Source of the DNA: Lama guanicoe
Lineage: Eukaryota
Direction: 5' to 3'
Assembly (NCBI GenBank): GCA_013239625.1
Contig: MU053881.1
Location: forward strand, 3,226,001-3,290,000
DNA: 64,000 nt
The translations under genes were made by a program, and so were the position numbers. This document shows positions 1-64,000 of the stretch, piece by piece. Every line of letters begins with the position of its first letter. Position 1 is the stretch's first letter. The notes beneath the pieces are model-generated. The model was given only the letters and a program-made list of their open reading frames with translations. It did no database searches and was not told the origin of the DNA.

Positions 1-1569
1 GTGGCTGAATTAATGTGCACTCCTCACCCGTGTATACGAGTTCCTGCTGCTTCACATCTTCCAGACACGCGTATGGTCAGAATTTTTAATTTTTTCCAAT
101 CTGATGGGTCTGAATCAGTATCTTGCATCTTAGAATTTACATCTCCCCGACAGCTAATGAGGTCAAGCGTTCTTTCATTTGTGGTTTGGCTCTTTCTATT
201 TCCATTCCTTTAAATTTCCTGGTCACTTTGCTTTATATTTAGTTTTGAATGTTTTGGTTAAGCAAACAATAATTTTTTTATTATGAAAGCTTTCTAACAT
301 CCTGAGAAGTAGAGATGAGAATAATATAAGGGTAACTGCGTGCATCATCACCCAGCTTGACAGTTATTAACATGTGCCTTTCTTGCTTTCTCAAACTGGA
401 ATTTTTTTTTTTTTGGTGGGGGAGGGTAGAGCTGGACTATTTTAAGTCAAACTGGAGACATCATGTGAGTCTGCCCATAAAAACAACAGTGTGACGTCCT
501 ATGAGACGAAGACTTTCAGAAAATCACGCTCAACCAAAGTACTCAGAATCCCTTGATATCATCCAATGTCCAACCTACGTTCGGTGAGACCCACGCACCA
601 CGTTGGGTTGATGTCTCTCCTAAATGCCTTTTACTCCACAGGACTTCCTTCTCCCACTTCTCCTTCTCCTTTTGCTCCGTTGGCTGGGGAAACTGGGTCA
701 TGTCTCCAGCAGCACTTTGCATATTCTACGTTTAACGGGTTGCTTCCTCCTGCTGTAGTTAACGTGCTGGTCTATCTTTGTGTTTCCTCTAAACCAGTTA
801 GAGTTAGAGGCTTGGTTAGAGTCCAATTCATTCTTTTCTTTTTTGGCAAGTGTTACCCATGGGTCGTGCTGTTCATTTCCTATCGCTGTGCATCAAGGCA
901 TCCCTAACGTCTGTTGTCCCACATTTTTAAGAATGATTAGCAAGTTCAGATGGCGTCAGTGGAGCTCACCGTCATAAAGCTCACTGTCACACCCCTGGTG
1001 ATCACTGTCCGGATCAGGCACTGCAACAGGGGTGATGATGCCTCCGAGGAGTCAAACATTTGTTCTTGAACAAGAGTAGGAAAAAATCTTATTTTTCTAT
1101 GTATAAAGCATAGGTGTACATATTTTACATAAACAGATATACAGTATATTTGTGGTATTAAAATTTCACGGGAGGACAGTGTGATCAGAGAGAAAAAAAG
1201 TCTAAAAAGATTCCTTTTTGTGTGGGGGGTGTGATAATGAAAAGAAGATTGAGGTGCACAGGTGTAGATGTATTATTTCATTAGGAATCGCAAACTGGTG
1301 CTTTTCTAAAGCTTTGGTTCTTCTATAAAGGAGAAAATTGTCCTTATCAATTCATTGGTTTCCCTGAAATCTAATCCGTGCAGATAAAGCAAGATAAACG
1401 CTTAAATTTTATTCTTTATCAGTTTTCAGCACAATGAGTTGGTGCTTAGAAGCCTCCATTGGTTCTTTATCAATGAGATTTTTAAAAAAATTATCATTGA
1501 GAACTTAGAGATGTCATATAATTTGTGCCTTTTTTCAATCTATTTCAATGAATAGTCTTTTTTGAATAT

Positions 1570-1815
1570 ATTTTTATTGAAGTAGAGTCAGTTTACAATG
1601 TTGGGTCAATTCCTGGTGTACAGCACAGTGCTTCAGTCATATAGGAACATACATATATTCGTTTTCATATTCTTTTTCACCATAAATTACTACAAGATAT
1701 TGAATAGAGTTCCCTGTGCTGTACAGTATACACTTGTTGCTTATTCACTGTATATATATTAGTTAGTATCTGCAAATCTTGAACTCCCAGTTTAGCCTTT
1801 CCTACCCACTTCCCC
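1570..1815 (-). mobile_element. L1 3' end fragment
   Basis: TTTTTATTGAAGTAGAGTCAGTTTACAATGTTG...GGTGTACAGCA; reverse complement of the L1 tails at 39.1 and 51.4 kb. Confidence 0.8.
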
Positions 1816-2729
1816 CCTGATATTTCAGTGAATACTCTTGATGCTCAAATTAATCTCACTTTGGCCAATGAGAGCCCCTTTGAATAGGCTCCCAATTGTC
1901 TCATAGATTCTTGCTTCCCAGTCATGACAAGATGGCCCAGATTTACCTTTGATGCGTCTTGCACCAGATCTTCAAACACCCATTTCTCGGAGGAGCACTG
2001 GTTGTTTTCAGAGAGAAACGCTATTTAGAGGCCACGAGTGCTCAGGGTGCTCATTGTTAACCTGGTTGTCCATGCTCCTGGTTGCTTTCAGTGGACAGAA
2101 AGAGGAAGTAAGCATTTTCAGAAAAGGAAAAAATAATGAATGCATACAGCTATTTCCAACTCAAACGAAAGATCAGAATTTATGGTTAACAGTTTTGATA
2201 CATTTTTGTTTATTCTTTTATGCTAATTATCTTGGTTTCCAATAAAATTAATTACATGTTGACTTTCTCCTACTACACTTACACATATAAGATATAATTA
2301 TGTACCTATATATAAACACACACATATATATGCTTTACGTAACAATACTAATCTTTTTACTAAATATTTGACTACTGAATTCAGTTAAAAAAAGCTCTGT
2401 TTCTTCTGTTACTTTAAAAAAGTAACTTGAAATAATCCTTCTGTGTGTAGTTATGTCATTAATTCCTTCATCTACATGGTTTTAAAATAAAAACTATAAA
2501 ACAGGATACATTCAGAGAAGTCTAGCTTCCATCCCTGTCTATTTCTTCTGGTATTTGGAAAGTGTTGCATTATCATTCCAATGGTTACCTCCATAGTAAC
2601 AACTTTCTGTAATACTTAGTCCATTTTTCATTAGTTAGTATCTCCTGGTTTCCTACTATAAGAAATATTGGAATTAACCAAGAATTTTTTCACCTTCCTC
2701 TCTTTCTTCCTCAACATGCCTTGAATTTT

Positions 2730-3240
2730 ATTTTTTATTTCAGCTTTACTGAGGTATAATTGACATACACAATTGTACGACATTTAAAGTGCACATCATG
2801 ATGATTTGAGAGATGTACACATTGTGAAATGATTCTTGCCATCAAGTGAATTAATGAACCATCACCTCACGTATATATTTATCTTTTTTTTTTTTTGATG
2901 AGGACATTAAGTTTCACTCTCCTAGGAAATTTCAGTTACACAGTATAAAGTTATCAGCTATAACCATGTTTACACTAGATCCCAACACCTTATTCATCAT
3001 GTAGCTGAAGTTTGTGCCTGTTTATTAATCTCTTCCTATTTCTCTGGTTCCCAGCTCCTGGCAACCACTTCTCTACTCTCCGTTTCTATGAGTATGACTT
3101 TTTTTTTTCTTTTTCATTTTTATGTCACATATCAGTGACATGACACAGTATTTATCTTTCTCTCTTTGGCTGATTCCACTTGGTATAATACACTCAAGAT
3201 CCATCCACGTTGTCACACATGACAGGGTGTCCTTTCCTTT
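2730..3240 (-). mobile_element. Older L1 3' end fragment
   Basis: CAGCTTTACTGAGGTATAATTGACATAC...CCTGGCAACCACTTCTCTACTCTC...ATCCATCCACGTTGTC, a typical L1M 3'UTR pattern. Confidence 0.75.
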
Positions 3241-3385
3241 AATGTTGAAATTAACTGAGAATTTTTTTCATCCTCTTCTCCCTCTTTCTCAGCATATATT
3301 TTAAAGTAGTATCTTTTTACTTCTTATTACTACAAATGGGCTGTTGATGAAATGATTCTACTTTTCATGTATTTTCTCCTGTATA

Positions 3386-3642
3386 TTTTTTGGGGAGGAG
3401 GGGGAGGTAATTGGATTTATCCATTTATTTAGTTTATATCTATCCATTTATTTATATATATCTATTATATTTGTTATTTATTATTATTATATATTTTTAT
3501 ATTTATGTTTTGTATTTATTATTATATTTACATATATTTATATTGATTTATATCTATTCATTTATTTAGTGGAGGTACTGGGGATTGAGCCCAGGACCTC
3601 GTGCATGCTAGTCATGCACTCTGCTAATGAGCTATACCCTCC
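3386..3642 (-). mobile_element. tRNA-Ala-derived SINE (vic-1-like) with expanded AT-rich tail
   Basis: GGAGGTACTGGGGATTGAGCCCAGGACCTCGTGCATGCTAG...GAGCTATACCCTCC is the reverse complement of the SINE head. Confidence 0.85.
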
Positions 3643-4915
3643 TCCTGCTTTCCCTATATTTTGAATTGTATTATACCTCATTGTCAAGAGCATGTAATGA
3701 TTAGCTACTAGTTTATTCCCCTCACCCCATCACTTAGTCTTACTTCCATCGGTAAACCCACTCAGTGCTCCCTACCAGCCCTTACACTGGGTCTTGTGCC
3801 CTCATTTTCTCATTGTCTGAATCTTGTTCTTTAGTAGATTTCTCAGGAAAGCATCATGGGAACACCATTATTAGAGTTCTCAGCTATTCATAACAATCTG
3901 AGCTGTGGTCTTTTCACTTGATCCATTTGACTGGATAGAAAGTCCTTGACTCTCAGTCTCTTTTCTTGAATTTCTTAAAACATGACTTTAGAATTCTGAC
4001 ATAGTGTCTCTGATGACAAGTTTGATTCCAACATCAGTATGTCTTAAGTAATTTGTTCATCTTGTCTGGATACCCAACGTACTTTTCCTTATGAAGTCTA
4101 AACATTTTACTAAAATATGGCATGGTGTTGACCATTTGGGGTTGCTTTTCCCAGATTATATAATTCAAGCTTTTTTTTTTTTTTTGGTGGAAAATCTTAG
4201 ATTTGGAACCATCGTGCACATGTTGGACATTCTAATCTATTTTCTATGTCTGTCACTTTCTCGCCAATCTTTTCTTTTTAACTTCCTCATGTCTGTTCCA
4301 TTCTTTTTCTTTCTTTTTTTCTCTTTTCACCCTACATTTCTCTAACAGTAATTGTCTGTAGTGCCTATTAACTTGAATTCCAATTCATTCTTGAGATTTT
4401 CCAACGCTGCCTTACAGTGTTCTTTCTTTACTGCTCTCCACCCACCCCACCCCAGTTTTCTAGCTCATTTTGAAATATCAGGTTGTAATTTTCCTCTCAC
4501 TGGAGCATCTATTTCTAATATGTTGCTGTTTTCCATAGATACACTGCTGTGATAATTACCCTGTTTTTCTGACTCTTCGACCACAATCTTTCTCTGTTTG
4601 CTCATCTTTAAGGGGGTTGGGTTTTTCCATGCTTTTTGTAGGAAGTTCCTGTTGTTAAAAGATCATTTTCAGAAACATGTAAACTCATGACTCTCAGAAC
4701 AGGTGTACATATGAGCGCATGTTAAATTTTTTATTCTATTTGTTAATCAACAAGGGAACCAGGTGGATGTTGCAACCTGTTCAAAGGAAAAATCAGAAAA
4801 GCACAGATTAATGCGGAGTGTTGAATTGTAAATGATGGCAAACTTTTTGCATGTGTGTAGAGGGGTATGAGACAGGACAGAATCCACCTGTGCTATAGAA
4901 TATGCATAATTTTCA

Positions 4916-5031
4916 GGGAGAGGGTATAGCTCAGTGGTGGAACAAGGTCCTTGGTTCAATCCCCAGTACCTCCATTTTAAAAAAAATTAAATAAATGCAC
5001 TTATTACCTCCCCCAACAACAACAACAACAA
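4916..5031 (+). mobile_element. tRNA-derived SINE (vic-1-like), internally deleted
   Basis: A box and B box present; TSD AGAATATGCATAATTTTC (4897-4914) / AGAACATGCATAATTTTC (5032-5049). Confidence 0.9.
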
Positions 5032-5187
5032 AGAACATGCATAATTTTCCAGTAAAGTCAGAGACTTTTTTCTACCCTGTGCAGGCGGTAGGGGTGGGCA
5101 GCTCTCCTGGCCGCTGTGAATTGTGGACTCCCCCATAGCACAAGGGATTTGCCCACGCCCAGACCGCGCTAAGGGACTTGACCAAAC

Positions 5188-6430
5188 TAAGACGGGAGGG
5201 AAGGGGGCAGGGCACGCCATTAAAAGTTAGCATCAAGCAATTAGCATCAAGATGGAGAAAGATTCAACTCCCAGTAGACCTTGAGCTTCAATATACGCTC
5301 ACTGAAATACAAGAGTGTGCTAGATGGTCCTCCCACAGGCACCAGGACAGTTTCAAGGCTGACAGTGAAAGGTCAAAAAGGGGGTGATGGCCCAGTTCCT
5401 GGGAACCCCAGCCCCTTCCCACATAGCTGGAATGATCTTCTCACTTGTTAGCATATGAAGTTACCAAGCCCATAAAAACTAACAACTCATGACCTTTCTC
5501 TTGCCTTTTGAGGTAGCCTGCGCTCAGCCTGCTGCTGGTAAATGTAACCCGTGTCCAGCTTCCTGTCCTGCCCCAGAAAGAATTCAGAGACAAGACGCAG
5601 AGATTAAGAAAGTGAAGTGAGGGTTTATTAAGGGATGGAGAGTACACTGTCAAAGGGAGAGCAGGCAGGCTCGGGTGAGCAGCTGCCCTGACTTTCATTG
5701 GCAAGTTAGTTACAGAGTGTAAAAATAACAGGGCAGAATATTCATGAGGGACGGAACGGTCTGGGGTCGTATTCCCTGATTTTCATCCCAACTCCACCTT
5801 CCCGAAGGGAGGAAGGATTTTTGTCCTCATTTAGTCTGGATCAGAAGTGTTGCAGCATCAGAGCATGATGGGTACTTCTAATCCACAAGGCTAATTTTAT
5901 TGTAATGAGGCATAGTGAGCAAAAGGTTACATTTGGACACTGGAGAGTCCTGCCTTTTCCCACCTTCCTTGTCGGCCTGGGCAGCTCATCACCCCAAAAT
6001 GTTTGACCACTTACCAGCCCAGAGGTTCCTGCTTTACTTTCTCTGCCCAGGGGCAGCTGGTGCCTACACGAGGTATGGTCAGCTACCTTTGGCCTGTGCC
6101 CCTCTTTGCTGCCCAATTCCTGCCATTTGGCCTGTGTCCCCCTTTCTCTGTCCATATCTAGCTCTCTGCCTGCTCTAACAAGTCTATGGAGTGTGTAAAT
6201 CTACTTTTGCTTTAAACACCCAACCGTGGCCTCTCTGGTCTCCTAAGTTGGCCAATACTTGGTCCGTGGAGAGTGCCTCTCTCTGAATAAATCTACTTTT
6301 ATTCAACTATGGCTCATTCTTGAATTCTTCCCTGTGAGAAGCCAAGGACCCGCACTTGATGGGGCACATCTCAGGGACTCGCCTGGGACCTGGGACACGC
6401 ACTCCTCTTACGACCTGTTCTCTTACATCA
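5188..6430 (+). mobile_element. ERV solo LTR, family X copy A (interrupted at 5530-6180)
   Basis: Homologous to 6995-7527 and 9558-10698; contains CATAAAA and AATAAA, ends in CA; near-TSD AAAC/AAAT. Confidence 0.85.
5530..6180 (-). mobile_element. ERV solo LTR, family Y, nested in copy A
   Basis: TG...CA ends, 4-bp near-TSD AGCC/AGTC, AATAAA on the minus strand; homologous to 62806-63258. Confidence 0.85.
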
Positions 6431-6994
6431 AAATGTTAGCCTGCTTTCATCTGTACAAGGCCAGGTCTCGAAATCTGACCCCAGCCCCCGTGCTGAACCT
6501 TTACTCAAGAAAACAATACAACCAAACAAAAAAATGCACCTCATACCTTACTCCACACCGTCAAACCACTTCCGGTAATTCTCCATTTATCTCCCTTCTG
6601 TAAATGTCCATTTCCTCACAGCCCCTTTCTGTTTTCCCTTTAAAAACCTCAGTCATCTTTGTCTCAGTCAGAGCTGAGCTCACTTTGTACCTGACTCTCT
6701 CTGCCCTGCTGCCCTCATCTGAATAAAATCTGTCTTGCCGCCTTTAACCCGTGTCTCGTCCTGTTTTTCTCTGCCACTTCACAATTCTCTCTCTTCAATT
6801 GCTTCCACAAAGTATTTTTTAAAAAAAAAATCTTTCAGGGCAGTCAGCCCTCTCTTGATTTTCAGGGATCTCTCTCTTCCTGCTGAAGTATCTAACCCTT
6901 TTTCACTTTGACCCACAAACTTCCTGCCCTGGTCGGACTGCATGCTCTTCCCAGCAGTCTCCTTCCCAGCAGTTTCCCGAGTGGCTCTCTTTCC

Positions 6995-7527
6995 TGGATG
7001 CTTTGGAGAGCCTTGAGGTCCCAGAGGATGGCCATGTCCCAGGTCCCAGGCAAGTCTCCCGGATGTGCCTAATCAAGCCATCAAGTGAGGGTCCTTGGCT
7101 TCTTGCAGGGAAGAATTTAAAGGCGAGCCACAGTTGAGTAAAAACAGATTTATTCAGAGAGATGTACGCTCCATAGACAGAATGCGGGCTGTCTCAAAAG
7201 GCAAGAGAAAGGCCATGAGGTGAGGGGTTGTTAGTTTTCATGGGCTTGGTAACTTCATGTGCTAACAAGTGGAAGGATCATTCCGGCTACTGCTGGGAAG
7301 AGGCTGGGGTTCCCAGGAACTGGGCCATTACCCCTCTTTTGACTTTTTATGGTCAGCCTTGAAACTGTCCTGGCACCTGTGGGAGGACCACTTAGCATGA
7401 TCTTGTATTTCAGTGAGCGTATATTGAAGCTCAAGGTCTACTGGGAGTTGAATCTTCCTCCATCTCGGTGCTAACTGCTGTGTCATTCTTTTAATGGTTG
7501 TACCCTGCCCCCTTTCCTCCTGTCTCA
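6995..7527 (-). mobile_element. ERV solo LTR, family X copy B
   Basis: Reverse-complement homolog of copy A; minus strand starts TGAGACAGGAGG; left boundary approximate. Confidence 0.85.
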
Positions 7528-9557
7528 CCAGCACCCAGACCCTCTCCTTCTCTGTGCGCTCACCTGCCAATCAGAGTCCAGTAGGTCCCTCCCAGTTCTG
7601 TATTCGGATTTATGCCCAGTCCTCCAGGTCACCTTCTCAATGACTCACTGTTGCCAGTCTCTGCAGCTTTCAGCTCGTAGGACCTCTGGAAGTCCTGGGC
7701 TTCCCTCCAGCTGCTCCCGCACTCTGCAACCCAGGTGACCTCACCGCCATCAGTGGCTTTGTGGCGGCCTCCTGTGCTCTGGGACACTCGGTCACCTGGT
7801 TTTATTAAATGTGTTGTCTGTGGCTTCTTTTCCCTTGCTCATGCGTGTTTGTAAGAGGAGTTGGGGAGATTAAGGAGTGAGACAGCCGCTATCTCCACCA
7901 CCCTTGATTGAGCCCTTTTAGACGGGACATGTGGATGCGTGCTGTCCACAGTGCCAGGGTCCCCACCGGGTGGCTTTGCTTTCTTACTCAGGACATATTG
8001 CCTGAGTAAGGCCCCCAGAGGTTTATTTCCACATAACATTTATTTTTCTGGGACTACTTCTGTTACTCAGGGTGTGTGTGAGCATCTATCTGCTTATATT
8101 TTTCTTTATATTTTCTTTATATTTTCTCTCTTTCTAATAGCTTAAAGTCATTCCTCTCTCTCTTTGTTCCTTTCTTTGGGGGTGGGTATCCCTTCTTGTC
8201 TTTTTCTGTATTGCATTTTTTGCTTTGTAGTAAAAAGAATGAGGTTCAATGCTTCCCTCAGGCACTTTCTTAGAACTTAACCACCTGAACTTCAATTTCC
8301 TCATCTGTAAAATGGAAATGATATGAACATATCAAAGACTTTGAGAAGATGAAGACTGTGGTAGGGCCTCAAATAGTGCATTTCTGCCTCTCTAACTGGT
8401 TATAACATTGAAAACTCAAACACATTTTCCAGCCTTTTATTTGCATTCATTGAATAGTTTTGTTTTAAAAAATAGATGTGTATTCAGAAGGTTTTAAAAT
8501 TCCACTTTGAAGAAATCCCAACCCCCACCCCATCCCCTGCTGGGGAAAAAAAAGAAGAATAAGAAACCAGGTATTCAGTTGCTTTTCCTCTGCCTCTGTC
8601 AATCACTGCTCTCCCTTCTGGATCAGGGCCCCTCGCAGGAAAAAAAAAAAAAAAGGGAGGAAAAAGAAAAGAGAAAAAAGGCTTTCTGCCCATGATTCAA
8701 ATTAACCCCTTTTATGACCATATTTTTTTCTCCTGAATTGATATCTCCCCAGGCCACATGTTTTAGCCTTTTAAAAAAGCTGCCAGAAATGATTAGAACA
8801 GAGAACAAAAGGATTGGAGCCTCTGACAGGTGGAGACTCCACGCGCTTCAATTCAGTCACCTCTTTTATTATGCAAATGCGCCCCCTTGGGTCCTGCCTT
8901 CCACGTGCGATTAAATGGAAAGTCTCTTAGGATAAATGGAGCGCAGATGCGGCAATAAAGGATCCACATTTCTCAAGTCCCTTTTCCTCAGAAGCCAAAT
9001 AACTCTCCTCTCCACAGCCCCAGCTGTTTTCTTTGGAAAGTAGTCTTTGTTCCCTGGGGGAATAAATTTTGAATGACTGTTCCCGGCTATGTGCTAAAAA
9101 CAAAAACAGAGCCCCAGTTCTCTGGTTTCCTAGAGACTCCATCCAGGTTCAGATCTGGGTGGTGCTTCCTGCCTGAGAGAGGAAAGAACGGCTCACATTT
9201 TGTTCCTGACCGCTTCCTGCGCGCCAGGCAGGGTGCCAAGCCCTCTCTCCATCCATTTTCTCTCTGCAACCTCCCAACAGCCGCGTGAGGTGGGCATTTG
9301 CTTGGATTATCTCGTTTTGCAGAGAGAGGGCCCGGACTCACCCAGGTGGAGCCACTCAGCTAGTAAACACTGAAACCAGGACTGAAACCCAGAGGCAGCT
9401 TCACAGAATTGGAACCGATGGCCATCATGCCCAGAATCCCCTGGGCCTTGGGACAGGGGTGCAAGCCTGGGGTTTGTGTCATTCTGCACCCTGAACTTCT
9501 GAAAGTAGAGCCAAACATGAGGATTGGCACAGTGTGCTCAAAGGAAAAAGAAAGAAA

Positions 9558-10698
9558 TGATACAGGGAAAAATGGGGCTCGAGAGAATGCCAGTGTCCCA
9601 GGTGAGTCCCCGGGACGTGCCCCATCGAGTGAGGGTCCTTGGCTTCTTGCCGGAAAGAATTCAAGAATGAGCCACAGTTGAGTAAAAGCAGATTTATTGA
9701 GAGAGATGCACACTCCACAGACCAAGTGTAGGTGGTCTCTGAAGGCCGGAGACGTGAGAGGCTTGGCAGTGGCGGGGAGTGGTGGTTAAAGCAAAAGTAG
9801 ATACTGTGAATGAAAAATACTGCAAGCCATGTCAGTAAACAAAGAACTCTGAGGCCATCAAGTCATCAGCGGCTGCCGCCACCCCCCAGTGAAGACAAGC
9901 CTGCAGCCCAGCCTCTGCAGCCACGGCGGTGACACACTCTGAGGGCACTCAGAATAAGAAAGGACGGGATACTGGTCCTAGATAGCTAGGTGCTGGTCAA
10001 AGGAATGAATTCAATGAGCCGAAACATTTGCTCCCTCCCATACATAGAAAAGCGCTTAATTCTTTAACTTGAGATGCCTGGTTTTCTCTAATAACAGCAA
10101 TCTTTAATGTTCTGACTACCTGGTCTTTGTTGCAAAACTCCTATATATCTTGGATCCTTCCCTACCTCTTTGGAGCAGCCCCTTAGAGCCATCTGAGAGG
10201 CTGTCATCCCAGGCTTAAGTCCTCAGAATGGTCCGCCAAATAAAACATAACTCCCAACTTTTAGGTTGTACATTTATTTCAGTTGACAATACACATTCCA
10301 GAGACAGAGTGCTGGCCGTCTCAGAAGGCAAGAGGGAGAGCAACCAGGAGGTGTGGGGTTGTCAGGTTTTATGGGCTTGGGGATTTCATATGCTAAAGAG
10401 TAGGAGGACTATCCCAGCTGCTTTGGGGAAGGGGTGGGGATTCCCAGGAACTGGGCCACTGCCCGTTTTTGATCTTTTATGGTCAGCCTCAGACCGGTCA
10501 CAGCGCCGGTGGGTGTGCCATTGCCCATGCTAATATAGTCTAATGAACGCGTACTGAAGCTCAAGGTCTACTGGAGGTCGTATCTCCTGCCATCTTGGGC
10601 CGCCACGTCTGCTGGGAGCTGGTTTTCCTGCCACCTTGGTGCCAACTGCTGTGCCACTCCCTGAATGGCAGTGCCCTGCCGCCTCCCTCCCTGTCTCA
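9558..10698 (-). mobile_element. ERV solo LTR, family X copy C (interrupted at 9805-10288)
   Basis: Minus strand TGAGACAGGG...TGTATCA; homologous to copies A and B. Confidence 0.85.
9805..10288 (+). mobile_element. ERV solo LTR, family Z, nested in copy C
   Basis: TG...CA ends, perfect 4-bp TSD ATAC (9801-9804, 10289-10292), TATATA and AATAAA; homologous to 59107-59585. Confidence 0.92.
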
Positions 10699-11604
10699 GT
10701 CGAGCAGAGGGAACGTGGGCTTTGGGGCCCGACATCTGGCTTTCAGTCTCAGCCGCGCCAGGGGCTGGCAGTGCGGCTTTTCCCAAGTGAAGTTCCCTCT
10801 CTGGGTCTCACTTTGTTCATCTGTCAAATGGTGGTAGAAACAGCTCCCTCTCAAGGTTGCGGGGAGGATAAAGTAAAATGATCCAAGGGAAGCTCTTTGT
10901 TAACTTGATACCATTTTGGAGATAGAGATAGACAATTTATTGTCCAAACCAGAAAGATCGAGAACGGAGTGGCATCCAGTCAACCTGAATGCTGGACCAT
11001 TCTCCTCAGTGTGCACACTGTCACCTGGCCTCCCTGAGACTGGAAGAGAAATCCCGCAGGAGAAGGGCCCCAGGGAAGTGGTTTTAAGGTGATTAACTCA
11101 GCCTTCTAGGCGCCCGACTTTGAGTACCTTGCTCTGTCCTCCCCACTCACCAGCTCTCTGGGCCACTTCATAGAATGGAGCCATTGCTGGTTTAACACAG
11201 CAATGGTTGGGATGATTGGCGCCAGCATCTTCTGTTGTGTATTTGTATCTCTTACAGGCTGTATGATCTTGGACAAGATGTGTAACCTCTCTGTGCCTCA
11301 GTTTTGTTTCCTGCAAAATGGGTCCATGAATCTCCAAGTGCATGAGTTGTGTGAGCACTGGGTGCTTAGCACGGTCCCTGGCACATGGAAGCCCTCAGTA
11401 ACAAATAGTTTCCCTTTTTCCCTTCGCATGAACCATGAGATTGTCTGAGTATTTATTGAAATCCCAGCATCACGGAGGACGATGACAATTAGATTGAGTT
11501 GGTTGCAGCAGACTGTTAGATTTAAGTGAGTTGTGCAAGAAAAAATACCCTATTACAGGTACTTGTTGTTGCAAGTGAATACTAATGGTAACTGGAGCAG
11601 AGGT

Positions 11605-12029
11605 GATGGAGACCCCTTGGCATGTGCCCCTGGCCCTCCAGAGTTGGCCTGAAAGCTGCGCCCCTCCCACCTCAAGCTTCTGCATCTCTCTTCTCTGCCG
11701 AGGGCTTCTCTCCTTGGACAGCTGTGCCCAGACATGCGGTGGGGCTGGTCATCGCCTCCCGGGGCAACCCCTACATGCTGGGGGTGAGAGTCCAGATAAA
11801 CGTCCCAGCCTCCTGTCCTCTGGGGAGATGATATGGACGTGATTCCACACACTTCCTCGGAGGGTGCCATAAGGACCTGAGCCCCAGGTGCCCACAGCAG
11901 GAACTCACCCAAAATGACACCCAGTACCAGCTCCTTTCATTGATCCTGTTTGCATGGTGTTTCCTGGCATCGACTCATAAGTAAACCATGAATCCAAGTC
12001 CTAGTCTTTGAGGAACCCAAAAGGAGACA
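11605..12029 (+). mobile_element. Ancient ERVL LTR (LTR16-like)
   Basis: GAGGGCTTCTCT...GAGCCCCAGGTGCCCACAGCAG...GAGGAACCCAAAAGGAGACA pattern. Confidence 0.6.
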
Positions 12030-12034
12030 GCGGC

Positions 12035-12408
12035 TGCTGGAGTCTGAATGTTTGTAGTCCCCCCACCCCCACCCCTCCTGCCTAATTCACATGTTGAAAT
12101 TAACCCTCGAGGTGATGCTATAGGAGGTGGGGATTTGGGAGGTGACTGGGCCACGCGGGCAGAACCGTCATGATCAGAATAAGTTTTCTTATAAAAGAGA
12201 CCCCCCCGACAGGGGGTCCCCTCCGCGCGGAGACGTTATAGTGAGGAGTGGCTGTCAGTTGGGAAGCAAGCTCGCACGAGATGTCGAGTCTGCCAGCTCT
12301 GCGATTTGGACTCCCTAGCCTCCAGAACTGTGAGATCTAAATGCCTGTTGTTTGTAAGCCACCCAGTCTATCGCAGTTTCATTATAGCAGCCCCGTTGGG
12401 TTAAGACA
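12035..12408 (+). mobile_element. MaLR LTR (MLT1A-like)
   Basis: CTGAATGTTTGT...CCC...AATTCACATGTTGAAA; ends CTAGCCTCCAGAACTGTGAGA...TAAGCCACCCAGTCTAT...TAAGACA. Confidence 0.8.
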
Positions 12409-12983
12409 GTGCCTAACCCTTAATTGCTGGCTGTGAGTGGGTCCTGCGCTGGGCGCTCCATGAGTGTCACTGTACGTGACCCTCATAAAACCCCAGGGGC
12501 AGGTCCTAATGCTAGTTTCATTTCACAAAGAGCCAGTGGCTTGCCCAAGTTCACCCAATGACTTAGTAGTTTTCCAGGACAAAGTACCTGGGCCAGAAGC
12601 CAAGGATGGGCTGGTTGATTCTGTTTGATGATTTCATTGATTTGAGGTGAGGAATCTTATTCAAAGGGGACTTTAGAGACCACCTCTGTGGGGCAGCTGG
12701 TGGGTGCAGAATATCCAGAAAGATCTATGCATCATGGGGTGCTGATGAGACCGGGGTTCTGAGCCTTAGAAGCGCTTAGTTGAGCCTTAGGGAGAGGCCG
12801 TCCCCTTGTTTTGATGATATTACTAGAGGCATCAAGGAGTAAGTGCTCTCCACTGTTCCCTGTCTGCTTGACTCCTGGGGAGGAGGTGGTCCTCCCGGAA
12901 CAAGACAGGCAGCCAGCTCATTGCCTCTGCCGTGGGGCAGCCGCCACGCTGGGAGCCATGTGTGTCACCCTTGGATGCACATT

Positions 12984-13082
12984 TCTTTCTTTCCTCCTTC
13001 TTTCCTTCCTTCCTTCCTTCCTTTTTATTTCTTTTTTTCTCTTTCTCTTTCTTCCTTCCTTCCTTCCTTCCTTCTTTCTTTC
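12984..13082 (+). repeat. Pyrimidine-rich (TTCC/TTTC)n simple repeat
   Basis: Seen directly; abuts an L1 fragment. Confidence 0.9.
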
Positions 13083-13560
13083 ATGAGTCTGCTTCTTTTT
13101 TGTTTTATTCACCAGTTTGTTATATTTTTTAGATAACACATATAAGTGATATCATACAGTATCTGTCTTTCTCTGATTTTTTTTCTCACTTTGCATAGTG
13201 CCCTCCAAGTCCATCTATGTCACTGCAAATGGCAATATTTCATTCCTTCTTAAGGCTTTCTCTTGGCATTGCTTCTTATTCCACTGTATATATGTATATA
13301 CTGTATCTTCTTATCCAGTCATCAGTTGGTGGACACTTAAGTTGCTTCTGTATCTTGGCAGCTGTAAATACTGCTGCTGTGAACATTGGGGTGTGTGTCT
13401 CTTTTTGAATTAGTGCTTTTGCTTTTTCAGAGGTGTGCTTGGGTGAATATAATCCCACTGGATTGCTGGGTCATACAGTAGTTGTGTGTTTAGTTTTTTG
13501 AGAAACCGCCATGCTGTTTTCCATGGCTGCACCAGTTTACATTCCCACCAGCAGCGGAGG
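13083..13560 (-). mobile_element. L1 3' region fragment
   Basis: ATATAAGTGATATCATACAGTATCTGTCTTTCTCTG...GGCTGCACCAGTTTACATTCCCACCAGCAG. Confidence 0.85.
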
Positions 13561-15925
13561 TTGGAGGCACACTTCTGACGCCAGGGGTCAGCCAACCCTG
13601 CTCTTCCCGTCACCTACTGCATCTCTCGCACTCGGATCTTGGGCCTTTGAGGGCTGCCGACCCTTGGGAGACTGAGGCGGTTCCTCCCTGCTCTGTACAC
13701 GTCGAGGGAGCCCCTCTCCAACGTCACAGTCACCTCTGCTGCAAACATCACTGAGAACAAGCCTTTTATTTCAGCTCCTAGTAAGGAATTTCTGACCAGG
13801 CGACCAGGAAACTTCATTTCCCAGTTGGACAAATTCCAAGAAGGAAAGTGTGGTGTTTTAAAATCTGGAGGTAATGAGAGTCTGGCAAACACCCAGAGGA
13901 GAGGACGGAGGAGTGGGAGCGCTGGAAAGCCGCCTCGCAGCCTCCCTTTCGGAGAGAGGAGACCGATCTCCCAGTCCAAGCCTGGCTCCGCCTCCCACTG
14001 GCTCTGGCCCCCAGGTGAGCCACATAGTCTTTCTGCTCTCAGTTTCCTCTTCTATCGAACGGGGATATCAGTTCCTACCTCGTAAAATTGCTGTGGGGAT
14101 AAAATGGCAACTCACGGAGAACACGGAGCAGAGTGCCTGATAAATACTAAATGCTCAGGAAACATTCGCAGGGCACAATGCCCGTCAAAAATAAAAGGGG
14201 GAGGAGGTGGGGAAATCTTCAGGCTTTGGTGCAGCTCTGACGTTCAGCCAACGCAGCATCAAATCCTAGAGGAAAGATTGTTTTTAGAAGAATCAGCATC
14301 GGACAGAAATAGGCAGGTCTGAGCACCCCGTCCCCCTCCTCTATCCCTCTGTGCTTAAGCTGTGCCTCCCAGCTTTTGGGAATAAGACCGAGGCCATCAC
14401 TGAGCCAGATATGTAACATCTGCTCTTTCAGCCACTGAAGGCTCAGAGGAACCGGAAGCAATCCTGTGTAGGAACTTGCTTGAAGTTCATGCCCATACCT
14501 GAGTCTGGGAGAGGAGCCCAGGAAGGAAATTTTTGGATGCATGAGAAACTTACACTTTAGAAGTCAGCCAAGGGGTGTGTGTGTGTGTGTTGGTGCACGC
14601 GCTTGACTATTTTGTTAGTTACTTATTAATTAATGTATTTAGCAGCAGACACTTACTTTTTAAGTGTCAACTATAGCCAGGTACCTGGAAATTTTCTCAG
14701 AGGAAGATACCCACTTGGATCCAAATGAACAGAGGCAAGGCCGAATTTCCTCTGAAAGACTAATTTAGAATTATGTAGGTCAGGGCCCTAAAGCACTACT
14801 TTACAAAGTACAGATGAAGACATTTCAACTGAAAAACACTCAAAAATTAATTATTTTATTTTTTTCTAATTATAAAAGTGATAGTTACTTATTTCAGAGC
14901 ATTTAGAAAGCAAAAAAAAAAAGTCTAAAACAGAAGTGAATATCACTTGCAGTCTCACTATCACTATTAATATTTTGGTGTTCTTCTTGGTTTCAAGAAG
15001 GAAGCCTACCATTTCCCCTGGGTTTTGAAGGATGAGTAGGAGTTTGCCAGGCATATCCAAGATGGAAAAGCCTTCCAGGAAGAAAGGAAGTGGCATGTGC
15101 GCAGGCCCAGAGACGCAAAAGCACGTGGACATGGCTTGCAAAAGCCAGTGGGAAAGAGACAGGAGGGCCAGAGAGAGGATATTCACTTGGACAGGTTGGC
15201 AGGGACGAGGTCATGGAGAGTCTCACATGTCAGACCAAGGACTTTGTCAAAGGGCTTCAGGAGAGGGGAGTGCCTACTCAGGCAATGTGGAGGATGGGCT
15301 AATACAGGGAAGCCTGGAAGGAGGAGCCAGTGGAGGCTCTGGTTCAAGTCGAGGAGACAATGGTCCAAAAGAATGGACACCCAGACGATGCTCAACCTCA
15401 AAGGGTAAGAAGTAAACTTTGAAAAGTTACCTTAAGATTTTCAGTTCTTACAGAGACAATTGTGTCGTATGTTGGGGAAGGTATGAGGAAATGGGCACTG
15501 GTGCTAGAGTGGAACTTCTTTGGAGGAGAGTCCAGTTACTGTGTGATTTGGGGGAAGGGTTTCAACCTCTTTAAGCTTCAATTTTATTGTGTGAAAAATG
15601 AGGATAATAGTCTTATAATTTCTTTTATAGAGTTGATAAGAGGCTTAAGTGAGCTAATGAATAAATTGCACTTACAATGCCTGGCACGTCAAAATATACG
15701 CTAAATACAGTTAGCTTTCATAATCATCCTGCATCTTCATATCCAACTTGCAAATGCTCGCATCCTAGGACCCAGCTCATCTCATTTCTAGGAACCTCCG
15801 TTAAAGAAATAACATCATAAAATTATAAAGCTTTGCACAAGGATATTCACAACAGAATTTTTTTATAGGAGCAAAAACGTGGGAAAAAACATAAATGTCC
15901 ACTAATAGAAGAATAATTAATAATT

Positions 15926-16027
15926 TAGGGGTATAGCTTACTGGTAGAGCACATGCTTAACATGCATGAGGTCCTGGGTTCAATCCCAGAACCCCCATCA
16001 AAAAAAAAAAAAGCAAAACAAAAAAAT
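15926..16027 (+). mobile_element. tRNA-derived SINE (vic-1-like)
   Basis: GGGGTATAGCTTACTGGTAGAGCACATGCTTAACATGCATGAGGTCCTGGGTTCAATCCC followed by an A-rich tail. Confidence 0.88.
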
Positions 16028-16097
16028 TATAAGAATGAATGTTTCAGAATTCTATGACACTCTTAAGAATAATGAGGAAGATCTTATTAGAACAAAG

Positions 16098-16569
16098 TGT
16101 GTTACAGTTCAGTGTTACAGCAACTGGATCTTGGCAAGAGACCAAGCAGCACTCAGAGAGCTGGAGAACTCAAGTTTATTAAGCCAGCAGGCCTAGAGGA
16201 GTTAACATTCCAGGCTCTGCACCCCATCTGTAGGTTTACACAGGCTTTTATAGGCTACCAGTCAAGAATCTGCAACATCTTGCAACATCATATGCAGAGT
16301 AGGTGTTAGAAATGGACCAATCAGGAGTGATAGAAATGGACCAATCAGGAGCGAGCTTTATGTAAATGAGGTATTAGAAATGGATCAATCAGGAGTGAGC
16401 TTCAGGGACCAACAGAATCTTAGGGGTAAGTTCTGCTTTCCTAGAAGCAAGCGGTTTTACAGAAGCACTAGAGCGAGAGAATATTGCTGGACCAGGGAAC
16501 CGGATGGCACTGGTGGGAAAGTAGTGTCCCTGCCTGTGAGTCCTGCCAGTCTTCATGGGGCTTCCCACA
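16098..16569 (-). mobile_element. ERV solo LTR with tandem CCAAT boxes
   Basis: TG...CA ends; on the minus strand TATAAAA then AATAAA; three repeats of TAGAAATGGA(C/T)CAATCAGGAG. Confidence 0.75.
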
Positions 16570-19498
16570 TCAATCTCTATATATTACCTTTAAAAACATC
16601 CACAGCTTATGTTTTAAGGGGAAATAGGAAAGATTAGAGTATAACATATATATTTCATTTCTATAAAGTCAAATCAAATATACTCGCAGGTGAGCATATA
16701 TGTTTGCAGGAGCATAGACAGTGTCCAGATGAACATAGATCCAGTTACCCCTGGAGATGGTAGTGTTGGGGCTGGGGTTAGGAGAAGGAAGTTATCACTT
16801 TATACACTTCTGCGCCATCTTAGCTTATTCTTATGAGCATGTGTTATTTTGGTAGTAAAAATAAAGAGCTTCTTAGGTCAGAGAAGTTGAGGCATGAAAG
16901 AAGGTGGGGCACGGAGGAGGAGCGTGAGGCAGAGCCTGGACGAAGGCAAAGGATGGGAGAAGCAGGCGCGCATCCAGAATAGGGCAACCTCCGGGGTTCC
17001 ACATGCATCATCTGTCCAGTCGCAAACTCCACTCACACTGGACTCTCTTCAGAGCCACGCTCCCCAGAGCTAAGGAGCTGCGGCCCCAGGGACATCTGCT
17101 GTTTGCTTTCCGCAAAGGTCCGGGTCCCTTCTCCCAGGCCCGTGGGCATGGAGTCCTGGATACTGTTTCCTTGGGGTCAGGAGGCTGGCTCCGTCCCCTC
17201 CCGCGGAGGGAAGCCAGGCTGCGGGAGGGCCTGGTCAGGACCCGAAGGGTAGCTGGCGGCTTCGCCAGGAAGCGCTAACACCCGATGCCGGGCTTCTGCC
17301 GCCCCCTGCCGCATACGGGCTGGCTGACCTCTGGCAAGACCCGGAAACCCTGTAATTGCATCTGTGAAATGGGAGCAACCGAGGTGGTAGTTATTTTACA
17401 GGGTGTTGTGAGCTTACACGAGGTGGTGACAGGGTAAGATGACTGCTCGGTGGCTGTTGGCCATCACTGCCTGGAATGGGGGCTCGCCGGTGGCCTAGTG
17501 GATTTAAATGGTAATTCACGCCCATACTTGCAGCTGACCGCTGGGCATTCGTGTCACAGCAGTGCATTAACCGTTCTCCCCGCCCCCCGCAGCACCTCCA
17601 GTCATTACACCACCTCAAAGTACTCCTTGAGCTCTAGGACAGCAGTTTTCACCCCTGGCTGCACCTCAGAACCTGAGTCCTGGGAGCCCAAAATGCTGAT
17701 TCCCAGGCCACACCCGCATATTGGGAAGCCATTGGTTTCGATGGGGCCTGAGCAACAGGACCGGTGACTATCTCTCCCAGAGATTCTGGGGGTGAAGCCA
17801 GGGTGAGAAATCCCGCCTTACACCCAAACAGGGGTGCCCCATTTCAAGGATGGAGTCCCCTTCCCTCAGACACTCTGTTTCCTAATCTCAACTCCCAGAC
17901 CTGAGAACTGCAGTCCACAGCTGGGCCCTGGTCCAGGCGGCTTTTCGGTCCAGCCGCCTCCTCTTCCTCCCTCCATTTTTCTTTTCTTATTTATTTATTT
18001 TTTTTAAATTTAATTATCAGGCTCTAGCCAGCAGCTGGGGCTTCCTTTGCCCTTTGCTCCCCAGCCCCTCATTGCTCCTGGGAAGCTGGAATTTCCCCTC
18101 GGAAGTGGGATCCAGACCCAGCTTCTCCCACGGTAACAGCACCCTCTTCCTCCTCATCGGGTCATCACTACTGGATTTTCCGACGTGACTCAGCCTTCTT
18201 GGTGAGGAGGCCGTGTTGGAAGGAAATCTTTTGCTTCTTTCGCGTTTCAGTCGCCAGCACCCGCGCCATCCAGGGGGAGAGCTGCCCAGCCCTTAGTCTC
18301 TTGCTTCACCTGTCACCGCTCTACTGGGGAAACGGGTCCCAGGCATCTCCCCTCCTCCAGACCGAAATTATTATTCAGAGTTTGTAACGCGAGGTTACAT
18401 CCTTTGGAATTTCAATAGCATCGACATCTTTGTCTCTATTTTTAGCTTTTCCTTATTTAAAAAAAATTGTTCTCTCAGGCGACCATCTTTCCTGGAGATT
18501 GCACATGATTAAAATACATTTTCATTATGAACGGGAGTAAAAGGAAAGAACTTGCTCTTGATTGCAATCACACACGATGAAACGGTTTCCCACCCCGGGA
18601 AGCTGGCTGGGACGACTCCCCGCACTACTGATGTTTACCAAGCTGGCTTGGGGGCCGTACTGGAAATGGTCTGCCCACCTTTCCCGTTTGGACGTTATTA
18701 CAGAGAAATTAAACGGCAGGAGAAGGAAAGTCATGACTTCCGGCTTGCCACTTGTCCATTTTAACCTTCACCACAAGACCTAAGGTGGGGTTTATTGTCT
18801 CCATCTTACAGATGAGAACACTGAGGCTCAGAGAAGGGATCTGGCTTGTCTCTTAGCAAGAAACAGTAAGAGACAGAGCTAGGACCTGACTGCTGTTCCT
18901 CCCCTGCACAAACCACCCTGAGAAGGACCCCCTGCTTTCAGGATGAAGTCCATGTTCCTTCACTGGGCACCGAAGGGCCCCCACGACTTGGCCCTGAGAA
19001 CCTGGGAGCATCTTCCCCAACTTCCCTTGGTGCACACAACCTTCAGCCACAGTCTCCCTGGTTTCCAAGTCTGTCACATGGACTCTCCCCTGCCCCCGAG
19101 GAGCCCCAATTTTCTTCCTGCCCCGTCTCCTGCCACTGAGAAATTCCTGCTCCCTCAAGCCGTCCCTGCTTGCCAGCTCCCCTCATCCAGCCAGCCGGGC
19201 TCAGGATTCATTGTCCAGGTGTGATTCCAGGTGTGACTGGCCTGCGTCACAGCACTGATAGCCCCGAGGGCGGGAACTGACTCTGGTCTGGTTCTGGCTC
19301 CGCTCTGCCCCGCTGCCACTGGGAATCCGGTACCCTGGAAAATGAGCCCCAGTGGATGACTCCATTCCTGCCTGTCGGACGCCAAACCAGGGCATCTTTC
19401 CAACTTGCTGCAGCTGGAGAGATCACATCTGTCCTTCTCATAGCTTCCTGCACCCTCTTCCGGACTTAGCATCAGAAATCCAGAGACCCACGTTGGCA

Positions 19499-19534
19499 GG
19501 CCTAAGTCCGTTGCCTGGCCTAAGTCCGTTGCCT
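19499..19534 (+). repeat. Perfect 18-bp tandem duplication GGCCTAAGTCCGTTGCCT x2
   Basis: Seen directly. Confidence 0.9.
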
Positions 19535-19535
19535 T

Positions 19536-19550
19536 GCGCCACCTGCCGGC
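19536..19550 (-). promoter_or_regulatory. Candidate CTCF site (GCCGGCAGGTGGCGC)
   Basis: Close match to the CTCF core CCRSYAGRKGGCRS in a locally CpG-retaining patch. Confidence 0.55.
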
Positions 19551-19759
19551 AGCTCCAGGGATCAGCAGGCTCCAGCCGCTCGTCTTGCAGGCAATGCTGC
19601 TGCCTGGCGGCGCTTCTGCGCGCTGCGGCTCTCTCCGCAGAAAGTGAATATAGTTCCCTGTGTTATACGGTAGGTCTTTGTTATTTATCGATTTTATATA
19701 TAGGGATGTGCTTCTGTTAATCCCCAAACCCTAATTTATCCCTCCATGCCCTTTGAATT

Positions 19760-19920
19760 TCTGGTGTCAGAATCATTCAGAGGGATTGTTAAAAGTTGGC
19801 TGGGTCCCCACCTTAGAGTTTCTGATTCAGTATGAGGAGAAAGGCCCTGAGAGGAGGCATTTCTCATTCTCACTGATGCTGTAACTGCTGGTCCAGGTAC
19901 CACGCTGTGAGAACGGTTGC
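19760..19920. mobile_element. MER5A-like hAT-Charlie DNA transposon
   Basis: AGAGTTTCTGATTCAGTA...GGCCCTGAGA...GCATTTCT...TGATGCTG...CTGCTGGTCC...CACGCTGTGAGAAC. Similar copies at ~17640-17810, 21480-21625 and 51280-51935. Confidence 0.7.
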
Positions 19921-20179
19921 TCCTGTTACTGTAATAGGGGACCCCATCTGGCAGTGACCTTGCCGACCCGCCTTTGACCGTTGGGTGCTTATCTGAATAC
20001 TGTACGTTCTGCAAACCTTTTGTTTGCTGCTGTGTATGAAGGAATGTGAATACGTTCTTTTATAAAGCCTTTGAATTCACCAAGTTAGGTTTGTGGTAAG
20101 TGATTTCACTTCTTCAGGACTTTTGCCCCCACCTTTTTAATGAAGAGATGCTCAGAGGAACCCTTGGCGTTATTACAAG

Positions 20180-20699
20180 AGTAATGCAACAAATCTGACT
20201 CCGTATGAGACCTGTTCCTTTGGCTTTAACCCTGTGCCCTGTTTTCTAGGCTTAGTCTTGCTGGCTCTGCACCTTTCGTAAAAACAAAGTTGCCTTTAGC
20301 CTGAAATATACAGGAGAGCCTATTCTCAAGGCTCTGACCTTTAAGGATATTAACACTTTTGCTCCTATAAAGATATCTAGTTGCAGAATGGAAAATAACC
20401 TTTGTTTTCTTAGAGGTTTTATAGGGGCACCATGATCTGACCCTCTTGGACAGCTGTGAGAACAAAGGATTCCTACACCAAGAAGTTTGCAACAATCAAC
20501 CACACCCCCTCCCCCTTTTTAGTATAAAAGGAGCCTGGATTCTGATTTGGGTGAGGTGGTTCTCCAAGACATTAGTCTACCATCTTCTTGGTTTGCCGGC
20601 TTTCCAAATGAAGTCGCTTATTCCTTGCCCCAGCACCTCATCTCCAGATTTACTGGCCTGTTGTGCGGTGAGCAGAATGAGTTTGGACTCGGTAAAACA
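20180..20699 (+). mobile_element. ERV1 solo LTR, MER41-like
   Basis: TATAAAAG at ~20523; 3' end ...GGTGAGCAGAATGAGTTTGGACTCGGTAAAACA resembles artiodactyl MER41-type LTRs as I recall them; inserted in a MIR. Confidence 0.65.
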
Positions 20700-22799
20700 A
20701 GGAGTAATGTATGCAGACGTGAAACCACTTTGAGGATTGTAAAATGCTGTACCAGAGCTAGTTCTAACTATTCCAGTTGATGGAGAGGCCGTGAAGTACA
20801 GTGGAGGACACTTTTTGGAGTTTGACAGGTCTGGACTGAGATGGTGGTTGGATCACCATGTGACATTACACAAGTCAGTCCACCTGTCTGAGCCTCAGAT
20901 CCCATCTCTTTAAAACTGGGCAGACCATGGGCTCCCTGAGTGTGAAACAAGCCCCTGTGAGTTTCATCGCCAATGCTCCTTTTGCTCCAGGAGCTCCAGG
21001 GCCAGTGGTGCCCTGAGTGACAAACCGGCTGGTTCCAGACAAACCCTAGTCACAACTTGGTTGCTCGCGGCCACTTTGCCTCTGGATGCCTGGGGACGCT
21101 GCTCCTTTCCAGCTCTGTTCCCAGAAACTCTCATGGTCCCTGTTCTTTCTGCATCCTGGTGATGACCTCTCTGCACAATGCCAAGTGGATTCTTTTCCAC
21201 AATTGGAAATTGGAAATACAGGGACATGGCTTCAGATCCCCAGCAAGAGCCCAGGTTAAACCCGATGACCATGTGGACCTGTGGCCGGCACCAGCTCTCT
21301 GGGTGCTGGAGCTCTGGCAGTGGACCACATGGACATCCCTGCCCTCAGATGCCTGTTGATCTGTGCCCCTCGGTATGTCCACATTGAACCTAAATGCTTC
21401 CTTGCACTCTGGGGGGGGGGAGTGGTAAATATGCAAATTCATAGAGTATCACAAGCTGATCTGAAATGGACCTGATGGAGCACGGGAGACAGGGCACAGC
21501 CGGAACTTCTCCAGCTGCGATGTTTACATATGCTGTCTCAGTAGGTCCGGGCTGGGCCCTGAGAACTTGCATTTCTAGCAAACCTGGATGTCGCTGGGCT
21601 GTGGACCATACTTTGAACATTGGGGGTTGAAGTGACACCTTCTAGCATTGCTACCCAATGTAACTTTATATTTCTTCAGTTCGCAGTGAAATTCTGAATC
21701 CACAAGGGAAACACTAATTTTCTTAGTGTCCCAGTTGTTTGTAATTTTGGACAGGGCTGTCGGTTTGGGGGTCAGACCTTGGCTCCCATTCTAGTTTTCA
21801 AGCCACCAGATGCAGCCTTGAACTTGCATTTCACTATGGAAGCCCCCGCCTTCTCAGCCGTGAGCAGAGACTTTTCCCACCTCTATCTCGTTTGGGCAAA
21901 ACCCTTCATCGTTAGACAGCTTCAAAGGATGGATTCAGGTGTCTCCCTGTGACCATTTTAATCTGCTATTTTTAGTGAGGTGGTGGGTTATCTCTGGGGA
22001 AGTTGCCAGGGTTCTGAAATCTTACTGCTAGCACTGATATACTGGCGTTTTGAATGCATGGGCAGTGTCGCTAGACAAATACATGATGGGCGACCCCCCC
22101 CAGACTGTTCACTATGTGAACTGCTGTACAGGAAGTACCTTGGTTACAACTCTACGACGTAGACTCAATCATTTTCTCAAATCACCCAAATGAACAAGAC
22201 TGAAGGTCACAGAGGATGTCCGTATCCCAAATACATATATTTAAAAGTGGGTACGACCAAGATTGCATCAGCTCCGTCTGACTCCTAGACCCAAGCTCTT
22301 GGATTTATTTACATAATTTAAGTGACAAACTGAGTTCCAGTAGCGAAACAGATGCAGAGAGATGTGACCAAGAAGGTTAAAATGCTCACAGCTCTTTAAG
22401 AAGTCTGTTCATAAGGCATTTCCCAATCTTGGGTTAATTTATATTTTCTGTGAACCACGGCAAATGCCAGTTCCACATTAGAATCCAACAAACGATATAA
22501 AAGCGGAGTGACCTCACCACCTTGTGCAATGGTGTTAGCCATCCAGATGCAGACTCTCACTCCCGCTGTGGGCACAACTAATGGTCCTGGGGTTGCGCTG
22601 CGTGGGGCTGGTGGGGGGTCTGTGCATCTCTGTGCACGCAGTCTTTGAGAAGGTGGAAGGCTGGTGGCCAGAACTAGAATCTGTTTCCCACGTAAGGTGT
22701 ACTACAGAAACATCTACTAGGAGTTACTGATGGTACCGAGAGATTCAGTTTACATGAAACGTACCATCGGTCGTAACATACAAACTGCATCATCCATTC

Positions 22800-24943
22800 C
22801 GTACAAACCAGAGAGAGGATTTATTTTCATTCCGAGTTTATTTAACATTTCATCCAGTTGAACTGAAATAATACATTGACTCCAACTCTGGCAAGACACG
22901 GTGCTAATACTGAAATCAAAACTGCCAGTCAGTTAACACTTACAGTCGTTAATTCTTTATGTCGTGTTCATAGCAATGTTAATTAACTATTTGCGGTTAC
23001 CAGCGGATTGCACCTCACGTGAACTTTCCTCCAAAAAAAGGTTATTTATTTCAAAGAGATCAGCGAAGATTGCCAATCTTGGCTCAATTTGTTCCTTTTT
23101 ATAAACCACAATTCGACGCTACAGTTCGTATTTCTCTATAAAAGCATCAGGAGTCGGAAACTTCAGTAAATAGTGTTTAAAAAGACACACTTCCAGGCTT
23201 GTCATCCCTTGTGTCATGATGCTTTGGTCCTGTCCTCCTGGTGTGTATTCAAATATCGGTTATTTTGTCAATCTTCCAACTGGTCATAAATTTTTCAATG
23301 AAGGTTAAGATTCTGAGATGGGGCCACCAGTGGACAGGGGAGAGGGATTCTGAGATTAGCTGGGGTGAGCAGGGCAGGCCTCACGGGCTTTAGTTTCTTG
23401 TTAGAAGTGCCCTTGAAGCACCTTGTGGAGGTGTGCCTGGAATTTCCGGCTTTTATCAATTTTTAAAGAGACGCCTCTATAGCAACAAAATACATCCAAG
23501 GCCGGAATGTCATGGGATGGTTTAATAGAGAAACTCTCAACGAGGAAATTCTGGCAGCATAAAGAAAGGCTCAGAGTGGCCCAAAGCTTTGGGTCCATTA
23601 ATCCTTTTAGACAAAACAGAAACACAGACATGAGGCACACCATTCTCGCTTTGTGAGGAAATTCAGGCTGGTCACACTGTCAGGAAAAAATCTGCCAAGA
23701 TTAGTTTCTACATTTTTGTTTTTTCACTTATTAAGTCTCTGAATTACAAGTTGAATCGAGTGGTCTACACTTGATAAAATAACTATTCTGCTTATGCCTT
23801 TGAACCTCGACAGAACTGAAACATCATCTCTGTTTCGTTAAATGTATTATTTGTGAAGCTAACCTGGGTGATGAAAACAGTGGTCCGGGCGTTGGTTATT
23901 CTCACAAGGGGTGGAATGTAATATACAACATTCAAGTAAATGTCACTTAGTCACGGATTCACACGCACACACTGTGTCTGTATCTTTCTGAAAGCCAAAC
24001 AGAGCTACGATGTCACAGAAAGACCTGTAGGTGAACGAACTGCGCACCAGCTTCTACACAACGAAACAGACAAAACAAAACAAAACAAGACAAGAGCAAA
24101 CAAACCAGATTCAAATTAGTCATACTGCACTAGTTTTGGAAAGACTTCCAAAATTTGCCTTTCCAACTAACATTTCAGTTAGTTGACTCGTTGGCTTAAA
24201 TCACTCAATATAAAGCCAACAGGTAAAGGGAAGATTAACACCTTTGCAGGAATGTGAAACAGGATACATTTAAAAGTCAGGCAAAGAAATCCCACCAGCA
24301 ATTCGAAAGCACACAGCTGCTGACAGCGGGGACCTCGCCTCGCGACTGCCTGTTCCTATGACTTTCAGGAGGTATCTGATCTGAAGGAGCTTTTGTCTGT
24401 GAATCCAAGAAACCCATCATCTACTTTGCGATGCTTCCTGCTCAGACTGGGGGCCAGCTGCCCTGAACATGTACAAGTCATTTTTCACAGTTTGGCCTCA
24501 GAGCTTTTGCGTTTCCCCAACTCACTACTGAGACCGCTTTGATTGGAAACAAAAGTGGGAATAACAGTTCAGTGTTTCAAACAGATGTCCTTTCCGCCGA
24601 CTGATAATCAAGTTATTTGTGGAGCAGCTAGTGAACGTCTACTGTATGCCTAGCGGGGCTTTCGAAAACTCCGGGGGAGGGCTGGGACAGTGGCCTTGGA
24701 AAAAGCTGCAGGAAGGGTGCCTCTGTAAATCAGACCGTGATTCAAATGGAAGGGGGCCAACAGGTGGGGGCACCCGGCCCACACCAGGTGCTGCGCTGTA
24801 CACAGCAGCTTGACTCTAAAAGGCTAACGTGGAGCTTTCAAAGGTTTGTGTCACTGGGAGGACCCGGGCTGGTATTCCTCGCCAGCTCGGCTACACCGGG
24901 CTTGTGGTTGGCGGCACCGGCTGAAGGCGTTTCTGCCCCTGCT
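22800..24943 (-). other. SFXN1: SFXN1 3'UTR (approximate end)
   Basis: Apparently repeat-free sequence from the stop codon to paired AATAAA signals. Confidence 0.65.
22820..22842 (-). terminator. Tandem polyadenylation signals AATAAA (22837-22842, 22820-22825)
   Basis: Two TTTATT on the + strand, followed on the minus strand by GU-rich GTTTGTAC...GTTTGTATGTT. Further AATAAA at 23045-23050 and 22304-22309. Confidence 0.65.
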
Positions 24944-25040
24944 TCACAATCCCTTGTTAAAGTACACGCGCTGTAAGTCAGGACGGGTCTCTCGTATCTT
25001 GGCTCGCAGCTCCTCCTCCAGGCTTGTCACGGACATGGAA
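24944..25040 (-). CDS. SFXN1: SFXN1 last coding exon
   Basis: Acceptor tatcccag|T; encodes [31 protein letters not shown] then TGA. Confidence 0.96.
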
Positions 25041-28000
25041 CTGGGATAAGGGACAGACGACATGGTTATTCCACGGGTGGGGGTGGGCATTAGGACGTGA
25101 AGGGAGGAGAGAGGGGACCCCCACCGCCCCCATGACTGGTGCAGAGTCCTGTTGGAAAAACGCTTCGTGTGCCCAGAAAATGAGCACCCTGTGCCTTTCA
25201 GAAAATTGTCACTAAGGACCCAAGAAGTGCACTGAGAGACCCTCTTGACCTCTCCCATTATTAAAAGGCTTAAGCACTCAGCGTTGGCAAGGAAGTATGG
25301 TTGCAGTACGTTCAGGCACTGACAGCATCGCAAAACAATCTGCGGTTATGCCACTTCCCAAGGGAAACAATATAAACGTTCACCACTAACGAAAAAAGAC
25401 AGATGCACTCAGTGGAGTTTTTAGCACTAAAAATTCACTTGCACTAATGTGTTTTTTGTCCACTGTCTAATAAATAATAATGCAACTAATGCTAAAACTT
25501 CTAGAAAATGCTAGAAGGTGCGAGAAAAACCATCTCTTTAGTCACACCACTGAGAATGGCCACTGTGAGTCTTTGCTTTTAGGCATTTAAAAAAATGTAC
25601 TTGAAGGTATTATAGGGGTATGTGTATGAAAGCTTATTTTTTCTTTTTTTTTGGTTATTAATACATACATGTTCTATAAAAGGATGAGGAGAAATTGCCC
25701 AGAGAAACTGCTGACATTCTGACATGTAATTTGTCTTTTGAAAAGAATTGTTCTTTAAGATAGTTGAGACGTGGTAAACTACGAGGTAAAGATTAATAAA
25801 CATATGTCAAAAAAAGGAAAAATTATTGACTATAGAAAGAAACTAAAAAAAACCCCTCCACATTGGCTATTTTTTTTCCCTATGGAGTGGTTCCTTGGGT
25901 AATTTTAAAATAATATGAGAATGATAATGGCTGTGACTTGTTGCTCATTTTGGGGGCCAGACATTACGCATTTCAGTTCTTATAAAGACTCTGAAAGTCA
26001 GGTATTAACCTAGTTTTACAGATAAGGAAACCGGAGTTACACCTGAGATGTGAAGTCCGGTCTAGCTCGACCCGGAAGCCACGCCCCAAACCAACGGGCT
26101 ACACTGTGTCTCTGTCCTTGCAGGTTTCCATTGATCTGTAAGTATGTACAATTACTACTGATATAATTTAAAGGACAAATCCGATTTTGGAATTAAAGTT
26201 ACTCAAACCCTAATGGATGATGGAGAGTGGTCTCTTTTTTTTATCTTCTAGGAGAGTTTTAAAAAATTGGAATAATCTGTTTCTTGACACTTGAGTAATC
26301 CTCCCCTGTAAAACCACCTGGTTCTTGTGTTTTCCTTGTGGGGAGAAGTTTAACGATCACTGCAACTTCCTTCACGGCTGGAGGCCAATGCAGACTTTCT
26401 AATTTTTCAGCTTTGATAATACATTTCTAGGAATTCGTCCATTTTGCCTGTTTTCACATCTACTGTGTGATAATGTTGGTAACACTCTCCTATCTTTTCA
26501 ATCTCTGCTGGATCTATGTAGTTTCGCCTTTTTTTCATTTATAATTATCATTGTGCCTTTTGGTTTTGATTGACATCATAAGATAATTGTCTACTTTGTT
26601 TCTATTTTCAAAGGATCAACTTCGACTTTGTGGACCCTCAAGTGTTTCTTTATTATCTGTTTGACTTATTTATGGTCTTAACCTCCTTCTTTTTTCTGTC
26701 TCTGGAGTTTATTTTTATTTATCTTTTTAAAATTAAGTTGGACATTTACTGCATTGATTTTCAGCCATTTTTTCTCTCTAATAGGAACATTTAAGTCTAC
26801 AAACTTCTCTCAAAGCAACCCTTTTGCTGCTTCCTACAGGTTTTGCTAAGAGTGTTTTCGTTTCGTCTCATTCACGTAGGAGAATGGATAATTGTGGTGT
26901 ATTCATACAGTGGCTAACACACAGCAGAGAATGAGCTGCAACTCCATGCAATAATGGGGAGGGATCTTAGTCCTATGATGTTGAACAAAAGGAATATGAC
27001 ACTCTTCTCTGAAAGGTTCCCACGGAGGCAAAACTAAACACCACCATAAGACTCATGCTTATATACGATGATGGTAAGTTTTCAGTGCAACTGCATGACC
27101 AGCATGAAATTCATCCCCGTGATTAAATCTGCAGGGGAGGCAGGGAGAAGGGCTGGAAGAACTCAGGGATAGATATAACCTATTGGCAACAGTTTTATTC
27201 ATGGGTTGGGCAGCGGATTCCTGAATGGTCATTATTTCATTAAAATCAATAAAATAAAAGAGGGTCCTTTTTGGACCAATGAGGACAGCGTGTTACAAAC
27301 CAAGGGATATGATTACTCTACCGAACTAGTGAGGGACAGAAATATAAACAAACGTACAAACAAATGTGTACACGAAATAACCAGACTCATAGCCTTTGTT
27401 TTTAAATAGAGGAAGACGAGAGAGAGTCCTTGGTCTCCGAAACGTAAAACCATGTGACTTCATGGCACTAGCAGGTACAGAGATCTTTGAATTTCTAGAC
27501 CTAGAGTTCACTCCGTAAAACAAATATCAGAATGAATATATTGCTTTTTCTCCTAACACTTAAACAAAATCAAGGCCATGAAACCACCACCACAATCAAG
27601 ATAGCTCACATTTCCATCACTCCCCAAGAGGTGCAAATTTCGAACTCCTGCTTTATCCCTTCCCACAATTTTCATTCTTTTAATCTCAAAATAAGAACAG
27701 CCAGCTATCAGGCGTGCTCCTCAGGACTTCACAGACACTATCTCTGTCACTGAGTTCAAAGTCAAGTGCTAAATGCAGATATTCCAAAGTTATGCACTCA
27801 AGAAATAAGTTTTTCTGTTATGAAGCCCCAAGATTCTGGGGTTTGCACAATGAGATGGGTAGGCGTGCTCCTCTTTAGATGAGGAAATTCATCTGTGCTG
27901 GGCCTGAACACAGATTCTGAGGGTCCTGCCCTCCCCAAGGGCGGGGCTTGGCTATAGGCATCAAAGTGATAAAGGCTCCTTCTCTTTCAAATTTGTCCAG

Positions 28001-31000
28001 TGAAAGATCAGATAAAAGATGGCATTCAGAGGGACCTGATGGAGCTAGTTCTGGAGCAGAACGCCTCATCTCAAACCTGCACAAACGCCCAGGGCATGAA
28101 AGGCCACACGCTGGGGACCCGCCGGCCACGGAGGATATTACAAAGGCAGGGGCCTAGTGACACAAACCACAGCAAAACACAAAATGCTGCTTCTCTGCGC
28201 CGTGATGTTAGACTGGAAGGCGGCGGAAGCCCTCTGTTTATAGGATGCTGATTTAGTGCCCGTCCATCCAGTTCTTACATCAAAGGCAGGATTCAAAGGC
28301 AGCTGGTGATGAAAGACCAGTGTACAATAAAGCTTCTGAGGCAAAACAAAGCAAAACAAAAACTCCGCATAGGAGAAGTGGGGAAGCAAACAGACCAACC
28401 ACTGAAGGTAAGTGCATGTAACTGCCGTCCCTGGGGGTGGAGCTGAAGTTCTAATACAACTGCACGGTAGTGTGCCTTGGCCACGGGACCGGACAACAAA
28501 CGAACCATATTTAAATTTTTATAAAAGCAAATTTGCACCCGAGCTAACCTGAGTCTTAACACAAGAATAAAGCATTTTTGAAGGTATCAGTAGCAGAGAA
28601 GAGCCGGGCAAAGAGGGTTTTGAAATTCAACAAATGTGCGTTTGATTTCTGCCTCTGTCTCTGCCTTCTAGAGACTTGGTTTCAATTATCGTTTTGAGAG
28701 TCAACTTTCCTAGTAGTGAAACGGACCCGCACCTTCAACTGGATTTTAAGATCAGAACTCACGATTATTCTAAAGAATAACAAATACATACCTTTTCTGA
28801 GGAAACAGAGCGCAGCACAGAGGCGTAGCAAATACCAAGCTTAAAAACAAAGAAACAAGAGACAAATCACAGCATTTTGAAATGGCTGATTTTCAGATTC
28901 TTTCTCCATTTTACTTTTATAACAATTCTCTTCCTTCCTTCCTTCCTTCCTTCCTCCCTTCCTTTTCTTTCTTTTGAGTGTTACATTGCTTCACAAAAAT
29001 ATGTCCTGTTCGTGTGATTTTATTACCAGTGACGGTCAAAATAATTTTTTAAAAAATCAAAGAGATAAAAGGACTTCAAAAAAGAATCACGCCAATTGCC
29101 CTAAAATGTTGTAGGTTTCTCTAAAAACAATTTACTTCCAGCTGAGTTACTGGGACCATGAGTTCCAGATGTTTTGGGGATGGTCTGACATTTTTCAAGT
29201 GTATCCCAGGGAGGGTACAGCTCAGTGGTAGAGCACGTGCTTAGCACGCACGAGGTCTTGGGTTCAATCCCCAGCACCTTCATTAAAAAAAAATAAATAA
29301 AATAAATGACTAAATAAATGAGTATAAGAAAAAAGCTTGTGTCCCATGTCATCCACCCTTTCCCTCACCTTTCATATACCGTGTATTTCTCTTTGACAGA
29401 GAAATTAATGACATCAAAGTCACTCTACTCACCAGAAGCCAACCAGTCCAACCTGGATGGGGGCGCTCATCCACGGGAACCTCTGTGTTGAGAGAGAAAT
29501 GATTTTGAATAACTCACATAGAGGCTCTGAGAGACCGCCTCTTCTGCTGGGAAACCGGAAGGAGCCACGCCCCATTACAAGATCCGGCTGGAATGCGATT
29601 AGTGAGATGCGGCCGTAACACGCCAACAAGCCCGTTAGTCCTGACTTCCCGGTCCCCTCCTTGATCTGTCGCTGGACGCACATGCAAAGCTCAGGAGGCT
29701 TCTCCTTTTGTTCCCCTGCACGTATCATCTGAGAGCTGCCTGGCTGTCTCTGGGAGCTGGAGAAACCATTATCGCTTCGCGATAGTTTCTCTCGTAGCCG
29801 GGGAGGCAGGGCGGTCTGGTTCCAAGGCTGGAAGACTAACGAACCCGCACGCAGCTCTCTGCCCTACCAGCTCATCCCGACCGACCGTGGGGAAAGGGCA
29901 GACGGAGCCCAACCTCTCCAGGCTTTGGTCTCCTTCTCTGTAGGGTGGGGATCACCACAGCATCCTCAAAGCTTGCAAGTGAAGATGCACCAGATAACAT
30001 TCACACAGCCCCTAGCACCGTGCCTGGACCGTAGCAGATGCCCAACGAGCACCCCGCCCCACCTGCCCTCCTCTGTGCCTCTCCTTTCGTGGTTTTAGTT
30101 GCTGTCAGCATGGTTAAAACTCTTGCTGGCATAACACATTTTTGCTGATCACTTTTTTTTTAATGGAAATGAATGAGTTCGTTGGTGTTTTGGAGAACAC
30201 GTGCATTAGATTTTTAGTTTTCAAAAAGGAGTTTTAAAAAGGTGTAATACACAATTGAAAGAGGGATGAGGTCTCTAGATTACTCTAAATCAGGCCACTG
30301 AACTAGCTGCGACCGAGCTGTGAATCGGTTGTAAGGAAATCAGCCAACTTAGTTAAGAGTCAACACAAGCTGTGAAAAAACCATGATTCCACGGCGGCCC
30401 GCGTCAGAGGCGTACCCTGGTCCCCGAGGAGGCTCCTCTGGCGAAAGGGTACATCGCGCAGGTTAACGTGAGGGGAGGGAGGCACGGGCTAGAGAGGAAG
30501 GGAGAAACGTTGATGAGCAGAGACACACACAGTGTCACCCCTCAAAGGACAGCAAGGAGAGGAAACCTGTATCTGGGGCAACTGGCTCTGGACCGATGAT
30601 GAAGGATTTTCACAAGGAGATGGGAAATCCTTCTCCCAGCACCTCCCCGTGTGCCCTCTGCGCGGGTCCACAGACTTGGTGACGGGTACTGATGGGATCT
30701 TGTGGGAAGACGAGCCCACGAGAGCCCGTGAGAGCAGCCTCTCACTTCAAGTGGACTCTTGAACAGCTGTGTGTGATCTCAACGATGGACGTGTCCAAAC
30801 GAAAGGCTGGCGGCGGCTTTGCTGGAAAGGCTCTCAGCAATGACTGGGATCCTACAGAATTCTGACGTCTCCCGTGAGCCCCAACCTGCATGTCATCCCT
30901 CCTCCCGACTCCCTCCCCAGCACCGCATCCTGCCTCATCCTTCCCGACTTCTTCAACAGGACTGAGTCTGAGAATACACGAGCGAGCTAACGATGTGTGG

Positions 31001-34000
31001 TTTTCCCCTAGATAACCTCAGAGCTCCTTCAAGTAGGGACCTTACAGACTCGTGCAAACGGAGGGTATTCGAAATGAAAAGTTTAAATGAATTAAAGACA
31101 GGAATTGTAAGTTTAAAAGACATATCTTCAAAGAGGTAAAAACTACAAAAAGTTAATTTGACTCTCGATTCTTTCTCCTCCCGATGATCTTTTCACGAAT
31201 AGCTTTCCAACATACAATAAACTGCACAGATTCACTGTGTACAAGTTTTGACATATGTCTTCAGCTGTGAAGCCATCACCACGATCAAAATAATGAACAC
31301 GTCCATCATCCCTAATGTCTTCCTTATTCCTCGTGCCCTGGGCTATTCCGCCGTCTTCCCTACACCGCAGGGTCACCCGCTCCCTGGCAACCTCTCATCT
31401 ACTTTCTGTCACTATGTATTAGTTCCTACTTTCTAGGATTACATATAGAGTAGCTACTGTCTTGGGTAATTATTCTGAGATTCATTCCTGTGGTTGTGTG
31501 CATCCAGAGCTCAGCACTTTTTGTTGCTGAGTTAGGTGTTCCCTTGTGTGGATTCATGACAATCAGATCAATCCATCCTCTTGTTGATGAACATCTGGCT
31601 TATTTCCAGTCTTTGGCAATTGCAAATAAAGCCGCTGCGAACATCTGGCTTTTATGGACTTGCGTTCTCATTTCTTCTAGGCAGATCCCTAGGAGTGAAA
31701 TGGCTGGGTCACATGGTAAGCTTCTGTTTCACTTTTTAAGAAACTGGCAAACTATAAGATTTGACATTCTCACCAGCAGGGGATGAGAGTTCCAGTTCCT
31801 CCACATCCTCATCAACACTTGTTATGGTCAGTCTTTTAAATTTTAGTCATTCTGACAAGCATTTCGTGGCAGCTAACATGGTTTTAATTTGAATTTCCCC
31901 AATGACTAAAGACACCGAGCATCTTCCCACGTGCGTATTTGACATCTGTATATATTTGGTGAAATGTCTGTGCAAACCTTTTGCCCATTTTTTTTTTTAA
32001 TTGGGTTGTTTTCTTGAACAAGTGTTGAGAGATCTTTATGTATTCTGGATACAAGTCATTTATCAGATATGTTCTTTGCATACATTTTCTCCCAGTCTGT
32101 TGTGTGAATGTTCATTTTCTTCGTAGCTTTCCAAGAACAGAATTTTACCATTTGGATTGAGTACAGAGGTGGGGTGTACTTGTTCGTTTATATATTTTAG
32201 TCAGTTTGTCAGTTTTTCTTTTTATGGGCGGGCTTTCAGTGTTGTGTCAAAAAAAAATCTTTGCCCAACTCTAGGTCTCAAAGAGGTTCTATTATATTTT
32301 CCTTTTAGGAGTTTGACAGTTGTAGTTTTCTTTATATTGAGATTTTATGGACCACTGGGAGTTGATTTTTATATATGGCACCTTCAGTTCCTGACACACG
32401 GCCAGCATCCCAGGCAACCTGACCATCCACAAGTCTCCCTGTACGTCACCCTCTGTGTCTTCTCGGAGCCTCTGCAGAGCATGTGCCCCCGGCCAGTCCT
32501 CTTCCAGCCTCTGCCCACCAACTGCAACTGAGGGAGAAGCCTCCTGTACGTTTCCTCCGTGCCCCACACTGTACTCACTGTGTCCTGGAACCACTTGCCC
32601 TGTGGCTCTCCCCACCACCGTGCTTCATGGTCCCTGAGAGCAGGGCTCATGCCCTATTTCTACGATTCTAGCACCTAGCACATTGCTTGGCATGCAACAG
32701 GCATTCGGCAGAGGGCTACTGAATAAAATATATAAATGAACAAATAAACGCCACCTCTACACTCAGTCAGCAGACAATCCTGGAAATCTACTGAGTAGTC
32801 AGAGCCGTCCACCTTTATTAAGGAAAATATGAAAAGAACCAGGGGTTAAGAAATGAGGGGCCCTTATCTGACCCAAACCACATCAGCTTTATTCTCAATG
32901 AAAATGCCAGTAAGGTAAAGAGAACATGGAAGCTATTCTTCAAGAAAACTGCTGGGCGAAGCAGCAGATTTTAAGCAGGGAACTTTCTGGTTGACTGCAC
33001 AGATTTCCGTGAGTCACCTGCCTCCAGCGAACGCCACCTCCCAGGGCTCCATTTGGGAAAAGACAAGGCGTAGGGCGGAAGGATGAGTCATTCCAAGGCC
33101 TCCCCAAGTGCACCGTTGAAAAAAAGCCAAGAACATTCAATTCATTTCATGTTTGCAGAGGAGTTTGGTCTTGTCCAAGGTAGAAGCCCAGATCAGTGCA
33201 CCCTTGCACAGAGGTGCATCTGGGCGCTGGAGCTGGGGACAGAGGGCTGACCACCGAGGCAGATGCCACCCACATGGACCTTACGAGCTGCTGAGGAGAT
33301 GATCGCTGAGCTTCTGTCAAAGGGGCCAGGAAAAAGCCTGCCTTTCAAGATAGCACGTGACAGTGCTTTGCAGGTGGAAATGCATGCAGGATGCACATCT
33401 AAGCAGCCTCTGCCTGGGTTTTCGTCACGGCACACTACCGATTAAGTCCAAAAGTTTTCTCTTCATGGGCAAAATGCAGTATTTCGGTCTGACAGCAACC
33501 ATGAACATGGCAGTGGGATGTACGTCTGAGGAGCTCAACCACATTCAGCTGTTGCTTTTTCAAAGCAGCATCCTCCACGGAGGCTGGAATGAGTTCAACT
33601 GTAACCAGAACCTATGGAGCTAGTGAGGCGCTGGGACTGCCTGGTGAGCTGCTCCGCCGGCCTCTCCCAACCTTGACACGGGGCTTCTGATGCCAGTGGC
33701 CCCTTCAGGCTCCACGTGAGACCCTTCGGGAGGTGGGGGGAGGGCAGAGGGGGAGTGAGGTAGCACACCTCCAAATTATTATTCATGCGTCTGGTTCCAA
33801 AGCAAAGCTGAAAGTCACCAACTAAGCCGAGGGAGGAAAACACAGTATTTACTCATTTACGATTGTGAAAAAGCCAAGGGCAGTGCGGCGATGGCAGGCC
33901 AGCTGCTTGGATCATCTGCTGGTTGCTTCATGTAAGAAAACGCCAGGCTGTATTTGTAGCAATTTCTGTCTGTGTCTCCGCAAGAAAATGATGCGATATG

Positions 34001-37000
34001 CCCAACTACGTCTTCTGTCACCAAGTGTTTGTCACCAAGGTATTAGAGGACAACCTGTGCAACAACATACGCCCTGGCAGAAGTACTGCCACCCCAGTGA
34101 CTTCTCAAGGGCCAGCAGAGAAGAGCACAGGGCATCAGTTCAATGCCTGTGAAGTTGCGGGTTTACCGGATGGGCCACTTCCTCCTAGCGTCACGCTGAT
34201 GGTCCCCACTGGAAGTTCACTTGACAGGTTTCTCCCTCAAAGCCTAAATCACTTCCCATGAGGAAAGCAGCGACGGACAGAGGAAGGAGCATTATCATCG
34301 TCACTATTTTCAGATTGTCTGAAAACCACTGAGATGTCAAGGTGGGTGAGTTCTAGATGTTTATGTAATACGGTAGTCTTACGATCTCGTCACCGTCCCA
34401 GCACATAAGCGAATTCCTTGGCAGCTTTAAAGAGCTCATCTTTTCTGAACTTTGCAGCAGAAAGAGACGTCGGCAAGATCTTTTCCTGGATCCTCAAAAT
34501 AAGAGCTTACCCAAGTAGGTGAAATGTCAAATGAGGTCACCATGACATTTTGGTCTTCAGGAATAGCTGTACTGATTAACTGTATGTAACTGTTTCACAG
34601 TTCTGTTTAATCTTACAGCTAAGGCTCTAGGAAGCCACCCGGGAGTTGGACGGGGACTCAGAGAGCTTTTGAGTGTGCAGCTTCATGGGGTGGCCCAGGG
34701 GTCTGTGGATTCCCCCGAAAACACTCTACCGAGCGATGGGGCAGTTCAGTCACCACAGTGCTACTGTGACACCCGATCGCACAAGTCACATCGCCATGTA
34801 AAACTGCAGGAGGAAGAAGCTCAGGGAATAGACTTCGTTCACACACCCAAAGCTCCCGAGGAAGAGCATGAGGGGGTGATGTAAGGGGGTCTTCTCCCTC
34901 CCACAGGGGTCGGTGCATCAACACGAAACCACCTGGGCACGCTGGTCAATCAAGGCTCTCAACATTTACTGCTTCTTCAAAGCACCCTTTCTTGGCTTAC
35001 TCTTCTAAGAATGTAATTGTGCTGGAAGTATTCAGGGTGAGCCTTAATCTTCCTTCTGGAGCCCACAGGGAGCAGACAAGCCCATGAACATGCCTGTTGG
35101 ACATTGAGAATTTTCCTAATCCCTGAAATCATTCAGAAAGCGCAGGCTGTGACCCATGTCCTTTGTTATTCAAAGTCCCATTGTGTCCCCTCAATGTTAC
35201 AGTTTGGTTTCTAAGACCCAAAACAATTCACCCCAAGAGGGCTGGAGTGTTCACCCCACATGCCTGCTCCTCCAGCCGGAGCCGGACCCATCCCTCCTGG
35301 TAGGTGTAACGGTGTCTGTTTCCAAACCCAGCATGAGCCCTATCCCGCCGCTTCCTACTTGCTATAAAAGCTGGAGTATGAAAGGTGAAGCATAAACACT
35401 ATTGCACTGAATCACAGAAGCTACAAAAAGAATACAGACAGTGCATAGAGATGTCTTAGTCTTAACATCACAGCTTCATCCTGTAATATTTTTCAGACCT
35501 CGAGGGGAGACGGCTGATAGATTAATGGATTGTTAGATACGATCACCACAGAAAGATACATCGGGGCACTAAATTCCGTGCTCTCGGAGGCTACCACTCC
35601 AAATTACTTTTTCCTTTCTGATAGTATGTATAGTGACTTACAAACGAATCATTCCAAACATGCCCCATCTTTTCATTATTACCCAGCTAGGGATCCGACT
35701 GGTGACTGAGATGAGTGTGTACCTGAGCATTAACCTCTGAAGAGAAGTGGGCAGTATTCAGTAAATGAAGGTTTGTGAGAGCTTTATCAAATGCCTGGTA
35801 TTAGAAATGAAGTCTTCCATGAAGTGCCCAACTGCCACTGGCCTTTCCGTCCTTTGCTCACTTTTTACCTGGGAAACACTCTGCATAGTTAGAAGTCTGA
35901 AAACGGAGGGGAAGGATGGAGACCCTGATAAACAGAAATGGGACTTACCTTGAGAAAGGCTTTCTTTTCCAAAGTGTTCATGATAAACGGCGGGATGGCT
36001 GGAAGGAAAGAAAGATCCACTTAATTCCTCATTAATGTCTATTTTCAGCTCAGATTTTTTTTTTCCCTCAACAATTTCACAAAAGGATCCTATTACTTTT
36101 AGGTTAGTTTCACACTGGTGGGGTAAAATTAATTGCAATTATTCCTTAAAATACCTTTGTATTAAAAAAAAAATCCACTGTTTCTACTCTCTAGATTTTG
36201 GAAGAAGAATGCAGTGCTTTTTGCTGGCCAGAAAATTTTATACTCCTGGAGAGAACTTTACATTGAACATTAAATGTGCAACAGTACAAACATTGGGGAC
36301 TTTCCCCACCTAAACCTATGAAACAAATGCAACCTTGCCCAGGTGTCCATTCCGTGTGGGGCAGAGTATATAGATTCCTGCCTTGAGTCAGGCAGACCAC
36401 CTGCTAGGTGGATGATCCTGGAAAAGCTCCCTCACCTTGCTTAGCCTCAGTTTTCTGTTTTCCTTGTCTATAAAACAGGGATAACTATTATCAAATTGGC
36501 CAGGATGAGTAGATACAATAATGCATTAAAAAAATAATGCACGTAGGCAGCATTAGCTCATTTACTCATGACTCAGACTCAACTATCACATCAACTGCTT
36601 CAATATGTCAGTTACCTTGTGGATTTCACTGGGACAGAAAGACTGTTTCTTCCTCAGGGGCTAGATAAATGTTTAAAGTAACCAAGCCACTGGGCACAAA
36701 CGCATTGGGCTTACCGAACTCCCAAGAGGAGCCTCGTTTTTCAAAATGGGAAAGAACAAAACCAAAAGCCAGCCCAGGGGAGATGCCAGGATTGCCACCT
36801 GGATTTCAGCAAGTCTGGAAGGCTGGGCTCAGCGGGCGTGACGACGTGCTGGTCCCGGACTAAGGGGACTTGGGACCTGCACTTCACAACGGTGGTTTCC
36901 ATGGTTCACCCACCCTCCACAGGGCACATCACTACCTCACAGGGGCACCGGGGTGTTTCTTTGTTAAATCATTTAATGGCGGTTAAATCATGTAACTGGG

Positions 37001-40000
37001 GAGCTGGAAGCCTCCTCAAACTTTCCTTTCATGCCGTTTTCTTCAACTCATTTGCCCACTCCTACCTGCCTGCAGATGAGCATTCACAGGGACGAAAGGC
37101 ATTTAAGGACAACAAAAAATATTAGTGGGGAAACTTGACAGCACTTGATGAAGTATGCTTTTCCTCCGAGAGCCTAGTTGACAGCCAAGTGCATTCAATT
37201 TAGGTGAAGAAATTAAACATACTAATTTTCATTTTTTTTCTGCAAAGAGTGATGTATTCTCAGGCCCTCTGGCTTCTGAGTAAGCCTGAGGACCTTCGTG
37301 AGAGCCCTGGTCTCAGGGTAGCTTAAGGAGCCTTAGGAGTGGACCAGAGATTCTCTGAGGACCTGAATAACAGCACAGATTTCCTGCTTTTGGCCGTGCT
37401 GACTCCAAGCCCTGTGGCTGAGAGGTAGCTTGGCACACATCTTCTTAAGAGCTGCTCTAACCAACTCGACTTGGTTCGTGTTTCAAGGGCTGCCAATGGA
37501 TACAAATATATCTTCAGTAGAAATGATATCCACTTAAGAACTTTTGGAAATTTCTTTTCAGGATTTACAAGGACCAGATTCTTTCCCTTCTGATTCTCAT
37601 CACCTCCACTGTCACCGCCCTGGTCCAACCACCATCATCTCTTGACTGCGGTACTTGACAGCTTCCTGACCAATCACCAACCACCATTCTTGTTCCCTCT
37701 TCACTCGGCTCTCAGCACAGCACCTGGAGTCATGCAGTTAAAACCCAGGCTGGATTGTTCCACTTCCCTGCTCAAAGCCCTCCATGGCCTCCTACTCCTC
37801 AGACTAAAAGGCAGGGTTCCATCCAAATGCCTGCGGGGCCACCCACATCCATCTACTCCATCCTACTGTTCCCACCTCCTTCTCTCTCCTCCAGCTGCAT
37901 CTGCCTCCCTGTGACGTTTTCAGCACCCCAGGCATGCTCCCTGCTCTCCTGCTGTTCCCTCTGCCCCGTAACCACCTGGCTCCCTCCCTCCCATCGGTCC
38001 AGTCTACTTCCACCCCCAGGTCCCCCACTCTCTTGTCCCTCTTAGCCCTATTACCATCTCACATGTTTTACTTAATTTGTTAGTTTTCTGCCTCCCCCCA
38101 CTGACCCCCCTACCACCAAAGCAGCTTCCACCAAGGGGAGTGATTCTCACTGCAGTTGCTCACTGCTGCGCAAACGCTTGCTTGGTGGAAATGTACCGGC
38201 TACATGAGTAGATGACACGGTTCTACGCACCCATGCCGGGGGCAGCCATGAGGATCCTGGACACGACCACTTGTGTGATGGCTTGTTTGGCAGCGTTTGC
38301 CGACTCGCCCACGCGGTTCCCATTTTCATCTGTGACGGGAATGCCAACTTTGAGTTCCCTAGAGAGCAAGACAACGTGCAAAGAAGTTCACAGGTGCCTT
38401 CAGCAAACAGCTGGAAACAGCTATAAAAGACCGAGTCCTTCCCTGATCCAAAAATCCACTCCGGTGACATTTTTGGCAAGAAACAAGTCTATTTTTAGAT
38501 ACCACGAATGAGTTTAATCCTCATGTGATAGACACGAAAGTAGAAGGACACTAGTAAACTTGGTCAGAAAAGGGCGTAGCATTTTCAGTAACACTACGAC
38601 TTAACGAGTGAATAGGCCAGATAAGGCTAATGTCTACACTTGTGTGCAAACTTGAGTAATTTTCCAAATGCGAGATGGATATCATACGTGGCATCATTAA
38701 GCAAGCTCACGATACTGACACGATACTGACACAGGGGTCATGAGTACACGGTGCTACTGGATTTTTAACTATGGTCACTAACACTATAATTACAGCTCCT
38801 ACTGTTACCCTGTTTTTCGTTATCCATTCCAAAATGCTTTTTCTCATTCTTTCTTCTCCTTTAATTTTTGCCAGTTCTAAAAAAATACTTCCAAAGATAT
38901 AGATTAATATTATTTTAAACCCCAAAAGAAAATTTGGGGGGAAGGGAAAAAAACCTCTTTTAGAGAAAAAGTCGTACGTAGCCGTTAAGTTTGAGATGTA
39001 TTTTTTAAAACTTTTTATTACACAGAAGTAGAAAGAGCATTCTAACCCCCTTGGGCCCAGCAGCCTGCTTTGATAACTAGTAACTCATGGGACCCTAATG
39101 ACCTCATCTACAAAACAGAAACAGACTCTCAGACTAGTAAACAGTCTTCCAGTTACTCGGGGAAAAGGGGCGGGAAGGGATTAAACTTGGCAGTTTGAGA
39201 TTTGTAAATGTTAACCACTATAAAAATTGATTAAAAAAATTTCTTCTGTATAGCACATGGAACTATATTTAATATCTTGTAATAGTCTTTAATGAAAAAG
39301 AATATGAAAATGAATATATGTGTATATATATGCATGACTGGGACATTGTGCTCTACACCAGAAACTGACACATTGTAACTGACTATACTTCAATTAAAAA
39401 AAAAAACTGTAACTCATGGCTAAGCTTGTTTTATCAGTAGACCCAGCCTCACCCCCAACATCAGATTATCTGGAAGCAGAAATCCCAGATCTCATATAAT
39501 TTCATCTGCAAATATTAAAATTAAAAAAAAATTAAAGTTTCAACAAAGCAAAGTATTATAAGGGCCCCCTACCGTCAAGGGCGAGTCCTCTCTTAGACTG
39601 TGTATTAACCTTACCTTTGCCTCATTAACGGAATATTAATGCAATTAGCAGCAGCTACCGCAGCGAAGGGAACAAAACGTCCTATGAGCGGAGAGACGTG
39701 CTGCAGAAAAGACAATTCCAAGAGCAACATCTTATTTTTCCCACAGGACTAAATGGAAATACTTCTTCCTTCTCCAAAACGGCTGACCAGGCAAAGTCCC
39801 ATTTGGGCAGAACCTCAGGGCCAAGAGCACTTTCAAAACTTGTTTCCCGGAGGTATTTTTATATTTCCGGCATGGTCACATGGGGATAAGGCAGACTTCC
39901 AAGATATTTTGATGGCTTCGTGTGGATGATGGAAAGGGGGGCTTTGCAGTCCCTGAGTCTTGGTTTCAGAGGCTGACTCCACCTCTCAGAGATGTGGCCG

Positions 40001-43000
40001 GAGGCACGCAGCCCAGCACGCAGCCCCCAATAGGCTGTTCGCGTGGGTGAGCATTTAGCCCATCACACACAGGGCCACGTACAGACCAGGGCCCTGGCTG
40101 ATCTTATTAGTGACCCCCCGCTTCCCAAGCTTATGGAAGATAGACTTAAAATATGCCGTTGAAGATAATGATGGTAAGAAGACCATCACAGGACTTGAAC
40201 CATTTTGAGAAATAACAGAGGGACTTAAAGAGTCAGCAGGTGAGAACTAAGAAGCTTTGCTATGGAAGCAGAAGCCTGAGTACCTTAGTTAGCGCGTTGA
40301 GTCCTAGAGCCGTTGCCACTGCACCTGTGGTGGCAGAGACGTACGCTGTCCCCAGTTCGCTGAAAAGAAGGAAAATAGTACGTGAACAACGAGGGAATCT
40401 CAGGACACCCAAGTCCAACACTTTGGGAAAGAGCATGATTAAGAATGGAGATTCAAGGGAGTGGGTATAGCTGAGTGGTAGAGCCCATGCTTAGCATGCA
40501 CGAGGTCCTGGGTTCAATCCCCAGCATCTCCATTAAAAAAAAATTTAAGAAAAATGGAGATTCCACAAAACAACATTCATTATCACTCCACAAGTAGAGA
40601 TACTCATAGAAAAAGCAAGCAGAGCTGCACAAAAATGGCATTCTTCACATATACCCTAACTACAGTGCCACCCAAGTAGACATACTAGAATATGTATGGT
40701 GGGGTGGGGTGGGGTGGGGTGGGGAAGGAGGGGGGCCGGATCGCAGGAAGCTGCAAACGAGGGGAAATGCATATTGGTCTAAATGTCTGGAGCGTATTTG
40801 CTCAAATAAGAATTATTCTCAAAATATCAATACTGAAAGTAAAAATGCAGTGCTGTCCTTCTTAAAACGACATCTTATTGTATAAAAATACTGTCTCATT
40901 CTGAAAAGGCAGCGAAGCCCAAGCAGTCCTCTCTCGTTTCAAAATAAATTTTAATTCAAGGATCGGGCGAAATGAAGGTGTGATAGGCGTGGCTGGGTTG
41001 CAGATGTCAACACCCTCTGTTCCCTAGGATGGTAACAGACGGACACGGGCGGTCAAAAGCACTTTGCGAGTTAAAATGAAAAGGAAAACACTTTGAAGTG
41101 TTACACAAGTTAGGCTAAAAGGTTTGGTGAACTGATCTCTCTAGACTAGCTAAACTTTTTTTTTTTAAACGAGAAGTAACATTTTAAATCCATTCATTTT
41201 CTTTTGGGCTCCATAGATGACCTATTTTAAAGACAAATCAGATACAAAAGTCCCCTTGGTTTCCGCAGAGATCACACTGTGCGGCCGCTACTCCTGACGG
41301 CCGGCTTATCTGTCCACGCGAACAGCGTAGACTGCAGGGGGTTACAAGTGGCCGCTCCCTACATTCTGTGAGCTGCCCGCTGTGTGCTGTGCGGGGGATG
41401 GTGGGGAAGGAGCCCCAGGGTGTGGGGGGCTTATCCCCCTACCAGTACCACCAACAGCATAACGGACAACCCCCGAGCAAAAGCAGGCTGCAAAAAACCT
41501 GTCATCTTGATAGAAAGGGAGGAAAAGAAACACTTCTGAAAAATATGCTCCCTAAGGCTCTGAACAATGTGGACACTTGATACAGAGAGACTCTTTTAAA
41601 CAGGAGAGCATGGCCACTGAATCAAATGAGCAGAGGATGGTCACGTCGAACGGTCATACTTCACAGTGAGGGGCGCGTCTCCGCTCCTGTTGGTGTAGTT
41701 GACCACGGCGTTGAAGGACTGGTTAATCCACTGCCAGAACAGCACGGCCGGCGTGGTCCTAGAACAGAGCGACCTGTCACACGCCCACCGCCGCTGGGAC
41801 CCCGGCACCGCGCACGACATGAAAGGGCAACACCAGGAACCAGAGGGTCAGAGAAGGGAGAACGCTGGGTCCAAGGCTTAGGATCGCTGGGGCCGGGCAG
41901 AATTTAAAGCTGTCTGCCTCTTAGTTCCCTCATTTGCTAGAGGCGGGCAGCAACAAACTCAGTGGGTTACGGGCAGAATGGAGTTAATGGAGTTAAATTT
42001 TATCTTCAGTCTCTAAAGAGCCTGGCAGAGAGTAGGCACTCAATTAATGTCAGGTCCCTCCTCTTGGGGAAAAAAGCCATTTGCAGGCTAAGTTGTTCTG
42101 GTCCCTCCTCACCGCATGTGGAAGCCTAGATGTCTGCACCCACACCTATACTTACACCCGTATCATAAGAATGGATTAAAAGGAGAATTTGCTTAGAGGC
42201 TCTTTTTATTTTCTTTCTCATTTTCTTCTGGGTCTAAGATTTAGGGAAAAACTCAACCTCCTTTGAGCCACAAGGAGAGTAGCTTTCGTCAGAAGGAAAC
42301 AGGAAAACAAGCCCCTAGACCTACATTGATACAAAATGAAACTCCCCACGAAATGATACTTATTTCAAGAAAACAACTCACATACAAAGACGTACTTTAA
42401 GCTTCTGTAACATAAAACAAACTGACTGCTGTCCCGTTGCCATAACTTGCCTGTAAAAGGTCATCATGCAGCCTGTGATGGTCATGTTCATCGGGACCTG
42501 GGCTGACATCCTTCCAATCAAAATCATCTTCTCTCCGGTGTCGGGATGAAAAGCTGAATCGTAGATGTACTTCGCTCTCCACAATTCATTTTCTGTAAGG
42601 CCCGGAGGAACGATTCCCTGTCTGGAAAGACAATAGCAAACAACATGGCAGGTGTCCATTTCGGAGACCTCACAACTGCTCCAGGAACAGGCAGCTAGAA
42701 GGTTTTCAAGTTTAAATTTACCTCGAACATCTGTGCCCAGATGGTGTGACCAATCTATTCCGTAGAGTCAGTGAAATTTTAATAGCCGATACTACACAAT
42801 AAACACTTAAAATGGGCATTTCTCAGGGTCCAGCAGCAAAGTTTACAGACCGCCCTGGGTGTCCTCCCTGACTCCCCACGTGACAGTCAAACATGGCACG
42901 TTTAGGCTCAGGGCTCCCACTTAAACCAGTTCTCAGCTTTTGCCCAACTCTCCCCAAGAGCAGGAATCAGCAAACTGGCTGTGGCCTGTACACTTTGTTA

Positions 43001-44461
43001 GCTAAGAGTGGTTTTTATATTTCTTAAAGGATTGTAAAACAAACAAAAAGCCCTGGAAAACAAACAAAAAACCCAAGTTAGGAAGAATATGCTATGTTCT
43101 GCAGAATAAGACAGAAACCCTTTATGGTCCACAAAAGCCTGGACTATTTCTTACATGGTCTTCTATCAAGAAAGCTGCGCGTCCACCAACAGATGAAGGG
43201 ATAAAGAAGATGTGGTATAGATACACAATGGAATACTACTCAGCCATAAAAAGAATGAAATCTCGCCATTTGCAACCACATGGATGGACTTGGAGGGTAT
43301 TATGCTGAGTGCAGTAAGTCAGACACAGAAAGACAAATACTGGATGATACTACTTATATGTGGAATCTAAAAAATATGACAAACTAGTGAAGATAACAAA
43401 AAAAGCAAACTCACAAATATAAAGAACAAACTAGTGTTACTAGTGGAGGGGTGGGCATTACAGAGGTGGGGGAGTGGAAGGTATAAACTACGGGGTGTAA
43501 GACAGGTTACAAGGATGTGCTGTATAACATGAGTAACAGAGCCAATATTTTGTAATAACTGTAAGTGGAGTGTAACCTTTAAAAATTGTATACAAATTTT
43601 CTTTTTAATTAAAAAAAAAAAAGTCGGCACCACTGTCTTAGAGCATATTTCTTCTCCCGCCTCATGCCTGGCCCTTTGAGCTGAAGGAGTCCATCCCAAA
43701 CCCATAAATCCTGCCATCAGCATCCTTCCCGTCTGAGAGCCCACCTGTGGGGTTTATTCATTGGGGTTTTATCTCAGAAGCAACCAACCTACCCTAATTT
43801 GTGACAACTTGCTTTTTGCATGATGTTGTCTCCATCTGGAGACAGAAAGATGTGGATGCAGGGGTGGCTGTACTGGAGAGCAGGAGGCAGGGAGCTAGGA
43901 GAGAGGACCTCACAGATTGGTACCCATGAATCGGAGGGGTGGCTGTCTTATTTTCAGGTTATTACAAACCCTGGGGGGGAGCGTAGAGCTCGGTGGTAGA
44001 GTGCATCTTAGCGTGCATGAGGTCCTGGGCACCAATCCCCATTAAAATAAATAAACCTATATACCTCCCCCCAAAACAAAACAAAACAAAACCCCAAAAA
44101 AGAAACAAACCCTGGATATTTGTGTTAAGGGTCAGCAATGGGGGATAAAACACGTCTTCCTATTTCTTACTTTTTTTTTGTAAAAATAATTGCAAAAAAA
44201 AATGTTGAAAAATCACTAAGGGAAGGTTTAAAGACAACAGGCTAACATGATGACCCATTACTGTGTTAAGTCAAAAAAGCGTAATTGCTAACATTACCTG
44301 TAATCATGCACCACTTTTCTTGCATCCTCTAGCTGCTCATTGGTTAAGAGAATATTCCTGGGGTCAGTCACAGTGAAGAAATGATTGGCTCGTCCAACAA
44401 AAGTGCTTTGATCCCATCGGGGCTCTCTGATGTTAATGTTTGGTGGGAGTTCTCCAGACAT
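24944..44461 (-). CDS. SFXN1: Sideroflexin-1, spliced CDS join(44298-44461,42451-42621,41660-41758,40284-40359,39615-39700,38231-38358,35949-35998,29433-29482,28792-28839,24944-25040), 322 aa
   Basis: Exon lengths 164+171+99+76+86+128+50+50+48+97=969 nt splice in frame from [21 protein letters not shown] to [12 protein letters not shown]. The product contains the sideroflexin HPDTGE motif and closely matches mammalian SFXN1 as I recall it. All acceptors are AG; donors are GT except one GC. Confidence 0.98.
26200..27400. mobile_element. Degraded old L1 fragments in the SFXN1 last intron (both orientations)
   Basis: CATTTCTAGGAATTCGTCCATTTT... (L1 on the minus strand) followed by AGAATGGATAATTGTGGTGTATTCATACAGTGG (L1 on the plus strand). 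Confidence 0.6.
28792..28839 (-). CDS. SFXN1: SFXN1 coding exon 9
   Basis: Acceptor tttttaag|C; encodes [15 protein letters not shown]; donor AG|gtatgt. Confidence 0.96.
29209..29335 (+). mobile_element. tRNA-Ala-derived SINE (vic-1-like), antisense to SFXN1
   Basis: Near-intact head with AGC anticodon arm, A-rich tail, degenerate TSD TGTATCCCA/TGTGTCCCA. Confidence 0.9.
29433..29482 (-). CDS. SFXN1: SFXN1 coding exon 8
   Basis: Acceptor caacacag|AGG; encodes [16 protein letters not shown]; donor TG|gtgagt. Confidence 0.96.
31190..32370 (-). mobile_element. Old L1 (L1MB-like) 3' region
   Basis: ACATACAATAAACTGCAC...GATCCCTAGGAGTGAAATGGCTGGGTCACATGGTAAG...TATTCTGGATACAAGTC. Confidence 0.8.
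35949..35998 (-). CDS. SFXN1: SFXN1 coding exon 7
   Basis: Acceptor ccttccag|CC; encodes [16 protein letters not shown]; donor AAG|gtaagt. Confidence 0.96.
37590..38110 (+). mobile_element. L2 fragment
   Basis: CACTGTCACCGCCCTGGTCCAACCACCATCATCTC...CCTGCTCAAAGCCCTCCATGGCCTCC. Confidence 0.7.
38231..38358 (-). CDS. SFXN1: SFXN1 coding exon 6
   Basis: Acceptor ctctctag|G; encodes [42 protein letters not shown]; donor G|gtgcgt. Confidence 0.96.
39091..39406 (+). mobile_element. 5'-truncated young L1 with poly(A) and TSD
   Basis: TSD GTAACTCATGG (39080-39090, 39409-39419); ends ACTATACTTCAATTAAAAAAA. Confidence 0.9.
39615..39700 (-). CDS. SFXN1: SFXN1 coding exon 5
   Basis: Acceptor ttctgcag|CAC; encodes [28 protein letters not shown]; donor AG|gtaagg. 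Confidence 0.96.
40284..40359 (-). CDS. SFXN1: SFXN1 coding exon 4
   Basis: Acceptor cttttcag|C; encodes [25 protein letters not shown]; donor AAG|gtactc. Confidence 0.96.
40457..40550 (+). mobile_element. tRNA-derived SINE (vic-1-like), antisense to SFXN1
   Basis: Intact head; TSD core AATGGAGATTC on both sides. Confidence 0.92.
41660..41758 (-). CDS. SFXN1: SFXN1 coding exon 3
   Basis: Acceptor tgttctag|G; encodes [32 protein letters not shown]; donor AA|gtatga. Confidence 0.96.
42451..42621 (-). CDS. SFXN1: SFXN1 coding exon 2
   Basis: Acceptor tctttccag|A; encodes [56 protein letters not shown]; donor AG|gcaagt (GC). Confidence 0.96.
42961..43635 (+). mobile_element. MER58-like DNA transposon interrupted near its end by an L1 3' fragment (~43180-43622)
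   Basis: CAGGAATCAGCAAACT...AGCTAAGAGTGGTTTTTATATTT...; the L1 part reads GTCCACCAACAGATGAAGGGATAAAGAAGATGTGG...poly(A). Confidence 0.75.
43975..44104 (+). mobile_element. tRNA-derived SINE (vic-1-like), antisense to SFXN1
   Basis: Perfect TSD ACAAACCCTGG (43964-43974, 44105-44115); B box partly deleted. Confidence 0.9.
44298..44461 (-). CDS. SFXN1: SFXN1 first coding exon (exon starts 44470 with 9 nt of 5'UTR)
   Basis: Acceptor ccctccacag|TCCAGGACG ATG; encodes [55 protein letters not shown]; donor AG|gtaatg. Confidence 0.97.
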
Positions 44462-47400
44462 CGTCCTGGACTGTGGAGGGTCAAACAGATAAGCCTGCTC
44501 AAGACTTACAATGTCACTGTACATTTAGAAACTCTGTATTCACACTAATCTTCAAAGAAAGAGTTAAGTACATTCCTAGTTACAAAAATAACTTTGCTAT
44601 AAACGGCAGAAAGACGTTCTAAATCCAAAGCTACATTTGTCTGTAAATCTCAATGAAGCTTCATCAAATTTCAGTAATTGTCTCATGCACTTCTTTTTAT
44701 AAGTACACAGTATCTCATCATCCCTTACTTTTGGAAATCTATAAATACTTTAGGGAAAAAATAACAATGTAAAAAGTTAAAAATAACATTCATAGTAAGA
44801 GGGTCTGAAGTTCGAAACCCTTTTTCTGGATGAAATAACCAACCAACGTCAAACTACTGTCGCCTTCTGGTTTACTAAATTTGTTATTCCTACGAGTAGA
44901 AGTGACTCATTATGCAAAAAGGGCTCACACGCTAAAAATTCTACAATTAAAAAAAGATGCAGATTCATTCAGCCTTATTCGGCATATAAACTACCAATCA
45001 AAAATGAAAAATTCTGTTCTTTAATCTAATGGGGTCATAGTGGGAAAAACACATTTTGACAACCCTATGAATGGTAATGGCATGGTGCATGTAATTTTCC
45101 TTACAAAATACTTATTTTCTGGCTAAGAACCATGACTCTTTTCCCAAAAGTAACTAATATCTTTCTCTGAGTAACACATGCTTATTTTTAGAATTGCTCT
45201 GTATTGCTGTAACACACGTTTATTGTAGTATTTTGAATAATATAAGCTTATTGTAGGAAATAAAGAAGAAACAAAATCTGCTATAATTCAGCCACGCTTG
45301 AAATAACCATTGTTGACATTCTGGTATATTTCCTTGCAGACATTTTCTATACATATTATCATTTAATTAAAAAAAATAAAGTTGCCATCATATTCTGTAC
45401 TTTAATATCCTAATTGTTTCTTGCACTTATTTCAAGAGCATTCCCTACGGCACAGAATATTCATTTTGGGTATTTAGCAACACCTACAATGCTTATGTTC
45501 CTTTCAATTTGTCGCCATGATAACGAAAGCTGTATCCTTGTCTACTAATCTTTTTCCTTGTAGATGGTGACTTCCTTGAACTAGAATCTCTCTATATGCT
45601 ATGAGCAGGTCAAAGGATCTTCTCTCCCTTAAGGCTTCAAACCATTGCTTTCTTGTACCTGTTCCCTTTTCTTCCAGTTCTAATAATGGTTCTAATAGTG
45701 GCTTTCTTTTCCAGGTCATTTTTCATTATCTTTCAGTGCTTCACTAGTTCGTAGGTGTGTTAGATGTCAGGTGCAGAGGCCTGTCACCTGTACTTCATCA
45801 GAATCTCAAATTAACACACGTCATGGCCCACTGGGTCAAAGTCGTGTGTCAGGTCCACAGACGTGAGGAAACGAGATTCCTACGTGAAACTGAAGCAGCT
45901 GGTCAGTGCGAGTGAGAAAGTCAAAAATCAGCCCCAGCACTCATACAGCAGGCTGGGAAGACGCACACACACAAACTCAGCTGTGCAGTCAGTGGGAACC
46001 CATGTTTCTCCCAGCGTCACGATGCAGCTGTCAAGTGTCAGGACAATCCCCTTCCCTGGGTGACCACCGCTTTCTCATCTCGCTGAGAAACCTGGTTCTC
46101 CACAACTGCAGACTGTCAGAAACTCTGCTGTCTGAAATCGTGCCAGGAAGAATGGAACATCCCACTCTTGACACAGCAAAGGAGCCTCCGTTTCCAGGCC
46201 AGGTGCGGAGTACCTGATGAGGGAGTTTCTGGATACATTACAAGTCTTGTTAACTTTGCAGTTTCCAAGGAAACAGGGCCATGGGGCTACCTCACAGTCC
46301 AGATCTTTACACCCAGCCCTGCTTTGAGCCCATCAAAATATTGCTTCATTATACTTCCCTCCTCGGGGCACTGTCCCTTCCCACAAAGCCGCCGGCACAG
46401 ACTGGTGGTTCCAACCAACGGAACACACTGCAATCACCTGGAAAACGTCTGAAAAAGACACACACTGTCTTTCTTCGGATCCAGGAGGTCTAGCATGGGA
46501 TTCTGCAGGCGCCCTGGGTGCAGAGCTCCAGCTCCCTCTGCATGAAGCTGGGGGCTGCTTCCTTCCCTACATCTCTCCCTGCTCTGCCTACGCCTTCCCT
46601 CAGGCCTGGGCAATCCGCAGTGCCCCCCAGGGGATATCTGATACAGATTTTTTGTCTCATAAAATTCAGTACCAAGTATCTTTCTTCCCTTTAAGGTATA
46701 ATTCTCACTCTCACCATTCATTCCCCCTTTATACTTCATGTATGCAACAAAAAATTTTTTAAATGTAGCTTTCATAGAGTTCTCAATAACAAACCATCTC
46801 CAATCTGTTAAACAGAAGGCAAACTTTAGGTCAAGTCATCAAAACATGATCTGGTTTTATAACATGGTACTTTATAAAATAAAACTGTTCTAATTGCATA
46901 AGAGCTGGGTAGGGCCTTAAAATCGATCTACCCACTGTGCTGATCACACAGATGAGGAAACAGAGGCACAGAGCGGGAGGCATCTTGTCCGGGTTGGGCC
47001 ACGGGCGCTGGCAGCAGAAGGAGGTTGGGGACGACCCAAAGCCAGACTGGATTCCTGGGCACTGGTCAGCCAGTTCACTCTTTTGACTACATTATTCCCT
47101 TTTAGCTACTTCCCTCTTTCCCAACAAAGTATATCAACTGATGTCTGCACAGAATCGGTAGCTTTGAGGCCCTCCTTTTTCCTTTTAAATGAAAAAGTGT
47201 CCACTCACATTATGAAGTTCTGCACCAAGATAACCCAATGGTGACTGTGGAGGCCCCACAAGGTCTCCTCCGGCAGGAGGAGCAAAAGCAGACAGACGGG
47301 AAAGGAACCCCAACATTTCTGGAGTTTCTGTTACATACAAGGAACTGGGCTAGATGCTTGCCAAAAGTGCAAGCTCCTACTATGTGCCAGCGGCAGCACA

Positions 47401-47602
47401 TTCTGTGTCAGTTTTCACAACGGTGTGCTTTATGCCTACCATGCACCTTTAACAGGAGCGGGAAGTGCGATTCTGAGATGTCACTCACAAGCACCCCTTG
47501 GTGTACCCAGCTTAGGGAGGAAACCAGCTTACCTCCAGCCTCCAGGTGAAGCCCACCAAAACCCCAACACTGGAAGCTCACATGGTCCATTCTGCACAGA
47601 CC

Positions 47603-48042
47603 TGCGGTGGGCAGAATTATGGCTCCCCAAAGACGTCCAGGCCCCAGTGCCCACAGACCCTGAATATGTCACCTTACATGGCAAAGGGACTTGGCTAGTG
47701 TGATTAGGTTAAGGGTCTTGAGACTAGGAAGCTAGCCTGGATTATTCAGGGGGGCCTGATACCAGCACAAGGGTCCCTACAAGAGAGAGAGGGAGGCAGG
47801 AGAGGCAGTCGAGAAGCAGAGGGGAGGTCAAGGACAGGTTGGGCTGGTGCGGGGCCACCAGCCAAGGAAGGCCATGCCCTCTGGAAGCTGGAAACAGAGT
47901 GGAAACAGGTTCTCCCCGGAGCTTCCAGAAGCAACACAGAACCAGTTTTTAGACTTCTGACCCCTAGAGCTATAAGACAATATACATTTATTCTAAGGTA
48001 TGACATTTGTGGCAATACGTTAAGTAGCAATAGGATGTTAAC
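47603..48042 (+). mobile_element. MaLR LTR (MLT1C/D-like)
   Basis: TGCGGTGGGCAGAATTATGGCTCCCCAAAGA...GAATATGTCACCTTACATGGCAAAGGGAC...TAGCAATAGG. Confidence 0.8.
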
Positions 48043-49594
48043 ACAGCACTGTTTTCCGTACTTAAAAAGGACCTTAATGGAACTAGACACGGACGTAAGA
48101 AATACCAACTAGATGGGACAGCCTGTCCCCGCCCCCGCCAATTTCAAAACCTTTACAAAGGCTAATCAGGAATGCCATAACAACAGTCTCACAGAGACAG
48201 CTGATCTCAAAGCAGACACGATTCTAATTATTAACTATGAATCCCATGTTCCAATTAGACAAGCATTTTCACACATGAACCTTCAAGCACAGGAACAGTT
48301 TTTACTTTTTTCCACTCCAAGTAACCAGTTTCTAACCATTAGGAGTCCTAGTTTTATTGGCTGCCATGCCCGGATCCCTGGGGCCTGTCCCCTTTCCGCC
48401 CCACTGACTGCTGGGGCTTGGGGGTCCTGGTCACTTGGTCGGAGGTCTGCAGCATCCCGGGAGCCCATCGGCTGGCGGGCGGCCTTGGATGCTGCAGTCC
48501 GTGCTTAAGGGTTTCCACCCTGCACACTCGGTACCAACCGACCCCAACCGACGGATGGAGGGGTGAGCCGGGCTGTGAGGCAAGGGCCGCAGCCGGCACC
48601 TTCTTGGCAAGAAAGCCGCGTCCCCAGGATGGTAGGGGAAGAATGGATTTGGCGTCCCCCTGGTCGGATTTATGCAGAAAAAGCGCAGCCATCCTTGAAC
48701 TTGCCGGCCATGAACTTTCCTCCCTCTGTCCCCACTAAGGGTGAAACTGGTCAGAGACCAGACACTTTTTCAGTGTTCTTAAGCACCGCTAACCACGCGG
48801 TTCTGACAGATTTCAAGACAGGGGATGGTGACAGTTTTTCAAGTGCTTCTCAACGAGGAATTTCTGCAGAGGACACTAGGGAAGTCAATCTGCTGTGCTG
48901 CCCTCAGGATGACACTGGGGACAGCACGAAGGATTGCAAAGCCACAGTGGCTCAAAAGACAGTTTCAGAGAACAAGATACATCTTCCAATTGCAGAGGTG
49001 GCAGGAATAAGGGAAAATGCTACATCTCAAGGGGACAGACTGCACGGGACGCCGAAGAGTGTGTGCTAGAAGGTGAGTTTATCAGCTTTACACCCCAAAC
49101 AAGTGAAAGGTGCCCTGGAGGGACTCCGAAGACACCAGTGGGAGGATCTTCTCTTTGACACATCTACCTGAGGCTTTGACAGTTAAGCAGAATGGCTGAA
49201 ACAGCTTCAGAAATTCAGAGAGGCCATGGAAGGAGAGGCGGGAAGGGTGGAAACATCACAGATACTGACAGACTAAGTGAGGAGCTCCCCAGGAGAATTT
49301 TACTAACCAGGTACCAGCTGGTTTAACAACCGCAGGTGGTCAACTGCAAAATGTTACGGCTGACACAAAATCCTACCAGCGGACTTCTGATGTCAACAAA
49401 TTCAGTATCCATGATTTGAAGAAATGATGGAATCGGGGTTGTAGAGAAGCAGAGGAGGCTGGAAGAGTCTGGAACAGAGAAATTAAGAGGAACTGACTGG
49501 TGAAAGGAGGTCTCTGTATATTTAAATGGTTATAATGAGGCCTCCTGACACTTGGCCAATTGGGGTATTAGTTCTGACTTAAGAATATTTTTCA

Positions 49595-49716
49595 GGGAGG
49601 AGGGTGTAGCTCAAGAGTTCAAGAGCACATGCTTAGCATGCATGAGGTCCTGGGTTCAAGCCCCAGGACCTCCTCTAAAAATAAATAAATAAACCTAATT
49701 ATCCACTCCCTCCAAA
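49595..49716 (+). mobile_element. tRNA-derived SINE (vic-1-like), antisense to SFXN1
   Basis: TSD AAGAATATTTTTCA (49581-49594) / AAGAATCTTCTTCA (49717-49730). Confidence 0.9.
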
Positions 49717-51378
49717 AAGAATCTTCTTCATGAATGTTTTTGAAGAAAATTTAGGATTTTAAAGATATAAAAAAAATTTTTTGTACGAGAAAAAAAGTGA
49801 GATATAAAAAAAATTTTCTGTGGCAACTGACACTACTTATGCAAAGAAAGAAAGTCCAAGTTTTGTCACTTGGAGTCAAAATTAATAACCTGAGTATTTT
49901 AAGTATCTGGGACCATTAATATAGCATTACACTGCATTTAAATGAGTCATTCCTAAAGATAGCATCTTACCTGCCTCACATGTTAAAACATTAATTAACC
50001 CCTCCAAGAGGACAGAAATAATCTCTTAGAGGAAGCAAAAAAAAAAAAACCAAACTTGAAATTCAACCTCTTGGCTAAGGTTCTGGTTAAATATAGTATC
50101 TTGAAGCCTCATCAAAATGAATTTCTCCAAGTCTTTTCATTCATTCATTCATAAACAAAATTAATTTACTCATTAAACATGCACCGTAGGCCTCTCCTGC
50201 ACCCACCAACGGCTTGGCCCTGGATTTGGAAAGACTCAACACACAGTACCAGTAAGCTAAAAAACAAACACACTAACGAATACAGCCTAAATGCCCCCAA
50301 ACACGCTGAGAGACACGCTTCCCATGCAGAGCTAACTGTGTCTGGACATCACCCACCTCTGCGGATGAAGCCTTCATCTGAGTTATCAGATTACTAGCCT
50401 GGGTAAATCCTACAGAACACTGGGGTATGAATGACTCTGACATCCCTAACTGTACACACTTTTCAGAAATACTATTTCCATGGAGTAAACCTGCTTTAAA
50501 ATTCACAGTAACTCAGCCACAGAATTTATAAGCTCTGAGAGCCAAAACGAGTGCCATGACAAAGATTCTCTCTTCACAAGGCACTCATACCTTACACATT
50601 ACAGGCCTACCGGAAATGGCAGTTAACTCCATCTTTTTTCTGCTTAAGCTGCATCACAACCTTTGTGAACAGTTCTGGGAGGGGAACACCACCTCCCTGT
50701 TTGGTCCGATGGTACACAGCCAGCGCACAGCTACACACAGGTGAGGACCATTCCAGGACTCCGAGGCCAGGACCGCCTCCCGCCACGCATGAACCTTTGT
50801 GGCAGGTGAACAGTCCGCTCCAACTAGACAATGGTCATCAGATTCGTTTCCAAGTAAGTTTACTGAACCACTGGCTAACGGAACCTGAATTCCTGGCTCT
50901 ACACCACACCTTCCCTAAGTGTCCTGTAACTTGGAATCCTCAGATGGGGGTGATAAGGGAAGGGATGTGTCGTGGGCAGGAGTTTATACCTGGGGAGGCA
51001 ATAGATCTGAGCTCCAATCCCAGGTCCAACCGATGACTCTGTGGCCTTGTACACATTATCCCACTGCTTCAAGTTTCTGCCTGTTTATCAACAAAATTAG
51101 GATGTCACTTAATAATGACACTAGTGTTTAATAAACACTTATTTTAAGAGCTTTCCTTTTAATATCCTGTCTAATCTTCATAACCATTTGGTTATAAGGG
51201 CAGTAAGCTAGCTTGCTCAAGTCAGTGGTGGTGCCAGAATGTGACGTTATATTGTCTGGCTCCAGAATCCCTGCTCCCTAGAGAGGTGGTTCTGACCCAG
51301 AAAGCTTCATCCCGGACATTCTGATTCAGTAAAGCCGAGGAGAAGCCTAGGAATTTGACATTTAAGAAATATGCCAGG

Positions 51379-51771
51379 AGAGATATGTATACAATGGAAT
51401 ACGACTCAACTGTAAAAAGGAGTGAAATAATGTCATTGGCAGCAGCACGGATGGACCTAGAGATGATCATGCTAAGTGAAGTCAGTCAGTCAGAGAAAGA
51501 CAAATATCGTATGATATCACTTGTATCTGGAATCTAAAAAAATGACACAAATAAACTAATTTACAAAACAGAAAGAGACTCACAGCCATAGAAAACAAAT
51601 TTATGGTTACACGGCGGGGGGCGGGGGAGATGGATAAATTAGGAGTTTGGGATTGGCTGGTACAAACTACTATGTACAGAATAGATAACAATGTCCTACT
51701 GTATATCACAGGGAACTATATTCAATGGCTTAGAGTAACTTGTAATGAAAAAGAATGTATGTATGTGTGTG

Positions 51772-51803
<32 letters not shown>

Positions 51804-51884
51804 GACTGAATCACTATGTTGTACACCAGAAACTAACACAACATTATAAATCAACTACATTTCAATTTAAAAAAAGTAAGAAAA
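51379..51884 (+). mobile_element. 5'-truncated L1 with internal (TA)n, inserted in a MER5-like element
   Basis: TSD AAGAAATATGCCAGG (51364-51378) / AAGAAATATACCAGG (51885-51899). Confidence 0.9.
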
Positions 51885-54799
51885 AAGAAATATACCAGGG
51901 TTATCCTATGATTGGGTAAGTTTGGGTAACACTATGCTGCCAAGAATATAAAGCTTATAAATAGATCATAAAGTGTCCTACCAGTTAAGGGATGATTCCT
52001 GCCCTCTTTTGGGGGAAACAGAAATGTTTAGATGACTCCAGGGCCACTCACGGTGGTGGCTGGGCCTGCTCCTTCTGGCCGGGGTTCCAGCTGAGGAAGG
52101 CTCCCATGCCCTGAGGCCCGGTCCCCTGAGTACCCACCCTGACAGCCCACGGCATGAGAACTGGACTCAAAAGCACTTTGCAATCTGGACCAGAGTCATG
52201 ATTCTGCCCATCCTTTCCAGGCAAGTCAGTGGGTGAGTCACTTGACATCTCTGAGCCTCAATTTTCTCATCTGTATAAGATGGAGGCAAGAGCTGGCTGA
52301 CAGAGTTGGAGGGATTAGCAAACTAAGGTAAACAAGAAGGTGTGCTTTATTAACCTTTATTAAGTGTAAAGGGCTAAACAACATAGGATCGTTACTAACC
52401 AGCCGTTCTCCATGTGTGGAGGCGCCTGTCCTCACTGGCTGATGCTCTGCCCATGAACGCAGTGGCGGGTGGTGCTGGTGGGCTCAGAGTAGGGGAATGG
52501 AATGGTGCTTGGCTGCCTGAGCTGCCCGAGGATGATCAGAAACGTCTAAGAAAAAGAACTTTTCTCTAAGATAAACTTCATTGCAAATTTTCAGCTGCAT
52601 GCCAAGAAAATGCTTAACTACTGGGGAAAAAAAAAAAAGAATTTTCCAAAATTTCGCAGAAAACACACTAGCAGGGAACGTGCTTTATTAGGGACTTGGT
52701 AAGAAAGACCTTTAACCCTGGCTAAACATTAACAATGATAATTCAGTGATTTAACTGGAAACTTATTGTTACTTAAAAGAACTGCAGTCTGAAAGAGGTA
52801 AGACTCTGGTCGCCCTGGTTTATTCAGTTAAGGGCTGGAGGTGTGAAATGCCCTGTCAAAGTCACTGCAAAGTCACGTGGCCGAGAGTCCACTGTGTGCT
52901 GGGCACTGGGCTCTCCATGTGTGACCAGATGGCTGAATTCTCACTGCAGCTCTCTACGAAATTTCCCATTTTGTTGTTATACAGAGAAATCAAGTGTCAA
53001 GCCCCAGATGACCCAGCCCAGAAGTGGCGGTTCTATCTGACTTTATAGCCCACTCCTGACCCTCCCAGGGCCAGAGGTGACATCCACCAAGAACGATCCA
53101 ATCACTCAAGGAGGACTGCTAAACAGCATTAACAGCATTAAACAGCATTAGTTTCCTAATCTGCCTTTAAGCTGGTTATCTGTACGCAGTACACAGCGTT
53201 CCTTTCTTATGGGCGTGGCCACCCAGAAGATCAAATGATAAATCGGAAAGTCGAATCCCATGCTAGGAAGTAGATTCTTTCAAAGGGCATTTCCACTCAG
53301 CACTGGCTTTCTGTTGCACACCCTCCTCTATTCCTAGGATAGGTCTAGATGGAGACCTAGAGAATCAGGAAGACATGGGGAATTACTGCCTTCTGTCTGT
53401 CTCACCATCTTTTCTGCCCCCACCTCCCATCCCACAAGGCAGATCCCACTCTTATGTTAACTTCAAAACTCCCAGGTGACAGTACAATCATTTTTCGGTG
53501 CTCCTCAAGATCAACTTTGGGTTTGGTTACTTAATTTCTTATGATGAGTGAAGTTCTTATCCACTTCAAAAATGTTTTTTTCTATTGGTTTATACTTGAG
53601 ATGGCGGCAAAAGCCTGTAAAAATAACAAAATATTACCAACTGCAGTACTTTGGATACATTCAGTTCCACATTTTGCCACCTACTTTAAAGAATCAAATC
53701 ACAGATGATATATACTGTCTCTGAAAGTATTTTACCAACAGCAATTAACTAAAAATAATAACTTTCAACTTTGTATACTGAAGTGTAGGTTTGACATGTA
53801 TTCTAACTTAATAATTTAATAATTATTAATTAATGCTAACTTAATAATTAATAGACAAGTCAGCCTTAAAAAAAGTGACTTACTGCTGCTGATTTGTTAC
53901 CTTTAACCTCAACAAAAGGTTGGTTCCACTCATGATTATATTCCAACCACATGCACCTAACCACCGCTTGCATGGTAGGGTGCAGACGCCATACTTCATT
54001 CTAAGACATCAGAGAGCAAAGAAGTTGGATGATGGATCTGTTCTAAGGGTCACTGCTGCTCTGAGTGTCCTCTCAGCATCCTTTGCAGGAAGTGAAGAGG
54101 GTGAAGGGATATTCCCCACCCCCCATCCTCAGGTAACACCTTGCTATACCCATCCACGTGGGACTTCAGAAAACTTTTACAGAATATTACAGAATTTACA
54201 TTCTAAATATTTTACTGAGCCTGAATGACAGCTACCCCTTGCTGTACAGCTTCTTCTCTGAGAGCTTCGACCACAGATAGCATTCCTTTCCTGAAAGCCC
54301 ATCAGATCTAAATTAAATGCCTGCACCCTCAGTCTAACCCTTGAATACATACTTAGAGCAATTACATATTAGAACTGCATAGGAACTGATACTCCTCTCC
54401 AAACACCATCACTTTAACAAGCTAGATGCCCGAGGTCCCTAAACCTCTTGGTAAAGCTTCCACTCATCCTCCCAGAGACTTCCTGCCCATCTTACAGATC
54501 TTATTTGGCAAGACTGAGCTCAGCACCGTAAAAGCTGCAAAGCCTCCTTACTCGTCTGGATACCCACCTTGCACCTATTACAATGCCTGGAACATGGAAA
54601 GGGTTCAGAAAACTGGGGATGGGCAAAGGATGAAAAAATCTAGAGGCACCCAAGTAAAAATGTAGAAGAGGAGACAGAAGAGAGATTACGACTCAGAGAA
54701 GTACAAATAAAATGCCGGGGGGGTTCAGAAGGCAGTTGCCCATGGAGTTGTTAAGTGTCCGAGCACTGAAGTCAATCCGGCTAAGCTCTTCCACTCAGG

Positions 54800-55190
54800 C
54801 ACTCAACACACACTCAGTGAGGGTCTACCTGGTGCAGGTGATAGATGGATGAGCAAGACAAACACAAAACATGAGCCCTGATCACAAGCAGAGAATCAGA
54901 CGAGCAAGTAAACAAATGCTATTAAAGAAAAAACACTGGGGTAATCTAACAAAGGATGTGTGCTTGAGGGGGCAATTTCAGACAACTCGGCCAAGGGAGA
55001 ACATTTTTGAGGAAGTAACACTGAAGCTGAGGCTACAGACCACTGTGTGACCTTAGGCGGGTTACTCAACCTCTCTGAGCCCTAGCTTTCCCATCTGGAT
55101 TAGGAAGGCAAGGCCAAGTACCTCATGGGGCTGGACGAATGTGGAAGTAAATGGACCTGAATATCCTGCACACACTTAGTAGGCATCGTG
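54800..55190. mobile_element. L2 3' fragment (minus) followed by a MIR
   Basis: ...TTTGAGGAAGTAACACTGAAGCTGAG; CTGTGTGACCTTAGGCGGGTTACTCAACCTCTCTGAGCC. Many other MIR cores occur (e.g. ~11.3, 14.0, 15.6, 36.4, 52.2, 59.9 kb). Confidence 0.7.
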
Positions 55191-55319
55191 GCTACTGTCA
55201 TTCTGAGGAGGTTGGAGGCCTGTGACAAGTTAGGCAGCACAGAAATGCAGGGTCCGAGCCGGGTCACTGCTATGCCAACCACTTGCCTGTGTCTTCCCTA
55301 CCAGGTTGGGAGTTAGCTG

Positions 55320-56070
55320 CAGGGCCGGGAACAGGTGGTCTGCTCTGGCCCCGCAGCCCCGCTCTGCGCCAGGGGGAGAAGCCGGGAGCTAGGAGCTTGA
55401 GGGGCGGGGGGGGGGGGGGGGGGACAGCAGTCGCTCGCGCGCGTCCCCGCCGTGGCCTGTCCCCGCGGCAGCCATCTTGGGTGTCCTCCCCGCGGCGAGT
55501 TTCGTCACGCGGCCGCGGGGACAGCGTGGCAGAGCGCGTGCGGGCGTGGATGGGTGAGCCCCCTCCCATCCGGGGGGACCCACTTCACCTCGGGGGTTCA
55601 AGGGGACCCCCGGGGCGGTCAGGCTGCTGGAGGTGGGGAGCTCAGGCAGCGGGATGCCAGGGGTCCCCAAGGTGCAGGCACCCCTGGCCCTGGGAGTCCC
55701 AGGTACGGCCAGGGGGCGTCCGCCCTCCCAGCCGGGGGAGGAGCGGGGGGGCTCTTCGCAACCTGCCGGCGGCCGCGCGCCCCCGCTCCAGCCCGCGCCC
55801 CTCCGCCGGGCCCCCAGTGTCCTTCCCGCCCCCCGCGCCCGGGCCCGCCACAAAAAAAAACGCCCGGAGCGCGCCCCCGTGCGGAGCCGCGAGGCCGGGC
55901 CAGGCGGCGGCGCGCGCGGGCCCGGGGACACGGCCTCGCAGTCGCTGCGCTCTGGGCCCCGCCACCCGCCTGTCCGGGCGCGATCGCCTGCGCGCGCCGC
56001 CTTTGCGTCTGGCTGCATCGTGAACTCCCGAGCGCATCCTCACCGTGGTGTGGGGCTGGCGCCACGTTTT
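55320..56070. promoter_or_regulatory. CpG island, probable SFXN1 promoter / non-coding exon 1 region
   Basis: Very GC- and CpG-dense, with GC boxes, a YY1 motif GCCATCTTG (55471-55479) and GCGC-rich NRF1-like stretches. Lies ~11 kb upstream of the first coding exon and is the only strong island in the window. Confidence 0.85.
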
Positions 56071-56429
56071 CCGTTTTGGTTTCCCAGAGGGACGACCCCT
56101 TACTCGCTCATTTCTCTGTATCCCCAGGGTCATACATAGAGTCAGCATCCACTCACTCACGTATTTAAACCATTGTTTCCCAAAGTGTGGCATTTGCCAC
56201 CACTGGGGCTACAAGGCGATTTTCGGTGGTACAAAGGCCATGGGAATCATCCTGGCTGCTGGGTGAATAGGCTATTGAGGAGGTGACGTGGAGGCAGAGA
56301 GGCCAGTAGGGAGGCAATGGTGCTTAACCAGCGGAGAGATGATGCTGGCTTGGACCAGGTTGGTAACAGGGGAGATGACGAGAATCATTGGATTCTGGGT
56401 ATCTTTTTGAGGCAGATGAAATCTAATAA

Positions 56430-57300
56430 ATGGTGAAATAACATCCTGTTCATGGATAGGAAGATTCTATTTCTAAAGCTGTATATTCTTCCCACATTAA
56501 CTTTAAAACATAATTCAATTCCAAATAAAATTCTGACAACTCTAGTGGGTATAAGAGTGGGTGCATAACTTGACAAGGAGACTGTTAACATGCATTTGGA
56601 AAAATAAAGAGCCGGAAATAGCCAAAACAACTTTGAAGAAAAAGAGCGAGGTGGAGTAATCATCCTACAAACACAGAGAGCTGTGTTTGTGCAGGGATCA
56701 CCAATTAATTAGCTTAGTGCAGCCAAATCGATGCATCAGACATGGACCCTGTACACAGAGAAACCTGCTGTTATGCTGCATCCCAGGTGAAGGGGGAGAT
56801 TAGATATTTATTAAATGATACTGGGGCAATTGAATCCCTGCTTTCTACCATATTCAAAACTCAGACCGATTTAAGCCCCAAATATGAAAAAACAAAATTC
56901 CCCCAATTTTAGGAGACAATACAGGAGGGTATGTTTCTGACCTGGGGATATGGAGACATTCTTAAATAAACACGAAGTGTATGGAATATAAAGGGAAGAT
57001 TAAAAAGTTAAATCTCATTAAAACTAAGAAAAATCCATGCTCACCAATGATACCGTAATAGAAGTGAAAGAGTTCGTGTCTCTCCATTCAGATTGGCAGG
57101 AAATATTTTCAATTCATGGATCTGGCAAAGACTACATATGGAGAAAAATGTAAAAAACATTCAGAAATGAATGAGAAGAAAGAGGGGGCAATCCAATAGA
57201 AAAACATACAGAACAAAACAAAAACAACCCCAGGAAACATGCAATTCACAGAGAAGGAAAAAAAATATGGCCCTGATACATAAAAAAAATGTTGGAACCG
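56430..57300 (+). mobile_element. Degraded old L1 ORF2/3' fragments
   Basis: AATAAATGGTGAAATAACATCCTGTTCATGGATAGGAAGA...GGCAATCCAATAGAAAAA...GCAATTCACAGAGAAGGAAA. Confidence 0.65.
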
Positions 57301-57639
57301 ACTGGAGATTGGGGACTCTGCCTGCATAGTTTTTCTAGATAGTTTTTTTGGTGACACTTCTTATCCTTGGAATTCCTATGAATGTTTAACCAGTTTCTGT
57401 TCTTTACCACCCCTGTGCCAAGTGTTGGGCTCAAAAAGATTTAAAAACAAAAATTCCTCTTTCAAAGAGCTTAGTGGCAAGGAGAAAAACATAAAAACAA
57501 GTAATTTTTTAAAAAATGATTACATTTCAATATAAAAATTGCCACAGTATAATGTGGACTGTGTAAGTAAGTGCTATGAGAGCACAGAGGAGAGACTGAC
57601 TAGCAGCATGCAGATGCAAAAGAGGTATAGTTGATACAC

Positions 57640-58640
57640 AGTGTCTCCGTTATCTGTTGCCATGGTAATGCTGCAGCAGAACCACAAAGCCTCAAAAGGA
57701 TACAAATATAAACATGGTTTTTATTCGTGCGCGCGTGCGCGCGCGCTGGCTAGCAGTTCTGCGGATCTGAGCTGGGCTCTGCAAGGCTTACTCACGTGTG
57801 TGTCAGTTGGTGGCTTTGTGGGTCTTGGCAAGGCTGTCTCACTGCTTGAAGCCATAGCTAGGAGGAGTGGACTGACTTGGCTCTGTTCCAAGTCTCATTC
57901 CTCCGGCAAACCAACCTGGGCTTGTTTACATGGCAATGGCGGAGGGAGGGAGGGAAGGGGAATGAGAAAGAGAGACAGAGAGACTGCTCACTTTTGCTTT
58001 ATCCTATTGGTCAAACCAAGTCACAAGACCGACCTAGATTCTTTATCTCTTGATGGGAGGAGCTTCAAAGTGACATTATAAATAGATGTGGTATACAGAC
58101 AGGTGGGGAATTGGGAGCATGATTTTTCACAAATTCCTTCTTGTGTGTATTTTGCTTTCCTAGCATCCCAGTTTCTTTTGGGGAGCTCCCCACTCTGACT
58201 TCATTTCGCCCTGGTCAGATTGTCAATCATGGGACTATATCCTCTCATGCCTGCCGCTGTCATGGGTATGTGTCCCAAGCTGAGCCAAACAGAATCCTGC
58301 CCTGAATTTATATTCAGACACTGAGAAAATAGGAAGTCATGCCCTTCCTCCACCCCTACTGGGGCTGCTAAGCTGGGAGAATGTGGATCAGGCGCTGCCA
58401 GGGCTACTCCTTTTGCCTGTCCGCGGAATTGAAACTGACCTGAAAAATGCAAGAGAGAGAGAAGAATTCTGATGAGGTCACTGCAGGCCCCTGGCTCCTC
58501 CAGTCCTGAAGCTAGATCTACCTCCCAGGCTTCCAGTTATAGGAACCCTAAATCCAACCACACACACATTTCTTTTTTTTAAAAAAAATCATAAGCTCTT
58601 TTGAGTTGGATTTCTATCTCTGACTGACTGGGATGTTCAC
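57640..58640. mobile_element. Old MaLR (MLT1-type) LTR fragments
   Basis: GTTATCTGTTGCCATGGTAATGCTGC...CCTATTGGTCAAACCAAGTCACAAGACC; a second fragment has CCAGTCCTGAAGCTAGATCTACC. Confidence 0.55.
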
Positions 58641-59106
58641 AGAAGTGGTGACATCTGAACTACACGAAACCAAATTTGACAAATCAGGGAAAGAAGTCAG
58701 ATGAAGGAAGAGAAATGAGCTAAGGTTTTCAGAATAAAAAGCAAATGTCCACATGTTCCCACCATTGTACTCAAATAAACATCTTTCAGAAACAGCTTCC
58801 AGGGTTGCTAAAACAACATTTTGCAGCTTCATTGATAAGGAAACTAAAGGCCTGGGAATTCTTGCTAAGCTTGCGTGGACAAAGGTTGCAAAACACTGGC
58901 ATTCTCATATGGACTTTGAACTGTTCAGGGCATGGCAAAAAACAAAACAACACTTAAGTCAGCACAGATGGGGGCACATTTCTGAGCATAGTGAAAGTTC
59001 AGCGGTCTGAGCAAAGATCTTGCAGACCATATACCACAAGGTGCAGGTTTCCTCAGGGTCCAACAGGAAATTCAGTGAGACAGTATTTTTCTTTTAAGTT
59101 AACATT

Positions 59107-59585
59107 TGTGGATGAAAAATACTGCAAGTCGTATCAGTCAACAAAGAATGCTGAAGCCATCAGGTCATTAGCAGCTGCCACCAACCCCTAGTGAAGACAA
59201 GCTTGCAGCCCAGCCTCTGCAGCCACTCACAATGGTGCCCTCTGAGGGGACTCAGAATAAGAAAGGACAAGATGCTGGCCCTAGATAGCTAGGTGCTTGT
59301 CAACGGAATGAATTCAATGAGCCCAAATGTTTGCTTCCTCTCATACATAGAAAAGCACTACATTCTTTAACTTGAGATGCCTGGTTTTCTTTAGATAACA
59401 AGCAATCTTTTATTGTTCCAACTACCTGGTCTTTGATGTAGAGCTCCTATATATCCTAGCTCCTCCCCTACCTCTTTGGAGCAGTCCCTCAGAGCGATCT
59501 GAGAGGCAGTCATCCCTGCTCGAGTCCTCCCGCCAAATAAAACATAACTGTCAACTTCTAGGCTGCGTGTTTATTTCAGTCGACA
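59107..59585 (+). mobile_element. ERV solo LTR, family Z copy 2
   Basis: TGTGGATGAAAAATACTGCAAG...TTTCAGTCGACA; colinear with 9805-10288; near-TSD CATT/CAGT. Confidence 0.9.
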
Positions 59586-62283
59586 CAGTGAAATCAAAGC
59601 CTTAAATTCTAGATTCTATTAGCAATGCTATATATGACGACAAAATAAATACATAATCAGATGCATTTGAAATGTAAGGAAAAGTTCACGGGCACACTCC
59701 TTGCTATTCGCCAGCACTCTCCCTGAGAGATTTTTTAGTATGTTTCTTTCTAGGATGTTCTTTTCTTTTCTGACCCAGTCAAACTTCCGTTTCTCCTGTG
59801 CTTGAGTTTCTACCGTCTTATGTATGAACATAAGCATGTGGACCTGGGCTTAAGAACACGGGTCTTGGGAGGCAGACCAGCCTGGCTTTTGATTCCATCT
59901 CTGCCCTGATCGCCTGTGAGATCCTAGACAGATGAGTTCCTTAACCTCTCTTGTGCCTTCGCTTCTTTATCTCTAAAGTAGGGATGAGGCCAACACCCTT
60001 CCTCCTGGGGCTTTTGTGGAAACTACCTGAAATGACGGATGTGGCGAGATTAGCTGAGCGCCTGGCCCCGTGCGAGCCTGGATAATTGAGAGCTGTTGTT
60101 ATTGGGGTTCTAGCTTCAGGGCTCCTACAGCACTTCAAAAGTCTCTCTGTGGGTACTTACCTCGTGGTACTGAACCATTGCTTTATAGTCCTGTCTTCTC
60201 TCTAGACTGTGAATGATTTAAAATAAGAAAATCTTACTCAATTTTCCTGGTGTCTAGCACAATACAGTGCAGGTCGGGTGGTGGATTCAGTATTTGTTTG
60301 CTAAATATGTTAGAGCCGTGATGCGCGTATTTTATGATCTGCTTTCTTCACTTAACGGTATGGTTCCTAAACATTCTCTCGGGTGACATTATAATCCTCC
60401 TCATTCATTCATTCATTCATTCATTCATGCTTTTTTTCAGTAAATGCTTATTGCTCATCAATTCTCCATTAATAATTGTTCCAGGCACTGGGGATTCTAC
60501 ATCCAAAGGGACAGATTTAACCCCCTGCCCTCCTGCAGCTGACATTCTGGAAAGGAGAGATGGACGGTCAACACGGAATGTGCACAGTACGCAGTGGTGG
60601 TAGGTGCGATTGACAGCTTGAGCAGGGAGGGGTGGCAGGAAGGCTGGTCATGGCAGAGCTCTGGGGCAAGTGTCCTCTCTCATTTCAGCGGCTGTGGAGC
60701 AGTCCAAGGAGCAGCCGTGTCATCCTCCACTCAGCTGAGCCGGGAGACTCTTTGCACACTTGTCACTCAGGCGGGCGAGGACCTTGTGGCCTCCACCCCC
60801 GAATGTCAGACTCTGCAACTTGCACAAGAGCCACTGCTGCTCCCGGAGCTGCTTCCTGCAGCCACCGCTGGAATGGATGCTCCACTGTCTGGGCACGTGC
60901 ATCCGACCGGCTGAGCTGAGGTCACGTGCCAGGGCCACACCAAGTCTTTTCTGTAGAGGCTGATGATCTGTTCCCCACTCACATAGGATGGAGAATTGAA
61001 TCAACCCAGGAAGTTCCCTCACGCTGTTCCTCAGTCAGTACATGCCTCGATTCCTTGATTCCTCCAGGGGTAACACTGTCCTGATTTCTATCACCTGCTT
61101 TCTGTGATCTAACACTAACTTCTAATTAGCTTTATCTCTTCTGGAAGTTTCTCTAAATGGAATCATACAGTATATGCTTTTTCTTGGTTGAAGTATAGTA
61201 CTGATTTACGGTGCTGTGTTAGTTTCTGGTGTACAGCATGGTGATTCAGTTACAGAGTGTGCATCTTTGAATGTGTGTCTGGCTTCCTTCATTCAGCATG
61301 TTTTTGAGATTTATCCATATTGTTGGATGTAGTTGTAGTTTGTTTTTTCGCATCATGTAGAATTCTGGTTTATATGAAAATACCACACTTTTTGTATCCA
61401 TTTCTGAATTGATGACCCTTTACGATGTTTCCCATTTAGGGTTATTATGAATAAAGTGGCTGTGATGTGGACATTCAAACTTTTTATGAATGTAAGAGGA
61501 GTTTTGTTTGTTTTGTTTTGTTTTTTTTACATTTAGTTTGCAATGTTTGGGGCATGTGCTTTGACCTAATTTTTGCCTCCAGAGTGATCTTCCCAAGATC
61601 TGATGTTTTATGTCAGTCCCCACATGAAAGCTGGTTTTTGCCACCAGATAAAGTCCAACCTCTGTGGTACGGCATTCAAGGCTTTCTGATACTGATTTAC
61701 CCCCCAAGCAGCTTCAGGTCCTTCCTTGCACCCTGATGCAGGCACATTGACCAGCTCACTGTTTCCAGGACACACCAGTTTGCTTTATTCCTCTTTGCCT
61801 TTGAACAAATTTTGTCTGGAGTATCTTTCCCCAGAGAGTCTTGATTCCTGGACGAACTGATACACATCCCTCAAAACCTAGTTGGAAGACACCTCCTCCA
61901 GGAAGTTGTCCTTCAATTTGCCAGGCACTTTATTGTACCCTTCATTGGGTACAGTAACATTTGGTATTCATGTTGTTAGAGCACTTATTTCATCACATAA
62001 ATTGCTGTGATCATGGGCTGTCTCCTTTTCTTGTCTGGGACCTCTATAAGCAGAAGAGAAGGCTCAGAGCTGTGAAGTGACGTGCTTAATGCCACACAGC
62101 TTCTGTGACTCCTGGTCTGCCTGATTCCAGGTTAAATACTCTTAACACTATAGCACATGGTGGATTGCATGCTAATTGCCATGCACAAGGTTAATGGAGC
62201 CCAGGGGCTGGAGCTCTAAGGCCCTGAGGGTCAGTAGGTCTTGGTGATGGCACCAGCAGAGTGTGGATCTGGGGCCAAGTGGT

Positions 62284-62389
62284 CAGGGCACACCCACCAG
62301 AGGGCGCAGGGCACACCCACAGAGGGCGCAGGCCACACCCACCAGAGGGCGCAGGCCACACCCACCAGAAGGCGCAGGGCACACCCACC
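62284..62389 (+). repeat. 23-bp minisatellite CAGG(G/C)CACACCCACCAGAGGGCG x4.6, inside a MER102-like hAT remnant
   Basis: Units at 62284, 62307 (22 bp), 62329, 62352 and a partial unit at 62375. The flank CAAATTGTTGCCATG...TTCAAGAGAAACCAGAAATCC looks like MER102. Confidence 0.92.
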
Positions 62390-62805
62390 CCGCCAAATTG
62401 TTGCCATGGAAATATGAGTTCCAAGGGGCCACATCTTGTGACTTCTTTCAAGAGAAACCAGAAATCCACAGACTATGTAGATTTTCCTAGTTTTTGAATG
62501 TTGATAAGTTAGTATATTAAATACAAGGTAAGACAATCAAAAAACATCCATGGGCTGGATTCAGGCCATTGTTCACTGATCCGCTCTTGGTGCCCCAAGC
62601 TTTGTCAGGCAGAGTCTGCATTCTGATGATGGGAAGGGAACACGTTGAAGTTAAGAATGATCGATGACTACTTGTAGTCCAGACCGAGATGCACCTGAAA
62701 ACCAACGCAAATCTCCTGGTCGTCTCTGATGTGCCATTTGTTTGCTGGTTTACTCATTACGTTCTCTGATGTCTCTTGGGTTAAGCCCCATGAGGGTACT
62801 GTGGC

Positions 62806-63258
62806 TGTTAGAGCCGGCAGATAGCTAGACATGAGCAGAGAAAAGGGGACACAGGCCAAAAGGCAGGAATTGAGCAAAAAGGAAGGGGCGTGGGCCAAAC
62901 ACAGGAAATCATACATTATGTAAACAACAGGGGTTCCTGGGCAGACAGAGAAAAGCAGGAACCTCTGGGTGAAAAAGGGGTCACACATTTCGGGGTAACA
63001 AGCGGCCTGGAGGCCGACAAAGAAAGATGGGAAAAGGCAGGAATCTCCAGTGTCTGAATGTAACCTTTGCTCATTATGCCCTCATTTCAATAAAATTAGC
63101 CTTGCAGATTAGACGTACCCATCATGCACCGACACCATGACACTTCTGGTCCAGATGAAATAAGGACAAAAACTTCTCCTCTCTCCAGGAAGGTGGAGTT
63201 GGGATGAGAATCAGGGAATATGATCTGAAACCCTTTCTCCCCAAAAGAAGATACTCTG
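62806..63258 (+). mobile_element. ERV LTR family Y copy 2, 3'-truncated
   Basis: TGTTAGAGCCGGCAGATAGCTAGA... is the reverse-complement homolog of 6180 going leftwards; homology stops near 63258. Confidence 0.85.
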
Positions 63259-64000
63259 GTCCCGGCACAGGCAGGGGCAGGCGGTCTGAGCGGCAGACAT
63301 GGGGCCTGGAGGAAGGACCAGCTGACCTGCCCTGAGTCCGTGTCAGGGCAGGGCTCCTGGCAGAGGTAATAGATGAGCCAGGGCTTAAGGGGCAAGTAGG
63401 AGAAGGTGAAGTAAAGAGGCGGGAAAGGACACTCTTCGCAGGGGCAACAGCATGTTCTGCAGCATCGAGGCCCAACCAGTCAGGCTGGAGCAGGGAGCTG
63501 GGGCCCACGTGTGGAATGATGGGTATGGGGTGGGCTTGGCTGCAGATCTCAAGGGATGGGGATAGGTGGAGAGGGGGCAGGTGTAGCCCTCTGGCACCCG
63601 GACAAGAGGGGGCTGCATACGGCTAGAGGGCATTCTCCCTGGGAGGGGGTGAGGTCAAAGCTGGAAGGAGCATCCTCGCGGGTTCCTCCACTGGGGAGCT
63701 TAGGAAGAGGTAGGGCCAGGGCCAGGACGCAGGAGGTGAAAATCAAGGGGCCAGCAGAGCAGAGAGGACCAAGGGGCAGCCTAGGGCGTTTCTGGAAGCG
63801 GAGTGCAGGCCGCATTGGGATTTCAGGCTGTTTGCCTAAGTTCTACCAGGCACCTTTGAAAATAGTGACTCAAACTTGGCTGAAATTTGGAATCACTTGG
63901 AGAGCTTTAAAACTCTTGCAATTTTACCCAATTTCCCAGGCCACAGCCCGGAACAATTACCTCAGAATCTTAAAAGCAGAATCTGGAATCTGGATTTCTA

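Follow-up and report, generated by a model that had tools for sequence, protein, structure and literature searches.

A CTCF-motif minisatellite with two intact and two damaged predicted cores upstream of the presumed SFXN1 promoter in Lama guanicoe

In a 64,000-nucleotide stretch of the Lama guanicoe genome (contig MU053881.1, positions 3,226,001 to 3,290,000 of the forward strand; hereafter the window, with positions counted from its first letter), we found a 106-bp minisatellite at 62284-62389 (+) in which two of the four full units carry an intact predicted CTCF core and two carry a damaged one. It is rather probable that a core-only CTCF motif was copied here by slippage, that two of the copies decayed, and that what is left is one modest directional barrier with putative CTCF binding. 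On this account, a single core-only motif ~6 kb upstream of the SFXN1 island would have been multiplied by replication slippage, and damage to the cores of two copies would then have left two intact, co-oriented cores. The element would bind a single CTCF molecule, or a pair on alternate units in the manner of 2xCTS sites, and would act on cohesin as a modest barrier in one direction, oriented away from SFXN1. Extra units would contribute little, since neighbours clash and the unit at the variable position is a damaged one. On its best reading, the array would be no more than a double site within a single peak and not a copy-number-tuned barrier.

Tandem Repeats Finder reported the array with a period of 23, 4.7 copies, 94% matches and a score of 184, the highest among its 101 rows in the 64-kb window, and head-to-tail units of this period lie within the 10-60 bp that define a minisatellite. 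The sequence-only reading of this DNA that preceded our analysis had described a 23-bp unit repeated 4.6 times, and this description was borne out, with successive units of 23, 22, 23, 23 and 15 bp (Table 1). Units 1 and 3 differ only at position 5 and units 3 and 4 only at position 19, unit 2 has one base deleted relative to the other full units, and units 3 and 4 have a private base in common. That the units differ at only one or two positions and by one deletion supports the earlier suggestion that a single motif was amplified by slippage. Apart from position 5, all three differences between units (one deletion, one substitution and the truncated fifth unit) fall in the core half. Within the array, we obtained no support for a hairpin (z = -0.74) and found no four-tract G-quadruplex pattern on either strand with loops of up to 12.

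Table 1. Coordinates of the array, its predicted cores and the surrounding features of the window.
Feature	Coordinates	Strand	Remarks
Further exon frame, sideroflexin gene	24947-25345	-	listed with the exons
Coding exons, sideroflexin gene	28773-44524	-	Pfam sideroflexin (PF03820) match in 6/6 frames, 5 above the curated cut-off
CpG island, presumed sideroflexin promoter	55300-56100 (about)	-	GC 0.70, CpG o/e 0.81
Candidate old hAT-Charlie (MER102-like) element around the array	62250-62585, limits approximate	-	putative, by resemblance
Unit 1	62284-62306	+	23 bp
Unit 2	62307-62328	+	22 bp
Unit 3	62329-62351	+	23 bp
Unit 4	62352-62374	+	23 bp
Partial unit 5	62375-62389	+	15 bp, CACCC-box half, no complete core
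Intact CTCF core (predicted), unit 1	62294-62307	+	exact pattern match; 13/14 identities to the canonical core (PMC10589630)
Damaged core, unit 2	62316-62329	+	2 mismatches; 1-bp deletion shifts the 5' half; 11/14
Intact CTCF core (predicted), unit 3	62339-62352	+	exact pattern match; 13/14
Damaged core, unit 4	62362-62375	+	1 mismatch; A at core position 9; 12/14
Near-palindrome, presumably RFX X-box-like	62400-62413	.	10 bp after the array

The cores of units 1 and 3 match the degenerate CTCF core, the part of the motif read by ZF3-7, perfectly and those of units 2 and 4 fail to do so, all four being predicted motifs judged by comparison with a consensus. The two cores that the sequence-only reading had placed at 62294-62307 and 62339-62352 are exact matches on the + strand. 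Its picture of a four-site array gave way to one in which only two of four motifs are intact, the deletion of unit 2 and the substitution of unit 4 both falling in the core; at core position 9, where unit 4 has A, the consensus presumably has G or T. The array's four cores are the only matches in the 64 kb with at most two mismatches to the earlier reading's pattern, and all of them are on the + strand. Shuffled sequences gave a mean of 0.63 such matches, and none of 100 shuffles reached four, a test that overstates significance because it treats four copies of one event as independent. Fairer nulls put the expectation at 0.066 perfect degenerate cores per 64 kb and recovered a perfect core in 41 of 300,000 shuffled circular units. 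The core match is unlikely locally, yet chance cores are numerous genome-wide, with ~2,000 perfect ones expected in 2 Gb at the composition of the window. Against the canonical core and 19-mer, for which we used the sequence printed in PMC10589630 as reference, the cores of units 1 and 3 are the best matches within the window; none of the five core-flanking positions of the 19-mer matches in any unit, and the overall identity of the two intact sites is 13/19. A degenerate CTCF-like 14-mer in the same orientation (62253-62266, 41 bp before the unit 1 core) has two mismatches to the degenerate core; the window contains 25 matches of this quality.

The shared orientation of the four motifs, pointing away from the sideroflexin gene, was as previously claimed; by the usual convention, they presumably face higher coordinates. 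The intact cores of units 1 and 3 are 45 bp apart, start to start, and neighbouring 15-bp cores are separated by 8 bp. Because ZF3-11 of CTCF span ~33 bp (PMC12885311), this geometry indicates that adjacent units probably exclude each other's CTCF binding, which supports the earlier suggestion that sites at 23-bp spacing may not be bound simultaneously. The literature on steric limits of adjacent CTCF sites contained nothing decisive among the matches listed. An upstream ZF9-11 motif, sought 5-10 bp before the core, was not found in the four units, whose best scores were 4-6 of 10 identities, and ~13% of background windows reach at least 6/10. As this motif is described as necessary for enhancer blocking at IL3 (PMC12885311), the array lacks the upstream element that characterizes enhancer-blocking insulators of the IL3/HS4 type.

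Each of the four full units has kept one CpG, as the sequence-only reading had observed, and within the core this CpG sits at position 12 only, position 2 reading CA. Methylation at position 12 is reported in a review to improve CTCF binding marginally and methylation at position 2 to block it (PMC6222495), with C2 methylation of the motif strand dominant in inhibiting binding (PMC10325916). Since the CpG is at the tolerated position 12 rather than at position 2, methylation of the array would neither refute nor switch CTCF binding, and full CpG methylation, earlier proposed as a refutation, is a weak one. The observed/expected CpG ratio is 0.29 in the array, 0.33 in the kilobase to its right, 0.11 in the kilobase to its left and 0.81 in the island; for the array, this ratio gives no hint of protection other than what recent copying would leave. 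A CACACCC box is present in all five units, which upholds that part of an earlier KLF claim, but the full KLF-type octamer CCACACCC is present only in units 3 and 4. The shorter word CACCC has 170 occurrences across the 64 kb (94 + 76).

The stretch was present in 20 of the 24 public sequencing runs listed (four organisms, eight studies). We compared the contigs of four runs, one per organism, with the window, and two of these runs (X6 and X7) covered the array; the other two (X1 and X4) contributed no contigs, and no run contributed any to the right of 62363, which filtering of contigs can explain. X6 yielded pieces at 61800-62318 (519 bp of left flank, no differences), 62289-62320 (32 bp) and 62291-62363 (73 bp, one other letter), at depths of 35.5:50:30.7, respectively, and X7 yielded pieces at 61800-62318 (519 bp, two differences) as well as 62289-62363 (75 bp, a single letter changed). 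Units 1-3 stand unchanged in the contigs of both runs, which rules out, for these units, the assembly artefact that the sequence-only reading had named as a possible refutation. Directly after unit 3, the array differs between genomes: X6 and X7 both carry a different unit than the window, with contig pieces that reach only 62363, and the window's junction of units 3 and 4 was seen in neither of these two runs.

Eight allele models were tested for X6 with de Bruijn graphs at k = 31, the value assumed for the run contigs. The window allele was rejected because its longest repeated word is 27 bp and it would therefore assemble unbroken at this k; a single unit and loss of unit 3 also gave one unbroken contig each, and doubling of unit 3 and a repeat of unit 1 after unit 3 each gave extra pieces. 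The X6 pieces were reproduced by three of the eight models. In one, unit 4 is lost; in another, it differs by one base at its position 5; the third doubles units 2-3 and is disfavoured since it needs depths of 1:3:2 rather than those observed. A window/short heterozygote did not fit either, as it too gave extra pieces. Contig breaks were reproduced exactly by the fitting models (519/32/73 for X6 and 519/75 for X7), and X7 fits unit 4 loss with a different or missing exit. Although unit 4 loss and the one-base variant predict identical visible contigs, loss (leaving 3.6 units) seems the likelier of the two, given the private base found in both unit 3 and unit 4. Two intact cores remain in every fitting model. 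Of the earlier suggestion of copy-number variability, variation of the array between genomes is supported; it concerns the position of damaged unit 4, and the count of intact cores stays at two.

The array lies ~6.2 kb beyond the CpG island, in agreement with the ~6 kb upstream distance first given, and we take the gene, from its N-terminal peptide words, to be SFXN1 rather than a paralogue. A PDB sequence search with one sideroflexin exon returned no matches. DRD1 is outside the window; we take the SFXN1-DRD1 pair to be present in human synteny also. The mouse Sfxn1 gene is located within the promoter-side region of Drd1a (PMC3982106). Among the matches listed, judged by title and abstract start, the literature on SFXN1 and DRD1 held no paper on CTCF sites of the interval, and among those listed for camelids, CTCF, minisatellites and SFXN1, none concerned the locus.

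Other features of the window include the near-palindromes at 62400-62413 and 57656-57669, which presumably represent an RFX X-box-like motif, are the only two + strand occurrences of a shared 10-mer and are both upstream of the island. Two repeat pairs (62806-63223/5767-6180 and 59107-59585/9805-10288; 80% and 84% identical) look LTR-like by eye, with the copy at 62806-63223 starting ~400 bp beyond the array's end. The window also has six copies of a tRNA-like SINE that is very short, ends in an A-rich tail and is of a kind typical of camelids (3515-3642, 4942-4997, 15929-16022, 29208-29306, 40439-40544 and 49579-49691), and a 23-base G run (55401-55423, 90% pure) inside the CpG island is likely to vary in length or to resist sequencing.

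Flanking the array on either side is sequence that looks like a minus-strand hAT-Charlie element of MER102 type, which would make an old transposon the putative host of the motif. There is no second copy of the putative remnant in the window, and two metagenome scans for copies gave 0 and 7 matches, none of which extends convincingly beyond the seed; with 14 sides tested, the best flank extension among the seven loci was reached by 6 of 200 shuffles. One metagenome contig (L004:1-1019; GC 0.41, CpG o/e 0.14) has a vertebrate-like composition, is probably host contamination and has no similarity to the window beyond the seed. Inverted arms at 62119-62130 and 62555-62566 (12 nt, 92%) are weak and are one of 15 such pairs. 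We found no paper treating MER102 and CTCF together in the literature searched; MER102b is described as a Neurod2-associated element (PMC10257727).

The copied-motif account draws on the local rarity of a perfect core, the private base common to units 3 and 4, the presence of units 1-3 in X6 and X7, the two intact cores in the fitting alleles, the CpG at the tolerated position 12, and the double footprints reported for co-oriented motif pairs (PMC4562119). An unlikely rival is that the array is a neutral, unbound minisatellite in closed chromatin, in which a slippage-prone, GC-rich word matched the core by chance and is decaying free of constraint. Damage inside the core in two of four copies, the concentration of differences in the core half, a CpG ratio at background, the missing ZF9-11 motif and the ~2,000 chance cores per 2 Gb are all consistent with neutrality, as is the resemblance of the 5' half of the core to the Chi-like word of classical minisatellites; the chance cores and the non-canonical flanks also weigh directly against the copied-motif account. 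Both intact cores persist in the window, X6 and X7, and all four CpGs are retained, observations that speak against neutral decay but that recent origin also explains; moreover, perfect CTCF cores are often bound in mammals. AkitaV2 predictions, in which only a small fraction of CTCF sites influences folding and ~15 bp of flanking sequence has a role (PMC11828424), also count against the copied-motif account.

We give little credence to the model first put forward for this locus, an insulator of variable copy number that would gain strength with each added unit and would separate the regulation of SFXN1 from that of DRD1. The variation between genomes, the co-orientation of all motifs and the mouse Sfxn1-Drd1a arrangement (PMC3982106) accord with it, as do reports that more sites give more predicted insulation (PMC11828424), that tandem CTCF sites insulate (PMC7087399) and that a VNTR at HRNR varies in CTCF-site count (proposed in bioRxiv 10.1101/2022.03.17.484784). 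However, the effect of site number was predicted at 180-bp spacing with 30-bp flanks and needs strong sites, arrays of weak or non-boundary sites having failed to insulate (PMC11828424), whereas the array offers two intact cores, with neighbours 8 bp apart, instead of several strong, separately bindable sites with flanks of their own. The intact count of two in every fitting allele model and the lack of the ZF9-11 motif argue in the same direction, and the notion of dosage tuning was not sustained. It is likewise improbable that the array is an enhancer-like or germline element, acting through CACCC boxes (KLF/SP) and the RFX-like palindrome at 62400 or through BORIS on a double site in testis. 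The CACACCC box in every unit fits this idea, 2xCTS regions show an enrichment of BORIS and of the marks of active promoters and enhancers (PMC4562119), and CTCF-bound VNTRs with 22-23-bp units modulate reporter expression at SLC6A4 (PMC2848977), but the full KLF octamer is confined to two of five units, CACCC is common throughout the window and the array shows no CpG enrichment.

Several described systems resemble the array in part. DXPas34 of mouse Tsix (PMC3149622) is likewise a minisatellite restricted to a lineage, in which each monomer (30-34 bp in mouse) contains a CTCF motif, with a copy number that differs between species and a proposed mobile-element origin; it is CpG-rich, comprises several blocks and has been studied functionally, whereas the array is 106 bp long, is not CpG-rich and has two intact predicted cores. 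2xCTS sites (PMC4562119) share with it two co-oriented motifs close enough for one ChIP peak, but these sites are defined by occupancy, double footprints and conservation and lie mostly at active promoters or enhancers. Their double footprints come from co-oriented motifs with a 30-40-bp linker and from sites 33 and 58 bp apart, whereas 25 bp separate the 20-bp cores of units 1 and 3, a shorter linker than in the 30-40-bp class, which counts against the copied-motif account. The LPR and STin2 VNTRs of SLC6A4 (PMC2848977) also offer 22-23-bp units upstream of a gene, and CTCF binds this VNTR; there, 14-16 copies stand 1.2 kb from the start site with ChIP and reporter evidence, whereas the array, at a distance of 6 kb, has 3.6-4.6 copies and a near-canonical core. 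At HRNR (bioRxiv 10.1101/2022.03.17.484784), a similar proposal is that repeat expansion raises the number of CTCF motifs and thereby changes how the locus folds, but that repeat is coding and of kilobase scale, with a motif count that tracks length (r = 0.996), unlike the constant intact count in the alleles seen here. Finally, hAT families supply loop-anchor CTCF sites (bioRxiv 10.1101/2022.02.01.475239), and the hAT-derived sites of MER20 and MER91B (bioRxiv 10.1101/2022.02.01.475239, PMC10589630) parallel a motif carried by what is putatively an old hAT remnant. In those families, transposition spreads the motifs, whereas the array appears to be one copy amplified in place, in an element whose family assignment is putative.

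Judged by its sequence, the array is a small further CTCF-motif minisatellite of a kind already described, with a putative function. A stronger reading, which we consider very improbable, is that a transposon-borne site became a polymorphic array in which selection or steric sieving preserved intact cores in alternate units only, giving a lineage-specific double site with co-bindable 45-bp spacing that would strengthen a boundary between broadly expressed SFXN1 and neuron-specific DRD1 and would be tuned by unit-number alleles. If that were true, the alternate-unit double site would show, on a small scale and in nature, the birth of a CTCF cluster. If the array is bound at all, it would provide a natural experiment, with natural alleles, on co-occupancy and added barrier strength at 23-bp versus 45-bp CTCF spacing, and, by mouse synteny, this experiment would adjoin a gene pair that includes DRD1.
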